Of a DNA stretch of 46,187 bases, positions 1 through 46,187 are shown one piece after another. This DNA is from Acutalibacteraceae bacterium (GTDB taxonomy: Bacteria > Bacillota > Clostridia > Oscillospirales > Acutalibacteraceae). The DNA lies in contig JBJEOJ010000103.1 in NCBI GenBank assembly GCA_051880655.1, positions 1-46,187 of the forward strand. The letters run 5' to 3'. Under the pieces are notes generated by a model. The model saw only the letters and a program-made list of their open reading frames with translations. It was not told where the DNA came from and made no database searches. The number at the start of each line of letters is the position of its first letter. Within the stretch, counting starts at the first letter, position 1. The translations under genes were made by a program, and so were the position numbers.

Positions 1-63
1 ATTTACTGCGGTTTTTGTTCCGCTGTCACATTCTTTTAACAGATGTATCGTATCGTCTGACAT
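1..63 (-). CDS. N-terminal fragment (21 codons) of a hypothetical protein running off the left edge
   Basis: Minus-strand ATG at 61-63 with GGGAGA 6 nt upstream. Reads MSDDTIHLLKECDSGTKTAVN. No family recognised. Confidence 0.3.
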   Translation of the reverse strand, partial: MSDDTIHLLKECDSGTKTAVN

Positions 64-264
64 AATATTTCTCCCTTTTGTGCAAATATTTATTTTTAGT
101 TTAACCAAAATAAAACTATATAAAACGGCATGAAATCAAACAGAGCAAAAACTATTGTAAATATTTGTTTTTTGTGCTATACTTATCTTCCATAATTTTG
201 TTTAACAGCGAATTTATGTGCTTTTCGGCGGATTTATAAAACATATTTTCGGGAGGAAAAAGTT

Positions 265-1110
265 TTGCAAAAAAAGAAATCATTGTCATCTCATAAAAAT
301 AATTTTATGAAATACAGATATTTGCTTTCTGAACTTGTCAGAAAAGATATAAAGCTTCAATACAGAGATTCTGTTCTCGGCGTGTTCTGGACATTCCTCC
401 AGCCGCTTCTTACAATGATCGTTCTTTCGGTTGTTTTCAACAATCTTTTCGGCCGCGACAGCAGCAAGGTCGTAAACTATCCTGTCTATCTTCTCAGCGG
501 ACGACTTCTTTTTGAATTTTATTCGCATTCAACCAAAAGAGCAATGCGCTCCATACGTTCACACGCAAGCATCATTAAAAAGGTTTATGTTCCGAAATAT
601 ATTTATCCGCTGTCTTCGGTAATTTCAACTTTCATTACCTCTCTTATTTCGCTTCTAGTTCTTGTTGTGGTTGTTGCGTTTTTCAACATAGTCGGAATTC
701 ACCCGATCCCTATAACCTGGCATGTTGTTTTTGCAATTGTGCCTGTGTTCATTCTTTTCTTCTTCTCATTGGGTGTGGGAATGATTCTTGCGACACTGAA
801 TGTCTTTTTCAAAGATATTGAAAATATATATGATGTTTTCTGCTTGCTTCTTTTTTATGTTACGCCGATCGTTTATCATATCAGCCGTCTCGGATTTGAC
901 GAGGGAAGCTGGCAGATTCAGCTGATAAGACTTAATCCTCTTTACGGAATCATCGGAATGTTCAGAGCGTCTATTCTTTTCGGCGACAGGTTTGCCGAAT
1001 TCTGGGATATGGATCTTATGATTTATTCAATCATTTGCACAGTCTTTGTTCTGATAGTCGGCTTTATACTGTTTTATAAAAATCAGGATAAGTTCATTCT
1101 TCACATTTAA
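265..1110 (+). CDS. ABC-2 type exporter permease (TagG/KpsM-like, polysaccharide or teichoic-acid export)
   Basis: 281-aa multi-TM ORF with a TTG start 8 nt after GGGAGG (251-256). The N-terminal YRYLLSELVRKDIKLQYRDSVLGVFW motif is typical of ABC-2 permeases. The cognate ATPase follows 18 nt downstream. Confidence 0.85.
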   Translation: MQKKKSLSSHKNNFMKYRYLLSELVRKDIKLQYRDSVLGVFWTFLQPLLTMIVLSVVFNNLFGRDSSKVVNYPVYLLSGRLLFEFYSHSTKRAMRSIRSHASIIKKVYVPKYIYPLSSVISTFITSLISLLVLVVVVAFFNIVGIHPIPITWHVVFAIVPVFILFFFSLGVGMILATLNVFFKDIENIYDVFCLLLFYVTPIVYHISRLGFDEGSWQIQLIRLNPLYGIIGMFRASILFGDRFAEFWDMDLMIYSIICTVFVLIVGFILFYKNQDKFILHI

Positions 1111-1128
1111 CGGAAAGGTGAAAGCAAA

Positions 1129-1872
1129 ATGGCAGATAATTCAATCAATGTTGAACATGTCAGCATGATGTTCAACATCAACAGCGAAGGTGTTGACAAT
1201 GCAAAGGAATATCTTGTTCGTGCAGCAAAAAGGCAGCTTCATTTTTCACGATTCTGGGCACTTAAAGATGTAAGCTTTCAGGTCAAACGCGGTGACAGAA
1301 TGGGCATTATGGGATTCAACGGCGCAGGGAAAAGCACACTTTTAAAAACAATTGCAGGTGTGCTTAAACCTACCTTCGGAAAGGTTGAAACAAACGGCAT
1401 TATTGCGCCTTTAATTGAGCTTAGCGCAGGATTTGACGCAAATTACAGCGGAAGAGAGAATATATATCTTTATGCTGCAACAATGGGATTTTCAAGAAAA
1501 TTTACCGAAGAAAAATTCGATGAAATCGTTGAATTTTCAGAGCTCGGAAAATTTATTGATGCGCCGCTTAAAAGCTATTCTTCCGGAATGAAGTCCCGTC
1601 TCGGCTTTTCCATTGCGACCTCGGTTAAGCCCGAGATTCTGATTCTTGACGAAGTGCTCAGCGTCGGCGATGCGGCGTTCAGAGAAAAAAGCGAAAAGCG
1701 CCTTGAAAGCATGATGGGTGACGGCGTCACGGTTTTGTTTGTTTCGCACAGTACCGACAGGGTTAAGAGAATTTGCAATAAGGCGCTTATTCTGACTCAG
1801 GGTCAGCTTGTTGCAAAGGGCGACAACGATGAAATCTGCGACCTTTATAAAGAAATGGTTAATCAAAGATAA
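1129..1872 (+). CDS. ABC exporter ATP-binding protein (TagH/KpsT-like)
   Basis: Walker A GFNGAGKST, signature YSSGMKSRLGF, Walker B ILILDEVLSVGD. Paired with the ABC-2 permease. Confidence 0.9.
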   Translation: MADNSINVEHVSMMFNINSEGVDNAKEYLVRAAKRQLHFSRFWALKDVSFQVKRGDRMGIMGFNGAGKSTLLKTIAGVLKPTFGKVETNGIIAPLIELSAGFDANYSGRENIYLYAATMGFSRKFTEEKFDEIVEFSELGKFIDAPLKSYSSGMKSRLGFSIATSVKPEILILDEVLSVGDAAFREKSEKRLESMMGDGVTVLFVSHSTDRVKRICNKALILTQGQLVAKGDNDEICDLYKEMVNQR

Positions 1873-1896
1873 CCGAAAACAGGAGAAAAGCGAAAA

Positions 1897-2937
1897 ATGG
1901 AATTTAAAATAAACCCGGCGGCATATTCAAATATGTTCCCGCTGCCGTCGGCTATTGTTGACGAAAATATCCGCCTTGCAAGCACCGTTCAGCTCAAGGC
2001 GGTTCTGTATCTTTTCAGACACAGCATGGCGGGAGAAAACGTCACCTGTGCGCAGATTGCAAAAGCGACGGGATATGATGAAGAAACCGTTGTTGACGCC
2101 ATGATTTTTTGGGTCGAACGAGGAATTGCGGTTAAAGAAAACGGTGAAATCAAGCCTGCTTTGATTCAAAGAGCGGTTTCCGGACAAGAAGAAACAAGCG
2201 AAATCAAAGAAAAAAACAATACGCCGAAAAGTACTGCCGCACCGATTCCCGTTTCAAAGCCCAGTCATGAGCAGATTGCAATCCGATGCAGTGAGTGCGC
2301 ACAGTTCAGTGAGCTTTTTGCCGAAGCACAGCAAAAACTCGGAAGAACAATCGGCTATGAAGGTCAGGCAACGCTTATTATGCTCCATGACAGCTACGGA
2401 CTTCCGATTGAAGTTATACTGATGCTCATTGAATATGCAAAATCAAAGGGCAAAACAGGCTTTTCGTATATTTCAAACCTCGGAAGAAGTTGGAGCGAAA
2501 GGGAAATTGATTCCATTGAAGCAGTGGAAGCTTATATTGAAGAACAAAACAGCACCGATGAAATGTGGAAAGAATTTCGCTCTTTAACCGGTGTGAAAAA
2601 TGCAAATCCCACAACAAAACAAAGAAATTATTTCTCTGTATGGAAAAACGAACTTGGCTTTGACTGTGAAATGATTTATCTTGCTTATGAGATAAGCATT
2701 GAGAAAACCGAAAAAATGAGTCTTGCCTATATGGATAGAGTGCTCAAAAACTGGCATAAAAACGGCATCAAAACGCCTGTTGATGTTCAGAAAGAGCAGG
2801 AACAATGGGCTTTTCAAACGCAAAAGACCAAGCAAAAACAATCCAAAGCGGCGGAAAAACCGGCGCAGAGCGATTCTTCATATGACCTTGATGCGTTTGC
2901 AAAAAAATCGCTTAAACTGAAATATCAGAATAACTGA
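1897..2937 (+). CDS. DnaD/DnaB_2-domain replication initiation/helicase-loading protein
   Basis: 346 aa with an N-terminal winged-helix-like region and two DnaD/DnaB_2-type repeats (LIMLHDSYGLPIEVILMLIEYA..., MIYLAYEISIEKTEKMSLAYMDRVLKNWHKNGIKT). Sits directly upstream of a DnaI-like ATPase. Confidence 0.75.
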   Translation: MEFKINPAAYSNMFPLPSAIVDENIRLASTVQLKAVLYLFRHSMAGENVTCAQIAKATGYDEETVVDAMIFWVERGIAVKENGEIKPALIQRAVSGQEETSEIKEKNNTPKSTAAPIPVSKPSHEQIAIRCSECAQFSELFAEAQQKLGRTIGYEGQATLIMLHDSYGLPIEVILMLIEYAKSKGKTGFSYISNLGRSWSEREIDSIEAVEAYIEEQNSTDEMWKEFRSLTGVKNANPTTKQRNYFSVWKNELGFDCEMIYLAYEISIEKTEKMSLAYMDRVLKNWHKNGIKTPVDVQKEQEQWAFQTQKTKQKQSKAAEKPAQSDSSYDLDAFAKKSLKLKYQNN

Positions 2938-2964
2938 AGAAATTTAATCAGGGAGGCAGCAGCA

Positions 2965-3945
2965 ATGGCATATAAAAAAAGCGTCTATCAAAAAGCAAAG
3001 TCGGTTCTTGAGGAAAGAAGAGCCGTTGCCATGGAAAATCAGGAAGCAAGGCACAGCGCCGCTTTGCTGAAATGTCCGGCACTTCTGGAAATTGAGCGCG
3101 AAATGGCAAGCTACGGTGCCGAAGTAATCAAAGCTGTTGCCATGGGCCTTGACGCACACGAATATATCGAAAAGCTTTCTCAAAAAAGTCTTGACGCACA
3201 AAAGCGCCGAAAGCATGAACTTGTCAATGCCGGTTTCCCGGAGGATTATCTTGAAGTAAAATATACCTGCAACATTTGCAAGGACACAGGCTCACACGAC
3301 GGCTATTATTGCGAATGTTATAAAAAGCTCATAAAGCAAATTGCCCGTCAGCAGATAGGTGCGGCAGGACAGATTGAAAAATGCAGTTTTGAAAAGTTCA
3401 GTCTTGATTATTACCCCGATGTCACAGACGGCGTTCTCGGCATCAGCCAGAAAGAGCATATGCAAGATGTATATAATTATTGCTTTGAATATGCCAAGCA
3501 TTTTTCAAAAAAGTCAGGCAGCATCATTATGCTCGGAAAAACGGGTCTGGGGAAAACGCATCTTTCGCTTGCCATTGCCTCGGTTGTCAGCGATAAAGGG
3601 TATAATGTTTATTACAGCAGTGTGCAGAATGTTATGAATTCGCTTGAAAAAGAGCATTTCGGAAAAGAAAAGACTGATGCAAGCGTCGAAGAGGATCTTT
3701 TTGAAAGTGATCTTCTGATTCTCGATGACCTCGGTGCGGAATTTGCAACTCAGTTTACTATTGCCCAGCTATACAATATTTTGAGCACAAGAATCACAAA
3801 GGGTCTTCCGATGATTATCAGCACAAATCTTACGATGCGTGAAATTGAACAAAAATATTCTCAGCGGATTGCTTCAAGAATAATCGGTTCGGCAATACCC
3901 GTTCAGTTTTGCGGCAGGGATATAAGACAGCTGAAAAACGCATAG
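2965..3945 (+). CDS. dnaI: DnaI/DnaC-type helicase loader ATPase
   Basis: N-terminal Cys cluster CNICKDTG...YYCECY, Walker A GKTGLGKTHL, Walker B LLILDDLG (AAA+ IstB/DnaC-like). Confidence 0.8.
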   Translation: MAYKKSVYQKAKSVLEERRAVAMENQEARHSAALLKCPALLEIEREMASYGAEVIKAVAMGLDAHEYIEKLSQKSLDAQKRRKHELVNAGFPEDYLEVKYTCNICKDTGSHDGYYCECYKKLIKQIARQQIGAAGQIEKCSFEKFSLDYYPDVTDGVLGISQKEHMQDVYNYCFEYAKHFSKKSGSIIMLGKTGLGKTHLSLAIASVVSDKGYNVYYSSVQNVMNSLEKEHFGKEKTDASVEEDLFESDLLILDDLGAEFATQFTIAQLYNILSTRITKGLPMIISTNLTMREIEQKYSQRIASRIIGSAIPVQFCGRDIRQLKNA

Positions 3946-4025
3946 TTGAATAAAATTGCACCCTATTGGGTGCGGCATACATTATTATATGTGATGAAAA
4001 TTAAAAAAAATCGCTCTGATTGTAC

Positions 4026-4054
4026 TTTACAAACGCAGAATTTTATGTTATAGT
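4026..4054 (+). promoter_or_regulatory. sigma-A type promoter for tRNA-Thr
   Basis: TTTACA (4026-4031), 17-nt spacer, TATAGT (4049-4054), about 35 nt upstream of the tRNA. Confidence 0.55.
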
Positions 4055-4088
4055 AATGTGCGGACTGCGAAAGCGGCCGAAATAATAT

Positions 4089-4164
4089 GCTGGAGTGGCA
4101 CAGTTGGTAGCGCAATTGATTCGTAATCAATAGGTCGTGGGTTCAAGTCCCATCTCCAGCTCCA
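4089..4164 (+). tRNA. tRNA-Thr (anticodon CGU), CCA encoded
   Basis: Cloverleaf read by hand: acceptor GCTGGAG/CTCCAGC, anticodon stem ATTGA/TCAAT with loop TTCGTAA, T-arm GTGGG-TTCAAGT-CCCAT, 3' TCCA. One D-stem mismatch. Confidence 0.9.
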
Positions 4165-4167
4165 AAA

Positions 4168-4200
4168 ATCCCGTTCGCATTTTTTGCGGACGGGATTTTT
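4168..4200 (+). terminator. rho-independent terminator after tRNA-Thr
   Basis: ATCCCGTTCGC / GCGGACGGGAT stem followed by TTTTT. Confidence 0.8.
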
Positions 4201-4211
4201 ACTTATTACAT

Positions 4212-4295
4212 CTTCACTCTTCACTTTTCACTCTTCCTTCAACGGGATTTTTGTAAAGTAAGAAGTAAGAGGGAATAGTGAAGAAGTGTGGGCGG
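4212..4295. repeat. inverted pair of 7-nt-periodic GTGAAG/GTAAGAG-type blocks
   Basis: CTTCACTCTTCACTTTTCACTCTTCC (4212-4237) faces the purine-rich GTAAGAAGTAAGAGGGAATAGTGAAGAAGTGTGG (4258-4291). The latter matches 11127-11160 at 30 of 34 positions. Confidence 0.7.
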
Positions 4296-4310
4296 GACAC
4301 CCGCACCCGA

Positions 4311-4339
4311 TTGTAATTTTGTGTCATGTATAATATAAT
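4311..4339 (+). promoter_or_regulatory. candidate promoter of the GNAT gene
   Basis: TTGTAA (4311-4316), 17-nt spacer, TATAAT (4334-4339). Confidence 0.5.
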
Positions 4340-4377
4340 CGTCTTAATAAACATGAATTTACATGGGAGATGAGTGA

Positions 4378-4848
4378 ATGGAAAAAACAATAATTGAATT
4401 ATTAGAGGTTCAAAAGGTTGACAAAGATACAGAAATGGCGGATCGATTGTTGGATTTCGTTGAAAACTTTTCATGGTCAGAGGTTAAAGACCATACTTTG
4501 ATGACGATAAAAAATTGGGTCTTTGAGGAATGGGAAACTCCGTTTGTAGCAACGATATGCGGACGCATTGTAGGAATGGTAACTATCATGAAATCCGACT
4601 ATTATCCACTACCTGAGATATATCCATGGATATCAACTTTGTTTGTAACTGAAGAATATCGTGGCCAAAAAATCAGCGGAAAACTCATTGATTTTGCCAA
4701 TAAATATGCAAAAGAGATTGGTTTTGACAGGACATATATCCCGACAGAATTTGTTGGCTTATATGAAAAATATGGTTATTGCTATATTAAGGATATTGTG
4801 AATTACGGTAACGGTATTGATCGTCTGTATGCTAAAGAATTAAAATGA
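4378..4848 (+). CDS. GNAT-family N-acetyltransferase
   Basis: 156 aa. Acetyl-CoA motif A region VTEEYRGQKISGKLIDFANKYAKEIGF. SD GGGAGATGAG lies upstream. Confidence 0.8.
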   Translation: MEKTIIELLEVQKVDKDTEMADRLLDFVENFSWSEVKDHTLMTIKNWVFEEWETPFVATICGRIVGMVTIMKSDYYPLPEIYPWISTLFVTEEYRGQKISGKLIDFANKYAKEIGFDRTYIPTEFVGLYEKYGYCYIKDIVNYGNGIDRLYAKELK

Positions 4849-4934
4849 TGCATTCGTCAACTTACAGTTTGTCGATATAAATATTGAAATAAGTTGGCTT
4901 TAACATGGGCGTTATTCCGTCCAATAATCACAAC

Positions 4935-4973
4935 AATCCCGCTTGCATTTTGTGGACGGGATTTTTATTTTTT
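4935..4973 (+). terminator. terminator-like hairpin, degenerate copy of the 4168-4200 hairpin
   Basis: AATCCCGCTTGC...GTGGACGGGATT plus a T-run. Near-duplicate of the tRNA terminator sequence, with a weaker stem. Confidence 0.55.
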
Positions 4974-4993
4974 AATAATTTGTTAATAAATTC

Positions 4994-5022
4994 TTGACAA
5001 CGGAAAACGGCAATGCTAATAT
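4994..5022 (+). promoter_or_regulatory. sigma-A type promoter upstream of the transglutaminase-like gene
   Basis: TTGACA (4994-4999), 17-nt spacer, TAATAT (5017-5022). Confidence 0.55.
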
Positions 5023-5151
5023 GTATATATAAAAAATAGCCGATATATTAAAAACTTTTATGCATTGTGCACAATTGATTGCCGTTTAATCTGTATATAT
5101 CGTTATTAGGTTAATCGGGGATTGTCAAATTTTTAAGGAGATGAAAAAATC

Positions 5152-8004
5152 ATGAGTAAGAAAAATCGTCTGAAAAAGTCCGTTTCCGTTTTGCTTTCAT
5201 TGCTGATGTTGTTTAGTTTGTTTGTACCGGCTTCGGCGGCGGATGAAGCTGTTATGAGCGATGAAATTCTCACTGAAAATGAGTCCGAAATTTCCATGCG
5301 TTCTCAGGTTCCGCAATTTAATGACGGCGCTTCATATTCTCAGGATATCAGTCGTCTTGAGGATATAGTTGACATTGATGAATTCTCTCAATATCTTATT
5401 GACTCGTTCTATGACTGCCCGGGAAACAGCGTTGACATTTCGCAATTCGCCATACCGTATAGTTCTGACAATGCAACTGCGATATATCATTTGATTTGGT
5501 ATGAGATTCCCGAGCTTTTTCATATGTATAGTTTGGGATGCAGCTATAATTCATCAAGTAAAATGATTACTTCCATTCGCTGTTCGTCATATAGCTATAC
5601 AGCCGATGAATATCACGAAATGTATAAAAAAAGTGAAAAAGCGGCAAATGAAATGGTTGCTGATCTGGTTGACAGTGATCTTTCCGATATTGAAAAGGCT
5701 CTTCTTATTCATGACCGTATGATTGCTTTCTGCGAATATGATTATGGCAACTATCTGGCAGGCTCTATTCCGAGAACTTCAAGGAATATATACGGAGTTC
5801 TTGTTTTGGGCGATGCCGTTTGTCAGGGATATGTTATGGCTTATGAATACCTTCTCAGAAAAGTCGGCGTTGAGGTGCATTATATGAGCTCAGATGCGCT
5901 CAACCATGCATGGAACAACGTTTGCATTGACGGTGCGTGGTACTATGTTGATACGACATGGGATGATCCCGTATGGGATGTCAACGGCAGAGTACAGCAT
6001 ACAAACTTTCTCCAGTCATATGAAAAGTTCAGCGTTAAGCACAGCAAGGACGGGGAAACAGATTATGAGATTCTTGAACCGGCCAATTCCACTTACGATG
6101 AATTTTATTGGACAGATGTCAACGCCGGTTTCCAGTATCTGGACGGAAACTATTATTATATTGATACTTCAAACAATACGCTTAAAAAGACAAGAGATCT
6201 GACCGACAGTTCAAAAAGCGAGACATTGCTTTCTTTCGGAAGATGGACGATTAATTCGTCCGGTACATACTATAGCGATACTTATGCAAAACTGAGTAAT
6301 GACGGTCAGGCTCTGCTTTATTCGCTTCAGGACGGCGTATATAAATACAACATAACCACAGGCACAAGCGAGGCTGTATGGAAGCCGACAGCACCGAGCG
6401 AAATGTCAAATCCCTGCGTTTACGGATTTGACTTTGACGGCGGATACCTGATATGCGTATATAACAGCTCACCGAATTTTGATGCTGACACAAAGAACCT
6501 TTATACGCAGAAAAAGCTTTACGATATTAAGACGCCTTATGGTGAAATCACATCAACAAACGATGTTGCACAAAGCCAGACCGTAACGCTTACTCTTTCT
6601 GATAATGTTGAAGTTGACGGCTATTACTGGGGAAGCAATGCAGATTATACAAAAAACACCTATGCGCAAGTTACTTGCGAAAGTGTTGAAAAAACGGTTT
6701 CGCAGGCGGATACATATTATCTGACCGTTAAGGATACATCCGGAAACCTTTCCGAAACCGTGAGAATAACCATGTTTAAAACAACGCTTGATGCAAACGC
6801 GGGTTCGGTAACGCCTGCTTATGTTCTGACAGAAAGCGGCAAATCCTTTGTGCTTCCGTCAGCGCAAAGAAGCGGTTATAACCACCTCGGTTGGTCAGAC
6901 GGCAGTGATTCGGTGGTGACATATCAGGCAGGAGAGAGCTACGCTCCGTCAAAGAACGCTTCTTTGATAAGTATATGGAGTTGTAAGCACGAAAAGTATA
7001 ACAGTGAAATCACAACAGCGGCAACTTGCAGTGCAGAAGGTGTCATGACCTATACCTGCACGACCTGCGGTGAAACCTATACTGAGCCTGTTGAAAAGCT
7101 TCCTCACACGGTTGTAACAGATACGGCAGTTGCGGCAACTTGCACAACGCAGGGAAAAACCGAAGGAAGCCACTGCTCGGTCTGCGGCACAGTTCTTGTG
7201 GCTCAGGAAACGATAGCTGCAACAAATCACAGCTATACCGAAAGCGTTACAAAAGAAGCTACCTGTGCAGAAAAGGGTGTTGTGACACACATCTGCTCAA
7301 AGTGCGGCGATACCTACACAACGGACATTGACATGCTTCCTCACACGGTTGTAACAGATACGGCAGTTGCGGCAACTTGCACAACGCAGGGAAAAACCGA
7401 AGGAAGCCACTGCTCGGTTTGCGGTGCGGTTCTTGTGGCTCAGGAAACAGTACCTGTCAAAGAGCATGCTTTCGGTGAGGGAGTTGTTACAACGGCGGCA
7501 ACATGCAGCAAGGAAGGTGTTATGACCTATACCTGCACTGTCTGCGGTGGTACATATACCAAACCCATAGATAAAACGCCGCACACGATAGTAACAGATG
7601 CGGCAGTTGCGGCAACCTGCACCAAGGAGGGCAAAACCGAAGGCAGCCACTGCTCGGTTTGCGGTGAGGTTATAAAAGCGCAGAAGACAGTGCCCGTTAC
7701 GGAGCATACCTACACAACAGTTGTCGGTACGCCTGCCACTTGCACAAATGAGGGCATAATGATCATGACATGTACGGTTTGCGGTCAGTCACAGACACAG
7801 AAAATACCGCTTGCCGACCATAGTGACAGCGACGGCGACGGCATCTGCGACGAGTGCGGCAGCATAATGGAAAATCCGAGCGATAACTGCTCATGCATGT
7901 GCCACAAAACAGGCTTTGTCGGTTTTATCTATAAGATAATTCGTATTTTCTGGAAACTGTTCGGAACAAACAAGACCTGCGAGTGCGGAGTAAATCATTA
8001 TTGA
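5152..8004 (+). CDS. secreted transglutaminase-like (Cys-His-Asp) protein with His/Cys-rich ~40-aa repeats and a Cys-rich hydrophobic C-terminal tail
   Basis: Signal peptide MSKKNRLKKSVSVLLSLLMLFSLFVPASA. Transglutaminase core GDAVCQGY...NHAWNNV...DTTWDD. Seven H-x(9-12)-[AP]TC-x2-G-x5-C-x2-CG modules. Tail CSCMCHKTGFVGFIYKIIRIFWKLFGTNKTCECG. Confidence 0.85.
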   Translation: MSKKNRLKKSVSVLLSLLMLFSLFVPASAADEAVMSDEILTENESEISMRSQVPQFNDGASYSQDISRLEDIVDIDEFSQYLIDSFYDCPGNSVDISQFAIPYSSDNATAIYHLIWYEIPELFHMYSLGCSYNSSSKMITSIRCSSYSYTADEYHEMYKKSEKAANEMVADLVDSDLSDIEKALLIHDRMIAFCEYDYGNYLAGSIPRTSRNIYGVLVLGDAVCQGYVMAYEYLLRKVGVEVHYMSSDALNHAWNNVCIDGAWYYVDTTWDDPVWDVNGRVQHTNFLQSYEKFSVKHSKDGETDYEILEPANSTYDEFYWTDVNAGFQYLDGNYYYIDTSNNTLKKTRDLTDSSKSETLLSFGRWTINSSGTYYSDTYAKLSNDGQALLYSLQDGVYKYNITTGTSEAVWKPTAPSEMSNPCVYGFDFDGGYLICVYNSSPNFDADTKNLYTQKKLYDIKTPYGEITSTNDVAQSQTVTLTLSDNVEVDGYYWGSNADYTKNTYAQVTCESVEKTVSQADTYYLTVKDTSGNLSETVRITMFKTTLDANAGSVTPAYVLTESGKSFVLPSAQRSGYNHLGWSDGSDSVVTYQAGESYAPSKNASLISIWSCKHEKYNSEITTAATCSAEGVMTYTCTTCGETYTEPVEKLPHTVVTDTAVAATCTTQGKTEGSHCSVCGTVLVAQETIAATNHSYTESVTKEATCAEKGVVTHICSKCGDTYTTDIDMLPHTVVTDTAVAATCTTQGKTEGSHCSVCGAVLVAQETVPVKEHAFGEGVVTTAATCSKEGVMTYTCTVCGGTYTKPIDKTPHTIVTDAAVAATCTKEGKTEGSHCSVCGEVIKAQKTVPVTEHTYTTVVGTPATCTNEGIMIMTCTVCGQSQTQKIPLADHSDSDGDGICDECGSIMENPSDNCSCMCHKTGFVGFIYKIIRIFWKLFGTNKTCECGVNHY
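7098..7690 (+). repeat. in-frame tandem DNA repeat (period 237-240 bp) inside the 5152-8004 CDS
   Basis: 7098-7181 equals 7335-7418, about 84 nt identical by eye. A third, diverged copy starts near 7575. Confidence 0.85.
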
Positions 8005-8031
8005 TTTTTAACGCTTGGCAATCATATAAGC

Positions 8032-8066
8032 AAAACGGCGGTTTCAAAGCAAACCGCCGTTTTTTG
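8032..8066 (+). terminator. rho-independent terminator
   Basis: AACGGCGGTTT-CAAAGC-AAACCGCCGTT followed by TTTTT. Confidence 0.85.
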
Positions 8067-8233
8067 TGCTATGATAATCGGATGAATCAGTGATTGGACG
8101 AAAGAAAACAGGAATGATGATAATTGTCATGATTTGTTGCGTTTGTGTTTGATTCGTTGTATAATCAAATCAACAAAACGCAATTGAAAAATATAAGAAT
8201 ATGACGGTGTATTCAATGCTGAGGAGAGATTGT

Positions 8234-8852
8234 ATGACAAACAAAGAAAGAATGCATAATACGGAGCTTTATCTTCCCGATGATGAAGAAATCATGAAAG
8301 AGCAGCTGGGATATCTGGATCGGCTCTATGATTTCAACCAAACCCGTCCCACGCAGCTTGATAAAAGAGAAGAGCTGCTCAAAGAGTTGTTTGCAGAGCT
8401 CGGAGAGGAATGCTATATCGAACCGCCTTTCCATGCCAATTGGGGAGGACACCATGTGCATTTCGGCAAAAATGTCTATGCTAATTTCAATCTGACATTA
8501 GTGGATGATACGCACATTTATGTCGGAGATTACACGATGATTGGTCCCAACGTAACCATTGCGACGGCAGGCCATCCGTTGTTGCCCGAGCTTCGCAAAA
8601 AGGCTTATCAATATAATGCACCGGTACATATCGGAAAAAAACTGCTGGCTCGGTGCCGGTGTCATTGTCCTTCCCGGAATTACAATCGGCGATAATTCGG
8701 TAATCGGTGCAGGCAGCGTTGTTACAAAAGATATACCTTCCGATGTTGTGGCAGTCGGAAATCCGTGCCGAGTATTGCGCGAAATCAATGAACATGACAA
8801 AGCGTATTATTTTAAAGACAGAAAAATTGATGAAACGATATTGAAACCGTGA
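8234..8852 (+). pseudogene. maa: maltose/galactoside O-acetyltransferase (hexapeptide-repeat family) interrupted by a +1 frameshift in an A7 run
   Basis: Two overlapping ORFs (8201-8695 and 8559-8852) together read as one Maa/LacA-like protein. Removing one A from 8635-8641 restores ...[33 protein letters not shown].... ATG at 8234 follows GAGGAGAG. Confidence 0.8.
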
Positions 8853-8869
8853 ATTTTTGAATAAACAAA

Positions 8870-8906
8870 ATCAATTCCGATATTTCAATAAAAAATCGGA
8901 ATTGAT
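8870..8906 (+). terminator. hairpin after the acetyltransferase gene
   Basis: ATCAATTCCGAT / ATCGGAATTGAT 12-bp stem. Weak T tract. Confidence 0.45.
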
Positions 8907-9232
8907 ATTACACCCGGCAAAGCATTGCACAATCTATCATGTTTTTTTATAAACAGCAACCGCAATTATCGAATCAATCGGTGCTGTAAAAAAATAATAT
9001 TGTTAATTTTTGCAAATCTCACGGGCTTGTTCATGATAATTGAGAACAAGCCCGTGAATAAAAGGGTGTGAAGCTATCTTTTTTCGGGGAAATATTGAAT
9101 TTCCGTGTTTTTGATCATAATTCAAAATGTGTTTTATATGATAGGCCTTTAAACCTTCTTATATTAATAGACGCATTTCAGACGCATATTATTACAAAAT
9201 TTTTCAAAAAGTTGAAAAATATTTTTTTCATG

Positions 9233-9273
9233 AACACGAAAAGCGGCGCTGACCTTATTGTTTGCGCCGCTTT
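9233..9273 (-). terminator. terminator of the XRE-membrane regulator gene
   Basis: AAAGCGGCGC / GCGCCGCTTT stem. On the minus strand it is followed by TTTTCGTGTT. Confidence 0.6.
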
Positions 9274-9328
9274 CATATTTGCTTTGCCCTTTTGTTCGTT
9301 TGTTGAAAGAGCAGATTTTATATGATTC

Positions 9329-10558
9329 TTAAAAATTCTCTTTTTCTTTATTTTTAAGCTTTTTTCTGTAAAAAGCATAGTCAGCAATTGCGATAATCAG
9401 ATAAACCGAACACCATGCGATATTAATAATTTTCATGGTTTCATGACCCTGATTCAGATTGTCAACCGTATAAACGGTTATGCTTGTCAGTTCGGTTTCG
9501 TCTTCGTTCCATTCATATTTAAGCTGAACAATATCGTCGTCGAAGGGAAAGGTTAAAACGGTTTTTTCGCTGCTGTTTTCAATGCTGTCCACTCCATCAA
9601 AATAAGGATCAAACTCTTCTTCGGAATCACCGTATTCTTCGAGATACTCTTGATATTTTTTCTGCTCCATATAAGTTACAAAATCGCTGCCTGATGAAAA
9701 AGTCTGCCCTTTGGCAAAATCAACAGGTTCAATAAAAATATTAAACGGAAGCTGAACAAGCAGGAGTGCGGCAGCGCAGGCAATTAAAAAAGCAAAAAGA
9801 TGTTTTTTACGAAGTGAGCTGATGAAAACAAACTGCTCTTTTTCCTCTTGCGGTATATAAATTTTTCCCTTTTTAACCGCCCGGACATTGACAAGCCATG
9901 AAACCAGAACACAAAGCAGTGCTGCCACTGCTCCAAAGGCAAGATAATACAGAAGAACATCACATTCGATTGTTATTGGAATCAACAGAACCGCAAGGCA
10001 GAAGATGAAAGAAAACGAAAGCTCTGAAATTGTATAAAAGGTTTTTTTCGCTTGAAGAGTTTTCATTTCATCGGATTCATCGCCGCCGATTTTTGAAAAG
10101 GTTAAAATTGTAAAAACAAGCTCGAGCATAAGGGCAATGATGCATAAAACAAGTCCGATTCCGGTGCCCAGATCCGTCCGTCCGAAGGAATAGGTGATAG
10201 CCCACTGAAAAATCGGCGCTGTCAAAGCGATGCCGACTGCAATGATGCTTTGAATGATAAAGTTGGTTTTGGTGCTTTTGAGCATCTGTTCAAGCATTTT
10301 CCGGCTCTTTTTTGAAAATACTTCTTCGTCGGGCTGCTTTTCGGGATTGTTCTTTTCGCCTTTTAAAATTTCATCTGAGGTTACGCCGAAAATTTCCGCA
10401 ATCACGGGAATGAGCGTAAGATCGGGCAGACATTCGTCTCTTTCCCAGCGGCTGACGGATTTGTCGGAAACGCAGAGCTTTTGGGCAAGCTGTTTTTGCG
10501 TCATGCCGCTTGCTTTTCTTAAGGTGCAGATAAACTGACCGATTGTTTTCTTTTCCAT
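9329..10558 (-). CDS. XRE-family HTH regulator fused to a multi-pass membrane domain
   Basis: The start is placed at MEKKTIGQFICTLRKASGMTQKQLAQKL (ATG at 10558, GGAGGA upstream) rather than the longer track ORF. An HTH_3-type N-terminus is followed by several TM helices. Confidence 0.8.
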   Translation of the reverse strand: MEKKTIGQFICTLRKASGMTQKQLAQKLCVSDKSVSRWERDECLPDLTLIPVIAEIFGVTSDEILKGEKNNPEKQPDEEVFSKKSRKMLEQMLKSTKTNFIIQSIIAVGIALTAPIFQWAITYSFGRTDLGTGIGLVLCIIALMLELVFTILTFSKIGGDESDEMKTLQAKKTFYTISELSFSFIFCLAVLLIPITIECDVLLYYLAFGAVAALLCVLVSWLVNVRAVKKGKIYIPQEEKEQFVFISSLRKKHLFAFLIACAAALLLVQLPFNIFIEPVDFAKGQTFSSGSDFVTYMEQKKYQEYLEEYGDSEEEFDPYFDGVDSIENSSEKTVLTFPFDDDIVQLKYEWNEDETELTSITVYTVDNLNQGHETMKIINIAWCSVYLIIAIADYAFYRKKLKNKEKENF

Positions 10559-10700
10559 GTGTTTTTTCCTCCAAACGGTTTTCGTTGCTTTCATTCTACA
10601 ACAACGACACAGAGAAAACAATGGCGCAAAGCGGAAATCACTCTCACTCGGCGAGAATAAAGACAAAAAGCTGATATGTGTTGATAAACGTGAAGAAGCT

Positions 10701-10776
10701 ATTTAGAAAAAAATCTAAATACCTATTGACAAATGATGCAAAAAAGCATATCATATATTTAGAAAATTTTCTAAAT
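10701..10776 (+). promoter_or_regulatory. promoter flanked by two 20-bp palindromic operators (ArsR/SdpR autoregulation candidate)
   Basis: ATTTAGAAAAAAATCTAAAT (10701-10720). TTGACA (10726-10731), 17-nt spacer, TATCAT (10749-10754). ATTTAGAAAATTTTCTAAAT (10757-10776, perfect palindrome). Confidence 0.65.
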
Positions 10777-10842
10777 AGTTTTTCGTCGCAAAGCCGAGTG
10801 TGCCTGCTTTTGGTGAAAAACAACCGTAAGGGAAGTGATAAA

Positions 10843-11109
10843 ATGGCTTTTGCCTTAACTTTCAAAGCTCTTTCCGACCCCGTCAGACGGGAAATTCTGG
10901 TTATGCTCAAAGACGGAAAAATGACTGCCGGCGATATTGCCGCAAAATTTGACCTGACATCGGCAACCGTTTCCTATCATCTTTCGGTGTTGAAAAAAGC
11001 GGATTTACTGTTTGAAACAAAGGTTAAAAATTATATTTATTACGAGGTTAACATCTCGGTTTTTGAAGAAATCATGCTATGGTTTTCGCAGTTTGGAGGC
11101 GAAGCTTGA
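10843..11109 (+). CDS. ArsR-family (SdpR-like) transcriptional repressor
   Basis: Start at MAFALTFKALSDPVRREILVMLKDGKMTAGDIA (ATG 10843 after AAGGGAAG). Winged-HTH ArsR signature. Upstream of an SdpI-like gene. Confidence 0.85.
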   Translation: MAFALTFKALSDPVRREILVMLKDGKMTAGDIAAKFDLTSATVSYHLSVLKKADLLFETKVKNYIYYEVNISVFEEIMLWFSQFGGEA

Positions 11110-11126
11110 ATGAATTCAAGCTTGAA

Positions 11127-11160
11127 GTAAGAGGTAAGAGTGAATAGTGAAAAAGTGCGG
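11127..11160 (+). repeat. second copy of the purine-rich GTAAGAG/GTGAA 34-mer
   Basis: GTAAGAGGTAAGAGTGAATAGTGAAAAAGTGCGG, 30/34 identical to 4258-4291. Lies 17 nt after the arsR-like stop. Confidence 0.7.
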
Positions 11161-11233
11161 TGATTTTGCCTGCGGCAAAATTCATCATATTTTGTTCATT
11201 TGAATTTTATTTCGGGAAAGGATTGATTATTAT

Positions 11234-11875
11234 ATGAAAAATATAAATATAAAAGCTCTCGTTATCGGCACGATTGTTTGCCTTTTGCCGTGGATCATGG
11301 GCATCGTTATGTGGAACACCTTGCCGCAAAGCATTCCAATTCATTGGAACTTTTCGGGCGAAATTGACGGATATGCGCCGAAATGGGTTGCCGTGTTTGT
11401 TCTTCCGGGCTTTCTTGCGGTGCTGAATGTTCTTTGTCATCTGTTGGCGTCACATGATAAAAGACGGGAAAACTATTCAAAAGCGCTTTCGCTCATGACT
11501 TATTGGCTCATTCCTTCATTGTCTGTTATTATTACACCGATTTGTTTTCTGACGGCCGGTGGTGCAAAGATTAAAGTTGAAGTCATTGCACCGTTGCTTT
11601 GCGGGATTCTGCTGATTTTTGTCGGCAACTATTTGCCGAAATGCAAACAAAACAGCACGATGGGAATCAAACTGCCGTGGACGCTCAAAAGCGAAGAAAA
11701 CTGGAACAAAACGCACCGACTTGCCGGTTGGCTCTGGATTATATGCGGTTTTATTGTCCTCATTGCAACATTTGTGGGCATCCCATATCTTCTTTTTGCG
11801 GTTATTGCTTTTGCAGTGCTTGTTCCGACCGTTTATTCCTATGCAATCAGCAAGAAATGTGCAAACGATGAATGA
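11234..11875 (+). CDS. SdpI/YhfL-family membrane immunity-type protein (DUF1648 + SdpI domains)
   Basis: 213 aa, multi-TM. IHWNFSGEIDGY and GNYLPKCKQNSTMGIKLPWTLKSEENWNKTHRLAGW motifs are typical of the family. Paired with the ArsR/SdpR-like gene. Confidence 0.8.
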   Translation: MKNINIKALVIGTIVCLLPWIMGIVMWNTLPQSIPIHWNFSGEIDGYAPKWVAVFVLPGFLAVLNVLCHLLASHDKRRENYSKALSLMTYWLIPSLSVIITPICFLTAGGAKIKVEVIAPLLCGILLIFVGNYLPKCKQNSTMGIKLPWTLKSEENWNKTHRLAGWLWIICGFIVLIATFVGIPYLLFAVIAFAVLVPTVYSYAISKKCANDE

Positions 11876-12075
11876 AGCTTAAAAGCAGATTGTTGAAATC
11901 ATACAAAAGAGCGGTTTGAATTTGTGTAAAAAGACAAAGAAAGGTATTAAAAGCAACAAAAGTCGCATAATTTTCTTGTTGATTTATACGATTGATTTTA
12001 ACAGGTAAGGTAGGTTATAATAATTTCAGTCGTAAGGGAGAAGATGCGACAGCTTTTAAGATGAGAAAATACTAT

Positions 12076-12110
12076 AAAAAAGCAGCTTTCGTAACGGAAA
12101 GCTGTTTTTT
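12076..12110. terminator. bidirectional terminator between the SdpI-like gene and mnmE
   Basis: AAAAA-AGCAGCTTTC-GTAAC-GGAAAGCTG-TTTTTT, with an A-run and a T-run on either side. Confidence 0.8.
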
Positions 12111-12153
12111 ACTATACAAAAACCGCCACAAAAGGGCAGTAATGATATATATC

Positions 12154-13518
12154 TTATTTCCCAACGCAAAACTGCGAAAAAACCTCATTGACAACCGCAT
12201 CGGTTGCTTTTTCACCTGTCAGTTCGAGCAGGTAGCTGATTGCACAGTCAACGCAAACATTCACGGCGTCCATGGTGATGCCGCTTTTGATGCATTCAAT
12301 CGCTTCATTGACACTGCCGAGCGCTTCGGCGGTGTTTTTTCTTTGCCGTTCCGTCATGAGCATGGCTTCGCTTGTGTCAAGCTCACTGACGCACAAAAGG
12401 CTTTCTGCGGCGCTTTCAAGCTCTTCAAGTCCTTTGCCGTTTAATGCGCACAGCTCAACGCATTTTTCAAAAACGCTTTTAATTTTCTGCGTGTCCGCCT
12501 TTGTTTCAAGGTCGGTTTTGTTCAGCACGGCAATTGCTCTTTTGTCTTTGCAAAGCGACAAAATTTCTTCGTCCGCTTCGTCAAGAGGTCGTGAGGTGTC
12601 AAACACCGCAAGAATCAGCCCGGCGCGCATGGTTTTTTCTTTTGCTCTGTCAACACCGATGCTTTCAACAACATCGTTTGTTTCGTGTATTCCGGCTGTG
12701 TCTGCAAGATGCAAAAGCACAGAGCCGAGGTTGACTGTCTGTTCAACAACATCTCTTGTTGTGCCGGCAACATCGGTAACAATCGAGCGGCTGAAGCCCG
12801 AAAGCAAATTCATCAGTGCGGATTTTCCGACATTCGGCTTGCCCACAATGGCGGTTTCAACCCCTTTTGTGATGGCGCTTCCCGCGTCAAAGCGTGAAAG
12901 CAGGTGCTCGAGTTCGGCTTTGACCGTTTCAAGTGTCTGAAGCAGAGCGCCGCTTTCAAGCTCTTCAATGTCATCGTCGGGATAATCGACCCAGGCACTC
13001 ATGTGCGCCGCCGCCGAAATGAGTTCGTGATTCAAAAGCTTTATCTTTTCGCTTAAAGCGCCGTCAAGAGCGGTCATGGCGGCTTTTGCTCCCTGTTCGC
13101 CCTGAGCGGAAATGATGCTCATAACCGCTTCAGCTTCTGTCAGATCAAGCTTTCCGCTGAGAAACGCTCTTTTTGTGAATTCGCCGGCTTCGGCAGGTCT
13201 TGCTCCGGCTTCAAAAATTGCTCTGAGTGTTTTTTTCAGAACAAACAAACCGCCGTGGCAGGTTATTTCAACAACATTTTCGCCTGTATAGCTTTTCGGT
13301 GCACGAAAAACAAGGGCAACACATTCGTCAACCTTTTCATTTTTATATAGTATATCGCCGTAAGAAGCGGTATATCCTTTCATTGAAGAAAGCTTTTTTC
13401 CGCTTTTGCTTTTAAAAACCTTGTCGGCAATTTCGATTGCTTCATCGCCTGATATTCTGATCATGCCGACTGCACCTGTGTTTTGCGGCGTTGAAATTGC
13501 TGCAATTGTCTGGGACAT
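12154..13518 (-). CDS. mnmE: tRNA modification GTPase MnmE (TrmE)
   Basis: 454 aa. N-terminal TIAAISTPQNTGAVGMIRISG, G1 GKPNVGKSAL, G3 DTAG, NKTD, C-terminal CVGK motif. Confidence 0.95.
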   Translation of the reverse strand: MSQTIAAISTPQNTGAVGMIRISGDEAIEIADKVFKSKSGKKLSSMKGYTASYGDILYKNEKVDECVALVFRAPKSYTGENVVEITCHGGLFVLKKTLRAIFEAGARPAEAGEFTKRAFLSGKLDLTEAEAVMSIISAQGEQGAKAAMTALDGALSEKIKLLNHELISAAAHMSAWVDYPDDDIEELESGALLQTLETVKAELEHLLSRFDAGSAITKGVETAIVGKPNVGKSALMNLLSGFSRSIVTDVAGTTRDVVEQTVNLGSVLLHLADTAGIHETNDVVESIGVDRAKEKTMRAGLILAVFDTSRPLDEADEEILSLCKDKRAIAVLNKTDLETKADTQKIKSVFEKCVELCALNGKGLEELESAAESLLCVSELDTSEAMLMTERQRKNTAEALGSVNEAIECIKSGITMDAVNVCVDCAISYLLELTGEKATDAVVNEVFSQFCVGK

Positions 13519-13548
13519 AGTTCTTCCTCCGTTAATCCAAGTGGAATC

Positions 13549-13577
13549 ATTATATAACGCCGGGAGGTAATTTTCAA
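13549..13577 (-). promoter_or_regulatory. sigma-A type promoter of mnmE
   Basis: Minus strand: TTGAAA (13572-13577), 17-nt spacer, TATAAT (13549-13554). Confidence 0.6.
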
Positions 13578-13636
13578 GTCGGAGGTTGAATTATTAAAAG
13601 CAGAAACCGCCGGATTAGCCAAGCGGTTTCTTTTTT

Positions 13637-14254
13637 TCAGCATGCAATATATTCGTTCCCGCCGTCATCAATGTATCTGCCGGAATAATCACTTGGTCGG
13701 ATTATTACGCCGCATTCATCAAGCCATAACACACCGTTGTGTTCGGTAACGTAATATGTTTCGCCCGTGCTAAGATTTCTGACATATTCCGGAACAGCAC
13801 CTGCGGAACTTGCGCCGGAAATTCCGCCGGAAAGCCCGCCGAAAAGACTGATAACACCAAAAATCAAAGCGATACCGGCAACAGCGACAATGCTCATTCC
13901 TGCTAAAAATCCTATAACAATATGAACAACCGAGAAAAGTAAGCCTCTGAAAAGACCAAGCGAAAATATGTTCCATAAGGTAACAACGGCGGCGCAAATT
14001 ACAGAAGCGATAAGACCGATTTTTGTCGGTGCTTCAAGACCGAAAAACGCAAGAACGGAAACTATGGTCGGACCTGTTGCTATGAGTATGATTTTAACAA
14101 TCGAGTGAGAATTAACACCGCTGTTTCGTTCGATTTTTACGCAAAGAATTGCTGCAAAGATAAAAAGCGCACCTATAACAAGACCGCCCAAGCCTACGGC
14201 AAGAATTTCTTCCACAGAAGGATTTTCAACGAGATGCTCGAAAAAATCAAGCAT
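13637..14254 (-). CDS. hypothetical multi-pass membrane protein with a small soluble C-terminal domain
   Basis: 205 aa, 5-6 hydrophobic helices and a Gly/Ser-rich linker. Normal SD (GGAGGAAG). Overlaps the upstream gene by 8 nt. Confidence 0.6.
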   Translation of the reverse strand: MLDFFEHLVENPSVEEILAVGLGGLVIGALFIFAAILCVKIERNSGVNSHSIVKIILIATGPTIVSVLAFFGLEAPTKIGLIASVICAAVVTLWNIFSLGLFRGLLFSVVHIVIGFLAGMSIVAVAGIALIFGVISLFGGLSGGISGASSAGAVPEYVRNLSTGETYYVTEHNGVLWLDECGVIIRPSDYSGRYIDDGGNEYIAC

Positions 14255-14597
14255 TATATTCTTCCTCCGGTTTGCCTATTACAAGATCTGTATGCTTGAA
14301 AATTGCAATTAATCCTTTGATTGCATACCATGTTCCGACAAAAAATTGTATGATATAAGAAATGATAGGAATCGGAGCTATGAATCCTTTGAGGATTTTT
14401 TTCCAATTTATGATAAAGCCGCAGATTTCTATCGGAAAAACTATCAAAGCAATCGGGATCATAAGCACAAATTGCATCGAATCGCTTTTCATTCCACCGG
14501 TGTACTGAATAATCGGTATTGCTATGATTGAAATAAGCCCGAATATCAGTGATACCACATACATCTTGATTAGTGTTTTTCTTTTAACTGTTCTCAT
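14247..14597 (-). CDS. hypothetical small membrane protein
   Basis: 116 aa, 3-4 TM helices. ATG 14597 is the only start after an in-frame TAA two codons upstream. The SD is distal (see findings). Confidence 0.55.
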   Translation of the reverse strand: MRTVKRKTLIKMYVVSLIFGLISIIAIPIIQYTGGMKSDSMQFVLMIPIALIVFPIEICGFIINWKKILKGFIAPIPIISYIIQFFVGTWYAIKGLIAIFKHTDLVIGKPEEEYNA

Positions 14598-14677
14598 TTT
14601 TCTTTACCGCAGCAGGCTTGCGGCACCTCCTTTTTTGCTTTTTGATTTTTTTGGTTGTACCTGCCACAATATAATAA

Positions 14678-14766
14678 ACTATCAGTAAGTTTTTGTCAAT
14701 ACTATTAGTAAGTTTTTATTACAGACTGTAAGTAATATACTTTTACTGATAGCTGATATTACTGAT
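14678..14766. promoter_or_regulatory. array of direct and inverted ATCAGTAAG / TTACTGAT operator-like repeats in the divergent intergenic region
   Basis: ACTATCAGTAAGTTTTT (14678-14694), ACTATTAGTAAGTTTTT (14701-14717), inverted CTTTTACTGATAG (14740-14752) and ATTACTGAT (14758-14766). The array ends just upstream of the XRE gene SD. Confidence 0.55.
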
Positions 14767-14787
14767 TTTTTCAGGAGGCGAACAGAA

Positions 14788-15168
14788 GTGAAAAACGATT
14801 TAAATCTTGAAATCGGAGAACGTGTGCGAAAAGCAAGAACCTCTCAGGGTCTTTCAAGAGAACAGCTTTCTGAAATGCTTGAAATTTCATCTCTCTTTTT
14901 AGGATATATAGAATGCGGACAAAGAGGAATGTCTTTAAGCACACTTCAAAAGCTTTGCCTGACGCTTAATGTTTCAGCGGATTACATTTTGCTCGGCAAA
15001 GAAAGCAAAATGACTGAAAGAGAAATCTTACTTGATGCGGTTATGGGTATTGACGAAAAATATCTGCCGCTTGCAGTTGAAAACATTAATCATTTCAAAA
15101 AGCTTATTGCTCTTGCAAAATCAGAAAACAAAAATATGCAAAAAAACATACCGGACTGCACCCAATAG
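14788..15168 (+). CDS. XRE-family HTH transcriptional regulator
   Basis: 126 aa. GTG start 9 nt after AGGAGG. HTH_3 signature IGERVRKARTSQGLSREQLSEMLEISSLFLGYIECGQRGMS. Confidence 0.8.
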   Translation: MKNDLNLEIGERVRKARTSQGLSREQLSEMLEISSLFLGYIECGQRGMSLSTLQKLCLTLNVSADYILLGKESKMTEREILLDAVMGIDEKYLPLAVENINHFKKLIALAKSENKNMQKNIPDCTQ

Positions 15169-15190
15169 CTGACAGTCCGGCTTTATGTTA
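15151..15190 (+). terminator. hairpin overlapping the 3' end of the XRE gene
   Basis: CCGGACTG / CAGTCCGG stem then CTTTATGTT. Weak U tract. Confidence 0.4.
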
Positions 15191-15230
15191 ATTATTAAAT
15201 ATTTATCTGATGTATATCATTGTTTATTTA

Positions 15231-15935
15231 TTACATCACATTGCGAAGTCTGTAAAAAATCTGCATGATTAAAAGTCCGATGAATGTAAAGACCGGGCCG
15301 GGGACTCGCATCTCATCAATGTTGATTTCGGAAATGACAGCATTTTCATAAAGAAAGTTGATCAAGGCAGAATCAATTTTTCCGTAAAACGGTTCTGCGG
15401 CTTTATAAATGATCATATGAAGCGCAAGTTCTCCGGCAAGTCTGTTATAGTCAAGAAGAGAAACATTTTCTTCACCCTCGATATATTCATTTTGCTTGTC
15501 AACAAGAGCGATAACAGCGTCATGGAAAACTTCAATGTCGAAAAGTTCGGGATGTGCCGCAAGGTCAACGGCAATATAAACCGTTTTTTTGCCCGAAGAT
15601 AAAGTTACAACATGATAACTGCTGTCATCGGCAATTGCTTTTGCTTTGTCGGCACTTGAAAGCTCGCTTTCTTTGACGAGAACAAGCGATGAAAGCTCTT
15701 TTGAAAGTTCGCTGACAGTTACATCAGCACCGTTTTCTTCAATAATTTTTTCGGTGAGTGCTTCATCTGAATAAATGACCTCATCATCTTCCGCAGTCAG
15801 AGCACTTAATGCAAGATTGACCGCAACCGTAATTTTTTCATTTGCTTCGTCACTTTCGGCAGCGGAAGCAGGAAGCACTGCGAATGAGAAAATCATGACA
15901 ACAGACAATAGAATTGAAATCGCTTTTTTGAACAT
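15231..15935 (-). CDS. hypothetical secreted/anchored protein
   Basis: 234 aa. Signal peptide MFKKAISILLSVVMIFSFAVLPASA and a hydrophobic C-terminal segment. No family recognised. Confidence 0.6.
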   Translation of the reverse strand: MFKKAISILLSVVMIFSFAVLPASAAESDEANEKITVAVNLALSALTAEDDEVIYSDEALTEKIIEENGADVTVSELSKELSSLVLVKESELSSADKAKAIADDSSYHVVTLSSGKKTVYIAVDLAAHPELFDIEVFHDAVIALVDKQNEYIEGEENVSLLDYNRLAGELALHMIIYKAAEPFYGKIDSALINFLYENAVISEINIDEMRVPGPVFTFIGLLIMQIFYRLRNVM

Positions 15936-16379
15936 AAAAATCCCTCTTTCTTTTCTTTATATGTATAGTATACCTATTAAAAAGTTTAGCACTGAAGATA
16001 TAAGATGTCAATGAACCAGAACGAAAAAAATTAAAAAATATTAAAAAATTGAAATCTCGGCAAGATTTTGAAAGTTTGTTTTTTCAGCTGAATTTTATTT
16101 GTGTTTTAACGATTGACTTATTAATTGAATAAAGAAATATTTGTGTCTTTTATGGTGACTTTTCCGGTTTCATGGCTTAATAATCAATAAAATTTTTTAA
16201 AATAAAAGGCAAAAAACTGAGCAAACTACTAAAGATTAATTTTTGTCGAAAAACTCGTTGCATTATGCTGAAAAAAGCGTATTATATTAAATAAATATTA
16301 AGATAGCCCGTTTTTTGGCATTTTGTGAAAACACCCGTTTATTGTTTGCTCAGGTGTTTTATTTAAGGGGGTATTATTT

Positions 16380-17762
16380 TTGAAAATCCGATTTACCGAA
16401 ACCGTGCTTCGCGATGCCAATCAGTCTTTGATTGCAACAAGAATGCCGTTTGAAGATTTTGAAGGAATTTTGAAAACACTGGACGGCGCAGGCTATTATT
16501 CGCTTGAATGTTGGGGCGGAGCAACTTTTGACTCGTGTCTGAGATATCTTGACGAAGACCCGTGGGAAAGACTGAGAAAAATTAAAAAAGCCTGTCCGAA
16601 CACAAAGCTTCAGATGCTTCTGAGAGGTCAGAACCTTCTCGGCTATAAGCATTATCCCGATGATGTTGTTCGTGCCTTTGTCAGAAAATCCGTTGAAAAC
16701 GGAATTGATATTATCAGAATTTTTGATGCGCTCAATGACCTGAGAAACATTGAAACCGCAGTTGACGAAACGCTCAGATGCGGCGCACACCCTTCAGGGA
16801 CAATCTGCTATACCATAAGCCCGATTCATTCACTTGAAAATTATGTTGATCTGGCTGTCAGAATGGAAAAAATGGGTGTGCAGTCAATCTGCATAAAGGA
16901 TATGGCGGGTATCCTTTCGCCGAAAGAAGCCGAAGACCTTGTTAAGGCAATCAAATCAAGCGTGAAGCTTCCCTTGATTGTTCACACGCACTGCACAACC
17001 GGTCTCGGTCCGATGACGCTTCGCAGTGCGGCTCTTGCCGGCGCAGATGTTATCGATACGGCAATTTCATGCTTCTCCGGCGGAACGTCTCAGCCGCCGA
17101 CGGAAACGCTTGCCTATTCTCTCAATCAGCATGGCTTTGACACCGGTCTTGATATGAAAGTTCTCAAAAAAATCAATGACTTTTTTAAGCCGATACAGCA
17201 AAAAGCTCTTGAAAGCGGTCTGCTTAATCCCGTTGTGCTGACAAACGATACCGACGCTCTGGTTTATCAGGTTCCGGGCGGCATGCTTTCAAACCTTGTT
17301 GCACAGCTGACTGCGGCAGGTAAGCTTGATAAATTTGAAGAAGTGCTTGAAGAAGTTCCGCGCGTCAGAAAAGACCTCGGCTATCCGCCGCTTGTTACAC
17401 CGCTGAGCCAGATGGTCGGTGCTCAGGCAACAGCCAATGTTCTTTCGGGTGAAAGATATAAGAATATTTCAAAAGAAATCAAAAATTATGTTTCCGGTTT
17501 TTACGGAAAAGCACCCGGTGAAATTGACAGTGAGCTTTCAAAAAAGATTCTCGGTGATGAAAAGCCGATAACCTGCAGATTTGCCGACACTCTTGAACCG
17601 TATCTTGAAAAGGCGAAAGAAGAGATTGGCGATAAGGCCCAAAACGAAGAAGATGTTCTGTCGTATATTGCGTTCCCGACTCAGGCAGAGGCTTTCTTTG
17701 ACAGACGAGAAGAAAAGAAGAGAAACACTTTCAGCTATAAAATCAGAAAAATCGAAGATTAA
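16380..17762 (+). CDS. oadA: oxaloacetate decarboxylase alpha-type carboxyltransferase (no biotinyl domain)
   Basis: 460 aa. TTG start 8 nt after AAGGGGG. MKIRFTETVLRDANQSL and an HMGL-like TIM barrel region, as in OadA / pyruvate carboxylase subunit B / transcarboxylase 5S. Confidence 0.8.
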   Translation: MKIRFTETVLRDANQSLIATRMPFEDFEGILKTLDGAGYYSLECWGGATFDSCLRYLDEDPWERLRKIKKACPNTKLQMLLRGQNLLGYKHYPDDVVRAFVRKSVENGIDIIRIFDALNDLRNIETAVDETLRCGAHPSGTICYTISPIHSLENYVDLAVRMEKMGVQSICIKDMAGILSPKEAEDLVKAIKSSVKLPLIVHTHCTTGLGPMTLRSAALAGADVIDTAISCFSGGTSQPPTETLAYSLNQHGFDTGLDMKVLKKINDFFKPIQQKALESGLLNPVVLTNDTDALVYQVPGGMLSNLVAQLTAAGKLDKFEEVLEEVPRVRKDLGYPPLVTPLSQMVGAQATANVLSGERYKNISKEIKNYVSGFYGKAPGEIDSELSKKILGDEKPITCRFADTLEPYLEKAKEEIGDKAQNEEDVLSYIAFPTQAEAFFDRREEKKRNTFSYKIRKIED

Positions 17763-17776
17763 AGGAGTCGGCAATT

Positions 17777-18163
17777 ATGATTTTTACCTCGGATTATTCC
17801 ATTAAAATGCCTTTGGGACAAACGGTTCTGACTGCTTTTCTGGGAATTGCAACGGTTCTTTTGATCCTTGCGGTAATTGCTGTGCTGATTACTGTTGTCT
17901 CAAAGCTCGTAAGGCTGATTGAGCAAAAATTTTCAAATGAAAAGCCGGAGAAAAAAGCGGAAGTTTCAGAAAACGAAATTCCGGATTCTTCCAAGGTTCA
18001 AAAGCTTCCGGTCAATCAGTCGCAAGGTGAGCTTACGCTTATCGGGACGGACGAAAAAACAGCAGCCGTTATTATGGCACTTGTAAGCTACCAAAGCGGT
18101 ATTCCTTTAAACAGTCTTTGTTTCAAATCCATAAAATTATTACCGGAGGATAAAAACAAATGA
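17777..18163 (+). CDS. OadG-like small membrane subunit of a Na+-translocating decarboxylase
   Basis: 128 aa with a single N-terminal TM helix (LTAFLGIATVLLILAVIAVLITVV). Position between the alpha and BCCP genes. AAGGAG lies 9 nt upstream. Confidence 0.6.
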   Translation: MIFTSDYSIKMPLGQTVLTAFLGIATVLLILAVIAVLITVVSKLVRLIEQKFSNEKPEKKAEVSENEIPDSSKVQKLPVNQSQGELTLIGTDEKTAAVIMALVSYQSGIPLNSLCFKSIKLLPEDKNK

Positions 18164-18531
18164 AATATATTGTAAGCTTAAACGGAAAAGATTATGAAGT
18201 TGAAGTGACGGAAAGCGAAGCCGTGCTTCTCGGTGTAACGGACAGTGCACCGGCAGCAGCTGCTGCTCCTGTTTCACCCGCTCCCGCTGCGGCACCTGCT
18301 GCGCCGGTATCCGTAAGCGGTGGAACCAATGTGGTTTCACCGATGCCGGGAACTATTCTTTCGGTTTCCTGTGCTGTCGGACAAAGCGTGAAAGCCGGAG
18401 ATGTTCTGATGGTGCTTGAAGCGATGAAAATGGAAAATGATATTGTCGCTCCCGCAGATGGAGTTGTTAAGCAGGTTCTTGTTTCAAAAGGCTCAACGGT
18501 CAATACCGATGATGTTCTTGCCGTTCTTTAA
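18160..18531 (+). CDS. biotin carboxyl carrier protein (biotinyl domain with Ala/Pro linker)
   Basis: 123 aa. ATGA overlap with the upstream gene. AP-rich linker. Biotinylation motif LEAMKMEN. Confidence 0.85.
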
Positions 18532-18560
18532 CACAGACTTTACGAAAGGAGAGTTTCCAA

Positions 18561-19754
18561 ATGGAAATGATTAAAGATGTTATTGTGAGTCTGTGGCAGT
18601 CCTCCGGCTTTGCGGCGCTTTTTGACGGCGGTGTTTTTCATTGGCGCAATCTTGTTATGATTGCCGTTTCTTTTGTTCTTCTTTATTTTGCAATTGCAAA
18701 AAAATGGGAACCGCTGCTTCTCGTGCCGATCGCTTTCGGAATTCTGCTTGCCAATTTGCCGGGCGCAACGCTTATGAGTGACCCGACGGGTCTTATGGAT
18801 ACATCAAACATTGTTCAGGGTGCGCATTGGTATGATACGGGTGTTTTGCGGCTTATATATATGGGCGTCAAAAGCAGTATCTTCCCATGTCTGATTTTCC
18901 TCGGCATCGGAGCGATGACGGATTTTGCGCCGCTTCTTTCAAATCCCGTCAGCCTTCTTCTCGGTGCTGCGGCACAGCTTGGCATTTACATCGCCTTTAT
19001 CATTGCGATTCTTCTCGGCTTCAGTCCTGCCGAAGCCGCTTCCATTGCCATCATCGGCGGAGCGGACGGACCGACCGCAATTTACCTGACAAGCCGACTT
19101 GCGTCGGAACTTCTCGGACCGATTGCTGTTGCGGCATATTCGTATATGGCGCTGATACCGTTCATTCAGCCGCCGATTATTAAGCTTCTGACAACAGAAA
19201 AAGAACGCAAGGTTGAAATGAAGCAGACAAGGAAAGTAAGCAAACTTGAAAAAATCATTTTCCCTGTTGTGGTTATTATTATCTGTGCTTTCATTCTTCC
19301 CGATGTTGCTCCGCTTCTCGGTATGCTCATGCTCGGCAACCTGTTCAGAGAATGCGGCGTTGTTGAAAGACTCAGCGAAACCGCACAGAACGCTCTGATG
19401 AACATTGTCACGATTATGCTCGGTCTTACCGTTGGTGCAACGGCAAACGGCGACACCTTCCTTCAGCCGAAAACGCTGATGATTATTGCGCTCGGACTTC
19501 TGGCATTCTGTTTCTCAACGGCAGGCGGTGTACTGCTTGGAAAGCTTCTTTATGTCATTACCGGCGGCAAGGTCAATCCGATTATCGGTGCGGCAGGTGT
19601 TTCTGCTGTTCCGATGGCGGCGCGTGTTGCACAGAATGAGGGCAGAAAATATAATCCGACAAACTTCCTTTTGATGCACGCGATGGGGCCGAATGTTGCA
19701 GGCGTTATCGGTTCTGCGGTTGCGGCAGGCTTCCTGCTTGCACTCTTCAAATGA
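18561..19754 (+). CDS. oadB: Na+-translocating decarboxylase beta subunit (OadB/GcdB/MmdB family)
   Basis: 397 aa polytopic membrane protein. Family-typical blocks [33 protein letters not shown]. Confidence 0.85.
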
Positions 19755-19762
19755 TAAAATTA

Positions 19763-19800
19763 AAAGCAGAAAAGTTTTTACCGGGCTTTTCTGCTTTTTT
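19763..19800 (+). terminator. rho-independent terminator of the decarboxylase operon
   Basis: AAAGCAGAAAAG / CTTTTCTGCTTT stem followed by a T-run. Confidence 0.85.
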
Positions 19801-19835
19801 GCATGTTTTGATTTGATGAAAAATTTTGACAATAT

Positions 19836-19864
19836 TTGACAAAACATAAAACAAACAATATAAT
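19836..19864 (+). promoter_or_regulatory. consensus promoter of small-toxin-like locus, copy 1
   Basis: TTGACA (19836-19841), 17-nt spacer, TATAAT (19859-19864). Confidence 0.7.
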
Positions 19865-19933
19865 AAAAAGGCAGTCACATGAAAGCGGCTGCCAAGATGA
19901 GTACTGTTATATAACGGTAGGCGGTTTGCTCCC

Positions 19934-20213
19934 AAAAGCAGACAAAAGCTGAACACGATACGGTTTTAAGCGATACATTTTCGCCGATACTGCGGCAGAA
20001 ATGCTCGAAATGCGTCAGCATTTCTGCGCTTTCTTTCTTGTCTCGACAAAAATCTATTCGCTTAAAACTTCGCAGAACCTGAAAGCAAATATTTTGCGTT
20101 CATTGTGCAGATTTGAGCCGCAGACATACTGCCGTATGTTAAGGCGAAAAGCTGTGCAAGGTGCGTAAAATATTTGTTTTCAGGCGTATCGTGTTCGACT
20201 TTTGTCTGCTTAC
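19934..20213 (+). other. 280-nt highly structured insertion in the 5' UTR (three-way junction of long helices)
   Basis: Absent from copy 2, which has a GTAA loop at this position. Helices: P1 19935-19962/20185-20211, P2 19963-19973/20058-20068, P3 19992-20005/20017-20029, P4 20078-20098/20164-20184. Several G-U pairs are valid only for plus-strand RNA. Confidence 0.6.
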
Positions 20214-20229
20214 GGGAGGTGATAAGCTT

Positions 20230-20313
20230 ATGGTTACATTTGAATTGCTTATAGCATTTACTGTAATGATAATCAATCTTATCACTCTTTGTTACTTAAT
20301 TTTTAAAAAGTAA
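20230..20313 (+). CDS. 27-aa hydrophobic peptide, candidate type I toxin (copy 1)
   Basis: MVTFELLIAFTVMIINLITLCYLIFKK. GGGAGG lies 10 nt upstream. Paralog at 33716-33808. Below the ORF-track size cutoff. Confidence 0.6.
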   Translation: MVTFELLIAFTVMIINLITLCYLIFKK

Positions 20314-20336
20314 CGACTGTTAAAAAAGTCGGAACA

Positions 20337-20430
20337 TAAAAATTAAGAAACACCGCCATCTCCAATTTGCGGTGTTTCTTAAAAGAACTCGTAAATATAG
20401 AGCAAACCGCTTATCGCAGTACTCTCCCCT
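20337..20430 (-). ncRNA. candidate antisense (antitoxin-like) sRNA, copy 1
   Basis: Predicted from the minus-strand promoter (20437-20464) and a 12-bp hairpin (20345-20380) followed by a U-run on the minus strand. Complementary to the 3' UTR of the peptide mRNA. Confidence 0.5.
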
Positions 20431-20436
20431 ATTACT

Positions 20437-20464
20437 ATTATATCACATATCCGCATTTTGTCAA
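20437..20464 (-). promoter_or_regulatory. antisense promoter, copy 1
   Basis: Minus strand: TTGACA (20459-20464), 16-nt spacer ending in TGa, TATAAT (20437-20442). Confidence 0.6.
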
Positions 20465-20485
20465 TCGGCAGAGTGCGGATTTTTC
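20449..20485 (+). terminator. terminator of the peptide mRNA, copy 1
   Basis: ATCCGCA / TGCGGAT stem plus TTTT. The loop contains the -35 element of the antisense promoter. Confidence 0.6.
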
Positions 20486-20490
20486 AATAA

Positions 20491-20521
20491 CTCCATACTC
20501 CACTCTCCAAACTCCACACTG
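20491..20521 (-). repeat. GTGGAG-type heptad array (purine-rich on the minus strand)
   Basis: Minus strand reads CAGTGTGGAG TTTGGAG AGTGGAG TATGGAG. It starts 8 nt after the stop of the minus-strand flavoprotein gene. Confidence 0.7.
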
Positions 20522-20529
20522 ATTTGCGT

Positions 20530-21147
20530 TTATCTGATAAAATCAGTCAGAACCTTTTTGTTCTTCGGCTCTTCAACGCCCGCTTTTTTGCCTGCTTCAA
20601 TGCATCTGAGCAGCCATGCCATGTTTTTTCCGAGATGATACATGGTCATCATGCCCTCGGCGTCCTGTCTGACATCGTCGGGCGTTCTGCCGTGAACTTC
20701 ATTCCAATAGGTTGCGCTTACAATCGGCATCTGACTGATGCTGAAATATTTGTTGGTAACGTCCATTGTTGTGACGCCGCCGGCTCTTCTTGAAGAAGAA
20801 ACTGCGGCCGCCGGTTTATATCTGAAATGGCTTGAGCCGCTGTAAAAGCATCGGTCAAGGAAGCTTAAAAGCTGACCGGAGGTATGTGCGTAATAAACAG
20901 GAGAGCCGAAAACGAAACCGTCTGCTTCGTCGGCTTTTTTAACAAATTCGTTAACGCAGTCATCAAAAATGCATTTTCCGAGTTCAATGCAGCGTCTGCA
21001 GCCGAGACAGTCGTTGATCGGTTTTGAGCCGAGCTGATAAATTTCGGTTTCGATGTTCTCTTCGTTCAGGGCGCGCGCGACTTCACAAAGAGCGGTGTAT
21101 GTGCAGCCCTTTGCTCTGGGACTGCCGTTTACAAGAATCACTTTCAT
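20530..21147 (-). CDS. iron-sulfur flavoprotein / NADPH-dependent FMN reductase family protein
   Basis: Start placed at MKVILVNGSPRAKGCTY (GAGGAA upstream). Flavodoxin-like fold motif and a Cys cluster CLGCRRCIELGKC. Confidence 0.75.
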   Translation of the reverse strand: MKVILVNGSPRAKGCTYTALCEVARALNEENIETEIYQLGSKPINDCLGCRRCIELGKCIFDDCVNEFVKKADEADGFVFGSPVYYAHTSGQLLSFLDRCFYSGSSHFRYKPAAAVSSSRRAGGVTTMDVTNKYFSISQMPIVSATYWNEVHGRTPDDVRQDAEGMMTMYHLGKNMAWLLRCIEAGKKAGVEEPKNKKVLTDFIR

Positions 21148-21216
21148 GATAAGATTCCTCGCTTTCTTGAATTTCGTTTTCATTATATCACAATATCAGA
21201 CAATTTTTAAGTGATT

Positions 21217-21417
21217 TCACTTTTCTTTATAGTATAATTTACAGTGACAATAGCCTTCAAAATCCGGATCGGCAATCTGCTCGCGAAATTCCTTGCAGAT
21301 ACATTTCGTGTCTTCGTTTTTCACAATTTTGCAGGGACAATAGCCGCCTTTCTTTTTGAGGCTTTCTTTCAGAAATTCAACAACCTCATTGTCCTCGTTA
21401 TATCTTACTTTGCTCAT
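21217..21417 (-). CDS. ferredoxin:thioredoxin reductase catalytic-subunit-like small Cys-rich protein
   Basis: 66 aa from MSKVRY (GGGAGTG upstream). Has the CPC...CxC...CHC pattern (YCPCKIV, CICKEF, YCHCKLY) characteristic of FTR catalytic chains. Confidence 0.65.
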   Translation of the reverse strand: MSKVRYNEDNEVVEFLKESLKKKGGYCPCKIVKNEDTKCICKEFREQIADPDFEGYCHCKLYYKEK

Positions 21418-21883
21418 GGTATTTTGCACTCCCTTTCAGATGATTTCGGCGTAATAAAATAAACAGACTGCAATCATTAATTATTAAGCATCTTACAATT
21501 AAAATATCACCTGTTTGTTCAATTGTCAATATTTTTCAGAATGCACGAACCGAAAAGAATAAGGAAGATTTTTCAAAAAAATAATTGCTCAGAAACCTCT
21601 TGATGCCGCTGAAAAAAGCTTTTGAAGAGTGAAAGCAAAAAACGGCAGATATAACCAAACCCGGCTATGCCTTACATTACATACTTTCATGCCAAAAATA
21701 CATATCAAAAAACATTGTCATCTTGTCGAAATAAGTATAAAATTTATAAGATATAATGTATTGCTGTGCTTAGTTACAGCAATTATCATTGACGGACTGC
21801 TTGCATGAGGAGAATACGGTGGTTTTTGCAAAGGTACGTCTTATCAAAAGCAAAGGAGGGCCCCTTTATTTGGGCAGAAAACT

Positions 21884-22663
21884 ATGACTTACAGTTATTT
21901 TCCGGGTTGCACCTTGAAAACAAAGGCGAAAGATCTTGATTCTTATGCCAGAGCATCGGCCGAAGCGCTGGGCGTCACTCTCGAAGAAATTGACGACTGG
22001 CAGTGCTGCGGTGCGGTTTATCCGCTTGCGTCAGACGAAATTGCAACAAAGCTTTCTTCCGTCAGAGCACTTGAAAATGCCAAGGAAAAGAATCAGCCTC
22101 TGATTACCGTTTGCTCGGCTTGCCATCATGTTATCAAGCGTGTCAACCATGACATGCAGACCAAGGAAGACATAGCTTTGCGTGTTAACAATTATCTCGG
22201 CCTTGAAGAGCCGTATAAGGGTGAAACGCAGGTTATTCATTACCTTGAAATGCTTCGTGACAAGATCGGCTTTGATGAGCTGAAAAAGAAAGTTGTCAAT
22301 CCTCTCACAGGCAGAAAAATTGCCGCTTATTACGGCTGTATGCTCCTTCGCCCCGGCAAGGAAATGCAGTTTGACGATCCTGAAAATCCCACTATTATGG
22401 AAGATTTCATCAAGGCAATCGGTGCCGAACCGGTTGTTTATGCGTTCAGAAATGAATGTTGCGGCGGCTATATGACAATGAACGACAAAGCACTTGCCTG
22501 CAAAATGGCAAACAAGGTTGTTTCATCGGCAAAAAGCAAGGGCGCACAGGAAATAATCACTGCCTGCCCGCTTTGCCTTTATAACCTGAAAGAAAACAGT
22601 GACGGCAGCTTGCCTGTCTATTATTTCACCGAGCTTCTTGCAGAAGCACTCGGCGTTAAATAA
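21884..22663 (+). CDS. hdrB: heterodisulfide reductase subunit B-like (two CCG cysteine-rich domains)
   Basis: 259 aa. MTYSYFPGC...WQCCGAVYP...CSACHH and YYGCMLL...NECCGGYM...CPLCLYN. ATG 21884 is the only possible start after the in-frame stop at 21806. Confidence 0.85.
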   Translation: MTYSYFPGCTLKTKAKDLDSYARASAEALGVTLEEIDDWQCCGAVYPLASDEIATKLSSVRALENAKEKNQPLITVCSACHHVIKRVNHDMQTKEDIALRVNNYLGLEEPYKGETQVIHYLEMLRDKIGFDELKKKVVNPLTGRKIAAYYGCMLLRPGKEMQFDDPENPTIMEDFIKAIGAEPVVYAFRNECCGGYMTMNDKALACKMANKVVSSAKSKGAQEIITACPLCLYNLKENSDGSLPVYYFTELLAEALGVK

Positions 22664-22677
22664 AGGGGTGTGAAATT

Positions 22678-23070
22678 ATGCACAAAACAGGTAAAGAAAT
22701 GAGCGAGGACATCATTGCTGTTTGCGGTGTCAATCCCAGACAGTGCATGAAATGCGGCAAATGCTCCGCAACTTGTCCGGCTTTTGAAGAAATGGATATT
22801 CATCCGCATCAGTTTGCATCCATGGTTGTTGAGGGAAGAATCGACGAACTTCTTGCTTCAAAGTCAATCTGGAAATGCCTTTCATGCTTTGCTTGCGTTG
22901 AAAGATGCCCAAGAAGCGTTGAACCGGCAAAGCTGATTGAAGCGGTCAGAGTAACCGTTCTTCGTGAAAGAGGCGGAAGCTTCCTTTCACCGGACGACAT
23001 TCCCGCAAAGCTTGACAGTGAGCTTCCTCAGCAGGCCATTGCCGCCGCTTTCAGAAAATACAGAAAATAA
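22678..23070 (+). CDS. hdrC: heterodisulfide reductase subunit C-like (2x[4Fe-4S])
   Basis: 130 aa. CMKCGKCSATCP and CLSCFACVERCP. Confidence 0.8.
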   Translation: MHKTGKEMSEDIIAVCGVNPRQCMKCGKCSATCPAFEEMDIHPHQFASMVVEGRIDELLASKSIWKCLSCFACVERCPRSVEPAKLIEAVRVTVLRERGGSFLSPDDIPAKLDSELPQQAIAAAFRKYRK

Positions 23071-23140
23071 GCTGACTGTTTTGGTTAAACAGTTATGTAT
23101 TCAGAAATAACCGAATTCTTGAAATAAAGGAGTGTTCAAA

Positions 23141-25129
23141 TTGCAGAGAATCGGAGTTTTTGTGTGTTGGTGCGGAAGCAACATTGCAGCAACCGTTGAT
23201 GTTGACGCAGTTGTTGAAGCAGTCAAAAACGAACCCGGAGTTTGCTTTGCTCAGAACTATCAGTATATGTGTTCCGAAGCAGGTCAGGCACTAATCAAAA
23301 ACGCCATTAAAGAGCATAATCTGACAGGCGTTGTTGTTTGTTCCTGCTCACCGAGAATGCACGAAGCAACTTTCAGAAAAACAGCCGAACAGGCGGGGCT
23401 CAACCCCTATATGGTTGAAATTGCAAACATCCGTGAGCATTGTTCATGGATTCACAAAGATAAACAGGAAGCAACCGAAAAGGCAGTTATTCTTGCAAGA
23501 GCTGCCATTGCAAAGGTTAACCTCAACGCACCGCTTCAGCCGGGCGAAAGCGCAGTAACAAAGCGTGCGCTCATCATCGGCGGCGGTATTGCAGGACTTC
23601 AGTCCGCTCTTGACATTGCCGATGCAGGCTATAAAGTTGACATTGTTGAAAGATCGGCAACAATCGGCGGCAAAATGGCTCAGCTTGACAAGACTTTCCC
23701 GACGCTTGACTGCGCTGCCTGCATTCTTACCCCGAAAATGGTTGAAGCTTCCCAGCACCCGAACATCACGCTTTATACCTACAGCGAGGTTGAAGAGGTT
23801 AAGGGCTTTGTCGGAAACTTTGACGTTAAAATCAAAAAGAAAGCCCGTTTTATTGACGAAAACAAATGTACGGGCTGTGCGGTATGCACAACAAAATGTC
23901 CCTCAAGAAAGGGCGGCAACGAATTTAACTGCAACCTTGACACAAGGGGAGCGGTTTATATTCCGTTTGCACAGGCTGTTCCGAACATTGCCTGCATTGA
24001 CAGCACAAGATGTCTGCATTTTAAAACAGGCAAATGCGGAATCTGCCAGAAGGTATGCTCTGCCGGAGCAATCAACTTTGACCAGAAAGACGAAATTATT
24101 GAAGAAAAATACGGCGCAATTGTTGTTGCAACCGGTTTCCAGATTTCGGATGTCACCAAATTTGATGAATTCCAGTATACAAAGCATCCCGACGTAATCA
24201 CTTCTCTTGAGCTTGAAAGAATCATGAATGCGGCAGGTCCGACAAAGGGCACGCTTCTTCGTATGTCGAACAAAGAGCACCCGAAGGACATTGTTTTTGT
24301 TCAGTGTGTCGGCTCAAGAGACAATACCTGCAGAGGTAAGACCTACTGCTCAAAAATCTGCTGTATGTACACAGCAAAGCACGCCATGCTTATCAGAGAA
24401 AAATATCCCGATGTTAATGTTCACGTTTTCTATATCGATGTCAGAACGCCGGGCAAAAACTTTGATGAGTTTTACAGACGCGCCGTTGAACAGTATAACG
24501 TTGACTATATCAAAGGCATGGTCGGAAAGGTCTGGGAAAACGAAGAAGGAAGACTCACCGTTCAGGGTGTTGACCTTCTTTCCAACAGAAGAATTATGCT
24601 TGACACCGATATGGTTGTTCTTGCTGCGGCAATTGAGCCCAGCAGTGGCGTAAGAGACATTGCAACCATGCTCACGGCAAGCATTGACACCAATAACTTC
24701 CTGACAGAAGCGCACCCGAAGCTTCGTCCCGTTGAAAGTCCGACAGCAGGCGTTTTCCTTTCCGGTGTATGCCAGGGTCCGAAAGATATTCCCGAAACCG
24801 TTTCACAGGCAGGCGCTGCCGCCGTTAAGGTTATCGGTCTGCTTGCAAAGGATAAGCTTGTCACAAGCCCGTGCACGGCTTCACCGAACGAGCTGATGTG
24901 CAACGGCTGTTCAACCTGCGAAAGAGTTTGCCCCTATGGTGCAATTGATTATGTTGATAAAGAAGTCAACGACCACGGCAAGCGTGAAGTTCGCCGCCTT
25001 GCAAGAGTCAATTCCGCTCTTTGCCACGGCTGCGGTGCTTGTACGGTTGCATGTCCGTCCGGCGCTATGGACCTTAAGGGCTTCAGCAACAGACAAATTA
25101 TGGCGGAGGTGGATGCTATATGCAAGTAA
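23141..25129 (+). CDS. hdrA: heterodisulfide reductase subunit A-like FAD/FeS protein
   Basis: About 662 aa. TTG 23141 sits 8 nt after AAGGAG and is preferred over GTG 23132, which lies inside the SD. IGVFVCWCGSNIA N-terminus, GGGIAGLQSALD FAD fold, inserted CTGCAVCTTKCP/CGICQKVCSAGA and C-terminal CNGCSTCERVCP/CHGCGACTVACP ferredoxin domains. Confidence 0.85.
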   Translation: MQRIGVFVCWCGSNIAATVDVDAVVEAVKNEPGVCFAQNYQYMCSEAGQALIKNAIKEHNLTGVVVCSCSPRMHEATFRKTAEQAGLNPYMVEIANIREHCSWIHKDKQEATEKAVILARAAIAKVNLNAPLQPGESAVTKRALIIGGGIAGLQSALDIADAGYKVDIVERSATIGGKMAQLDKTFPTLDCAACILTPKMVEASQHPNITLYTYSEVEEVKGFVGNFDVKIKKKARFIDENKCTGCAVCTTKCPSRKGGNEFNCNLDTRGAVYIPFAQAVPNIACIDSTRCLHFKTGKCGICQKVCSAGAINFDQKDEIIEEKYGAIVVATGFQISDVTKFDEFQYTKHPDVITSLELERIMNAAGPTKGTLLRMSNKEHPKDIVFVQCVGSRDNTCRGKTYCSKICCMYTAKHAMLIREKYPDVNVHVFYIDVRTPGKNFDEFYRRAVEQYNVDYIKGMVGKVWENEEGRLTVQGVDLLSNRRIMLDTDMVVLAAAIEPSSGVRDIATMLTASIDTNNFLTEAHPKLRPVESPTAGVFLSGVCQGPKDIPETVSQAGAAAVKVIGLLAKDKLVTSPCTASPNELMCNGCSTCERVCPYGAIDYVDKEVNDHGKREVRRLARVNSALCHGCGACTVACPSGAMDLKGFSNRQIMAEVDAICK

Positions 25130-25584
25130 ACGAAAACAACGAAGCAAAAAAGCAATTCAAGCCGCTCATCGTGGCATTTTGCTGCAACTGGTGCAGCTAC
25201 GCAGGTGCAGACCTTGCCGGTACAAGCCGACTTTCCTATCCTGCAGATGTAAAAATTATCCGTGTTCCGTGCTCATGCCGTGTTAACCCGATGTTCATTC
25301 TCAAAGCTTTTGAGAAAGGCGCAGACGGCGTTATCATGTGCGGCTGTCACCCCGGTGACTGCCATTACAGCACAGGCAACTATTATGCAAGAAGAAGAAT
25401 GACCCTTTTGTTCAGTATGCTCGATTATCTCGGCATTGACAGAGCAAGAACAAGAGTTGAATGGGTATCCGCCGCCGAGGGTCAGAAGTTTTCGCTTGTT
25501 ATGAACGATTTTGCGAAAACCATTACTGAGCTTGGCGAGAATGTGAAGTTGGGGGATCTGAGATGCAAAAAACAGCAGGATTAA
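25120..25584 (+). CDS. mvhD: MvhD/FlxD-like (methyl-viologen-reducing hydrogenase delta subunit family)
   Basis: 154 aa. AFCCNWCSYAGADLAG ... CGCHPGDCHY. Overlaps the end of hdrA by 10 nt. Confidence 0.85.
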   Translation: MQVNENNEAKKQFKPLIVAFCCNWCSYAGADLAGTSRLSYPADVKIIRVPCSCRVNPMFILKAFEKGADGVIMCGCHPGDCHYSTGNYYARRRMTLLFSMLDYLGIDRARTRVEWVSAAEGQKFSLVMNDFAKTITELGENVKLGDLRCKKQQD

Positions 25585-26552
25585 TGAAAAAAAGAGTTCT
25601 TGAGCTTCTTGCTGACGGCACTGTCACAAAAGTCCTCGGCTGGAAAGCGGGCGAATTCTTCTATGACGTTACACCCGCATTCTTTTCAAACGAAGAAGAA
25701 CTTTCCGAGCTTATTTACACAAGCTTTTGCGGAGCTAACCTGAGCAAATACCTGATTGAAGAATGCAGAAACATGAAAGAGGGCAAAATTTGCGTTTTGC
25801 TCAAGCCCTGTGACACCTATAGTTTTAATCAGCTTCTGACAGAGCACAGAATCGACAGGGATAAGATTTATGTCATCGGCATCGGCTGCAAAGGTATGCT
25901 TGACATTGAAAAAATCAAAGCTATGGGCATCAAGGGAATCACAAAGGTTCTTGAAGACGGCGAAGACCTTGATATCAGAACCATTTACGGCGACAAAAAG
26001 TGCAAAAAGCAAGACGCACTTCTTGAAAAATGCCTTTGCTGCAAGGGCAAGGAACACAAGGTGTTCGATGAAGTAATCGACCCCGAGCCTGAAACCGAGC
26101 AGGAAAAAGCAGACCGCTTTGAAAAGGTCAGAGAGCTTGAAAACATGACAAGCGAAGAAAGATTCGCTTTCTGGAACGGCGAACTTTCAAAATGTATCCG
26201 CTGCAACGCCTGCAGAAATGTCTGCCCGGCATGCAGCTGCATGAAATGTGTTTTCGATAATCCGGTTTCCGGTGCGGCAAGCAAAGCCAACACAGACACA
26301 TTTGAAGAAAAAATGTTCCATATCATCAGAGCTTTCCATGTTGCGGGAAGATGCACAGACTGCGGTGAATGTTCAAGAGTTTGCCCGCAGGGAATTCCGC
26401 TTCATCTGCTTAACCGCAAGTTCATCAAGGATATTGACGAGCTTTACGGCGACTATCAGGCAGGCGAAGAAGCAGGTTCAAGAGCACCTCTTGTTAACTT
26501 CAGCTTTGACGATGCAGAACCTTCCATCATTAACGAGAGGGGGAACAGCTGA
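25563..26552 (+). CDS. 4Fe-4S polyferredoxin-type subunit (FlxC / sulfhydrogenase-beta / AsrA-like)
   Basis: 329 aa. CIRCNACRNVCPACSC and CTDCGECSRVCP. ATG 25563 has GGGGGA 6 nt upstream. An alternative TAATG-coupled start lies at 25584. Confidence 0.65.
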   Translation: MQKTAGLMKKRVLELLADGTVTKVLGWKAGEFFYDVTPAFFSNEEELSELIYTSFCGANLSKYLIEECRNMKEGKICVLLKPCDTYSFNQLLTEHRIDRDKIYVIGIGCKGMLDIEKIKAMGIKGITKVLEDGEDLDIRTIYGDKKCKKQDALLEKCLCCKGKEHKVFDEVIDPEPETEQEKADRFEKVRELENMTSEERFAFWNGELSKCIRCNACRNVCPACSCMKCVFDNPVSGAASKANTDTFEEKMFHIIRAFHVAGRCTDCGECSRVCPQGIPLHLLNRKFIKDIDELYGDYQAGEEAGSRAPLVNFSFDDAEPSIINERGNS

Positions 26553-27577
26553 TGTATTATATTGAAAAAGCAAAACTCAGCGAGCTTTTTGCAAAACTCT
26601 CAGAAACCTCTAGCGTTTATCTTCCCGTCAGAAAAAACGGTCAGGTAGACTTTGCAAAATGGGAGGACGGAACCGAATATTGCTCCGATGAGCTGAAAAC
26701 GGTGAAAAGTGCAAAAGACCTTTTCTTCCCTCAAAGTGAAAATATTGTTTCTTTCACAAGAGAAAACACAAAAATCACGGTTGAGCCCAAAGAGCTTCCG
26801 AGCGAAAGAACCGTTCTTTTCGGCGTCAGAGCCTGCGATGCAAAAAGCTTTGATGTTCTCGACAAAGTGTTCATGAGCGAACCTGCCGACAGCTTCTATA
26901 CCGCAAGACGCACCAACGGCGTTGTTATCACAACTGCCTGCTCACAGCCGGAGGAAACCTGCTTCTGCAGCACGTTCGGCATTGATCCGGCAAATCCGGG
27001 CGCAGATGTTCAGACATGGTTTGTCGGCGAAAAGCTTTATTGGGAAGCTTTAAGCGAAAAAGGTAAACAGCTCACAGAAGAAATTTCCGCTTTGCTTTGT
27101 GATGCAGACGCTTCTGAGGTTGAAAGCGAAAAGGCAAACATTTGTGATATTATGAAAAAGCTTCCGCTCAGCGGACTTTCACTTGAAAAGTTCGGTGCAG
27201 GAAAGACCAAAGAACTTTTTGATGCCCCCGAATGGGAAAAGCTCAGTCAGTCCTGCCTCGGCTGCGGAGCGTGCACTTTCGTTTGCCCGACCTGCCAGTG
27301 CTATGATATTCGCGATTACGACACCGGTCACGGTGTTAAGAGATACCGCTGCTGGGACTCATGCATGTATAACGATTTCACCATGTGTGCCCACGGAACA
27401 AACAGACCGACACAGCTTCAGCGTTTCAGACAAAGATTCATGCACAAGCTTGTTTATTTCCCGGACAACAATGGCGGTGAATTTTCATGCGTAGGCTGCG
27501 GCAGATGTGTAAGCCGCTGCCCGATTTCAATGAATATCGCAAAGGTAATTAAAGCATTCGGAGGTGACAATCAATGA
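26552..27577 (+). CDS. 4Fe-4S subunit (FlxB / sulfhydrogenase-beta / AsrA-like)
   Basis: 341 aa. FGVRACDAKSF, CLGCGACTFVCPTCQC, CVGCGRCVSRCP. TGATG overlap with the upstream gene. Confidence 0.7.
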   Translation: MYYIEKAKLSELFAKLSETSSVYLPVRKNGQVDFAKWEDGTEYCSDELKTVKSAKDLFFPQSENIVSFTRENTKITVEPKELPSERTVLFGVRACDAKSFDVLDKVFMSEPADSFYTARRTNGVVITTACSQPEETCFCSTFGIDPANPGADVQTWFVGEKLYWEALSEKGKQLTEEISALLCDADASEVESEKANICDIMKKLPLSGLSLEKFGAGKTKELFDAPEWEKLSQSCLGCGACTFVCPTCQCYDIRDYDTGHGVKRYRCWDSCMYNDFTMCAHGTNRPTQLQRFRQRFMHKLVYFPDNNGGEFSCVGCGRCVSRCPISMNIAKVIKAFGGDNQ

Positions 27578-28416
27578 GTTGTTCATGTTCATCAGGTGAT
27601 AAGCTCGTTCCGATTCCGGCAGTTGTCACCGAAATAAGAACCGAAACGCCCGATGTCAAAACTTTCAGAGTTGTCGGACTTGACGGTACAAACTGCTTTG
27701 ACCACAAGCCGGGTCAGTGTGCAATGCTCACAGTTCCCGGAGTCGGCGAAGCCATGTTCTCCATCACATCTTCACCGACAGAAACCGCCTATAAAGATTT
27801 CAGCATCAAAAAATGCGGACTTCTCACGGAATATCTTCACAGCATGGAGCCGGGTCAGGAAATCGGCATCAGAGGACCTTTCGGCAGACCTTTCCCCGTT
27901 GACACGGAATTCAAAGGTCAGAATCTTCTTTTCATCGCCGGCGGTATCGGTCTTGCACCGCTTCATTCCGTAATCAATTACTGCCGTGCTCACAGAGAAG
28001 ATTACGGCACAATTGATATTCTTTACGGTTCAAGAAGTGCGGACGACCTTGTTGATTATGACGAGATTATCAATGTCTGGCAAAAAGAAGACGGCATCAA
28101 TGTTTATCTGACAATCGACAGAGAGCAGGAGGGCTGGGACGGTCATGTCGGCTTTGTTCCCAACTATCTCAAAGAACTTGCTTTTGAGCCGAACAAAACC
28201 GCAATCATCTGCGGTCCGCCGATTATGATTAAGTTTGTTCTGGCAGGTCTTATTGAAATGGGCTTTGACAAAACCCAGGTTTATACAACGCTTGAACTGA
28301 AAATGAAATGCGGAATCGGTAAATGCGGAAGATGCAACATCGGAAGCAAATATGTCTGCAAAGACGGTCCTGTTTTCCGCTGTGATGAAATTGACGAATT
28401 ACCGAATGAATATTAA
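27574..28416 (+). CDS. FNR-fold FAD/NAD(P)H oxidoreductase subunit with C-terminal 2Fe-2S site (FlxA/AsrB/HydG/PyrK-like)
   Basis: 280 aa. RxFS-type FAD motif (AMFSITSSP), NAD(P) motif LLFIAGGIGLAPL, cluster motif MKCGIGKCGRCNIG...C. ATGA overlap with the upstream gene. Confidence 0.8.
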   Translation: MSCSCSSGDKLVPIPAVVTEIRTETPDVKTFRVVGLDGTNCFDHKPGQCAMLTVPGVGEAMFSITSSPTETAYKDFSIKKCGLLTEYLHSMEPGQEIGIRGPFGRPFPVDTEFKGQNLLFIAGGIGLAPLHSVINYCRAHREDYGTIDILYGSRSADDLVDYDEIINVWQKEDGINVYLTIDREQEGWDGHVGFVPNYLKELAFEPNKTAIICGPPIMIKFVLAGLIEMGFDKTQVYTTLELKMKCGIGKCGRCNIGSKYVCKDGPVFRCDEIDELPNEY

Positions 28417-28434
28417 TGAAAAGGAGTGCTGAAA

Positions 28435-29109
28435 ATGGAGCAGATGGTTAACATCTATATCATGGGTAAGAAATACTCTGTGCCCGCAAGTCTGACAATC
28501 ATGACTGCCACCGAATATGCAGGCTATAAATATGTCAGAGGCTGCGGCTGCCGTAACGGTTTTTGCGGCGCCTGCGCAACAATATACAGAATTAAGGGTG
28601 AATTTGAGCTTCGCACAGGTCTTGCCTGTCAGACTCAGGTTCAGGAGGGAATGTATATTGCATCTCTTCCGTTCTTCCCGACCAAAAAGGCTGAATATGA
28701 CATTGAAGAAGTAAAGCCCTCCGAACAGATCATGATGGAGCTTTACCCCGAAATTTACAGCTGTATCGGCTGCAACGCCTGCACAAAGGCCTGTCCGCAA
28801 AGTCTTCCCGTAATGCAGTATATCGCATACGCACAGCGCGGTGAATATAAAAAGTGCGCTGACGCTTCGTTTGACTGCGTTGCGTGCGGAATCTGCACAT
28901 CAAGATGCCCTGCCGGAATCACACATCCGCAGGTTGCCGTTCTTGCAAGAAGACTTACCGGCAAATATATCGCTCCCGAATCAAAACACCTGACAAAGCG
29001 TGTTGACGAAATCGTAAAGGGCGAGCATGAGCAGCTTATCGAGCAGGTTATGGGCAAGCCCATTGAAGAGCTCAAAGAACTTTATAATCACAGAGACATT
29101 GAGAAATAA
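28435..29109 (+). CDS. FrdB/SdhB-like iron-sulfur subunit (2Fe-2S plus 2x4Fe-4S)
   Basis: ATG 28435 sits 8 nt after AAGGAG; the track's GTG 28426 lies inside the SD. CGCRNGFCGAC...C, CIGCNACTKACP, CVACGICTSRCP. Confidence 0.75.
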   Translation: MEQMVNIYIMGKKYSVPASLTIMTATEYAGYKYVRGCGCRNGFCGACATIYRIKGEFELRTGLACQTQVQEGMYIASLPFFPTKKAEYDIEEVKPSEQIMMELYPEIYSCIGCNACTKACPQSLPVMQYIAYAQRGEYKKCADASFDCVACGICTSRCPAGITHPQVAVLARRLTGKYIAPESKHLTKRVDEIVKGEHEQLIEQVMGKPIEELKELYNHRDIEK

Positions 29110-29123
29110 GGAGGGACGATATC

Positions 29124-30722
29124 ATGCTTACAGAAGAAATGCTTGCTTCAATCAAAAAGGTTGAGGCCACAAGACAATCAAGAATCGGTGCAGATCTCAG
29201 AAAAATGACAGCCGATGAAAAAGATGCTCTTCTTAAAGAGTATCATCCCGACTATAAAGACACCGGTTTTGAAACACTTCATGTCGGTCCGAACAAGGGC
29301 GAAAAAGTTCCTGCGGAGCTTCGCCATCTTCTTGAGGGCAAAAGCCGTGTGCTTGGAAAAGACATTGATCTTGAAAATCCCGATTATGATGTTGATGTTC
29401 TCGTAATCGGCGGCGGCGGAGCAGGTGCTTCGGCAGCAATTGAAGCACACAACGCCGGCGCAAACACCATGATCGTCACAAAGCTTCGCATCGGTGACGC
29501 AAACACCATGATGGCAGAGGGCGGAATTCAGGCTGCCGACAAAGAAAACGATTCTCCGGCAACCCATTATCTTGACGCTCTGGGTGGCGGACATTTCAAA
29601 AATGTTCCCGAACTTCTCAAAAAGCTTGTTTGTGACGCTCCGGTTGCCATCAAATGGCTCAACGACCTCGGTGTTATGTTCGACAAGGAAGAGGACGGAA
29701 CCATGGTTACCACCCACGGCGGCGGAACATCAAGAAAAAGAATGCATGCCTGCAAGGACTATTCCGGTGCAGAAATCATGCGTGTTCTCAGAGACGAAGT
29801 TTGGAATCTTGGAATTCCCGTTGTTGATTACACAGCCGCAATTGAAATTATCAAAGATGAAGACGGCAAAGCAGCAGGTGCTGTTCTTCAGAACATGGAA
29901 ACAGGCGAACTTCTTGTTGCAAAGGCAAAAACCGTTATCATCGCAACCGGCGGTGCAGGAAGACTTCATTATCAGGGCTTCCCGACTTCCAACCACTACG
30001 GTGCAACAGCTGACGGTCTGATTCTCGGTTACAGAGCCGGTGCGGAGCTTCTTTATGCTTATACCATTCAGTATCATCCCACGGGCGTTGCTTATCCGTC
30101 ACAGATTTTCGGCGCTCTCGTTACCGAAAAGGTTCGTTCACTCGGCGCACTTCTTGTTAATGTTGACGGCGAAGCTTTCATGAATCCGCTTGAAACCCGT
30201 GATGTTACCGCTTCTTCCATTATCAGAGAATGCAGCACACGCGGCAAGGGTGTTCCCATTCCGGGCGGTGGATACGGTGTATGGCTTGACACGCCGATGA
30301 TCGACATGATCCACGGCGAGGGAACCATTGAAAAAAGAATTCCCGCCATGCTTCGTATGTATCTTCAGTACGGCATTGATATGAGAAAAGAGCCGATTCT
30401 TGTTTATCCGACTCTGCACTATCAGAACGGCGGACTGAAGATCGGCGTTAACGGCATGACAGGCGTTGAAAACCTCTTTGTTGCAGGAGAAGCTGTCGGA
30501 GGAATCCACGGTGAAAACCGTCTTATGGGTAACTCACTTCTTGACATCATCGTTTTCGGCCGAAATGCAGGTCAGAATGCGGCATCAGCAGCAAAGAACA
30601 CAACAGTCGGCAAGCTTACTCTGAGCCATGTTGACGATTTCCAGAAAGAACTTGACGCAGCAGGCATTGAAAGCGACTGCGTTTCACCGAAGCTCCTTCC
30701 GGATTATACAAGAAAGTTTTAA
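29124..30722 (+). CDS. FrdA/TfrA-like soluble fumarate reductase-type flavoprotein (non-covalent FAD predicted)
   Basis: 532 aa. VLVIGGGGAGASAA dinucleotide fold. YHPTG, VTEKVRS, ETRDV, LHYQNGG and GENRLMGNSLLDIIVFG blocks match the succinate dehydrogenase / fumarate reductase / L-aspartate oxidase superfamily. No His at the covalent-FAD position (GDANTMMAEGG). About 90-aa N-terminal extension. Confidence 0.75.
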   Translation: MLTEEMLASIKKVEATRQSRIGADLRKMTADEKDALLKEYHPDYKDTGFETLHVGPNKGEKVPAELRHLLEGKSRVLGKDIDLENPDYDVDVLVIGGGGAGASAAIEAHNAGANTMIVTKLRIGDANTMMAEGGIQAADKENDSPATHYLDALGGGHFKNVPELLKKLVCDAPVAIKWLNDLGVMFDKEEDGTMVTTHGGGTSRKRMHACKDYSGAEIMRVLRDEVWNLGIPVVDYTAAIEIIKDEDGKAAGAVLQNMETGELLVAKAKTVIIATGGAGRLHYQGFPTSNHYGATADGLILGYRAGAELLYAYTIQYHPTGVAYPSQIFGALVTEKVRSLGALLVNVDGEAFMNPLETRDVTASSIIRECSTRGKGVPIPGGGYGVWLDTPMIDMIHGEGTIEKRIPAMLRMYLQYGIDMRKEPILVYPTLHYQNGGLKIGVNGMTGVENLFVAGEAVGGIHGENRLMGNSLLDIIVFGRNAGQNAASAAKNTTVGKLTLSHVDDFQKELDAAGIESDCVSPKLLPDYTRKF

Positions 30723-30745
30723 TTCGGTAAAAAGGAGATAAAAAA

Positions 30746-32002
30746 ATGAGTTTATTTGGCGGAGTGATTTCCATATCCGGTATCACATTTTTGATGTTTT
30801 CCATTTTTGTAATTACCGCACTTGGCTATGCTCTCGGTCGTATCACGATCAAGGGCGTAAGCCTCGGCACGGCAGGCGTTTTCATTGTTGCTCTTCTTTA
30901 CGGCGCAATCTTTTCAAAGGTGATTGAAAGTCAGCTGATGCAGACAATTGCCAATGCCGACCCAGTAAGCTACAGCACAAACGCTTTGAAAATTGTTGAA
31001 AACATCGGCTTGATCCTGTTTGTTACATCTGTTGGTTTCATTGCAGGACCGAATTTCTTCAAAAACCTCAAGCAGAACTATAAATCCTATATCGTTCTCG
31101 GACTTATCATCATTCTTGCCGGTGCAGGAAGCTGCATTGCCTGCTTCTTTATCGGCAAAGGCGGCGAAAGCGATCCGAAAGAATTTGTTGCCATGCTTGT
31201 TGGTCTGCTTTCAGGCTCGTTGACAAGTACACCGGCGTTCTCGGCGGCAAAAGCAACGGTTCTTCCGCAATATGAAGATGCTGTTACAGTCGGTCACGGT
31301 ATTGCTTATCTGTTTGGCGTTATCGGTGTTGTTCTTTTTGTTCAGCTTATCCCGAAGCTCACAAAAGCCAACATGGAAGAAGAAAGAAAGAAAATTCAGA
31401 TTGTTGACACAGGAAAGCCCAAAAAAGAATATAAGGGCAAGCTCATTGACATGGACGGCTTCGGATTTATGGCGTTTGCTCTTGCGGCATTCATCGGCAT
31501 TGTTGTCGGTTCAATCAAAATTCCGCTTTCCTCAAAAGGACTTGACGGAACAACATTTTCGCTCACAACAACCGGCGGAACACTTATAACTGCTCTGATT
31601 TTCGGACATTTCGGTCATATCGGACCAATCAATGTCAAAATTGAAAAAAGAGTTCTTGAAGTGTTCAGAGAATTCGGTCTGATGCTGTTCTTAATCGGTG
31701 CAGGTGTTGCAGGCGGCGCAAAATTTGTTCAGTATTTCAAGGCAATTTATTTCGTATATGGTATTATTATGACAATTGTTCCGATGGTTATCGGCTTCTT
31801 GTTTGCAAAATATGTTCTCAAGCTCAGCCTGCTCAATAACCTCGGTTCAATCACAGGCGGTATGACGAGCACTCCGGCTCTCGGTACGCTTATCAATGTT
31901 GCAGGAACGGACGATGTAGCTTCGGCTTATGCGGCAACTTATCCGATTGCACTGATTGCAGTCGTCGTTGCCTCGCAGCTGATCTGTACTTTCCTCGGCT
32001 GA
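30746..32002 (+). CDS. AAE-family (AspT/YidE/YbjL-type) putative dicarboxylate transporter lacking the central RCK-C domains
   Basis: 418 aa polytopic protein with two internally related halves. N-terminus ALGYALGRITIKGVSLGTAGVFIVALLYG is typical of the family. Confidence 0.65.
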   Translation: MSLFGGVISISGITFLMFSIFVITALGYALGRITIKGVSLGTAGVFIVALLYGAIFSKVIESQLMQTIANADPVSYSTNALKIVENIGLILFVTSVGFIAGPNFFKNLKQNYKSYIVLGLIIILAGAGSCIACFFIGKGGESDPKEFVAMLVGLLSGSLTSTPAFSAAKATVLPQYEDAVTVGHGIAYLFGVIGVVLFVQLIPKLTKANMEEERKKIQIVDTGKPKKEYKGKLIDMDGFGFMAFALAAFIGIVVGSIKIPLSSKGLDGTTFSLTTTGGTLITALIFGHFGHIGPINVKIEKRVLEVFREFGLMLFLIGAGVAGGAKFVQYFKAIYFVYGIIMTIVPMVIGFLFAKYVLKLSLLNNLGSITGGMTSTPALGTLINVAGTDDVASAYAATYPIALIAVVVASQLICTFLG

Positions 32003-32023
32003 TTATAAAAGGAGGTATTTATT

Positions 32024-32869
32024 ATGGTAAGAGACGTTGATGTAAAACTCTTAACAGACAATATTAAAGAAATGTGCATTGAAGCAACACATTATCTTTC
32101 ACCCGATATGTGTGCTGCACTTAAAAAAGCAACAGACACAGAAGAATCACCTCTCGGCAAGCAGGTTCTTGATTCACTCAGCGAAAACCTCAAAATTGCC
32201 GGTGAAGAAATGATCCCCATTTGCCAGGACACAGGCATGGCAGTTGTTTTTCTTGAAATCGGACAGGACGTTCATTTTGTTGGCGGCAATCTCACCGACG
32301 CTGTTAACGAGGGCATCAGAAGAGGTTATGTTGACGGCTTTCTTCGCAAATCCGTTGTCGGCGATCCGATTGAACGCGTGAACACAAAAGATAACACCCC
32401 GGCAATTATTCACACAGAAATCGTTCCGGGCGACAAAGTAAAAATTACGGTTTCTCCGAAAGGCTTCGGCAGTGAAAACAAGAGCAGAATTTTCATGCTC
32501 ACTCCGGCTGACGGCATTGAGGGCGTTAAAAACGCAATTCTCACAGCTGTTAAGGATGCAGGTCCGAATGCCTGTCCGCCGATGGTTGTCGGTGTCGGTA
32601 TCGGCGGTACATTTGAAAAATGTGCTTATCTTGCCAAGAAAGCACTCACAAGAGATATCAGTGTTCATTCTGAAATTCCTTATGTTGCTGAGCTTGAAAA
32701 AGAGATGCTTGAAAAAATCAACAACACAGGCATAGGCCCCGGCGGACTCGGCGGAAGAACAACCGCTCTTGCAGTCAACATCAACACCTATGCAACCCAC
32801 ATTGCAGGTCTTCCTGTTGCAATCAACATTTGCTGCCATGTTAACAGACATGCAGTAAGAGAGATATGA
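32024..32869 (+). CDS. class I (Fe-S) fumarate/tartrate hydro-lyase, alpha-type subunit
   Basis: 281 aa. CQDTGM motif and alpha-region blocks (GFGSEN, GVGIGGT). Confidence 0.85.
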   Translation: MVRDVDVKLLTDNIKEMCIEATHYLSPDMCAALKKATDTEESPLGKQVLDSLSENLKIAGEEMIPICQDTGMAVVFLEIGQDVHFVGGNLTDAVNEGIRRGYVDGFLRKSVVGDPIERVNTKDNTPAIIHTEIVPGDKVKITVSPKGFGSENKSRIFMLTPADGIEGVKNAILTAVKDAGPNACPPMVVGVGIGGTFEKCAYLAKKALTRDISVHSEIPYVAELEKEMLEKINNTGIGPGGLGGRTTALAVNINTYATHIAGLPVAINICCHVNRHAVREI

Positions 32870-32879
32870 GGTGACGAAG

Positions 32880-33437
32880 ATGAGCAAAAATATTGTTAAA
32901 GTACCCCTCAGCAAAGAGGACGCAAAAAGCCTGAAAGTCGGCGATTATGTATATCTCACAGGCACCATTTATTCTGCCCGTGACGCTGCTCACAAAAGAA
33001 TGAGCGAAGCGCTTGCAAAAGGTGAAAAGCTTCCGATCGAAATGGAAGGCAATGTCATTTATTACATGGGACCCTCACCGGCAAGAGAAGGACGTCCCAT
33101 CGGTTCTGCAGGTCCGACAACCTCAGGCCGTATGGATCCTTATGCTCCCACACTTCTTGACCTTGGTTTAAGAGGCATGATCGGCAAGGGCAAAAGAACA
33201 AAAGATGTTGCTGACGCAATTGTAAGAAACGGTGCTGTTTATTTCGCCGCAGTCGGCGGAGCAGGCGCACTGCTTTCACACTGCATCAAATCGGCTGAAG
33301 TTGTTGCCTATGATGATCTCGGACCGGAAGCGATCCGCAAGCTTGAAGTTGAAGAACTTCCCGCAATTGTTGTTATGGACAGCAACGGCGACAATCTTTA
33401 TGAAACAGCGGTTGCTGCTTACCGTAAAGAGGACTGA
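32880..33437 (+). CDS. class I (Fe-S) fumarate/tartrate hydro-lyase, beta-type subunit
   Basis: ATG 32880 sits 6 nt after GAGGTG; the track's GTG 32871 lies within the SD. GPTTSGRMDPYAPTLLDLGLRGMIGKGKR block. Confidence 0.85.
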   Translation: MSKNIVKVPLSKEDAKSLKVGDYVYLTGTIYSARDAAHKRMSEALAKGEKLPIEMEGNVIYYMGPSPAREGRPIGSAGPTTSGRMDPYAPTLLDLGLRGMIGKGKRTKDVADAIVRNGAVYFAAVGGAGALLSHCIKSAEVVAYDDLGPEAIRKLEVEELPAIVVMDSNGDNLYETAVAAYRKED

Positions 33438-33537
33438 TAAAATCAGATAAAAATTCGACCGCAGAGAAAGTCGAGTGCTCCAATTTTTATTTGGATAGCA
33501 CAAAAATAACTCTATGGTGTTAAACATTTAATTTAAG

Positions 33538-33580
33538 AAACAAACTGACTCTGATATTCCATCGGAGTCAGTTTTGTTGA
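33538..33580 (+). terminator. rho-independent terminator of the hdr-frd-fum operon
   Basis: AAACAAACTGACTC / GAGTCAGTTTTGTT 14-bp stem with a T-rich tail. Confidence 0.75.
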
Positions 33581-33603
33581 TAAGCCTATTATTTTGTCAT
33601 GAT

Positions 33604-33631
33604 TTGACAAAAATAAATTTCTGTGTATAAT
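33604..33631 (+). promoter_or_regulatory. consensus promoter of small-toxin-like locus, copy 2
   Basis: TTGACA (33604-33609), 16-nt spacer, TATAAT (33626-33631). Same distance to the 5' hairpin as in copy 1. Confidence 0.7.
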
Positions 33632-33715
33632 AAAAAGGCAATCACAATAACGGTTGCCAAGTAGAGTACTGTTCATAACGGTAGGCGGTTTGCTCCCGTA
33701 AGGGAGGTGATACAT

Positions 33716-33808
33716 ATGATAACATTATCCGAACTTATATTGTTCACGACAATGATTGTCGCAATCGTATCACTTTGCTACGAAATCTTTAGTAACAAGA
33801 ATAAGTAA
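33716..33808 (+). CDS. 30-aa hydrophobic peptide, candidate type I toxin (copy 2)
   Basis: MITLSELILFTTMIVAIVSLCYEIFSNKNK. GGGAGG lies 8 nt upstream and is sequestered by CTCCC-GTAA-GGGAG (33693-33706). Confidence 0.6.
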   Translation: MITLSELILFTTMIVAIVSLCYEIFSNKNK

Positions 33809-33831
33809 GCAAAAGCTTAATTTTTTAACAT

Positions 33832-33924
33832 AAAAAATTAAGAAACACCGCCAGCTCTCCAAAGTTGCGGTGCTTCTTAAAACTGTGATTCTGGAGTAAA
33901 CCACTTATCGCAGTACTCTCTTGT
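33832..33924 (-). ncRNA. candidate antisense (antitoxin-like) sRNA, copy 2
   Basis: Minus-strand promoter at 33931-33958. Terminator hairpin at 33840-33878, whose single non-Watson-Crick pair is G-U on the minus strand but A-C on the plus strand. U-run follows. Confidence 0.5.
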
Positions 33925-33930
33925 ATTACT

Positions 33931-33958
33931 ATTATATCATATTATCGCACTTTGTCAA
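33931..33958 (-). promoter_or_regulatory. antisense promoter, copy 2
   Basis: Minus strand: TTGACA (33953-33958), 16-nt spacer ending in TGa, TATAAT (33931-33936). Confidence 0.6.
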
Positions 33959-33978
33959 GCAGACAGGGTGCGATTTTT
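33944..33978 (+). terminator. terminator of the peptide mRNA, copy 2
   Basis: ATCGCAC / GTGCGAT stem plus TTTT. Both arms differ from copy 1 but pairing is kept. Confidence 0.6.
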
Positions 33979-33986
33979 ACCCTTTA

Positions 33987-35003
33987 TCAATCCGGATAGC
34001 CGTTAGGGTTATTGCTTTGCCAGCGCCATGAATCGGCGCACATTTTTTCAATTCCTCTTTCGGCTTTCCAGCCAAGCTCATTCAGTGCTTTTGTCGGGTC
34101 GGAATAGCAGGTGGCAATGTCGCCGGGACGGCGGTCAACAATTTGGTAGTTGATTTTGATTCCGCTTGCTTTTTCAAAGGCATGAACAACATCAAGAACG
34201 CTGTATCCGACGCCTGTGCCGAGGTTATAGATGTCAACGCCGGTTTTTCCGAGAACTCTTTCAACTGCCTTGACATGACCAAGAGCAAGGTCAACAACGT
34301 GAATATAATCTCTGACACCTGTTCCGTCTGGGGTGTCATAATCGTTGCCGAAAATGCGCAGACAGTCAAGCTTGCCGATGGCAACCTGTGTGATATAGGG
34401 CATAAGATTGTTGGGGATTCCATTGGGATCTTCGCCGATTCTGCCGCTTTCATGCGCACCGATGGGGTTGAAATAGCGAAGCAGGCTGATTGACCATTCA
34501 TTGTCGGCTTTGAAAAAGTCGGAAAGAATAATTTCAATCATATATTTTGTTGTGCCGTAGGGGTTTGTTGTTCCGCCTGTGGGCATGGTTTCTTTAAGCG
34601 GTGAAACATTGTTCATTCCGTAAACGGTTGCAGAAGAGCTGAAAACGATTTTTTTGCAGCCGTTCTTTCTCATAACATCGCAAAGAACAAGAGTGCCGTT
34701 AATGTTGTTGTCATAATACTCAAGGGGTTTTACGCATGATTCACCAACAGCTTTAAGACCCGCAAAATGAATTACAGCGTCGATTTTTTCCTGACGGAAA
34801 ACCTTGGTCAGACCCTCGCGGTCTCTGATGTCACATTCATAAAAAGCAAAAGCTTTTCCTGAAAGTTCTGCGATTCTTCTAAGTGCCTCACGCTTGCTGT
34901 TATAAAAATTATCAACAACAACAACGTCATAGCCTGCGTTCATCAGTTCAATGCAGGTATGAGAGCCGATATAGCCTGCACCGCCGGTTACAAGAATTGA
35001 CAT
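33987..35003 (-). CDS. galE: UDP-glucose 4-epimerase
   Basis: Start placed at [15 protein letters not shown] (GAGGTG upstream). YxxxK (YGTTKYM) and other SDR-extended GalE blocks throughout. Confidence 0.92.
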
Positions 35004-35256
35004 AATCATTCACCTCAACTATAATATATACCGTACTTGTTTTTTGTACCTTAAATATTATACAGCAAAGCCCGAAAAATGCAATAGCTAAAGCGATTAA
35101 TTTGCTGTCTTTCTTTCATACGCGGATAAAAATGTGCTTGATTTTAAGTGTTGTTCCGCCTTTTGAATTCGACAGCAATTTTCAGAACTTTATAAAATGC
35201 GCTTTCAGGCATCATAATCAATATAGGAGGTTGCGGCGGTTTGCCGCAAAAACAAT

Positions 35257-36108
35257 ATGGCTGATTTATCTGATATTTCCGTAATCAAAGGCATTTTATC
35301 AAAGCACGGGTTCACTTTTTCAAAAGCTTTGGGTCAGAATTTTTTGATTAATCCGTCCGTCTGCCCGAAAATGGCACAGATGTGCGGTGCTGACGAAGAA
35401 ACAGGCGTTATTGAAATCGGGCCCGGAATCGGTGTTCTGACAAAAGAACTTGCTTTAAGAGCGAAAAAAGTTGTGTGCATTGAGCTTGATGAAAGGCTTT
35501 TGCCTGTGCTTGATGAAACACTCGGTGAATTTGATAACGTTAAAATAATCAACGGTGACATCTTAAAAATCGATCTTAAAAAGCTGATCGAAGAAGAGTT
35601 TGCAGGCATGAAAGTTGTGGTTTGCGCAAATTTGCCTTATTATATCACTTCACCTGTTATCATGCGGCTTTTGGAAAGTAAGCTTCCGATTTCGGCAGTT
35701 ACGGTTATGATACAAAAGGAAGTGGCAGACCGACTTTGTGCCGAAGCAGGAAGCAGAAATGCCGGAGCCATCACGGTCAGTGTAAATTATTTTGCAAAGG
35801 CACAAAAGCTTTTTGATGTTTCAAAAGGCTCGTTTATGCCGGCACCAAAGGTTGACAGCGCGGTTATAAAGCTTGATATAAAAGAAAAGCCGGATGTGTT
35901 TGTCAGTGATGAAAATAAGTTTTTCAAAATGGTGAAAGCGGCTTTTGCCATGAGAAGAAAAACGGCACTAAATGCCATCAGTGCGGGAATGGGAATGGAA
36001 AAAGAAAAGGTTGCAAACGCAATTGAAAAAAGCGGATTTGATCTGAATATCAGAGCCGAAAAGATGACGCTTGAAGAACTTGCAAGGTTGTGTGAAAACC
36101 TTGAATAG
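35257..36108 (+). CDS. rsmA: 16S rRNA (adenine1518/1519-N6)-dimethyltransferase RsmA/KsgA
   Basis: 283 aa. KALGQNFLINPSV, VIEIGPGIGVLT, NLPYYITSP motifs. ATG 35257 is the only start after the in-frame stop at 35224. Confidence 0.92.
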   Translation: MADLSDISVIKGILSKHGFTFSKALGQNFLINPSVCPKMAQMCGADEETGVIEIGPGIGVLTKELALRAKKVVCIELDERLLPVLDETLGEFDNVKIINGDILKIDLKKLIEEEFAGMKVVVCANLPYYITSPVIMRLLESKLPISAVTVMIQKEVADRLCAEAGSRNAGAITVSVNYFAKAQKLFDVSKGSFMPAPKVDSAVIKLDIKEKPDVFVSDENKFFKMVKAAFAMRRKTALNAISAGMGMEKEKVANAIEKSGFDLNIRAEKMTLEELARLCENLE

Positions 36109-36237
36109 CGGCAAGATTTTATATTTGAAAGTTTTGAAAAACGGTTTAGGTTTAATTTTCCGAAAGAAAAGTTCACGGTTTAATGCATGAAAACTTTATG
36201 CATTTTAACTTAAAAATTACAAAAGATATTTTTATGA

Positions 36238-36288
36238 ATACGAAAAATCAACTGTAAAGTTATATTCTTTACAGTTGATTTTTCGTAT
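36238..36288. repeat. perfect 22-bp inverted repeat (hairpin) in the rsmA-bglX spacer
   Basis: ATACGAAAAATCAACTGTAAAG - TTATATT - CTTTACAGTTGATTTTTCGTAT. Confidence 0.8.
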
Positions 36289-36654
36289 GTAAAGCTATTT
36301 TCTTATAATGTTGAAAACCGTGTTAAAAAAGTGGAAAACTTTGAGTTTTTAACATCATAATTTCAAATTGCAAATAAAACGGCGAAAAAATGTAAAGTTT
36401 TCAACTTTACTAACATAGTTTTCAACGTCTACGATGAGGATTATTCATTATTCACCCGAAAATGTATATGCAGTTTTCTGAATTTTTAATGAATATAACT
36501 TTATTGCGTGAAAGAGATCGGAATAATTGCTATTAGGATTAATTATTTTGAATTGACTTTAATAGGATATAAAGCTATAATAAATATATTATGGGTGTTC
36601 GCTTTTCTTAAAGATAAAGCGGCTGCCCGGTGAGAAAATATGGAGGTTAAAAAT

Positions 36655-39102
36655 ATGAAGCATCAGGATATTCTTGATAAAATGACTCTTGAAGAAAAAG
36701 CTAGCCTTTGTTCAGGAAAAGATTTCTGGCATCTTAAAGGAATCGAAAGACTGGGACTTAAAGAAATTATGATTACCGACGGTCCTCACGGACTGAGAAA
36801 ACAAAATCCGGACGGCAAAGGCTCAAGTCTTGAAAATTCCGTTGAGACAACCTGTTTCCCGACTGCGGCAACCACAGCCTGCTCATGGGACCCGGAGCTT
36901 CTTTATGAAATGGGTCAGGCAATGGGCGAGGAATGTCTTGCCGAAAAAGTCAGCGTCATTCTCGGACCGGGCGCTAACATGAAGCGTTCGCCGCTTTGCG
37001 GAAGAAACTTTGAATATTTCTCTGAAGATCCGGTTCTTGCCGGTGAAATGGCTGCCGGTCTGATAAACGGCGTTCAGTCGAAAAACGTTGGAACTTCGCT
37101 CAAGCATTTTGCCGCAAACAATCAGGAAAAGCGCAGAATGACCATCAGCACGGTTGCCGATGAAAGAACGCTTCGCGAAATCTATCTGACCGCTTTTGAA
37201 ATTGCCGTAAAGAAAGGCAAACCCTGGACGGTTATGAACGCCTATAACAAAATCAACGGAATCTATTGCTCCGACAATGCCATGCTTCAGCAAATCATTC
37301 TTCGCGATGAATGGGGCTTTGACGGCATTGTTATGACAGACTGGGGCGCCGCAAACGATCGTGTTCGAGGAATTGTTGCGGGCAATGACCTTGAAATGCC
37401 GTCTTCCGGCGGTCTTAACGATGAAAAAATCTGTCAGGCGGTCAGAAGAGGAGATCTCAGCATCGAAATTCTTGATAAAAGAGTGGATGATCTTCTTGAT
37501 CTCATCTTGAAATCGCAGGAGACACTTTGTGATTTTGAGTATGACAAAAAAGCACACCATGAGCTTGCAAGAAAAGTCGGTTCGCAGTCCATGGTGCTTC
37601 TCAAAAATGAAGATGCCATTCTTCCGCTTAAAAAAGATCAGAAAATTGCCGTGATCGGCGAAATGGCAAGATCTCCGAGATACCAGGGCGCAGGAAGCTC
37701 ACAGATCAATCCGACCGAGATTTCAGATGCCTTTGATGAACTGATCAAAGAAGGCTTCAATCCGCTTTATGCACCAGGCTATGACAAGAGCCGAGATGTT
37801 GTTTCTCAGACGCTCATCAATGACGCTTGTGCGGCTGCCAAAAAGGCCGATACAGTGCTTTTGTTCATCGGTCTTACCGAATGTTATGAATCCGAGGGAT
37901 TTGACAGAACACACATGGATTTGCCCGTGTCACACAATAAGCTTGCGCAGGAAATCTTAAAGGTCAACAAAAACGTTGTTGTTGTTCTTTCGGGCGGCGC
38001 GCCGGTTACCATGCCGTGGCTTAATGATGTCAAAGCGGTTCTCAATGCTTATCTCGGCGGTCAGGCAAGCGGACAGGCCATTGTCGATATCCTTTCCGGA
38101 AAAGTGAATCCGAGCGGCAAGCTTGCCGAAACTTATCCGCTTTCGCTTGACGATACGCCGTGCAGAAAATATTTCCCCGGCAATATGAAAACGGTCGAAT
38201 ACAGGGAAAGTGTATATATCGGTTACAGATATTACGACACCGCAATGAAAGATGTTCTTTTCCCGTTCGGCTTCGGTCTTTCCTACACAACATTTGAATA
38301 TTCCGCACTGAAACTGAGCAAAAAGAAAATCAAAGATACCGACACGCTGACTGTTTCCTATAAGGTCAAAAATACCGGAAGCGTTGCCGGAAGCGAAATT
38401 TCACAAGTTTATGTCAGCGATGTTGAAAGCACAATTTACCGTCCGGTTAAAGAACTCAAAGGCTTTGCCAAAACTCATCTTGAACCCGGCGAAGAAAAAA
38501 CCGTTGAAATCATGCTTGATAAAAGAGCTTTCGCCTATTATAACGTCAAAATCGGTGACTGGCATGTTGAAAGCGGCGAATTTGACATTCTTGTCGGCGC
38601 TTCAAGCCGTGACATCAGACTTGAGGGCAAAGTAACAGTGACAAGCACACAGGAAAATGTCACTGTTCCCGATTATCGCGAAAGCGCACCGGATTACTAT
38701 ACAGCTGATGTTGCCCACATTTCAGACAGTGAATTTGAAAGTGTTCTCGGTTTTGAAATTCCTCCAAAAGAACATAACAGGGAAGAGGAACTGACGCTTT
38801 TAAACAGCCTTGAAGATGCAAAATACACCACATGGGGCGGCAGAGTTTATGCGCTGGTTGACAAGGCAATTTCTCTTGCGGTCAAAGGCGACAGCGGCAC
38901 GGCCGGAATGGTCAGAGCCATGGCGGTTGAAATCCCCATCAGAAACTTTGTAACCATGAGCGGCGGTGTTTTCTCGCCGGAAATGGCAGAAGGCTTGCTT
39001 TTGATTCTCAACGACAAAGCACCTGCAAGAGGTCTTGGAAAAATTGTTTCGGGACTTGTCGGCGCCATTAAAAATCTTCCCGGACTTTTGAAATCCATAT
39101 AA
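36655..39102 (+). CDS. bglX: glycoside hydrolase family 3 beta-glucosidase
   Basis: Start placed at MKHQDIL (ATG 36655, 8 nt after GGAGGT); the track ORF starts 15 nt earlier. KHFAANNQE, GIVMTDWGA, and the GH3 C-terminal plus FnIII-like domains. Confidence 0.88.
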   Translation: MKHQDILDKMTLEEKASLCSGKDFWHLKGIERLGLKEIMITDGPHGLRKQNPDGKGSSLENSVETTCFPTAATTACSWDPELLYEMGQAMGEECLAEKVSVILGPGANMKRSPLCGRNFEYFSEDPVLAGEMAAGLINGVQSKNVGTSLKHFAANNQEKRRMTISTVADERTLREIYLTAFEIAVKKGKPWTVMNAYNKINGIYCSDNAMLQQIILRDEWGFDGIVMTDWGAANDRVRGIVAGNDLEMPSSGGLNDEKICQAVRRGDLSIEILDKRVDDLLDLILKSQETLCDFEYDKKAHHELARKVGSQSMVLLKNEDAILPLKKDQKIAVIGEMARSPRYQGAGSSQINPTEISDAFDELIKEGFNPLYAPGYDKSRDVVSQTLINDACAAAKKADTVLLFIGLTECYESEGFDRTHMDLPVSHNKLAQEILKVNKNVVVVLSGGAPVTMPWLNDVKAVLNAYLGGQASGQAIVDILSGKVNPSGKLAETYPLSLDDTPCRKYFPGNMKTVEYRESVYIGYRYYDTAMKDVLFPFGFGLSYTTFEYSALKLSKKKIKDTDTLTVSYKVKNTGSVAGSEISQVYVSDVESTIYRPVKELKGFAKTHLEPGEEKTVEIMLDKRAFAYYNVKIGDWHVESGEFDILVGASSRDIRLEGKVTVTSTQENVTVPDYRESAPDYYTADVAHISDSEFESVLGFEIPPKEHNREEELTLLNSLEDAKYTTWGGRVYALVDKAISLAVKGDSGTAGMVRAMAVEIPIRNFVTMSGGVFSPEMAEGLLLILNDKAPARGLGKIVSGLVGAIKNLPGLLKSI

Positions 39103-39148
39103 GCTTTCAAATGAATGATATTTTAATTGAAAGGGGAAAACCAAAAAT

Positions 39149-40057
39149 ATGAAGAAATCAAAAAAAATCATCATTGCTGTTTTGTGTGTTCTGCTTGCCG
39201 TCATTCTTGCCGGTGTGGGAACTGTGTTTTGCTATTATCCGCACTATCTGATAAACAAGAAAAGTGTTAGTGTAAGCGACAATTCACAACCCGGAGAAAT
39301 CAGGGTTATGAGTAGCAATCTTCGCTGTTTTTCCTTGGATGACCTTGGAAAGAAAAGCTGGTTTTACCGTGCGGATTTAATCATCAAAAACATTGAAAAA
39401 GAAACACCGGACATCATCGGTTTTCAGGAATGCACCAAACTGCATTATTCCTATCTTTGCGATAGGCTTGAGGGTTATGACAGTATCCTGACCTATCGTG
39501 ATGACAGTGCTTTTTCAGAGGCCTGCCCGATTTTTTACAGAAGCAGCAAATATGAGCTGATTGATAAAAACTCGTTCTGGCTTTCTGAAACACCCGAAGA
39601 AATGAGCATAGACTGGGGTTCGGCTTGCTATCGCATTTGCAGCTATGTCATTTTAAAGGAAAAGGAGAGCGAAAAGCAATTTGTCGTTTTCAATACCCAT
39701 CTTGATCATGTCAGCGATGAAGCAAGAATCAAGGGCATTGGCGTTATTCTTGAAAAAATTGATCAGTTCGGTTCGCTCCCGTCAATGATTATGGGAGATT
39801 TCAATGCCGAGGAGGACAGTGAAACTTATAAAAGTGTGACTGAAAACTTCCTTGATGTAAAATATCAGACAAAGAATACCATGACAAGCTGCACCTATCA
39901 GAATTACGGTCAGGAGCTTAACAGAAACTGCATTGATTATCTCGTGATTTCCAAAAAAGGCTTTACCGTAAATTCTTATAAGGTTGTTACGGACACTTAT
40001 GACGGCGTTTATCCGAGCGATCATTTTCCGCTCAGTGTCAGTCTGACGCTTTCATAA
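39149..40057 (+). CDS. endonuclease/exonuclease/phosphatase (EEP) family protein with N-terminal membrane anchor
   Basis: 302 aa. GFQECT, NTHLDH, MGDFN, SDHFP catalytic blocks. N-terminal TM helix. Confidence 0.8.
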   Translation: MKKSKKIIIAVLCVLLAVILAGVGTVFCYYPHYLINKKSVSVSDNSQPGEIRVMSSNLRCFSLDDLGKKSWFYRADLIIKNIEKETPDIIGFQECTKLHYSYLCDRLEGYDSILTYRDDSAFSEACPIFYRSSKYELIDKNSFWLSETPEEMSIDWGSACYRICSYVILKEKESEKQFVVFNTHLDHVSDEARIKGIGVILEKIDQFGSLPSMIMGDFNAEEDSETYKSVTENFLDVKYQTKNTMTSCTYQNYGQELNRNCIDYLVISKKGFTVNSYKVVTDTYDGVYPSDHFPLSVSLTLS

Positions 40058-40094
40058 AAGCTGAAAGCTTATAAAAAAATAAAAACTGCTTTTT

Positions 40095-40143
40095 CGCCGC
40101 AGGTTTATAAGATGAATTGTCTTATAAAACCTGCGGCGTTTTG
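40095..40143. terminator. bidirectional terminator between convergent genes
   Basis: CGCCGCAGGTTTATAAG / CTTATAAAACCTGCGGCG long stem, T-run on the plus side, A-rich on the other. Confidence 0.75.
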
Positions 40144-40171
40144 CAGTCATCAATATTTATTCACAATAGCA

Positions 40172-40810
40172 TTAAAGTCTTTTCAGAGCATAACATTCAT
40201 CGCACATTTTTGCCACATCGCCGGAATGGCTGACCAGAATGACACATTTGCCGTTGTCGGCAAGACCTCTGAAAATCTGCATAATTTCGTTTTGTGTTTC
40301 GCTGTCGAGATTGCCCGTCGGCTCGTCGGCAAGGATAATCTGCGGATCGTGAGAAAGTGCTCTTGCAATGGCAACACGCTGCATTTGTCCGCCGGAAAGC
40401 TTGAGTACGCGCCGGTTTGCTTCATCTTCATTCAGTCCGACGCTTTTGAGAAGCTCAAGTGCTTTTGCTTTTTTGTTTTTTTCTTTGACAGATGCAATAT
40501 CCATTGACAAAACAACGTTTTCAAGGGCGGTAAATTTCGTAATCAGATTAAAACTTTGAAAAATTACGCCGATATATTTGCTTCTGAATTTATATTTATC
40601 AATGCTTTTAATGTCATTTCCGTTATAATATATACTTCCCGAAGAGGGACTTGCCAAACCGGAAAGAATGGAAAGCAAGGTGGTTTTTCCTGCACCGGAT
40701 TTGCCTATTATGCAATACATTTTACCCTCTTCAAAATCATATGAAATATCTTTGAGAACCTGCTTCTGACCATAGGAAAAGCAGATTTTGTCAAGTGTTA
40801 AAACAGCCAT
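40172..40810 (-). CDS. ABC transporter ATP-binding protein (MacB/LolD/FtsE-like)
   Basis: Start placed at MAVLTLDKICFSYG (AAGGAGG 7 nt upstream). GKSGAGKTTLL, LSGGQMQRVAIARAL, ILADEPTGNLD. Confidence 0.9.
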   Translation of the reverse strand: MAVLTLDKICFSYGQKQVLKDISYDFEEGKMYCIIGKSGAGKTTLLSILSGLASPSSGSIYYNGNDIKSIDKYKFRSKYIGVIFQSFNLITKFTALENVVLSMDIASVKEKNKKAKALELLKSVGLNEDEANRRVLKLSGGQMQRVAIARALSHDPQIILADEPTGNLDSETQNEIMQIFRGLADNGKCVILVSHSGDVAKMCDECYALKRL

Positions 40811-40820
40811 AATTTCCTCC

Positions 40821-42434
40821 TTAATCTCTGTTTGCAAGAATTTTCAGCGGATCATAACGCATCACGAACAAAAGCGACACGCCGCCGGAAAGAAGAACCA
40901 ATGCAAGCGCAATGGCAATCAGTTCAAGAAGAACCGTAAGATTCATTGCAGAGCTTACCTCGGTAACATAGCTGGTCTGACTTTGACCGAAAAGTCCGGC
41001 AAGTTTTCCCGAAGAGATTTTCTCACCTGCATTTTCAGCGGGTGAATTATCCTGACCTCTTCCGAAATTTTCCTGAACCTGAGCGGAGGATTCTAAATTT
41101 GCCTGAACTTGATTTTCAAGCAGTGCGTTTGTGACGGGAACAGAACTGATACCGCCCACGGCTGCGCCGATGATTACGGCAATTAAAGTGACAATCATCG
41201 TTTCACAAATAAACTGCAAAGCAACTTTTCCTTTTTTCATGCCCATAGCAGTCAGAACGCCGATTTCATATTTGCGCTCACGCACGGTAAAAATGTTGAG
41301 CACAACAAGAATAACTGCACCGATAATCAGAATCACAATCAGAAAATAGCCTGCCATTGTGCTTAATGAATTAAGCGGAGTGAGACTTGCTTCATATGAA
41401 TTGAGATCGGCAGACGAAACAATATATTTTTCGTCAAGTCCCATGTCTCTGACTTCGTTTTCAAAAGAATTGTATGCATCAGCATCGGCAAAGACATATG
41501 TACCCGTAAGAGAGGAACTGATTTTTGTGCTTGCTTCTTCATCGGTTTCGGTTTCTGTGTCAAGCTGGGATTCTTCAACGATTTTTTCAAGCGTAGCATA
41601 GCTTGTATAAATTTTGTTTGCCGGGTCATTTGAAGCGGCGCTCATCGGAGAAAATGAAGATTCATTTGAAGATGAATCGGTGAAGATTCCTACAACCTTA
41701 AGCTTGTAGGTTTCATCTTCATTGTTGGGATTTGAAATTTTTATACTGTCACCGACGGACAGATCGTTATATTTGGCAAGCTCGCTTGAAATGATGCAGG
41801 TGTTATTGCTTTCGCCCTGCTTAAAAACCTCGCCGTCCGTTATTGTGATTGTTCCGTCTTTAAATGCTGTCATTGCGTCTTCACTGCTGTAACCAGTTAT
41901 GCTGAAATCACTTTGGTTGAAGCCGCCCTTCATTTTACCGACGTTGTTTTGCGGCATTTCTCCGCCTTCCGGCGGCTGCGCTTCATTTTGCGTTTCATTA
42001 TCATTTTCGGTTTCAGTTTCGCTTTCAATTTGCGATGAAACGGGTTCAAAATCATCTGTGCCGTTCACGGAAGCGGTCAGTGTGTAATAAAAATCTTTGA
42101 CGGACGCAGCTTCGGCATATTTCTGATATTCTTCAAGAGTGAGCGATGACGCTTCGTTCATCATTTGTTTGAACTGCGAACGGTCAAAGCTTTGGTTTTC
42201 GCCGCTTTCGCTGTTTTGCGAACCGAGCTCTTTCATTGCCGATTGTCTGTCAAATGAAATTGTGCCTGTGATGGTCAGGTTGCTTAACGCTTCTTCTTTT
42301 GCGCTTTGCGCAGCCTGCCTTATGGAAAGACCGATGCAGGCAGAAAGAGTGATTGCGAGAACAATAATTCCGATTAGAATATTACGAGCCTTTGAGCGGC
42401 TGATACATCTGAGTGCATTTTTTAAAATGTACAT
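40821..42434 (-). CDS. FtsX/MacB-type ABC permease with a large acidic extracytoplasmic domain
   Basis: 537 aa. N-terminal TM helix, a roughly 330-aa external region with Glu/Thr/Asn-rich low-complexity stretches, and a C-terminal FtsX 3-TM bundle. Confidence 0.8.
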   Translation of the reverse strand: MYILKNALRCISRSKARNILIGIIVLAITLSACIGLSIRQAAQSAKEEALSNLTITGTISFDRQSAMKELGSQNSESGENQSFDRSQFKQMMNEASSLTLEEYQKYAEAASVKDFYYTLTASVNGTDDFEPVSSQIESETETENDNETQNEAQPPEGGEMPQNNVGKMKGGFNQSDFSITGYSSEDAMTAFKDGTITITDGEVFKQGESNNTCIISSELAKYNDLSVGDSIKISNPNNEDETYKLKVVGIFTDSSSNESSFSPMSAASNDPANKIYTSYATLEKIVEESQLDTETETDEEASTKISSSLTGTYVFADADAYNSFENEVRDMGLDEKYIVSSADLNSYEASLTPLNSLSTMAGYFLIVILIIGAVILVVLNIFTVRERKYEIGVLTAMGMKKGKVALQFICETMIVTLIAVIIGAAVGGISSVPVTNALLENQVQANLESSAQVQENFGRGQDNSPAENAGEKISSGKLAGLFGQSQTSYVTEVSSAMNLTVLLELIAIALALVLLSGGVSLLFVMRYDPLKILANRD

Positions 42435-42605
42435 ACTTCAATTCCTTTCGTTTGATTTTTGAACGCTCAAAATTAGACACCGATTTTTTTATCGGTCCTT
42501 TAAAAGCTTAAAAAAACATCTTTAATCAAACTTAATAAATTTATTTAATTCAACTTAAAATTCGATTTATTGGTTTAACGTGTTAAAGAAGCATGTACGC
42601 CGGAT

Positions 42606-44699
42606 TTATCCTGCCGGAATCGGTGCGGAAAACTTTGAATAAAGGATTTTATCGCCTGCTTTTTTATAGGTACGGATTTTAAAATAATATTTTTTTGATG
42701 AGGACAGATTTGATTTATAATAGCTGTTTGTGCTGCCGTCGCTGATTTTTTTAATCTGCTTGTAACCTGAGTTTTTGGACTCGGACATATAAATGATATA
42801 GCCGCTGCAGCTCGTGGTTTTCCAACTAAGCTGAGCACCTCCGACGGATTTTTTTGCTTTGAGAGAAACACCGTTCGGCACGGTTGCCGTGACGACTTGT
42901 GTGAAGTTTTTACTGATATAGGTCTTTTCACCGATGGTTTTATATGCTCTGACAGCAAAAATATAATCCGTTCCCGATTTGAGATTGTTTATTTTTAAAC
43001 TTGTTTTGCTTGTGTTTGCAATCGTGGTGTATTGTTTGGTTTTCAGATAATATTTATATACTCTGTATTTTACGCCGCCGCTTACTTTTTTCCATGAAAG
43101 CGTGACGCTTGTGCTCGTTTGTTTTGCGGTAAGACTCGGAACATCGGGCGGAATAATTTTATAAGTAAGCGTCTTTTTGCCGCTGTAATTTCCTTTTAAA
43201 GTTACGGTGACACTGTATGAACCGATTGATTTTGAAGCTTTCGGAAACTTTGCGTCATAATCTTTTCCGGCTTTCAGCTTTGCACCTTTGCTGTCACTGA
43301 TTGTTAAGGTCGGCTTTTTGTCTTTCCCATTATAAACGAAAAAAACAGCCGAAAGAATAAGCTTATTAATTTTCGCAATTGTTATCTTGTCGGTTTTATT
43401 GCCACAGCGTGTGCAGTGCCTTGATTTATATCCGGCAGAATCGGTTGTTGCTTTTTTGTCGGTGGTATATTTACTTGAATAAGCATGACCGAGAGCGTTG
43501 ATATAATCTTTTTTCTGCGCTTTACAAACGGAGCAGGTCTTTGTTTTCTCGCCTTTTGCGGTGCAGGTCGGATTTTTGGTTGTCTTAAATTTACCGTAGG
43601 AGTGACCGTTTGCGGCAATTGAGGTTTCATCAGTAGTCTTGGAGCATCTGACACAGTGACGGGATTTTTTGCCCTGAGCGGTACAAGTCGGTTTTTTGTC
43701 AATGGTATATTTGCTTGAATAAGCATGACCGAGAGCGTCGACGGAATCTTTTTTCTGCGCTTTACAAACAGAACAGGTTTTTACTTTTTCACCTTTTGCG
43801 GTGCAGGTCGGATTTTTTGTTGTTTGATATTTACCGTAGGAGTGACCGTTTGCGGCAATTGAGGTTTCATCAGTAGTCTTGGAGCATCTGACACAGTGAC
43901 GGGATTTTTTACCCTGAGCTGTGCAGGTTGGCTTCTTGTCAACAGTGAAGGATTTTGAAAATTCATGACCTAAAGATGGAATAGACGTTATATTGCTCTT
44001 TTTGCCGCATCTTGTGCAGTGATTGGATTTGCTGCCTTGGGCTGTGCAGGTCGGCTCTTTGTCAACAACGGTTTTTTCGCTGTAGTTGTGGCCGAGAGCG
44101 GAAACATCTTTGGTTTCGGTCAGACCGCAAGTTTGGCAGACCAGAACGCTTTTTCCTGCCGAAGTGCAGGTGGCGGTTGTTCTTGTTGTTTTAAAGTTAT
44201 GACCGAGTGCAGGTATCGTTTCTGTCTTTTCGTCCGAACATTCGCAGACGAGTCTTTTGATTCCTTCGGTGTCGCAAGTCGGATTTCTTGTAATTTCTGT
44301 TTTATATGAATGAACATGGCTTTCGGAAAAAAGTTTAACATCAAAGCTTACACTGAATCCGTCAGCACTTTGTCTTGCTGCGAGATAATAGGTGTTGCCT
44401 GCTGTGAAATCATAGCGAATTAAAAAGTTGCTGCTTTCGCCGCTTGCTTCATCAACGGCAAGAACATTAAAATCCTCGTCGTAAACAAAGCCTACCGTAT
44501 CATAGTCGCTGATGCTTGTGAAACAATATCTGTCCGAAACGGCAGGAGTGAATTTTAAAATTGCAGTGTCATAGCCGCTCAGAGATACTGTTACGGTCTG
44601 ACCGGGTGAAATTTCACAAAACGCTTCTTGCGCATTTACAAAAAATATAAGACAGCAGGCAAGCAGAATACATACTGAAATTTTTAAAAATGTTTTCAT
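42606..44699 (-). CDS. secreted protein: PPC-like N-domain, about 9 His/Cys-rich ~40-aa repeats, Ig-like and two FN3 domains
   Basis: Signal peptide MKTFLKISVCILLACCLIFFVNA. Repeats follow GH-x-[FY]-x(6-9)-PTCT-x2-G-x5-C-x2-C. C-terminal LSWKKVSG..YRVY and LSWKTTS..YIIY FN3 signatures. Confidence 0.8.
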   Translation of the reverse strand: MKTFLKISVCILLACCLIFFVNAQEAFCEISPGQTVTVSLSGYDTAILKFTPAVSDRYCFTSISDYDTVGFVYDEDFNVLAVDEASGESSNFLIRYDFTAGNTYYLAARQSADGFSVSFDVKLFSESHVHSYKTEITRNPTCDTEGIKRLVCECSDEKTETIPALGHNFKTTRTTATCTSAGKSVLVCQTCGLTETKDVSALGHNYSEKTVVDKEPTCTAQGSKSNHCTRCGKKSNITSIPSLGHEFSKSFTVDKKPTCTAQGKKSRHCVRCSKTTDETSIAANGHSYGKYQTTKNPTCTAKGEKVKTCSVCKAQKKDSVDALGHAYSSKYTIDKKPTCTAQGKKSRHCVRCSKTTDETSIAANGHSYGKFKTTKNPTCTAKGEKTKTCSVCKAQKKDYINALGHAYSSKYTTDKKATTDSAGYKSRHCTRCGNKTDKITIAKINKLILSAVFFVYNGKDKKPTLTISDSKGAKLKAGKDYDAKFPKASKSIGSYSVTVTLKGNYSGKKTLTYKIIPPDVPSLTAKQTSTSVTLSWKKVSGGVKYRVYKYYLKTKQYTTIANTSKTSLKINNLKSGTDYIFAVRAYKTIGEKTYISKNFTQVVTATVPNGVSLKAKKSVGGAQLSWKTTSCSGYIIYMSESKNSGYKQIKKISDGSTNSYYKSNLSSSKKYYFKIRTYKKAGDKILYSKFSAPIPAG
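43380..43960 (-). repeat. in-frame tandem DNA repeat (period 240 bp) inside the 42606-44699 CDS
   Basis: 43589-43670 equals 43829-43910, about 82 nt identical by eye. Flanking units are similar but diverged. Confidence 0.85.
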
Positions 44700-45010
44700 A
44701 ATTATTTATGAATCACACAGATATATGCTATGGGCTTAAAACCGAAGCATTTTGGTGAGTTTTTCCTTTCATTGCTTTTTGTTTTACATTATAACCATAA
44801 TAAAATTTAGCACATATTTAAGCGATCGGCAATGCATAGTGAAAAAGTCTCACAGCTTTTATCTGTAATAGAACGACGAGGCTTTTATAATATTTGTCAT
44901 GAAATAAAGACATATTTTCTGCGGTTGACAAAATATTATAAAAATATATAATTTAATAAAGGGCAGAAAGGAAAAATTTGCCGATTAAAAACAAGAAGGA
45001 GAAAATATTT

Positions 45011-46072
45011 ATGGAAACATTTTATGATGTGCTTTCCGAAAAAAGGAAAGCGATTGCGACACCCGATAATGTTGTGGATTCAAACGGAAATGCTTATTTC
45101 GGAACCTTTGAAAAAGAGTTCCCGAAAATGGATTTTTTGAAAGTGAACCGCCCGACGCCTTATCCGAATGCATTCAATAAGGTGAAGCTTACACTCTGGG
45201 AAGCTGTTGAAATCAACCTCAAAGATGTAATTTTGCTCACTGCCGTTTGTGATATGGGTATTTTCGGAACGGGTCTTACCGTGCTTTATGACAAGAAAAA
45301 GAAAAAAGTCACTTTCTGGCAGGATATGTTCTCAAAAAAATGTGCCGTCATTTCCGACACGCTTTTAAACGGTGATGTAACCGAATCTTTGGGCAAAAAG
45401 GTCAAGCTCAAGGTTGTTAACCATTTTGAAAACGGTCAGGCTTTTGTAACGGGTAATGCTTCTGACAAAGTAAAAGGCAAAATCAGCTATGACATTTCGC
45501 TTGAAAGAGTTTCGCTTCCGAGCATCGTTTCAATTCCGTTCGGCGACAACAGACCGCTTTATTCGCAAAAGGATTTGTTCAAAGCAACAGGCTACATAGA
45601 AGTCAACGGCGTAAGATATGAAGCTGACGAGGACAGCACGGGAATTATTGATGACCACCGCGGCTATTATCCGTATAAAGCACATTATGACTGGGTAACG
45701 ACCATGGGTAAAAACACGGTCGGCTCAGAAAAGCAATTTTTCGGCTTTAACCTGACAAGGAATCAGTCGGTCAACCAGAATGATTTTAACGAAAACCTGA
45801 TCTGGTTTGAGGGCAAAACAACTCTGCTTACTCCTGTTCGTTTTGAACATCCGGAATATAACAAATGGCGCATCAGAGATGTCTATGGCATGACGGACAT
45901 CATCTTTGACATCGGCGACCGCTTCATCATGCGAGTTCCGGCGGGCGTCATCGACATCAACTATCACATAACTTTCGGCGAACTGAGCGGCTATGTCTGC
46001 GACCCGGACGGAAACAAATATATTCTTGACGGAATGTGCGGCATTGGTGAGGATAAGAGCCTTAGGTTTTAA
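45011..46072 (+). CDS. DUF2804-like hypothetical protein
   Basis: Start placed at METFYDVLSEK (AAGGAG 9 nt upstream). The family call is from memory of DDHRGYYPYKAHYDWVT-type blocks and is unverified. Confidence 0.5.
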   Translation: METFYDVLSEKRKAIATPDNVVDSNGNAYFGTFEKEFPKMDFLKVNRPTPYPNAFNKVKLTLWEAVEINLKDVILLTAVCDMGIFGTGLTVLYDKKKKKVTFWQDMFSKKCAVISDTLLNGDVTESLGKKVKLKVVNHFENGQAFVTGNASDKVKGKISYDISLERVSLPSIVSIPFGDNRPLYSQKDLFKATGYIEVNGVRYEADEDSTGIIDDHRGYYPYKAHYDWVTTMGKNTVGSEKQFFGFNLTRNQSVNQNDFNENLIWFEGKTTLLTPVRFEHPEYNKWRIRDVYGMTDIIFDIGDRFIMRVPAGVIDINYHITFGELSGYVCDPDGNKYILDGMCGIGEDKSLRF

Positions 46073-46103
46073 ATAAAAAGCTATTTGGCGAGAAGCGGAT
46101 ATT

Positions 46104-46151
46104 CAGTGTGGAGCGTATATGAGTTTGGAGTTTGGAGTGTGGAGTGTGGAG
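46104..46151 (+). repeat. GTGGAG-type heptad array
   Basis: CAGTGTGGAG CGTATATGAG TTTGGAG TTTGGAG TGTGGAG TGTGGAG, 31 nt after the DUF2804-like stop. Shares the CAGTGTGGAG head with the 20491-20521 array on the minus strand. Confidence 0.7.
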
Positions 46152-46187
46152 TTAACCTCATTTTAAAGTTTGTGCAGTAGGGACACG

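Follow-up and report, generated by a model that had tools for sequence, protein, structure and literature searches.

A putative type I toxin-antitoxin module present in two copies

The window, by which we mean the whole stretch of 46,187 nucleotides of Clostridial DNA that was analyzed, contains two loci, copy 1 (19836-20485) and copy 2 (33604-33978), that are probably type I toxin-antitoxin modules of the TxpA/BsrG/BsrE kind (Pfam Hol_Tox) with an RNA design of the bsrG/SR4 type. The module is a previously unlisted copy of the known bsrG/bsrE-type toxin and antisense RNA module. Its sequence elements, predicted folds, conservation, and covariation were obtained directly; transcription of both RNAs, their order of binding, cleavage by RNase III, and toxicity are ascribed to it by analogy with bsrG/SR4.

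An earlier note on this DNA had read copy 1 as a type I toxin-antitoxin-like locus, and that reading agrees with all of the sequence-level evidence: promoter pairs, a small open reading frame (ORF), its Shine-Dalgarno (SD) sequence, a predicted antisense RNA, and the covarying arms of a long helix. Each element that had been listed for copy 1 was found in the place assigned to it. Copy 2 has the same set of features, as do eight related loci of other Clostridia assemblies, and the layout common to the loci consists of a promoter, an ORF for a 27-32 aa single-helix peptide, a sequestered SD, a long 5′-3′ helix of -37 to -56 kcal/mol, and a convergent antisense promoter. The reading had been made to depend in part on whether homologous loci keep the ORF and the predicted pairings. 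Related Clostridial loci keep both, as seen in the covariation of the arms and the conservation of the peptide.

Copy 1 and copy 2 are each flanked by chromosomal housekeeping genes. We rejected a prophage or plasmid setting, as the neighboring genes encode oxaloacetate decarboxylase subunits, an FMN reductase, fumarate hydratase, and GalE. The window is matched at 100% identity by Logan contigs from SRR30616795, which are broken at or within the two loci.

A conserved ORF for a small hydrophobic peptide

The copy 1 ORF (plus strand, 20230-20313) can be read directly from the sequence and, as had been claimed for it, encodes a peptide of 27 aa, MVTFELLIAFTVMIINLITLCYLIFKK. The copy 2 ORF (plus strand, 33716-33808) encodes a peptide of 30 aa, MITLSELILFTTMIVAIVSLCYEIFSNKNK, which is 52% identical to that of copy 1. 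Both peptides fit the build of Hol_Tox proteins (about 27-60 aa, a single hydrophobic helix, and a basic C-terminal tail), with GRAVY values of 1.79 for copy 1 and 1.07 for copy 2 and with C-terminal KK and NKNK, respectively. The resemblance to "holin-like toxin" peptides that the earlier note had proposed was borne out at a borderline level. Against Hol_Tox (PF16935), copy 1 scored 20.7 bits (E = 3.9e-4) and copy 2 scored 20.1 bits (E = 5.9e-4), both just under the gathering cutoff of 23.3 bits. A peptide that is 70% identical to that of copy 2 (P0001) scored exactly 23.3 bits and other relatives scored 27.9-33.3 bits; the peptides of related loci L002 and L003 had no Pfam match.

Related peptides fell into 100 representative clusters, and 26 of 42 aligned family members matched Hol_Tox at E <= 0.01. 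Some cluster mates, from Lachnospiraceae and Clostridium, carry the NCBI label "putative holin-like toxin." The putative toxin ORF is conserved and, by its sequence, under purifying selection: substitutions within it numbered 4 synonymous versus 2 non-synonymous in one comparison and 7 versus 6 in another. Intact Clostridial copies and the 100 protein clusters keep the start, the frame, a length of 27-32 aa, the hydrophobic core, an LCY motif, and the basic tail, and an SD of the GGAGG type lies 8-10 nt before the start. In one related locus, L001, the toxin ORF is frameshifted.

Searches with the peptides and RNAs gave several null results. Neither the copy 1 peptide against phages (tblastn) nor copy 2 against plasmids and phages (blastn) produced a match, and the exact copy 2 peptide was absent among the called genes of the assembly collection. 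A loosened 5′ UTR pattern gave six chance matches in metagenomes, which lay in unrelated, mostly coding DNA and included no toxin-antitoxin locus; it gave no match in viral contigs. The Rfam models BsrG (RF01412) and RatA (RF01776) matched neither the window nor L002, even at E <= 5. Bacillus and Lactiplantibacillus loci that served as positive controls for Rfam scored 210 bits (L005), 206 bits (L006), and 28.5 bits (L008), and 58 bits for RatA (L007).

Convergent promoters and a short predicted antisense RNA

The plus-strand promoter reported for copy 1, TTGACA-17-TATAAT (19836-19864), is present and agrees with the consensus at 12/12 positions, as does the corresponding toxin promoter of copy 2, TTGACA-16-TATAAT (plus strand, 33604-33631). 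On the minus strand, each copy has a perfect promoter with an extended -10, TTGACA-16-TGaTATAAT (copy 1, 20437-20464; copy 2, 33931-33958; 12/12 consensus positions plus the TG extension), and a 14-bp hairpin with a U-run as the putative terminator. Perfect TTGACA-N16-18-TATAAT sites occur six times in the window, versus 0.01 expected from shuffles, and 4/6 are those of the two toxin-locus copies.

The copy 1 antisense promoter had been placed in the loop of the toxin mRNA terminator (plus strand, 20449-20485). In agreement, our scan found a hairpin at 20449-20480, with a stem of 14 pairs followed by a U-run (TTTTT), whose apical part contains the -35 box of the antisense promoter (20459-20464). 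The toxin mRNA terminator of copy 2 (plus strand, 33944-33978) forms a 13-bp stem with a U-run in the minimum free energy (MFE) structure and would end an mRNA of ~340 nt. In L002-type loci, the toxin mRNA lacks an evident intrinsic terminator.

The predicted copy 1 antisense RNA (minus strand, 20333-20430) was delimited by its fold, with its start placed from the -10 box at 20442-20437. The length of ~95 nt and the ending in a hairpin with a U-run that the earlier note had proposed both stand; the stem, which had been given as 12 bp, is 14 bp long (20343-20356 : 20369-20382). Complementary in sequence to the 3′ UTR, the RNA covers the 3′ arm of the long helix described below and stops short of the ORF. 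Its predicted counterpart in copy 2 (minus strand, 33828-33924) has a terminator hairpin at 33839-33879 and spans the 3′ arm at 33893-33923. The U-run follows the stem of the antisense terminator on the minus strand only, and one position of the copy 2 stem is A-C on the plus strand and G-U on the minus strand. A comparison of the window copies with L002 shows base-pair swaps in this stem, both from A-U to C-G and from C-G to A-U.

Convergent promoter pairs of consensus or near-consensus sequence were also found by promoter scan in the related loci L002, L018, and L020. Only the antisense side passed the scan in L023 and L025, and neither promoter passed in L024; an antisense-side promoter was found in every scanned related Clostridial locus but this last one.

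A long predicted helix that joins the two UTRs

The earlier note had proposed that the 5′ UTR of copy 1 folds back on the 3′ UTR. This fold-back is part of the RNAfold MFE structure, as pairs 19899-19906:20417-20424 and 19915-19928:20403-20416. We call the helix P1, after its equivalent in the bsrG mRNA. From MFE pairs and duplex energies, its 5′ arm spans 19896-19928 and its 3′ arm 20400-20426 on the plus strand. Stretches that form part of P1 include GCGGUUUGCUC and GAGCAAACCGC. The RNAfold check that had been suggested for copy 1 was run on the whole 615-nt mRNA, and the resulting MFE structure holds the fold-back, the pairing of CUCCC with GGGAG that is considered below, and the 5′ hairpin at the predicted mRNA start, which had been placed at 19870-19893 and is found at 19871-19892 (plus strand). 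The 5′ UTR of copy 2 (plus strand, 33638-33707) folds similarly, into a 5′ hairpin at 33638-33657 and a P1 5′ arm at 33658-33696, and this hairpin is preserved by a two-sided change from G-C to A-U (GCAGUC/GGCUGC versus GCAAUC/GGUUGC).

The duplex of the two copy 1 arms has an energy of -40.7 kcal/mol, compared to -15 +/- 3 in shuffles, and P1 forms part of the MFE fold in copy 1 (z = -17.8 against shuffles), copy 2 (z = -9.5), and L002 (z = -7.2). At the level of sequence, the P1 arms co-vary across loci. When arms from 12 loci were paired in a cross-locus duplex test, cognate duplexes had energies of -40 to -56 kcal/mol in 12/12 loci, including bsrG, whereas medians for non-cognate duplexes were -19 to -28 kcal/mol, and the cognate arm was first in rank or level with the nearest paralogue. 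RNAalifold, applied to copy 1, copy 2, and L018, recovered P1 with five pairs that have changes on both sides. The evidence for covariation comes from these two analyses; a six-locus MAFFT alignment misplaced the 3′ arm.

Predicted sequestration of the SD and a 280-nt insertion in copy 1

In copy 2, the predicted fold places the SD in a simple CUCCC-GUAA-GGGAG hairpin (plus strand), in which the anti-SD CUCCC (33693-33697) and the SD GGGAGG (33702-33707) are separated by a GUAA loop. In copy 1, CUCCC at 19929-19933 had been described as able to pair with the SD GGGAGG (plus strand, 20214-20219), which lies 10 nt before the ATG. The pairing itself was confirmed in the MFE structure, where CUCCC is joined to GGGAG at 20214-20218, and the predicted probability that the SD is unpaired, P(unpaired), is 0.10. 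The separation of 280 nt between the two elements is special to copy 1 and results from an insertion in the loop of the hairpin (plus strand, 19934-20213).

The start region is also predicted to pair with the ORF itself. Codons at 20278-20285 of copy 1 pair with the spacer between SD and start (20219-20226) in the MFE structure, and the UAUCAC segment that pairs with this spacer is conserved at the RNA level, its codon phase differing between copy 2 and copy 1. In the free mRNA, the SD is predicted to be largely paired already, with P(unpaired) of 0.10-0.31. When the antisense-bound region was blocked in constraint folding, the partner of the SD changed to the anti-SD, and P(unpaired) dropped both for copy 2 (0.17 to 0.09) and for L002 (0.31 to 0.08). 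Since the SD is mostly paired in the free mRNA, the translational effect of the antisense RNA is predicted by these folds to be modest.

The insertion is a Y-shaped palindrome, paired with itself over almost its entire length, with terminal inverted repeats of ~27 bp (AAGCAGACAAAAGCTGAACACGATAC) and two long internal hairpins, and its fold has an energy of -129.6 kcal/mol (z = -12.2). Neither copy 2 nor any of the related loci that were read contains it. No second copy was found in the window or in loci L001-L017, and the insertion had no match in Rfam (E <= 5), plasmids, phages, or viral contigs. As the insertion extends the anti-SD/SD stem, folding predicts that copy 1 is locked off with or without the antisense RNA. 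We consider it rather improbable, but conceivable, that the insertion is more than a neutral accident and represents either a small element, mobile or structured, of a kind not yet described that has hairpin loops as its target, or else an RNA "super-lock" or platform for processing that was domesticated and alters the control of copy 1.

A model for control of the toxin and its relation to known systems

In the model that we favor, a strong constitutive promoter would produce a toxin mRNA that folds shut, with its 5′ UTR paired to its 3′ UTR through P1. The SD would be hidden in one of two ways, in stem SL1 by the neighboring anti-SD CUCCC or through pairing with a complementary part of the ORF, and this part would also pair with the spacer between SD and start. 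Nested in the toxin terminator, a convergent promoter with an extended -10, the stronger of the two, would produce the antisense RNA of ~95 nt, which would in effect be a perfect-match copy of the P1 5′ arm. The antisense RNA would bind the 3′ UTR, where complementary hairpin loops are likely to touch first, and would then invade the P1 3′ arm. By analogy with bsrG/SR4, the long perfect duplex would be a substrate for RNase III and the mRNA would be destroyed, while the freed 5′ arm would allow the anti-SD to close fully on the SD and block translation. If the antisense RNA dropped, leftover mRNA would be translated to give a membrane peptide of 27-30 aa that, again by analogy, would cause membrane damage or growth arrest.

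Structure probing of the bsrG mRNA, from the B. subtilis prophage SPbeta, revealed a P1 helix between nucleotides 1-35 and 232-262, an SD within the stem of SL1, and a terminator that adjoins P1; when SR4 binds, the 5′ arm is freed and the SD stem grows from 4 to 8 bp (PMC3834814). The window loci resemble bsrG/SR4 in having a P1 that closes the mRNA, an SD in an SL1-type stem right after the 5′ arm, a terminator beside P1, and a convergent antisense RNA directed against the P1 3′ arm, and the changes predicted by our folds, a freed 5′ arm and a tighter SD stem, match the effect demonstrated for SR4. The toxin is likewise of Hol_Tox, for which BsrG scores 34.5 bits, and the 5′ UTRs have a local ..CCCC-GAAA-GGGG(G)UGG.. 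in common; L002 also carries CUGUACAU. The convergent 3′-overlapping layout, which had been likened to txpA/RatA and bsrG/SR4, is upheld by the comparison with bsrG/SR4. However, SR4 is ~180 nt long, begins beyond the bsrG terminator, carries a non-complementary 5′ stem-loop, and overlaps the end of the ORF. The predicted antisense RNA of the window loci is ~95 nt long, has its promoter nested in the toxin terminator, and ends ~20 nt before the ORF; compared to both SR4 and SR5, it is without a non-complementary 5′ domain and without ORF overlap. BsrG is also longer (38 aa, versus 27-30 aa for the window copies), and bsrG resides in a prophage, whereas the window genes lie between chromosomal housekeeping genes of an uncultured Clostridia bacterium.

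The peptides of bsrE/SR5 and bsrH/as-bsrH are alike in length (27-30 aa), N-terminal M-x-T-F/Y, hydrophobic helix, L-x-Y-I, and basic tail, and the fold of the bsrE mRNA resembles that of bsrG, the architecture of both systems having been mapped by experiment. BsrE-like loci occur on 510 plasmid records with the annotation "putative holin-like toxin," but their peptides are just 24-33% identical to those of the window. SR5 leaves the SD stem unchanged (PMC6562991). The hosts given in the review of the BsrE/H family are Bacillus, Lactobacillus, Halobacillus, and Enterococcus, Clostridia not being among them; TxpA-like peptides in Clostridiales have already been reported (Fozo 2010, PMC2887945). 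The txpA/RatA pair of the B. subtilis skin element and SprG/SprF of S. aureus have in common with the window loci a convergent 3′-overlapping antitoxin, the toxin superfamily, and a double-stranded SD. TxpA differs in its length of 59 aa, and RatA differs in that it overlaps the ORF and acts only via RNase III decay; the Rfam RatA model, as noted, was without a match.

The earlier note had named the hok mRNA as a precedent for the fold-back. The principle is indeed common to both, although it is the only likeness, and the closest counterpart is helix P1 of the bsrG mRNA (PMC3834814). Sok targets the 5′ leader and activation occurs via 3′ exonucleolytic trimming, whereas the antisense RNA of the window loci lies, by the position of its promoter and terminator, wholly in the 3′ UTR and targets the 3′ arm; the peptide and hosts of hok/sok are also unrelated. 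In par (fst RNA I/RNA II) of Enterococcus pAD1, convergent transcripts similarly meet at the terminator region, and RNA I has a stabilizing 5′ helix upstream of the SD structure. However, RNA II has a further pairing target in 5′ direct repeats at the translation start, and the toxin is of the Fst/Ldr family.

Alternative explanations

One alternative is that the product is a small membrane peptide that acts in physiological regulation, for instance in the manner of the competence inhibitor ComI, and that is under cis-antisense control and non-toxic at native levels. This would fit the location of both copies amid housekeeping genes, outside prophages and plasmids, the matches of 9/42 aligned family members to the NCBIfam ComI model, and the finding that BsrE is only weakly toxic and its antitoxin deletable (PMC6562991). 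We think it unlikely, as ComI, BsrE, and BsrH themselves belong to the same type I toxin family, 12 family members match the model for the type I toxin PepG1, and layered repression (P1, the anti-SD, ORF-internal pairing, and a stronger antisense promoter) is typical for harmful products. Far harder to credit is that the loci encode a pair of non-coding structured RNAs in which the short ORF is incidental. Although the RNA structure signal is far above the protein homology signal, with the peptides under the Pfam cutoff, the start, frame, length, core, LCY motif, and basic tail of the ORF are kept in intact Clostridial loci and the 100 clusters, many of the nucleotide changes are synonymous, and a GGAGG-type SD lies 8-10 nt upstream.

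It is possible, if somewhat doubtful, that copy 1 is disabled, such that the insertion locks the SD, no toxin is made, and the antisense RNA alone is useful, perhaps by cross-regulating copy 2. Against disablement, the ORF, SD, both promoters, and P1 of copy 1 are intact. The stem of ~27 bp that lengthens the anti-SD/SD pairs would favor disablement, as would the low P(unpaired) of the SD (0.10 in the free mRNA and 0.04 in the antisense-bound form), but without the insertion the predicted accessibility of the SD (0.14) is about as low as with it (0.10), and the long perfect stems might serve for processing instead. Also in favor of disablement, the antisense-target regions of copy 1 and copy 2 contain identical runs of 17 and 21 nt, and L001 represents a decayed toxin whose RNA framework is kept.

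Significance

The reading that we prefer, of both copies as type I toxin-antitoxin modules, leaves current understanding in place, and the finding is fairly ordinary apart from the odd 280-base insertion. What is new is an unannotated, duplicated type I toxin-antitoxin-like module in the genome of an uncultured gut Clostridia. The RNA design of bsrG and bsrE, with its 5′-3′ helix, anti-SD stem, and 3′ antisense RNA, reaches well past the Bacilli, and there are at least 100 related peptide clusters in Clostridia and Lachnospiraceae, most of which gene callers or Rfam miss. The collected loci, among them the two window copies, L002, L018, L020, L023a/b, L024, and L025, could seed an RNA family model for the Clostridial branch. 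In its compact form, whose antisense promoter lies within the toxin terminator and whose antisense RNA would be all but a mimic of the 5′ arm, the module would be a clean natural system for the control of translation by strand displacement.

Promoters and predicted fold of copy 1

All the elements that the earlier note had placed in copy 1 (19836-20485) were found in position. These include a promoter for the putative toxin (19836-19864, plus strand); a convergent antisense promoter with a TG extension (20464-20437, minus strand), which, like the first, fits the sigma-70 consensus perfectly (12 of 12 positions); a 27-codon open reading frame (ORF; 20230-20313, plus strand); and a toxin mRNA terminator (20449-20485, plus strand). 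The 46-kb window contains six perfect sigma-70 promoter sites, compared with 0.01 expected from shuffled sequences, and four of these belong to copy 1 and its paralogue, copy 2. The other two TTGACA-N16-18-TATAAT promoters, the only ones in the window outside the copies, are on the plus strand at 34997-35025, overlapping the start of a galE-like gene on the minus strand, and at 44925-44952.

We folded the full 615-nt copy 1 mRNA using RNAfold. The minimum-energy structure (z = -17.8) contained the proposed fold-back of the 5′ UTR onto the 3′ UTR (19899-19906 with 20417-20424 and 19915-19928 with 20403-20416), a long helix that we call P1. It also contained the proposed occlusion of the Shine-Dalgarno sequence (SD, GGGAGG), in which the anti-SD CUCCC at 19929-19933 pairs with GGGAG at 20214-20218. 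The predicted antisense RNA ends in a hairpin followed by a U-run, as described, although the stem is 14 bp rather than 12 bp.

An insertion separates the anti-SD and SD of copy 1

Copy 2 (33604-33978) is ~80% identical to copy 1 in its 5′ and 3′ UTR parts, while the peptides share 52% identity. All four promoter hexamers are perfect here too, the mRNA fold-back recurs (z = -9.5), and the predicted antisense RNA takes the same form. Since the copy 2 anti-SD and SD form a simple hairpin (CUCCC-GUAA-GGGAG), copy 1 carries a 280-nt insertion in the loop of this hairpin (19934-20213, plus strand). The insertion has terminal inverted repeats of ~27 bp (AAGCAGACAAAAGCTGAACACGATAC / GTATCGTGTTCGACTTTTGTCTGCTT) and folds into a ~27-bp stem carrying two long hairpins, one with a 22-bp perfect stem (-129.6 kcal/mol, z = -12.2). 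No target-site duplication was evident at its ends, no further copy was found in the window or in loci L001-L017 from our collection, and there was no match in Rfam, viral contigs, plasmids, or phages. The insertion could be a MITE-like element. Folding predicts that it keeps the copy 1 SD paired with or without bound antisense RNA.

Relatives share the order of parts

Scanning a genome collection with a 5′-UTR pattern identified four loci (L001-L004) in rabbit-gut Clostridia metagenome-assembled genomes. We also searched 1.84 billion representative proteins with a profile of the two window peptides, which matched 100 clusters (E ≤ 1e-3), mostly of 29-32 aa peptides with the consensus MVTY..LIQF..IVAL.sLCY.IFk.kk. 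For five of these relatives we obtained the DNA (L018-L026). Every locus we read has, in order, a promoter, a 5′ arm containing GGCGG, the anti-SD/SD hairpin, the ORF, a minus-strand terminator hairpin, a 3′ arm containing CCGC or CCGU, and a convergent promoter. A promoter scan picked up the convergent promoter in every Clostridial locus but L024; for the plus-strand promoter it flagged just the window copies, L002, L018, and L020. The exception to the shared order, L001 (1557-1966), keeps both arms and the antisense promoter and terminator. Its SD-to-ORF stretch has given way to ~95 nt of different sequence, and its ORF carries a frameshift. This locus resembles a toxin copy that has decayed while keeping its RNA framework. 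L023 (GCA_965349615.1) contains two tandem copies of the module (880-1215 and 1245-1560). In each, the 5′ arm and the SD hairpin are separated by an additional CCCUC...GAGGG hairpin, and the antisense terminator and the toxin stop codon overlap.

Both RNA structure and coding are conserved

Cognate 5′ and 3′ arms formed duplexes of -40 to -56 kcal/mol in 12 of 12 loci, including bsrG, compared with medians of -19 to -28 kcal/mol for non-cognate combinations and about -15 ± 3 kcal/mol for shuffled 3′ segments. In this cross-locus test, the cognate arm ranked first or tied with its closest paralogue. RNAalifold recovered P1 from copy 1, copy 2, and L018, and five of its pairs carry changes on both sides. 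Between L002 and the window copies, two pairs in the antisense terminator stem have changed at both positions. At one position this stem reads A-C on the plus strand and G-U on the minus strand, and a U-run is present on the latter alone, which points to a function on the minus strand.

Within the ORF, a UAUCAC segment that pairs with the SD-to-start-codon spacer in the predicted fold is conserved, in one codon phase in copy 1 and another in copy 2. The frame, length, and motif of the ORF are kept across loci with an intact copy, and many of the codon differences are synonymous, with synonymous to non-synonymous counts of 4:2 for L002 versus L003 and 7:6 for copy 2 versus L018.

The plan is that of bsrG/SR4

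Structure probing of bsrG mRNA revealed a long helix P1 (nt 1-35 with nt 232-262) followed directly by the terminator, with the SD within the 4-bp stem of SL1 (Jahn and Brantl, 2013; PMC3834814). Binding of the 3′-overlapping antitoxin SR4 leaves the 5′ arm single-stranded and lengthens the SD stem to 8 bp, adding translational inhibition to RNase III-dependent decay (PMC3834814). Copies 1 and 2 follow the same plan. For the predicted fold-back, bsrG P1 is a better parallel than hok, which the earlier note had cited.

Our controls were bsrG (L005), a BsrE-like locus on a B. velezensis plasmid (L006), and loci from Lactiplantibacillus plantarum (L007) and Paenibacillus (L008). L005 and L008 fold like the window loci, and in L008 and L002 a pseudo-SD inside the 3′ arm pairs with the anti-SD. 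When the antisense-bound region was blocked in constraint folding, the anti-SD became the SD partner, and the probability of an unpaired SD dropped in both copy 2 (0.17 to 0.09) and L002 (0.31 to 0.08). These predictions are consistent with an SR4-like dual action of the antisense RNA.

Genomic setting

In the Bacillus systems, and in L018, the antisense promoter lies beyond the terminator. In the window, by contrast, the toxin terminator encloses it, and its -35 box falls within the apical part of the terminator hairpin. The window antisense RNAs also differ in their predicted length of only ~95 nt, being wholly complementary to the mRNA and ending ~20 nt short of the ORF, and the mRNAs have a 5′ hairpin ahead of P1. 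As the antisense promoter of L023 is likewise nested in the terminator, both arrangements occur in the family.

The window loci differ further in lying between convergent housekeeping genes, which encode oxaloacetate decarboxylase beta subunit and FMN reductase for copy 1 and fumarate hydratase and GalE for copy 2. With housekeeping genes on both sides, a prophage location was rejected for either copy. Logan contigs from SRR30616795 (L015-L017; window 19755-19980 and 20332-20529) are 100% identical to the window and stop at 19980, 20332, and 33749, within or at the border of both loci, which suggests that short-read assemblies break at these loci. A pair of similar (N)ACTCCA-rich stretches was also seen, one immediately beyond the copy 1 terminator (20486-20520, plus strand; AACTCCATACTCCACTCTCCAAACTCCACACTGA) and the other just past a gene ending at 46072 (46100-46154, minus strand; AACTCCACACTCCACACTCCAAACTCCAAACTC...CTCCACACTGA).

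Family membership

Against Pfam Hol_Tox (PF16935; cutoff 23.3 bits), the controls scored 55 (BsrE-like), 52 (L. plantarum), 40 (Paenibacillus), and 34.5 bits (BsrG). The window peptides fell below the cutoff (20.7 and 20.1 bits), their closest relative, P0001, scored exactly 23.3 bits, and other relatives scored 27.9-33.3 bits. Hol_Tox matched 26 of the 42 aligned family members, the NCBIfam model for type I toxin PepG1 matched 12, and that for ComI matched nine. The Rfam BsrG and RatA models matched the control loci and nothing in the window or L002, placing these RNAs outside current models. Even so, short stretches of 5′-UTR likeness to bsrG and bsrE exceeded those of shuffled sequences (p = 0.001-0.02). 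Some cluster mates in Lachnospiraceae and Clostridium are named "putative holin-like toxin" by NCBI, an annotation remarked on by Fozo et al. (2010; PMC2887945), who had already described TxpA-like peptides in Clostridiales. The type I toxin-antitoxin-like reading of the earlier note is supported. Judged by sequence and predicted fold, copy 1 is a genuine, well-formed module of this type and a new member of a kind already known.

Follow-up and report, generated by a model that had tools for sequence, protein, structure and literature searches.

REPINs, doublets of REP sequences associated with RAYT (TnpA-REP) HUH transposases, are non-coding, extragenic elements whose inverted halves form a hairpin kept by compensatory changes; they are thought to move as folded single-stranded DNA, and they are a documented case of mobile DNA whose hairpin arms evolve in a compensatory manner (Bertels & Rainey 2011, PMC3116915). 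The element described here, noticed in the leader of a putative toxin mRNA of an Acutalibacteraceae bacterium, resembles REPINs in being non-coding and extragenic and in its hairpin of inverted halves with compensatory changes, and it probably shares their mode of movement. REPINs, however, are simple hairpins of ~80-120 nt with conserved REP 16-mers at their ends, found chiefly in Proteobacteria and usually numbering tens to hundreds of copies, whereas this element is ~275 nt long, three-armed and present in few copies, with its ends least conserved and its conserved sequence internal (P2/P3 arm, see below); no RAYT gene (HUH Y1 transposase) was found around it by inspection of the ORFs in our 46-kb window. 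Asymmetric excision footprints have also been reported for REPINs, and one of our loci (L003) retains an asymmetric remnant that resembles them.

Small size, lack of coding capacity, terminal inverted repeats (TIRs) and transcribed sites are shared with the Correia elements (CREE) of Neisseria and with ERIC (PMC2649163, PMC10969869, PMC2229807), MITEs that form hairpins in RNA and are susceptible to RNase III cleavage, with altered expression of the adjacent gene as a result. Correia elements carry a TA duplication and conserved TIRs, whereas here no duplication is seen and the TIR equivalent covaries. A further parallel is offered by the intervening sequences (IVS) in helices 25 and 45 of 23S rRNA (PMC4990558, PMC2801512), self-paired inserts that replace an apical loop of their host, are sporadically distributed, preserve the host fold and are regarded as selfish. 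Our element is alike in its self-pairing, its loop position, its sporadic distribution and the preserved host fold, but it lies outside helices 25 and 45, in toxin leaders or intergenic DNA; IVS have simple extended stems, some with an ORF, and these stems are demonstrated RNase III substrates, whereas the element offers predicted duplexes.

The window, i.e., the whole stretch of DNA that was analysed, comprises 46,187 nucleotides (contig JBJEOJ010000103.1 of assembly GCA_051880655.1). In it, the insert lies within a locus with the features of a type I toxin-antitoxin system, namely perfect promoters on both strands, terminators and hydrophobic ORFs of 26-32 amino acids (Table 1), and its neighbours are an oxaloacetate decarboxylase beta subunit and an FMN reductase. 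TxpA/RatA-type systems ("holin-like toxins"; Fozo et al. 2010, PMC2887945) likewise combine hydrophobic peptides of this size with a hairpin that sequesters the Shine-Dalgarno (SD) sequence, a convergent antisense RNA over the toxin 3' region and strong consensus promoters on both strands. Unlike theirs, the host peptides score below the Pfam Hol_Tox cut-off (20-21 bits, and 20.7 bits for the toxin of the window, vs 23.3), and their assignment as TxpA/Hol_Tox-like is therefore tentative. Given the position of its terminator, the toxin 3' UTR spans the entire antitoxin gene. As modelled, the toxin mRNA would also be closed by a 5'-3' helix; this helix, together with an antitoxin whose 5' end repeats the toxin 5' leader, would be undocumented in the TxpA/RatA family. 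A second, insert-free copy of the locus, in which the CUCCC-GUAA-GGGAG hairpin was found as had been described, provided an empty-site reference, and its toxin peptide has no record among database proteins.

The original prediction was of a 280-nt RNA-like element with a three-way junction, inserted exactly in place of the GNRA loop of the SD-sequestering hairpin. All of its helices, P1 to P4, were recovered where it had placed them, and no unpaired base intervenes between P1 and P2 or between P4 and P1, again as it had claimed. Folded as RNA, positions 19925-20225 reach a minimum free energy of -139.2 kcal/mol vs -77.7 ± 5.2 kcal/mol in shuffles (z = -11.95, matched by none of 100); the minus-strand RNA of the insert is nearly as stable as the plus strand (-130.9 kcal/mol, z = -11.3), and its single-stranded DNA folds at -83.7 kcal/mol (z = -12.0). 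P1 of the window copy comprises 27 positions, including one C.A mismatch and one U.G pair; the base helix of P2 (19963-19973/20058-20068, 11 bp) continues inward; and the 21-bp base of P4 (20078-20098/20164-20184) encloses TTGTGCAG/CTGTGCAA and ACATAC-TGCC-GTATGT. Comparison with other loci gave discrete boundaries, with a core unit of 274-276 nt spanning 19936/19937 to 20210/20211, outside which AAA remains at the 5' side and TAC at the 3' side. With these flanks left over, the insert does sit in the apical loop of the SD-sequestering hairpin, but inside a loop of ~6 nt and not as an exact swap of a GNRA tetraloop.

Table 1 Features of the insert, its host toxin-antitoxin locus and the insert-free second copy (window coordinates)
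Feature	Position	Strand	Remarks
Toxin mRNA promoter	19836-19864	+	TTGACA-17-TATAAT, 12/12 matches
Toxin leader, 5' part	19870-19933	+	5' hairpin, GAGTACTG...ATAACGGTAGGCGGTTTGC block (repeats antitoxin 5' sequence), anti-SD CUCCC (19929-19933)
Insert as first noted (280 nt)	19934-20213	+	AAA + 274-nt shared core + TAC, between CUCCC and GGGAG
P1, 5' arm	19936-19962	+	Closing helix and terminal inverted repeat; pairs with 20185-20211
P2 arm	19963-20068	+	Contains P3
P3 hairpin, then TTTCTTTCTT	19992-20039	+	Hairpin proper 19992-20029, -18.1 kcal/mol
Junction strand P2-P4	20069-20077	+	Single-stranded, 9 nt, UUCGCAGAA
P4 arm	20078-20184	+	Long hairpin: 21-bp base, inner helices, conserved CATAC-TGNC-GTATG tip
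P1, 3' arm	20185-20211	+	
Shine-Dalgarno GGGAGG	20214-20219	+	GGGAG pairs with CUCCC 19929-19933, stacked under P1
Toxin ORF, intact	20230-20313	+	MVTFELLIAFTVMIINLITLCYLIFKK, 27 aa
Antisense (antitoxin) RNA terminator hairpin	20345-20380	-	T-run on minus strand only
Antitoxin RNA promoter	20437-20464	-	TTGACA-16-TATAAT, 12/12 matches, with TG
Toxin mRNA terminator	20449-20485	+	
Copy 2 of the locus, insert-free	33604-33985	+	Empty-site reference
Copy 2, promoter	33604-33631		
Copy 2, CTCCC-GTAA-GGGAG	33693-33706		
Copy 2, toxin ORF	33716-33808		
Copy 2, antitoxin promoter	33958-33931		

The insert is a copy of a previously uncatalogued family of three-armed, self-pairing elements of ~275 bases in a few gut Clostridia. 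From at least five assemblies of Acutalibacteraceae/Oscillospiraceae, seven copies are known in full, along with a truncated one and a deletion remnant; as these nine occurrences were reached by biased routes, i.e., an exact P1 pattern and a spurious ORF within the element that served as protein bait (yielding L038, L039, L046, L047, and L048), statistics of copy number and context are weak. The fold is common to all full copies, the consensus having 105 pairs with 97.4% of cells paired, and P1 measures 26-28 bp in all seven. Every helix shows compensatory changes; pairs changed on both sides number 46 of the 105, vs 29.2 ± 2.7 in shuffles (0 of 500 reached 46) and at most 12 when pair partners were slid; 16 of 27 pairs covary in P1 and 13 of 29 in the main helix of P4. 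Conservation is lowest in P1, where 33% of columns are invariant, and highest in the P2 arm (63%), and the loop or unpaired sequences AAUGC-GUCA-GCAUU, CAUAC-UGNC-GUAUG and the junction are conserved. Four different copies returned nothing at gathering score from the Rfam 15 covariance models, and chance-level matches only in E-value mode. Coding content is limited to spurious ORFs, and no promoter was found inside the element. The copies fall into two subfamilies with 60-67% identity between them, the window type and a second that includes L047, and both are represented in the SD-hairpin loop of a toxin leader.

Toxin leaders are occupied by the window copy (W1), MAG loci L003-L005 and L047. 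W1 and L047 both lie in the apical loop of an SD hairpin, in opposite orientations, the leader of L047 being another, homologous one and its element inverted relative to the toxin. At L003-L005 the element is found ~25 nt upstream of its position in the window, at the joint of the predicted 5'-3' helix, and L003 retains only a 41-nt asymmetric remnant, consistent with the product of an internal deletion. At every toxin-leader copy, the toxin ORF and the antitoxin promoter of the host locus remain intact. On no fewer than three independent occasions the element has entered TxpA/Hol_Tox-like leaders, and the SD-hiding hairpin was left undisturbed each time. At least four copies reside in intergenic DNA outside toxin loci, in both orientations: next to a GDPD gene (L038), upstream of an ABC ATPase gene (L039), between convergent genes (L046) and next to a ychF-like gene (L048). 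The L038/L039 and L046 copies are nested inside larger unrelated palindromes. Identity is 95-98% among the three copies of the window and a conspecific MAG but only 63-78% among the toxin-antitoxin loci that carry them, so that the element is younger than its hosts.

When the window-type P1 arm was searched for as an exact pattern in 185,579 species genomes, three real loci emerged, confined to the toxin leaders of one MAG, along with three chance matches, whereas the 15 matches in metagenome contigs were all due to chance and viral contigs gave none or chance matches only. P1 is the fastest-evolving part of the element, and its exact arm was thus the wrong bait, falsely suggesting confinement to toxin leaders. 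Plasmids and phages yielded no blastn match to the insert, and nhmmer with the family profile found no further copies in the window or in 323 kb of other loci. Filled and empty versions of one site were not found in the conspecific MAG and relatives: at the window site the former is without the whole toxin-antitoxin cassette, not merely without the insert, and relatives at 90-95% identity carry other genes there. For the neighbour of L005, the database contained no close relatives.

On balance, we lean towards reading the insert as a non-coding, self-complementary mobile palindrome of ~275 bp, REPIN/MITE-like and dependent on its structure, that is now or was recently mobile in Acutalibacteraceae/Oscillospiraceae. 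Among the three options raised at the outset, a mobile structured element with MITE-like nested inverted repeats came closest, the same unit being present at other sites and in other genomes. Our best reading is that it sits at structurally neutral joints and is neither a sensor nor a lock. As in IVS-type loop replacement, W1 and L047 occupy the loop of an SD hairpin, with host hairpin and SD opening energy unchanged. Mobile DNA at chromosomal type I toxin-antitoxin loci is reportedly known from the IS-disrupted hok/sok loci of E. coli K-12 (in work of 1999 attributed to Pedersen and Gerdes), where full IS elements are said to inactivate the locus. Unlike these, the insert occupies a structure-neutral point and leaves toxin, antitoxin promoter and SD hairpin intact.

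Alternatively, the element could be an RNA module selected by the host, its long duplexes serving as a cis-acting RNase III substrate or damping the toxin, with recombination carrying it from one paralogous leader to another. It is favoured by the three independent occupancies of toxin leaders (W1, L003-5, and L047), always at positions that preserve the host fold and with toxin ORFs and antitoxin promoters all intact, by the restriction of window-type P1 arms to the toxin leaders of the MAG and by the 21-27 bp of near-perfect dsRNA in P1 and P4. P1 forms in either orientation, and such an effect would therefore be orientation-independent. RNase III is reportedly central in silencing TxpA-type toxins in Bacillus subtilis (in work of 2012 attributed to Durand and colleagues), which we count in favour, together with the cleavage by RNase III of Correia elements within Neisseria mRNAs (PMC2649163; PMC10969869). 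We nevertheless regard the module as unlikely: at least four copies lie outside toxin loci, the conserved P2/P3 core and the covariation of inner helices are unneeded for a simple RNase III handle, and SD occlusion is unchanged by the insert. In the model, opening GGGAGG costs 7.99 kcal/mol when the insert is present vs 7.77-9.71 when it is absent and, in the leader alone, 11.18 vs 11.2-11.7 kcal/mol. This unchanged opening energy led us to reject the proposed lock domain that silences this toxin copy. RNase III cleavage of the long predicted duplexes is plausible.

Several traits recall a classical MITE, i.e., an internally deleted IS moved as double-stranded DNA by a TIR-binding transposase: P1 provides terminal inverted repeats of 26-28 bp, and the ~275-bp unit, without an ORF, is dispersed over nine occurrences in several genomes and in both orientations. 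This origin seems quite improbable to us, given that no target-site duplication was seen at any of 6-7 junction pairs (W1, L004, L005, L039, L046, L047, and L048) and that the covarying terminal repeats are less conserved than any other part while the interior is conserved, the opposite of transposase-bound TIRs. Sequence-conserved TIRs common with a transposase-encoding parent IS were not identified, and no longer element with matching ends emerged from the genome, metagenome and viral scans, although these demanded exact matches and a diverged parent may have escaped. Many dispersed copies with target-site duplications and no strand bias in G-U pairs had been proposed as the signature of a plain DNA MITE; dispersed copies and the lack of significant strand bias were indeed found, but duplications were not, and the pairing covaries strongly. 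Insertion without duplication is consistent with derivation from IS200/IS605 (PATE). The target motif of that family, a fixed tetra- or pentanucleotide abutting the left end, was rejected, since on neither strand do the sites share the bases adjoining the ends, as were subterminal hairpins, the ends pairing together in P1 with no local hairpin at either. A retron ncRNA (msr-msd) is similar in shape, but no reverse transcriptase lies beside the window copy or the other copies examined, and an sso-type single-strand origin, attC, and a hammerhead or other ribozyme were dropped, each failing a defining feature.

That the insert is a free-standing or cis-regulatory RNA (a sensor, riboswitch-like leader or ribozyme) working in the sense of the toxin mRNA is also very doubtful, in spite of the very strong covariation, the conserved unpaired and loop sequences, two P4 U.G pairs fixed in 7/7 copies, and a plus strand that is more stable in 6/7 copies (alifold, -124.4 vs -113.7 for minus). 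Orientation relative to flanking transcription is not conserved, being sense in W1, L004, L005, and L046 and antisense in L047 and L048; the element has neither a promoter of its own nor an Rfam match, and helices of 21-27 perfect bp are atypical for ligand-binding RNAs. The idea of a ligand- or protein-sensing leader fell with these observations, as context is not conserved either. Selection at the RNA level had been proposed from an excess of G-U pairs on the plus strand, and the window copy does have seven there, but it also has three C.A mismatches, which on the minus strand would read as G.U, and the asymmetry is weaker than claimed; one C.A mismatch is fixed on the plus strand in 7/7 copies. 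Wobble columns number 22 vs 8 (p = 0.016) on the structure derived from the plus strand, a count biased by that derivation, and 22 vs 13 (p = 0.18) in the unbiased union of plus and minus consensus pairs. Selection in the toxin-mRNA sense was rejected on this ground, L047 lying in the opposite orientation and the non-toxin copies both ways.

An invertible, phase-variable switch, in which an invertase would flip the segment between the P1 repeats and so bring P3 into or out of the toxin sense as a terminator-like hairpin, appears highly unlikely. The segment is flanked by 27-bp inverted repeats, W1 and L047 hold it in opposite orientations at the same structural site, and P3 with its U-tract resembles an intrinsic terminator, scoring like the neighbouring real ones (by a formula reportedly due to d'Aubenton-Carafa, 1990) in the plus orientation only. 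The two orientations, however, were never seen together at a single locus and come from separate loci in separate organisms, and invertons need no internally palindromic arms, their repeats being normally conserved in sequence. No promoter lies inside that could be turned, and the U-tract after the P3 stem is absent from the second subfamily, for which reason we treat the terminator look, limited to window-type copies in this orientation, as incidental and set an internal terminator aside as the mechanism. A chance palindrome or assembly artefact, to which one might ascribe the break of an independent Logan contig within the element (window position 19980), is effectively refuted by the same covarying sequence having been assembled independently in several MAGs and metagenomes, with z = -12.

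Returning to a mobile, structure-dependent palindrome, the conserved fold, the fastest-evolving terminal repeat and the lack of target-site duplication together suggest propagation or maintenance via a folded single strand, most likely single-stranded DNA by analogy with REPIN/RAYT or IS200/IS605-type systems, and entry may take place preferentially at single-stranded loops or helix joints in DNA. In the window, the element would have landed in the ~6-nt apical loop of the CUCCC/SD hairpin of a TxpA/Hol_Tox-like toxin mRNA. As P1 closes on itself, the transcribed insert would form a side domain stacked on the host hairpin, leaving SD occlusion and the predicted 5'-3' closing helix unchanged. 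The insert is likely to be mainly a tolerated passenger of the toxin gene. As possible side effects, RNase III might cut its duplexes of 21-27 bp and, solely for this subfamily in this orientation, P3 might cause some premature termination. Against this reading, no transposase or recombinase partner was identified, no site was found both filled and empty, and the known copies are few. Three further counterpoints should be kept in mind. The presence of the window-type P1 arm in the toxin leaders of one MAG only could point to host-level selection as opposed to free mobility; strong covariation, the two fixed U.G pairs and the stabler plus strand would also fit a functional RNA; and the apparent preference for loops could reflect survivorship, since insertion at other positions of a toxin leader may kill the cell.

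More speculatively, and with a rather low expectation of being right, we postulate an undescribed, structure-guided kind of mobile DNA, a single strand with a three-way junction that would be recognised by its shape, not by the sequence of its ends, and integrated without duplication into the single-stranded apices or joints of other hairpins. If true, shape-guided insertion would explain the occupancy of toxin SD-hairpin tips in both orientations and of a long-range helix joint, as well as the nesting in the L038/L039 and L046 palindromes, and it would also suggest how the nested architecture of the element itself arose. A stronger variant of this model would have toxin leaders retain the element as an orientation-independent RNase III "fuse".

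Such repeats are, to our knowledge, almost unstudied in gut and rumen Clostridia. If the mobile palindrome reading holds, these elements represent a new non-autonomous family in these bacteria, defined by a three-armed fold and not by its ends, and would offer a handle on single-strand, shape-directed insertion beyond the REP/RAYT world of Proteobacteria. A covariance model of the family (alignment A6) would mend the spurious "hypothetical proteins" that gene callers have annotated across the elements (P0124 to P0131). The repeated occupancy of regulatory hairpins in type I toxin mRNAs would show that these leaders have positions tolerating 275 additional nucleotides, and the toxin-leader copies would provide a natural test of whether a long duplex in cis delivers toxin mRNAs to RNase III.

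The insert in the leader of the copy 1 toxin folds in RNAfold into the three-way junction drawn by eye in the original prediction, with a 2x2 internal loop between the CUCCC/GGGAG stem, which hides the Shine-Dalgarno (SD) sequence of the toxin mRNA, and the closing helix P1, and with zero unpaired bases at the P1/P2 and P4/P1 junctions. Its predicted RNA energy is -139.2 kcal/mol vs -77.7 +/- 5.2 for shuffles (z = -11.95), and the opposite strand (-130.9 kcal/mol, z = -11.3) and single-stranded DNA (z = -12.0) fold nearly as well. The loop read in copy 2, the second toxin-antitoxin locus, CTCCC-GTAA-GGGAG, is indeed present, at 33693-33706.

Features of the window insert (W1), and element loci in other assemblies
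Feature	Position	Strand	Remarks
Insert	19934-20213	+	flanked by CUCCC (19929-19933) and GGGAG (20214-20218)
P1	19936-19962 with 20185-20211	+	one C.A mismatch, one U.G pair
P2 arm, P3 inside	19963-20068	+	RNAfold
Joining strand between P2 and P4 arms	20069-20077	+	9 nt; RNAfold
P4 arm	20078-20184	+	RNAfold
27-codon ORF	20230-20313	+	insert directly upstream
L039			Acutalibacteraceae MAG; upstream of ABC ATPase gene; 89% identity to window copy
L038			Oscillospiraceae MAG; adjoins GDPD gene; contig end cuts copy, P2 lacks 29 nt
L046			JGI metagenome; between convergent genes
L047			ENA metagenome assembly; within toxin leader
L048			ENA metagenome assembly; between two co-directional genes, adjoins ychF-like gene

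An exact scan for the P1 arm, run on one genome per species, returned three true loci (L003, L004 and L005), all from Acutalibacteraceae MAG JBJFHW01, which is conspecific with the window, or nearly so, judging by a 99% identical OAD-beta protein and alignable flanks. A 274-nt core (AGCAGAC...GTCTGCT) is common to the window copy, L005 (98.2% identical to it) and L004 (96.4%), and the toxin-antitoxin loci bearing these cores are just 63-78% identical, with different toxins; by sequence comparison the insert is a discrete unit, more recent than its host loci. The L004 and L005 cores lie outside the SD hairpin, ~25 nt farther upstream, flanked by GAGTACTRCG and CATA(A)TAACGG. In full-length folds this insertion point falls exactly at a joint of a helix predicted to form between the 5' leader of the toxin and the 3' UTR of the same mRNA, and the 3' UTR partner positions are near-continuous across it (one position skipped). 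At the same point L003 (3980-4020, minus strand) holds a 41-nt hairpin in which the complete right P1 arm is joined to the left arm's first 14 nt; it resembles the product of a palindrome-type internal deletion or an asymmetric excision footprint with CG microhomology.

DNA scans missed further relatives because P1 is the fastest-evolving part; these were reached with a spurious 55-aa ORF within the insert (20001-20168) as protein bait, which recovers called 'proteins' over other copies. Such 61-171-aa 'hypothetical proteins' in public annotations and gene calls (P0124, P0125, P0126, P0128, P0129, P0131) are translations across the element with a common motif (...MRQH[FY]S.F.LVSTKI.S.KT...), i.e., annotation artefacts. 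The element family is not tied to toxins. Its seven full copies form two subfamilies, W1/L005/L004/L039 and L046/L047/L048, that are 60-67% identical. Logan contigs of the same strain end in the element (L001, window 19980) and at the antitoxin terminator (L002, window 20332); palindromes of this sort tend to break short-read assemblies, so MAGs will under-report the element.

The insert is most likely a non-autonomous, structure-dependent mobile palindrome. All seven full copies adopt the same three-way junction; RNAalifold finds 105 pairs in their consensus, covariation contributing -16.5 kcal/mol, and 97.4% of cells, by count, are paired across the alignment. Both sides have changed in 46 pairs, vs 29.2 +/- 2.7 for column shuffles (46 reached in 0/500) and at most 12 for slid partners, and the covariation is distributed across P1 (16/27 pairs), P2 and P4. 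Invariant columns are fewest in P1 (33%) and most frequent in the P2 arm (63%). Variable ends around a conserved interior are, on this alignment, the opposite of what a terminal repeat bound by a transposase would show, and the pattern points to selection for single-strand folding.

The strongest rival is that the host retained the insert as a predicted RNase III handle, which we consider unlikely. P1 and P4 would supply near-perfect dsRNA of 21-27 bp, plausible as a putative RNase III substrate, and such cleavage has precedents in Correia elements (PMC2649163; PMC10969869) and rRNA intervening sequences (PMC4990558). Modelled SD occlusion is unchanged by the insert: opening GGGAGG in the full-length mRNA costs 7.99 kcal/mol with the insert and 7.77 or 9.71 with an AAAA or GUAA replacement (leader only: 11.18 vs 11.2 to 11.7), so the insert is not the proposed lock silencing copy 1. 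In both RNA models the element folds on its own and the 5'-3' closing helix survives; with opening energy and host helix unaltered, the insert is structurally neutral in these models. Termination is a second possible side effect: P3 (19992-20029, -18.1 kcal/mol) with the UUUCUUUCUU behind it scores like genuine terminators nearby, a likeness treated as incidental because the second subfamily is without the U-tract.

Of the suggested mobile, MITE-like element, mobility in the form of a palindrome is favoured and the classical MITE is improbable, as there is no duplication and the ends vary. No target-site duplication was found at any element junction, no conserved tetranucleotide in the flanks and no promoter within the element; four copies scanned against Rfam gave no match, and the family is absent from Rfam and from the literature searched. 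A sense-strand regulatory RNA is about as improbable. The plus strand, which in the window is the toxin sense, gives the more stable fold in 6/7 copies and the lower consensus energy (-124.4 vs -113.7), and two U.G pairs are fixed in 7/7 copies; also fixed in 7/7 is a C.A mismatch, which equals G.U on the minus strand. Wobble columns number 22 vs 13 (p = 0.18, both strands' consensus pairs pooled), and the element is sense to local transcription in W1, L004, L005 and L046 and antisense in L047 and L048. The pooled test, the fixed mismatch and the mixed orientation leave the predicted selection in the toxin mRNA sense unsupported; the element may have a weak strand preference of its own. The most telling copy, L047, lies in a full cassette of this toxin-antitoxin family, promoters and terminator confirmed. 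The element sits there between GCUCCUUU and ACAGAGGAGG, in the apical loop of the hairpin that sequesters the SD as in the window copy, and relative to the toxin it is oriented opposite to that copy; an invertible switch is nevertheless highly improbable, and an artefact next to inconceivable.

Copies 1 and 2 are type I toxin-antitoxin cassettes, each carrying two perfect, convergent promoters: one of sigma-70 type for the toxin mRNA, the other for an antisense RNA that terminates at a hairpin with a T-run on the minus strand only. Since the toxin mRNA terminator sits past the antisense promoter, the toxin 3' UTR is fully complementary to the antitoxin. The toxin peptides match Pfam Hol_Tox just under threshold, and the TxpA family is known as 'holin-like toxins' (PMC2887945). 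Nine phage/prophage contigs (IMG/VR, L028-L036) carry the same cassette type as a moron among structural genes, always with an insert-free leader of 60-75 nt and an SD-hairpin loop of 4-6 nt (AAAA, GACATC, others); the element is in 0/9 contigs. The toxin 5' leader (GAGUACUG..AUAA..GGCGGUUUGC) repeats the sequence with which the convergent antitoxin RNA begins (window 19870-20488, 33638-33982; L003, L004, L005). Both are complementary to the 3' UTR of that toxin mRNA, and in 5/5 loci (both window copies, L003, L004, L005) a 5'-3' closing helix is predicted from full-length folds, so the antitoxin would compete with the toxin leader for the site. We know of no description of such competition for TxpA-type systems.

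In a conspecific MAG (L024 5189-5324; OAD-beta 99% identical) the entire copy 1 cassette (window 19790-20470) is absent between the OAD-beta and FMN-reductase genes, the cassette right end alone being left (TTTGTCAATCGGCAGAGTGCGGATTTTT) and the indel edges being inverted -35 boxes (TTGACAA / TTGTCAA); the cassette itself was thus gained or lost among strains. A second dispersed repeat of GGAGTGTGGAGT-like units (window 20488-20528 and, inverted, 46114-46154; L003 4239-4305; L024 ~5260-5300) adjoins toxin-antitoxin cassettes and gene ends and also occurs at the cassette-free MAG site. In L005 (100-230, minus strand) gctgcattttgtcaagccgattgaggaataacgctg, antitoxin -35 box included, stands twice in tandem downstream of the cassette. 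Tandem direct repeats of ~240-nt period in the window (7012-7696, three copies 75-80% identical; 43447-43926, two copies 90%) are probably repeated protein domains.

Of the known kinds of element, the proposed mobile palindrome comes nearest to REPINs, whose mobile form is believed to be a folded DNA single strand (PMC3116915); compensatory changes keep the hairpins in both, but the element has three arms, its interior is conserved and its hosts belong to another clade. In L038 (4425-4553) and L039 (332-410) the outer pair is ~28 bp, AGGCAACCTCTAAAAAC included; L046 (325-830) has outer pairs GGGGCTGTCGCATTTAG / CTAAATGCGACAGCTCC and AAGCGTTTT / AAAACGCTT, plus a 15-bp perfect hairpin. No outer pairing was found around the L048 element. 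W1, the L003-5 loci and L047 stand for at least three independent entries into toxin leaders, counted in a small and biased sample of copies, and survivorship could alternatively be the source of this toxin-leader pattern. With W1 and L047 placed at the apex of a hairpin, L003-5 at a helix joint, and L038/L039 and L046 nested in larger, unrelated outer inverted repeats, pile-ups that suggest repeated insertion into hairpin loops, the element would be tolerated at single-stranded loops and the joints of helices, and perhaps directed to them.

Follow-up and report, generated by a model that had tools for sequence, protein, structure and literature searches.

The window analysed, 46,187 nucleotides of DNA from an Acutalibacteraceae bacterium, carries a cluster of genes that is best explained, with a probability of about 0.6, as an operon for making and exporting succinate that encodes a nine-subunit bifurcating NAD(P)H:fumarate reductase. 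The complex is probably NAD(P)H-dependent and probably reduces ferredoxin by electron bifurcation, and fumarate is the likely substrate of its flavoprotein. As an idea the operon is not new: it is a member of a kind that was predicted earlier, and it is real and widespread in gut Clostridia.

The 'succinate operon' of the succinate producer Pseudoclostridium thermosuccinogenes, which is very highly expressed and co-regulated, was proposed in 2020 to encode a bifurcating fumarate reductase of the Flx-Hdr type, in which fumarate is coupled to ferredoxin reduction (PMC7282089), and a 2019 preprint cited in that paper is the source of an earlier proposal of such an enzyme (10.20944/preprints201912.0288.v1). 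Judged on gene order and sizes only, the P. thermosuccinogenes operon is the same as that of the window. An earlier note on this DNA had implied that the subunit set was novel, but the same set had already been published in 2019-2020 (PMC7282089). Its statement that no enzyme with these subunits has been characterised still appears to be true within the literature searched, and no enzyme assay, co-purification or structure for any member was found in the literature and the PDB copies that were searched.

The nine ORFs, tightly packed on the + strand from 21884 to 30722 with intergenic gaps of 9-61 nt, were all found at the coordinates that the earlier note had given. They encode, in order, HdrB, HdrC, HdrA, MvhD/FlxD, FlxC, FlxB, FlxA, an FrdB-like Fe-S protein and an FrdA/TfrA-like flavoprotein. 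The three coupling overlaps claimed for them read as described: ATGCAAGTAA (10 nt) at 25120-25129 between hdrA and mvhD, TGATG at 26550-26554 between the FlxC and FlxB genes, and ATGA at 27574-27577 between the FlxB and FlxA genes; a fourth apparent overlap, at 25563-25584 (mvhD/flxC), hinges on the choice of start codon. The same-strand unit extends past frdA to a transporter gene and the two genes of a fumarase, so that twelve genes (21884-33437) would form one operon. Because neither the number of sigma-70-like sites in the region (compared with shuffled expectation) nor the result of the terminator scan was above chance, the proposal of a single transcript rests on gene spacing and on the co-regulation seen in P. 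thermosuccinogenes. The 455-nt gap that precedes hdrB contains a candidate sigma-70-like promoter, TTGTCA-17-TAAAAT (21715-21743, + strand), identified by consensus match only. Direct reading of the sequence revealed a possible intrinsic terminator, GACTCTGAT-ATTCC-ATCGGAGTC followed by AGTTTTGTTG (33547-33579, + strand), which would close the operon and which was not listed by the terminator scan of the region; a perfect sigma-70 consensus lies at 33604-33631, ahead of the next unit.

The identities proposed for the HdrB, HdrC, HdrA and MvhD subunits were upheld by profile searches and by comparison with solved homologues. The HdrB-like protein (21884-22663, 259 aa) has two Pfam CCG domains (76 bits), the ligands of two non-cubane [4Fe-4S] clusters, and matched PDB HdrB 7bkb_B with 122 bits; its NCBIfam scores for SdhE (162 bits) and HdrB (142 bits) were both under cut-off. 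All 10 of its CCG cysteines were 100% conserved in 60 orthologues, as were all 8 cysteines of the HdrC-like protein in the orthologue alignment (22678-23070, 130 aa; two CxxCxxCxxxCP motifs, Pfam Fer4_8, NCBIfam HdrC 59 bits). HdrA, which is the bifurcating subunit in methanogen Hdr, is present as a full-length FAD/Fe-S protein (23132-25129, 665 aa; NCBIfam HdrA2 806 bits) that matched the bifurcating HdrA 5odc_A with 686 bits over residues 5-662, and its cluster cysteines, including those of the ferredoxin-domain clusters, were about 100% conserved. The gene that overlaps hdrA by 10 nt encodes an MvhD/FlxD-like [2Fe-2S] adaptor (25120-25584, 154 aa; Pfam FlpD 184 bits).

Two polyferredoxin subunits had been described as resembling FlxC/FlxB or sulfhydrogenase-beta/AsrA; the likeness to sulfhydrogenase beta held for the second of them. 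The FlxB-like Fe-S subunit (26552-27577, 341 aa; Pfam Fer4_22 100 bits) is of the AsrA/sulfhydrogenase-beta type, with 185 bits for NCBIfam ShyB and 130 bits for PDB 9nez_B. The FlxC-like subunit (25563-26552, 329 aa; Pfam Fer4_8) is instead related to the FdhB of Fdh-Hdr complexes (7bkb_E, 100 bits), the subunit that touches MvhD in solved complexes of this type, and 15 of its cysteines were 100% conserved. The FlxA-like NAD(P)H/FAD subunit (27574-28416, 280 aa) has a ferredoxin-NADP-reductase fold (Pfam NAD_binding_1, FAD_binding_6 and DHODB_Fe-S_bind) and a C-terminal [2Fe-2S] site (C246, C251, C254 and C262) that was 100% conserved. It matched sulfhydrogenase gamma 9nez_C with 192 bits, and together FlxA and FlxB correspond to the module of Pyrococcus sulfhydrogenase I that handles NAD(P)H.

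For the FrdB-like subunit (28426-29109, 227 aa; Pfam Fer2_4 and Fer4_7), the cluster motifs that had been claimed are present, namely an N-terminal [2Fe-2S] motif (C42, C47, C50 and C68) and two complete CxxCxxCxxxCP motifs, with ligand cysteines 100% conserved in 78 orthologues; its sequence likeness to FrdB, however, is weak (41 bits with the TfrB N-terminus and 26 bits with W. succinogenes FrdB). A natural FrdB::FrdA fusion (P0122) was also found.

The flavoprotein (29124-30722, 532 aa) matched Pfam FAD_binding_2 with 228 bits over residues 91-472 and consists of an N-terminal extension of about 90 aa, which is conserved and confidently modelled, followed by FAD and capping domains; the C-terminal helical domain Succ_DH_flav_C was not found by the Pfam search, an absence that the earlier note had missed. 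The dicarboxylate-site blocks YHPTG, TEKVRS, ETRD and LHYQNGG are all there, as had been claimed along with the extension and the loss of the covalent-FAD His, the place of which is taken by Asn127. Invariant in 81 sequences were N127, H318, E335, R338, R359, D360, H432 and R466. In E. coli FrdA, His44 variants retain fumarate reduction and lose succinate oxidation, and the invariant Asn therefore fits the fumarate-reducing direction. The AF2 model had a pLDDT of 95.3, and its best fold matches were FrdA, Fcc3 and SdhA, with E. coli FrdA (1kf6_A, TM 0.71) as the top match in Foldseek. The flavoprotein scored under every NCBIfam equivalog cut-off, the best family being TfrA (339 bits, cut-off 718). 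In a tree, it formed one clade with a group of proteins of about 400 aa (100% bootstrap), outside NadB, TfrA and Sdh/Frd. This separation, together with a score of 264 bits for TIGR00551 nadB (cut-off 452.75), speaks against its being NadB and bears out a placement apart from the L-aspartate oxidases.

Downstream of frdA lies the gene for an AspT/YidE/YbjL-family transporter (30746-32002, + strand, 418 aa; Pfam Asp-Al_Ex 199 bits, NCBIfam YidE_YbjL duplication domain 140 bits), a candidate C4-dicarboxylate/succinate carrier that was found at this place in 34 of 59 related loci. It is followed by the alpha subunit of a class I (Fe-S) fumarate hydratase (32024-32869, + strand; NCBIfam NF004885 405 bits, cut-off 276), for which the alternative of a tartrate dehydratase alpha subunit was rejected at 175 bits (cut-off 365), and by the beta subunit (32871-33437, + strand; Pfam Fumerase_C 204 bits, NCBIfam Fe-S hydro-lyase 270 bits, cut-off 238).

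The linkage of the hdr/flx genes to frdBA proved to be conserved in relatives. Among related loci, counted at species level and with sufficient DNA upstream, the nine genes were colinear in 59 of 59; because of this, the arrangement is not due to chance. A fumarase adjoined the cluster in 58 of these 59 loci, as a class II enzyme upstream (39) or a class I enzyme downstream (19) and never as both, and the two classes are non-homologous. Gut and rumen fermenters carry the cluster, and in 60-81 orthologues all Fe-S ligand cysteines and fumarate-site residues were about 100% conserved. In a 57%-identical relative, hdrA-mvhD-hdrC-hdrB were still linked to frdBA and flx was absent. A 47%-identical FrdBA pair has just a NuoF-like NADH module as its cluster partner, and bifurcation is therefore not an intrinsic need of the flavoprotein family. 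Because of the invariant catalytic residues, the FrdA/Fcc3/SdhA fold and the adjoining fumarase, fumarate is likely to be the substrate, and its proposed role as the high-potential acceptor gains support from the same evidence, which, being drawn from sequence, fits bifurcation and a thiol-mediated route alike.

The operon would convert malate or fumarate to succinate, with the fumarase as the source of fumarate, and then export the product. The nine subunits may form one cytoplasmic complex, in which FlxA (FAD, [2Fe-2S]) would oxidise NAD(P)H, presumably NADH rather than NADPH, and electrons would be handed on by the Fe-S subunits FlxB and FlxC and then by the MvhD-like adaptor until they reach the HdrA FAD, the putative point of electron-pair splitting. 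The high-potential electron would travel through HdrC and the HdrB clusters directly to FrdB and on to the FrdA-like subunit, whose non-covalent FAD would reduce fumarate to succinate, and the low-potential electron would exit through the HdrA ferredoxin domains to ferredoxin.

Bifurcation may be dispensed with if Hdr and Flx are a mere electron wire to FrdBA, with 1 NADH used per fumarate. The distant FrdBA with just a NuoF-like subunit suggests that the family includes simple NADH:fumarate reductases, and the ORF list holds no ferredoxin gene within the operon. We consider this unlikely: the complete HdrA is kept with its ferredoxin-domain clusters, seven extra subunits would be costly where NuoF and FrdBA apparently suffice, and a driving force of about 350 mV would go unused, against the logic of flavin-based bifurcation (PMC5861303). 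The strict conservation of the ten HdrB CCG cysteines counts against the bifurcating reading itself, since such conservation befits a thiol/disulfide site and is unnecessary for an HdrB that merely relays electrons. Flx-Hdr might reduce a protein or low-molecular-weight disulfide at HdrB, with FrdBA, perhaps with HdrB as a split TfrB, reoxidising the thiol with fumarate, as methanogen thiol:fumarate reductase does. The domain content of TfrB is that of HdrB and FrdB combined, TfrA and TfrB are the top-scoring named families for the flavoprotein and the FrdB N-terminus, and PMC7282089 itself has electrons going 'to ferredoxin (and thiols)'. A thiol intermediate is nevertheless unlikely, as Pfam found no CCG or other thiol-oxidising domain in FrdB or FrdA, the match of HdrB to TfrB was weak (36 bits over 72 residues), the cluster has no conserved gene for a DsrC-like protein or a thiol carrier, a nearby FTR-like/FMN-reductase pair is missing at 83 of 83 related loci, and strict colinearity of nine genes is needless for a freely diffusing intermediate.

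Bifurcating enzymes are reversible in principle, and a fumarase and a dicarboxylate-type transporter fit both directions, so that the complex could act as a confurcating succinate dehydrogenase in which reduced ferredoxin drives NAD+ reduction with succinate, for example during growth on succinate or propionate. This is highly improbable given the invariant Asn, as non-covalent FAD enzymes of the Frd/Sdh type are poor at oxidising succinate; the carriers are fermenters, and the homologous published operon is highly expressed during succinate formation. It is just as improbable that the flavoprotein acts on L-aspartate, as NadB does, or on another enoate or dicarboxylate, with the fumarase merely a pathway neighbour. 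Its sub-cut-off scores and separate clade would allow this, its catalytic residues are common to NadB, and the deep branches of the clade lie in different gene contexts; against it stand the split from NadB in tree and score, a dedicated Fe-S partner that is naturally fused in one case, the alternation of two non-homologous fumarases beside the cluster, and the assignment of the window's fumarase to fumarate rather than tartrate.

For the bifurcating NAD(P)H:fumarate reductase, the net reaction would be 2 NADH + fumarate + Fd(ox) -> 2 NAD+ + succinate + Fd(red). With an E0' of +33 mV for the fumarate/succinate couple and of -320 mV for NADH (PMC5861303), and with ferredoxin taken at about -450 mV, we calculated about -43 kJ/mol for this reaction. 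The reduced ferredoxin could be passed to Rnf or a hydrogenase and, if this is true, a quinone-free organism would gain an energetic return from fumarate reduction.

The ORF listing bore out the nine genes that the earlier note had placed at 21884-30722: all are co-directional on the + strand, with gaps of 9-61 nt and the three claimed overlaps, ATGCAAGTAA at 25120-25129, TGATG at 26550-26554 and ATGA at 27574-27577. Profile searches identified the nine products in turn, and the subunit order is as had been claimed: hdrB (21884-22663), hdrC (22678-23070), hdrA (23132-25129), mvhD/flxD (25120-25584), flxC (25563-26552), flxB (26552-27577), flxA (27574-28416), frdB (28426-29109) and the flavoprotein gene frdA (29124-30722).

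The HdrB-like protein has two complete CCG domains (Pfam) and matched the methanogen HdrB 7bkb_B with 122 bits, and the HdrC-like protein has two four-Cys motifs for 2x[4Fe-4S]. HdrA is full length, with FAD and Fe-S domains (HdrA2 model, 806 bits), and aligned end to end (residues 5-662, 686 bits) with 5odc_A, the bifurcating HdrA of Methanothermococcus thermolithotrophicus. The MvhD/FlpD-like subunit scored 184 bits with FlpD. The 329-aa Fe-S protein FlxC, which had been read as sulfhydrogenase-beta, was found to be closest to FdhB of Fdh-Hdr complexes (7bkb_E, 100 bits), and the assignment is corrected to FdhB-like; in Fdh-Hdr structures, FdhB is the subunit that touches MvhD. FlxB is an AsrA/sulfhydrogenase-beta-like Fer4_22 protein (9nez_B, Pyrococcus sulfhydrogenase I beta, 130 bits), and FlxA is an FNR-fold NAD(P)H/FAD protein with a C-terminal [2Fe-2S] motif (NAD_binding_1/FAD_binding_6/DHODB_Fe-S_bind; 192 bits with the gamma subunit 9nez_C); together they match the NAD(P)H module of Pyrococcus sulfhydrogenase I, which consists of beta plus gamma. 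The Fe-S ligand cysteines were observed to be about 100% conserved in HdrB (10/10), HdrC (8/8), MvhD, FlxA, FlxB, FlxC, FrdB and HdrA.

SdhE was the top NCBIfam match of the HdrB-like protein, yet it scored 162 bits against a cut-off of 500; MFR SdhA scored 215 against 1100, and both thus stay below the equivalog level of a type E succinate:quinone oxidoreductase/MFR (SdhABE). The cluster contains no membrane-anchor gene, and neither it nor the rest of the window was seen to hold a DsrC-like gene. No PDB entry for the whole complex was found, the matches being methanogen Hdr, complex II and sulfhydrogenase homologues only.

The FrdB-like protein (227 aa) has a [2Fe-2S] motif made up of C42, C47, C50 and C68, followed by two complete CxxCxxCxxxCP motifs, and its sequence matches to FrdB and TfrB were weak. 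The predicted cluster layout is nevertheless the same as theirs, one [2Fe-2S] cluster and two more, both distal ones being [4Fe-4S]. The flavoprotein (532 aa) matched FAD_binding_2 with 228 bits. Its best named family was TfrA, at 339 bits against a cut-off of 718, followed by Sdh/Frd PRK07803 (266 bits) and NadB (TIGR00551; 264 bits against a cut-off of 452.75). Alignment to the TfrA/Sdh models stops where the FAD domain ends, near position 422 of 546; no match to Succ_DH_flav_C (PF02910) was found in the flavoprotein, which stops about 60 residues past that domain.

Compared with E. coli SdhA, the flavoprotein keeps the HPTG His, the T-E-x-x-R segment, the proton-donor R359-D360, H432 and R466. 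H318, R359, H432, R466, T334-E335 and R338 align with E. coli SdhA/FrdA residues and are invariant in 81 orthologues. The His-His-Arg-Arg dicarboxylate site, whose sequence blocks had been noted earlier, is retained, and so is the proton-donor Arg. The covalent-FAD His is missing, as had been noted; its position in E. coli SdhA (SHT motif) is occupied by Asn127, which is invariant in the family, and the covalent 8-alpha-FAD histidine typical of complex II-type FrdA/SdhA was thus observed to be absent. Cys370 (IIRECSTRG) is 99% conserved among the 81 orthologues and is not a known FrdA/SdhA catalytic residue. The N-terminal extension of about 90 residues is present and conserved family-wide, with the motifs HPDY and GPNKGEKVP, and was modelled by AlphaFold2 with high confidence (mean pLDDT 95.3, pTM 0.93). 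The top Foldseek PDB matches of the modelled flavoprotein were E. coli FrdA (TM 0.71), flavocytochrome c3 fumarate reductases and SdhA.

A bootstrapped neighbour-joining tree was built from 395 core columns, with references labelled by NCBIfam (true TfrA P0209 and P0265, Sdh/Frd P0224, NadB P0270). The window flavoprotein family and a set of unnamed flavoproteins of about 400 aa formed a clade with 100% support, apart from TfrA, Sdh/Frd and NadB; the family with the N-terminal extension was monophyletic with a support of only 48%. Therefore, given this separate clade, the flavoprotein does not group with L-aspartate oxidases, an outcome that the earlier note had set against its own reading, and its core identity to the true NadB P0270 is 35%. 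The sister group of about 400 aa (P0159, P0161, P0163, P0168, P0189 and others) has neither the N-terminal extension nor the C-terminal domain, and no NCBIfam match at E <= 1e-90 was found for it. For the members that branch deepest in the clade (P0132, P0135 and P0159), the surrounding genes were uninformative or the contigs too short.

An indexed search gave at least 8000 candidates for the family; 2198 representatives at 50% identity scored E <= 1e-30, and relatives occur in at least 577 species-representative genomes. The closest named relatives among the matches listed were Clostridia and Acutalibacteraceae MAGs. Out of at least 577 loci, the best 80 (70-82% identity) were surveyed; they come from gut and rumen Clostridia and span Oscillospiraceae, Acutalibacteraceae, Lachnospiraceae and Christensenellaceae. 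Cultured carriers are Yeguia hominis NSJ-40, Ohessyouella blattaphilus PAL227 and Lachnospiraceae bacterium 46-15, for which no reported fermentation products were found in the literature searched.

Linkage was mapped by tblastn of the window proteins, counting loci with at least 7.4 kb upstream of frdA. It was observed that the nine genes are colinear in all 59 assessable loci from the best 80 of at least 577, and the hdr/flx-frdBA linkage is therefore conserved in relatives. A fumarase adjoins the cluster in 58/59 loci, as class II fumC upstream in 39, class I fumAB downstream in 19 and both in 0, and an AspT-family transporter is present in 34/59. The alternation of two unrelated fumarase classes at one operon ties the cluster to fumarate and is strong comparative evidence for fumarate as the probable substrate.

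Near-identical nine-gene clusters, with flavoproteins 70-73% identical, were also found in bins labelled Synergistaceae, Bacteroides uniformis and Bacteroidaceae (loci L047, L061 and L075), and flavoprotein identity is 70-82% across Lachnospiraceae, Oscillospiraceae and Christensenellaceae too. These observations suggest whole-operon horizontal transfer or binning contamination.

In the window, the cluster is followed on the + strand by a gene for a 418-aa AspT/YidE/YbjL-family transporter (30746-32002) and by genes for the alpha and beta parts of a class I fumarate hydratase (32024-33437), which pass the NCBI fumarate hydratase cut-offs. A tartrate dehydratase was ruled out (fumarate hydratase 405 against a cut-off of 276, TtdA 175 against 365). 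At about 33547-33579 (+), a hairpin with a T-run after it marks a possible operon end. Between the fumarase genes and a UDP-glucose-4-epimerase-like gene at 33987-35009 (-), two 12/12 matches to the sigma-70 promoter consensus (TTGACA-16-TATAAT) point towards each other, one at 33604-33631 (+) and one at 33958-33931 (-). The hairpin/T-run and the sigma-70 consensus after it suggest that the transcription unit ends near 33.58 kb. In consensus scans, promoter and terminator counts in the region were not above the shuffled expectation, and a single transcript would therefore be deduced from gene packing. Rfam detected no riboswitch in the 455-nt leader upstream of hdrB; its sole match in the window was a tRNA gene at 4089-4161 (+). 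The G+C of the cluster (22001-32000) is 0.46-0.475, against 0.37-0.43 in most of the window, and is similarly high in a few other 2-kb bins (6-8 kb, 12-14 kb and 18-20 kb).

Just upstream of the cluster, at 16380-19754 (+), lies a complete Na+-translocating oxaloacetate-decarboxylase-type set, comprising the alpha carboxyltransferase (16380-17762; OadA 709 bits, just under the cut-off of 718), gamma (17777-18163), biotin carrier (18160-18531) and beta (18561-19754) genes, all on the + strand. This set fits C4-dicarboxylate fermentation. As part of the conserved system it was ruled out, since oadB lies beside 0/59 of the related clusters. Directly upstream of hdrB and divergent from it are a gene for an FTR-like 70-aa CPC...CHC protein (21217-21429, -), with a weak match (25 bits) to PF02943, the ferredoxin:thioredoxin-reductase catalytic subunit, and its partner gene for an FMN_red flavoprotein (FMN-reductase; 20530-21183, -). 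The pair may form a small redox system of the thiol/disulfide type. As the missing thiol/disulfide partner of the cluster it was ruled out, as tblastn gave a match in 0/83 related loci.

Other gene arrangements bear on how FrdB and FrdA are used. The 727-aa relative P0122 (alignment A1) is a natural fusion, 55% identical, with the FrdB-like protein at the N-terminus of the flavoprotein; this Rosetta-stone fusion supports FrdB and FrdA as a probable physical pair. At 811-9771 of locus L084, genes for a four-gene Kor-like 2-oxoacid:ferredoxin oxidoreductase are followed by hdrA-mvhD-hdrC-hdrB-frdB-frdA, with a flavoprotein 57% identical; no flx genes were found on this contig, which ends just after frdA. 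At 9366-12891 of loci L085/L086, a single NuoF-like gene is all that follows frdB-frdA, in a host with cytochrome c genes and with a flavoprotein 47% identical, making this cluster a candidate simple soluble NADH:fumarate reductase. Because it is coupled to Flx-Hdr, to Hdr beside Kor-like genes or to a NuoF-like gene, FrdBA would act as a portable terminal module on different electron-input modules, which supports an Hdr-Frd connection.

An operon of this type had already been published in 2019-2020 with a like interpretation, so the idea is not new; a 2019 preprint by Koendjbiharie and van Kranenburg reportedly made the proposal. The 'succinate operon' described for Pseudoclostridium (Clostridium) thermosuccinogenes combines genes for a fumarate hydratase, for Flx-Hdr (seven genes) and for a fumarate reductase (two genes) with one for a small hypothetical protein, and was proposed to couple fumarate reduction via Flx-Hdr to ferredoxin reduction (Koendjbiharie et al. 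2020, PMC7282089). Its genes, of which the Flx-Hdr-Frd part is CDQ83_RS03320-RS03360, are all very highly expressed and shift together about four-fold, and a supplementary table gives sizes of 1365 bp for fumC, then 783, 324, 5347 (five genes), 675 and 1602 bp, the last for a 533-aa flavoprotein (PMC7282089). The window likewise holds a fumarase, seven Flx-Hdr and two fumarate reductase genes, all co-directional, and its composition and order are the same, with nearly equal sizes of 780, 393, 5285, 684 and 1599 bp. The P. thermosuccinogenes order is exactly that of L001-type loci among the relatives, a likeness of order and sizes alone. Where P. thermosuccinogenes has fumC upstream and a gene for an 82-aa hypothetical protein, the window has a downstream class I fumarase and a 418-aa AspT-family transporter; its host is an uncultured mesophilic gut-type Clostridia bacterium. 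STRING links of HdrA to Sdh/Frd flavoproteins in Firmicutes, e.g. Ruminococcus champanellensis, appear uninterpreted in a 2024 preprint. In the literature searched we found no biochemical characterisation, in keeping with the earlier statement that no enzyme with this subunit set had been characterised.

The individual parts resemble several known systems. FlxABCD-HdrABC of Desulfovibrio vulgaris was reportedly described by Ramos et al. in 2015 as an NADH dehydrogenase/heterodisulfide reductase. Its seven subunit types, matched here by domain family and solved homologues, are common to the window; the gene order is flxABCD-hdrABC in Desulfovibrio and hdrBCA-flxDCBA in the window. The acceptor proposed for D. 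vulgaris is the DsrC disulfide, whereas the window adds FrdB, FrdA and a fumarase and is without DsrC. The thiol:fumarate reductase TfrAB of Methanothermobacter is soluble and has CoM-SH/CoB-SH as donor, and NF004900/NF004898 are what we take to be its NCBIfam families. The window FrdB and HdrB jointly give the content of TfrB (FrdB-like plus CCG), but FrdB itself is without a CCG domain and the CCG protein is encoded by a separate gene seven genes upstream. Unlike TfrA, the flavoprotein stays below the family cut-off, falls in another clade than P0209 and P0265 and is without the C-terminal domain, and its proposed donor is NAD(P)H via Flx-Hdr and not CoM-SH/CoB-SH, thiols that such bacteria are not known to make.

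In the methanogen HdrABC-MvhAGD and Fdh-Hdr(-Fmd) complexes (5odc, 7bkb and 8rvu), HdrA, HdrB, MvhD and the FdhB-like adaptor are homologous to those of the window, and the logic is shared: the FAD of HdrA bifurcates, and the high-potential branch runs via HdrC and HdrB. The methanogen donor is a hydrogenase or formate dehydrogenase, whereas that of the window would be an NAD(P)H module; the methanogen acceptor is the heterodisulfide at HdrB, whereas in the window it would be a C=C bond on a separate flavoprotein. Shewanella flavocytochrome c3 (1qjd/1d4d) and yeast Frd/Osm1 (5glg) have the FAD and capping domains in common with the window flavoprotein, as well as the absence of the covalent His and of Succ_DH_flav_C, and gave strong Foldseek and phmmer matches. 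However, electron input is through an Fe-S subunit and Hdr/Flx in the window and through a fused haem domain or direct NADH/FMN there, and the window flavoprotein is nearer in sequence to TfrA and Sdh (39%) than to flavocytochrome c3-type reductases.

The best-supported mechanism is one in which NAD(P)H would be oxidised at FlxA and electrons would run through FlxB, FlxC and MvhD to the HdrA flavin, where they would be bifurcated, one passing via HdrC, HdrB and FrdB to the non-covalent FAD of FrdA and on to fumarate, and the other to ferredoxin. The analysis shows the parts with their cofactor sites, how these are conserved and how the genes are linked; we infer that the proteins assemble into a single complex, that HdrB/HdrC contacts FrdB, which nucleotide is used and that ferredoxin is reduced. 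Taking E0' as +33 mV (fumarate) and -320 mV (NADH; PMC5861303), the reaction of 2 NADH, fumarate and oxidised ferredoxin was calculated to be about 43 kJ/mol exergonic, a ferredoxin potential of about -450 mV being assumed. NADH-dependent reduction of a C=C bond (crotonyl-CoA, -10 mV) drives ferredoxin reduction in Bcd-EtfAB, one of a group of bifurcating enoyl reductases that depend on NADH (PMC5861303); the energetic logic is the same, but the machinery, Etf and acyl-CoA dehydrogenase as against Hdr, Flx and Frd, is unrelated. As far as sequence and comparison reach, the functional reading of NAD(P)H-dependent, ferredoxin-coupled fumarate reduction is supported.

Four other readings were weighed. 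A plain non-bifurcating wire from NAD(P)H to FrdBA seems unlikely; the NuoF-like and Flx-less partners imply that the flavoprotein family has no intrinsic need for bifurcation, and the HdrA of the window is one that aligns throughout with a bifurcating homologue. A Tfr-like route through a thiol stays alive because all ten HdrB CCG cysteines are invariant, which would be puzzling if no disulfide were involved; we regard this route as quite improbable. Reverse operation is very unlikely: the E. coli FrdA His44 variants are the established basis for associating non-covalent FAD with the fumarate-reducing direction, which the flavoprotein would, by this analogy, fit. A non-fumarate substrate of the flavoprotein is likewise highly doubtful, and NadB or another non-fumarate flavoprotein was rejected on scores, tree and gene context. 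To ferredoxin-coupled fumarate reduction in its full, joint form we assign a probability of about 0.45: the cluster would be the first case of HdrABC-type bifurcation onto an organic C=C bond and not a disulfide, the HdrB non-cubane clusters would relay electrons into a docked FrdBA, FrdBA would be a portable module (on Flx-Hdr, on Hdr beside 2-oxoacid:ferredoxin oxidoreductase or on NuoF), and the system would be a major quinone-independent, energy-conserving route to succinate across hundreds of gut and rumen Clostridia species.

The window is a further member of the published operon type, from an uncultured gut-type Clostridia bacterium. To the published proposal the analysis adds a scale of at least 577 species-level genomes, the strict nine-gene synteny (59/59), the exchange of one fumarase class for the other, the modular partners of FrdBA and the cultured carriers, and it defines the flavoprotein clade by the Asn at the covalent-His position, the missing C-terminal domain and the conserved N-terminal extension. 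In gut and rumen alike, succinate plays a key part in cross-feeding and signalling, and Clostridia are generally thought to be without the quinone-linked fumarate respiration of Bacteroides and Proteobacteria. If the reading is true, HdrABC-type bifurcation would gain a new acceptor class, the system would test whether the unusual clusters of HdrB can serve as a simple electron relay, and a ferredoxin-reducing soluble fumarate reductase would explain energy gain from the reductive C4 branch.
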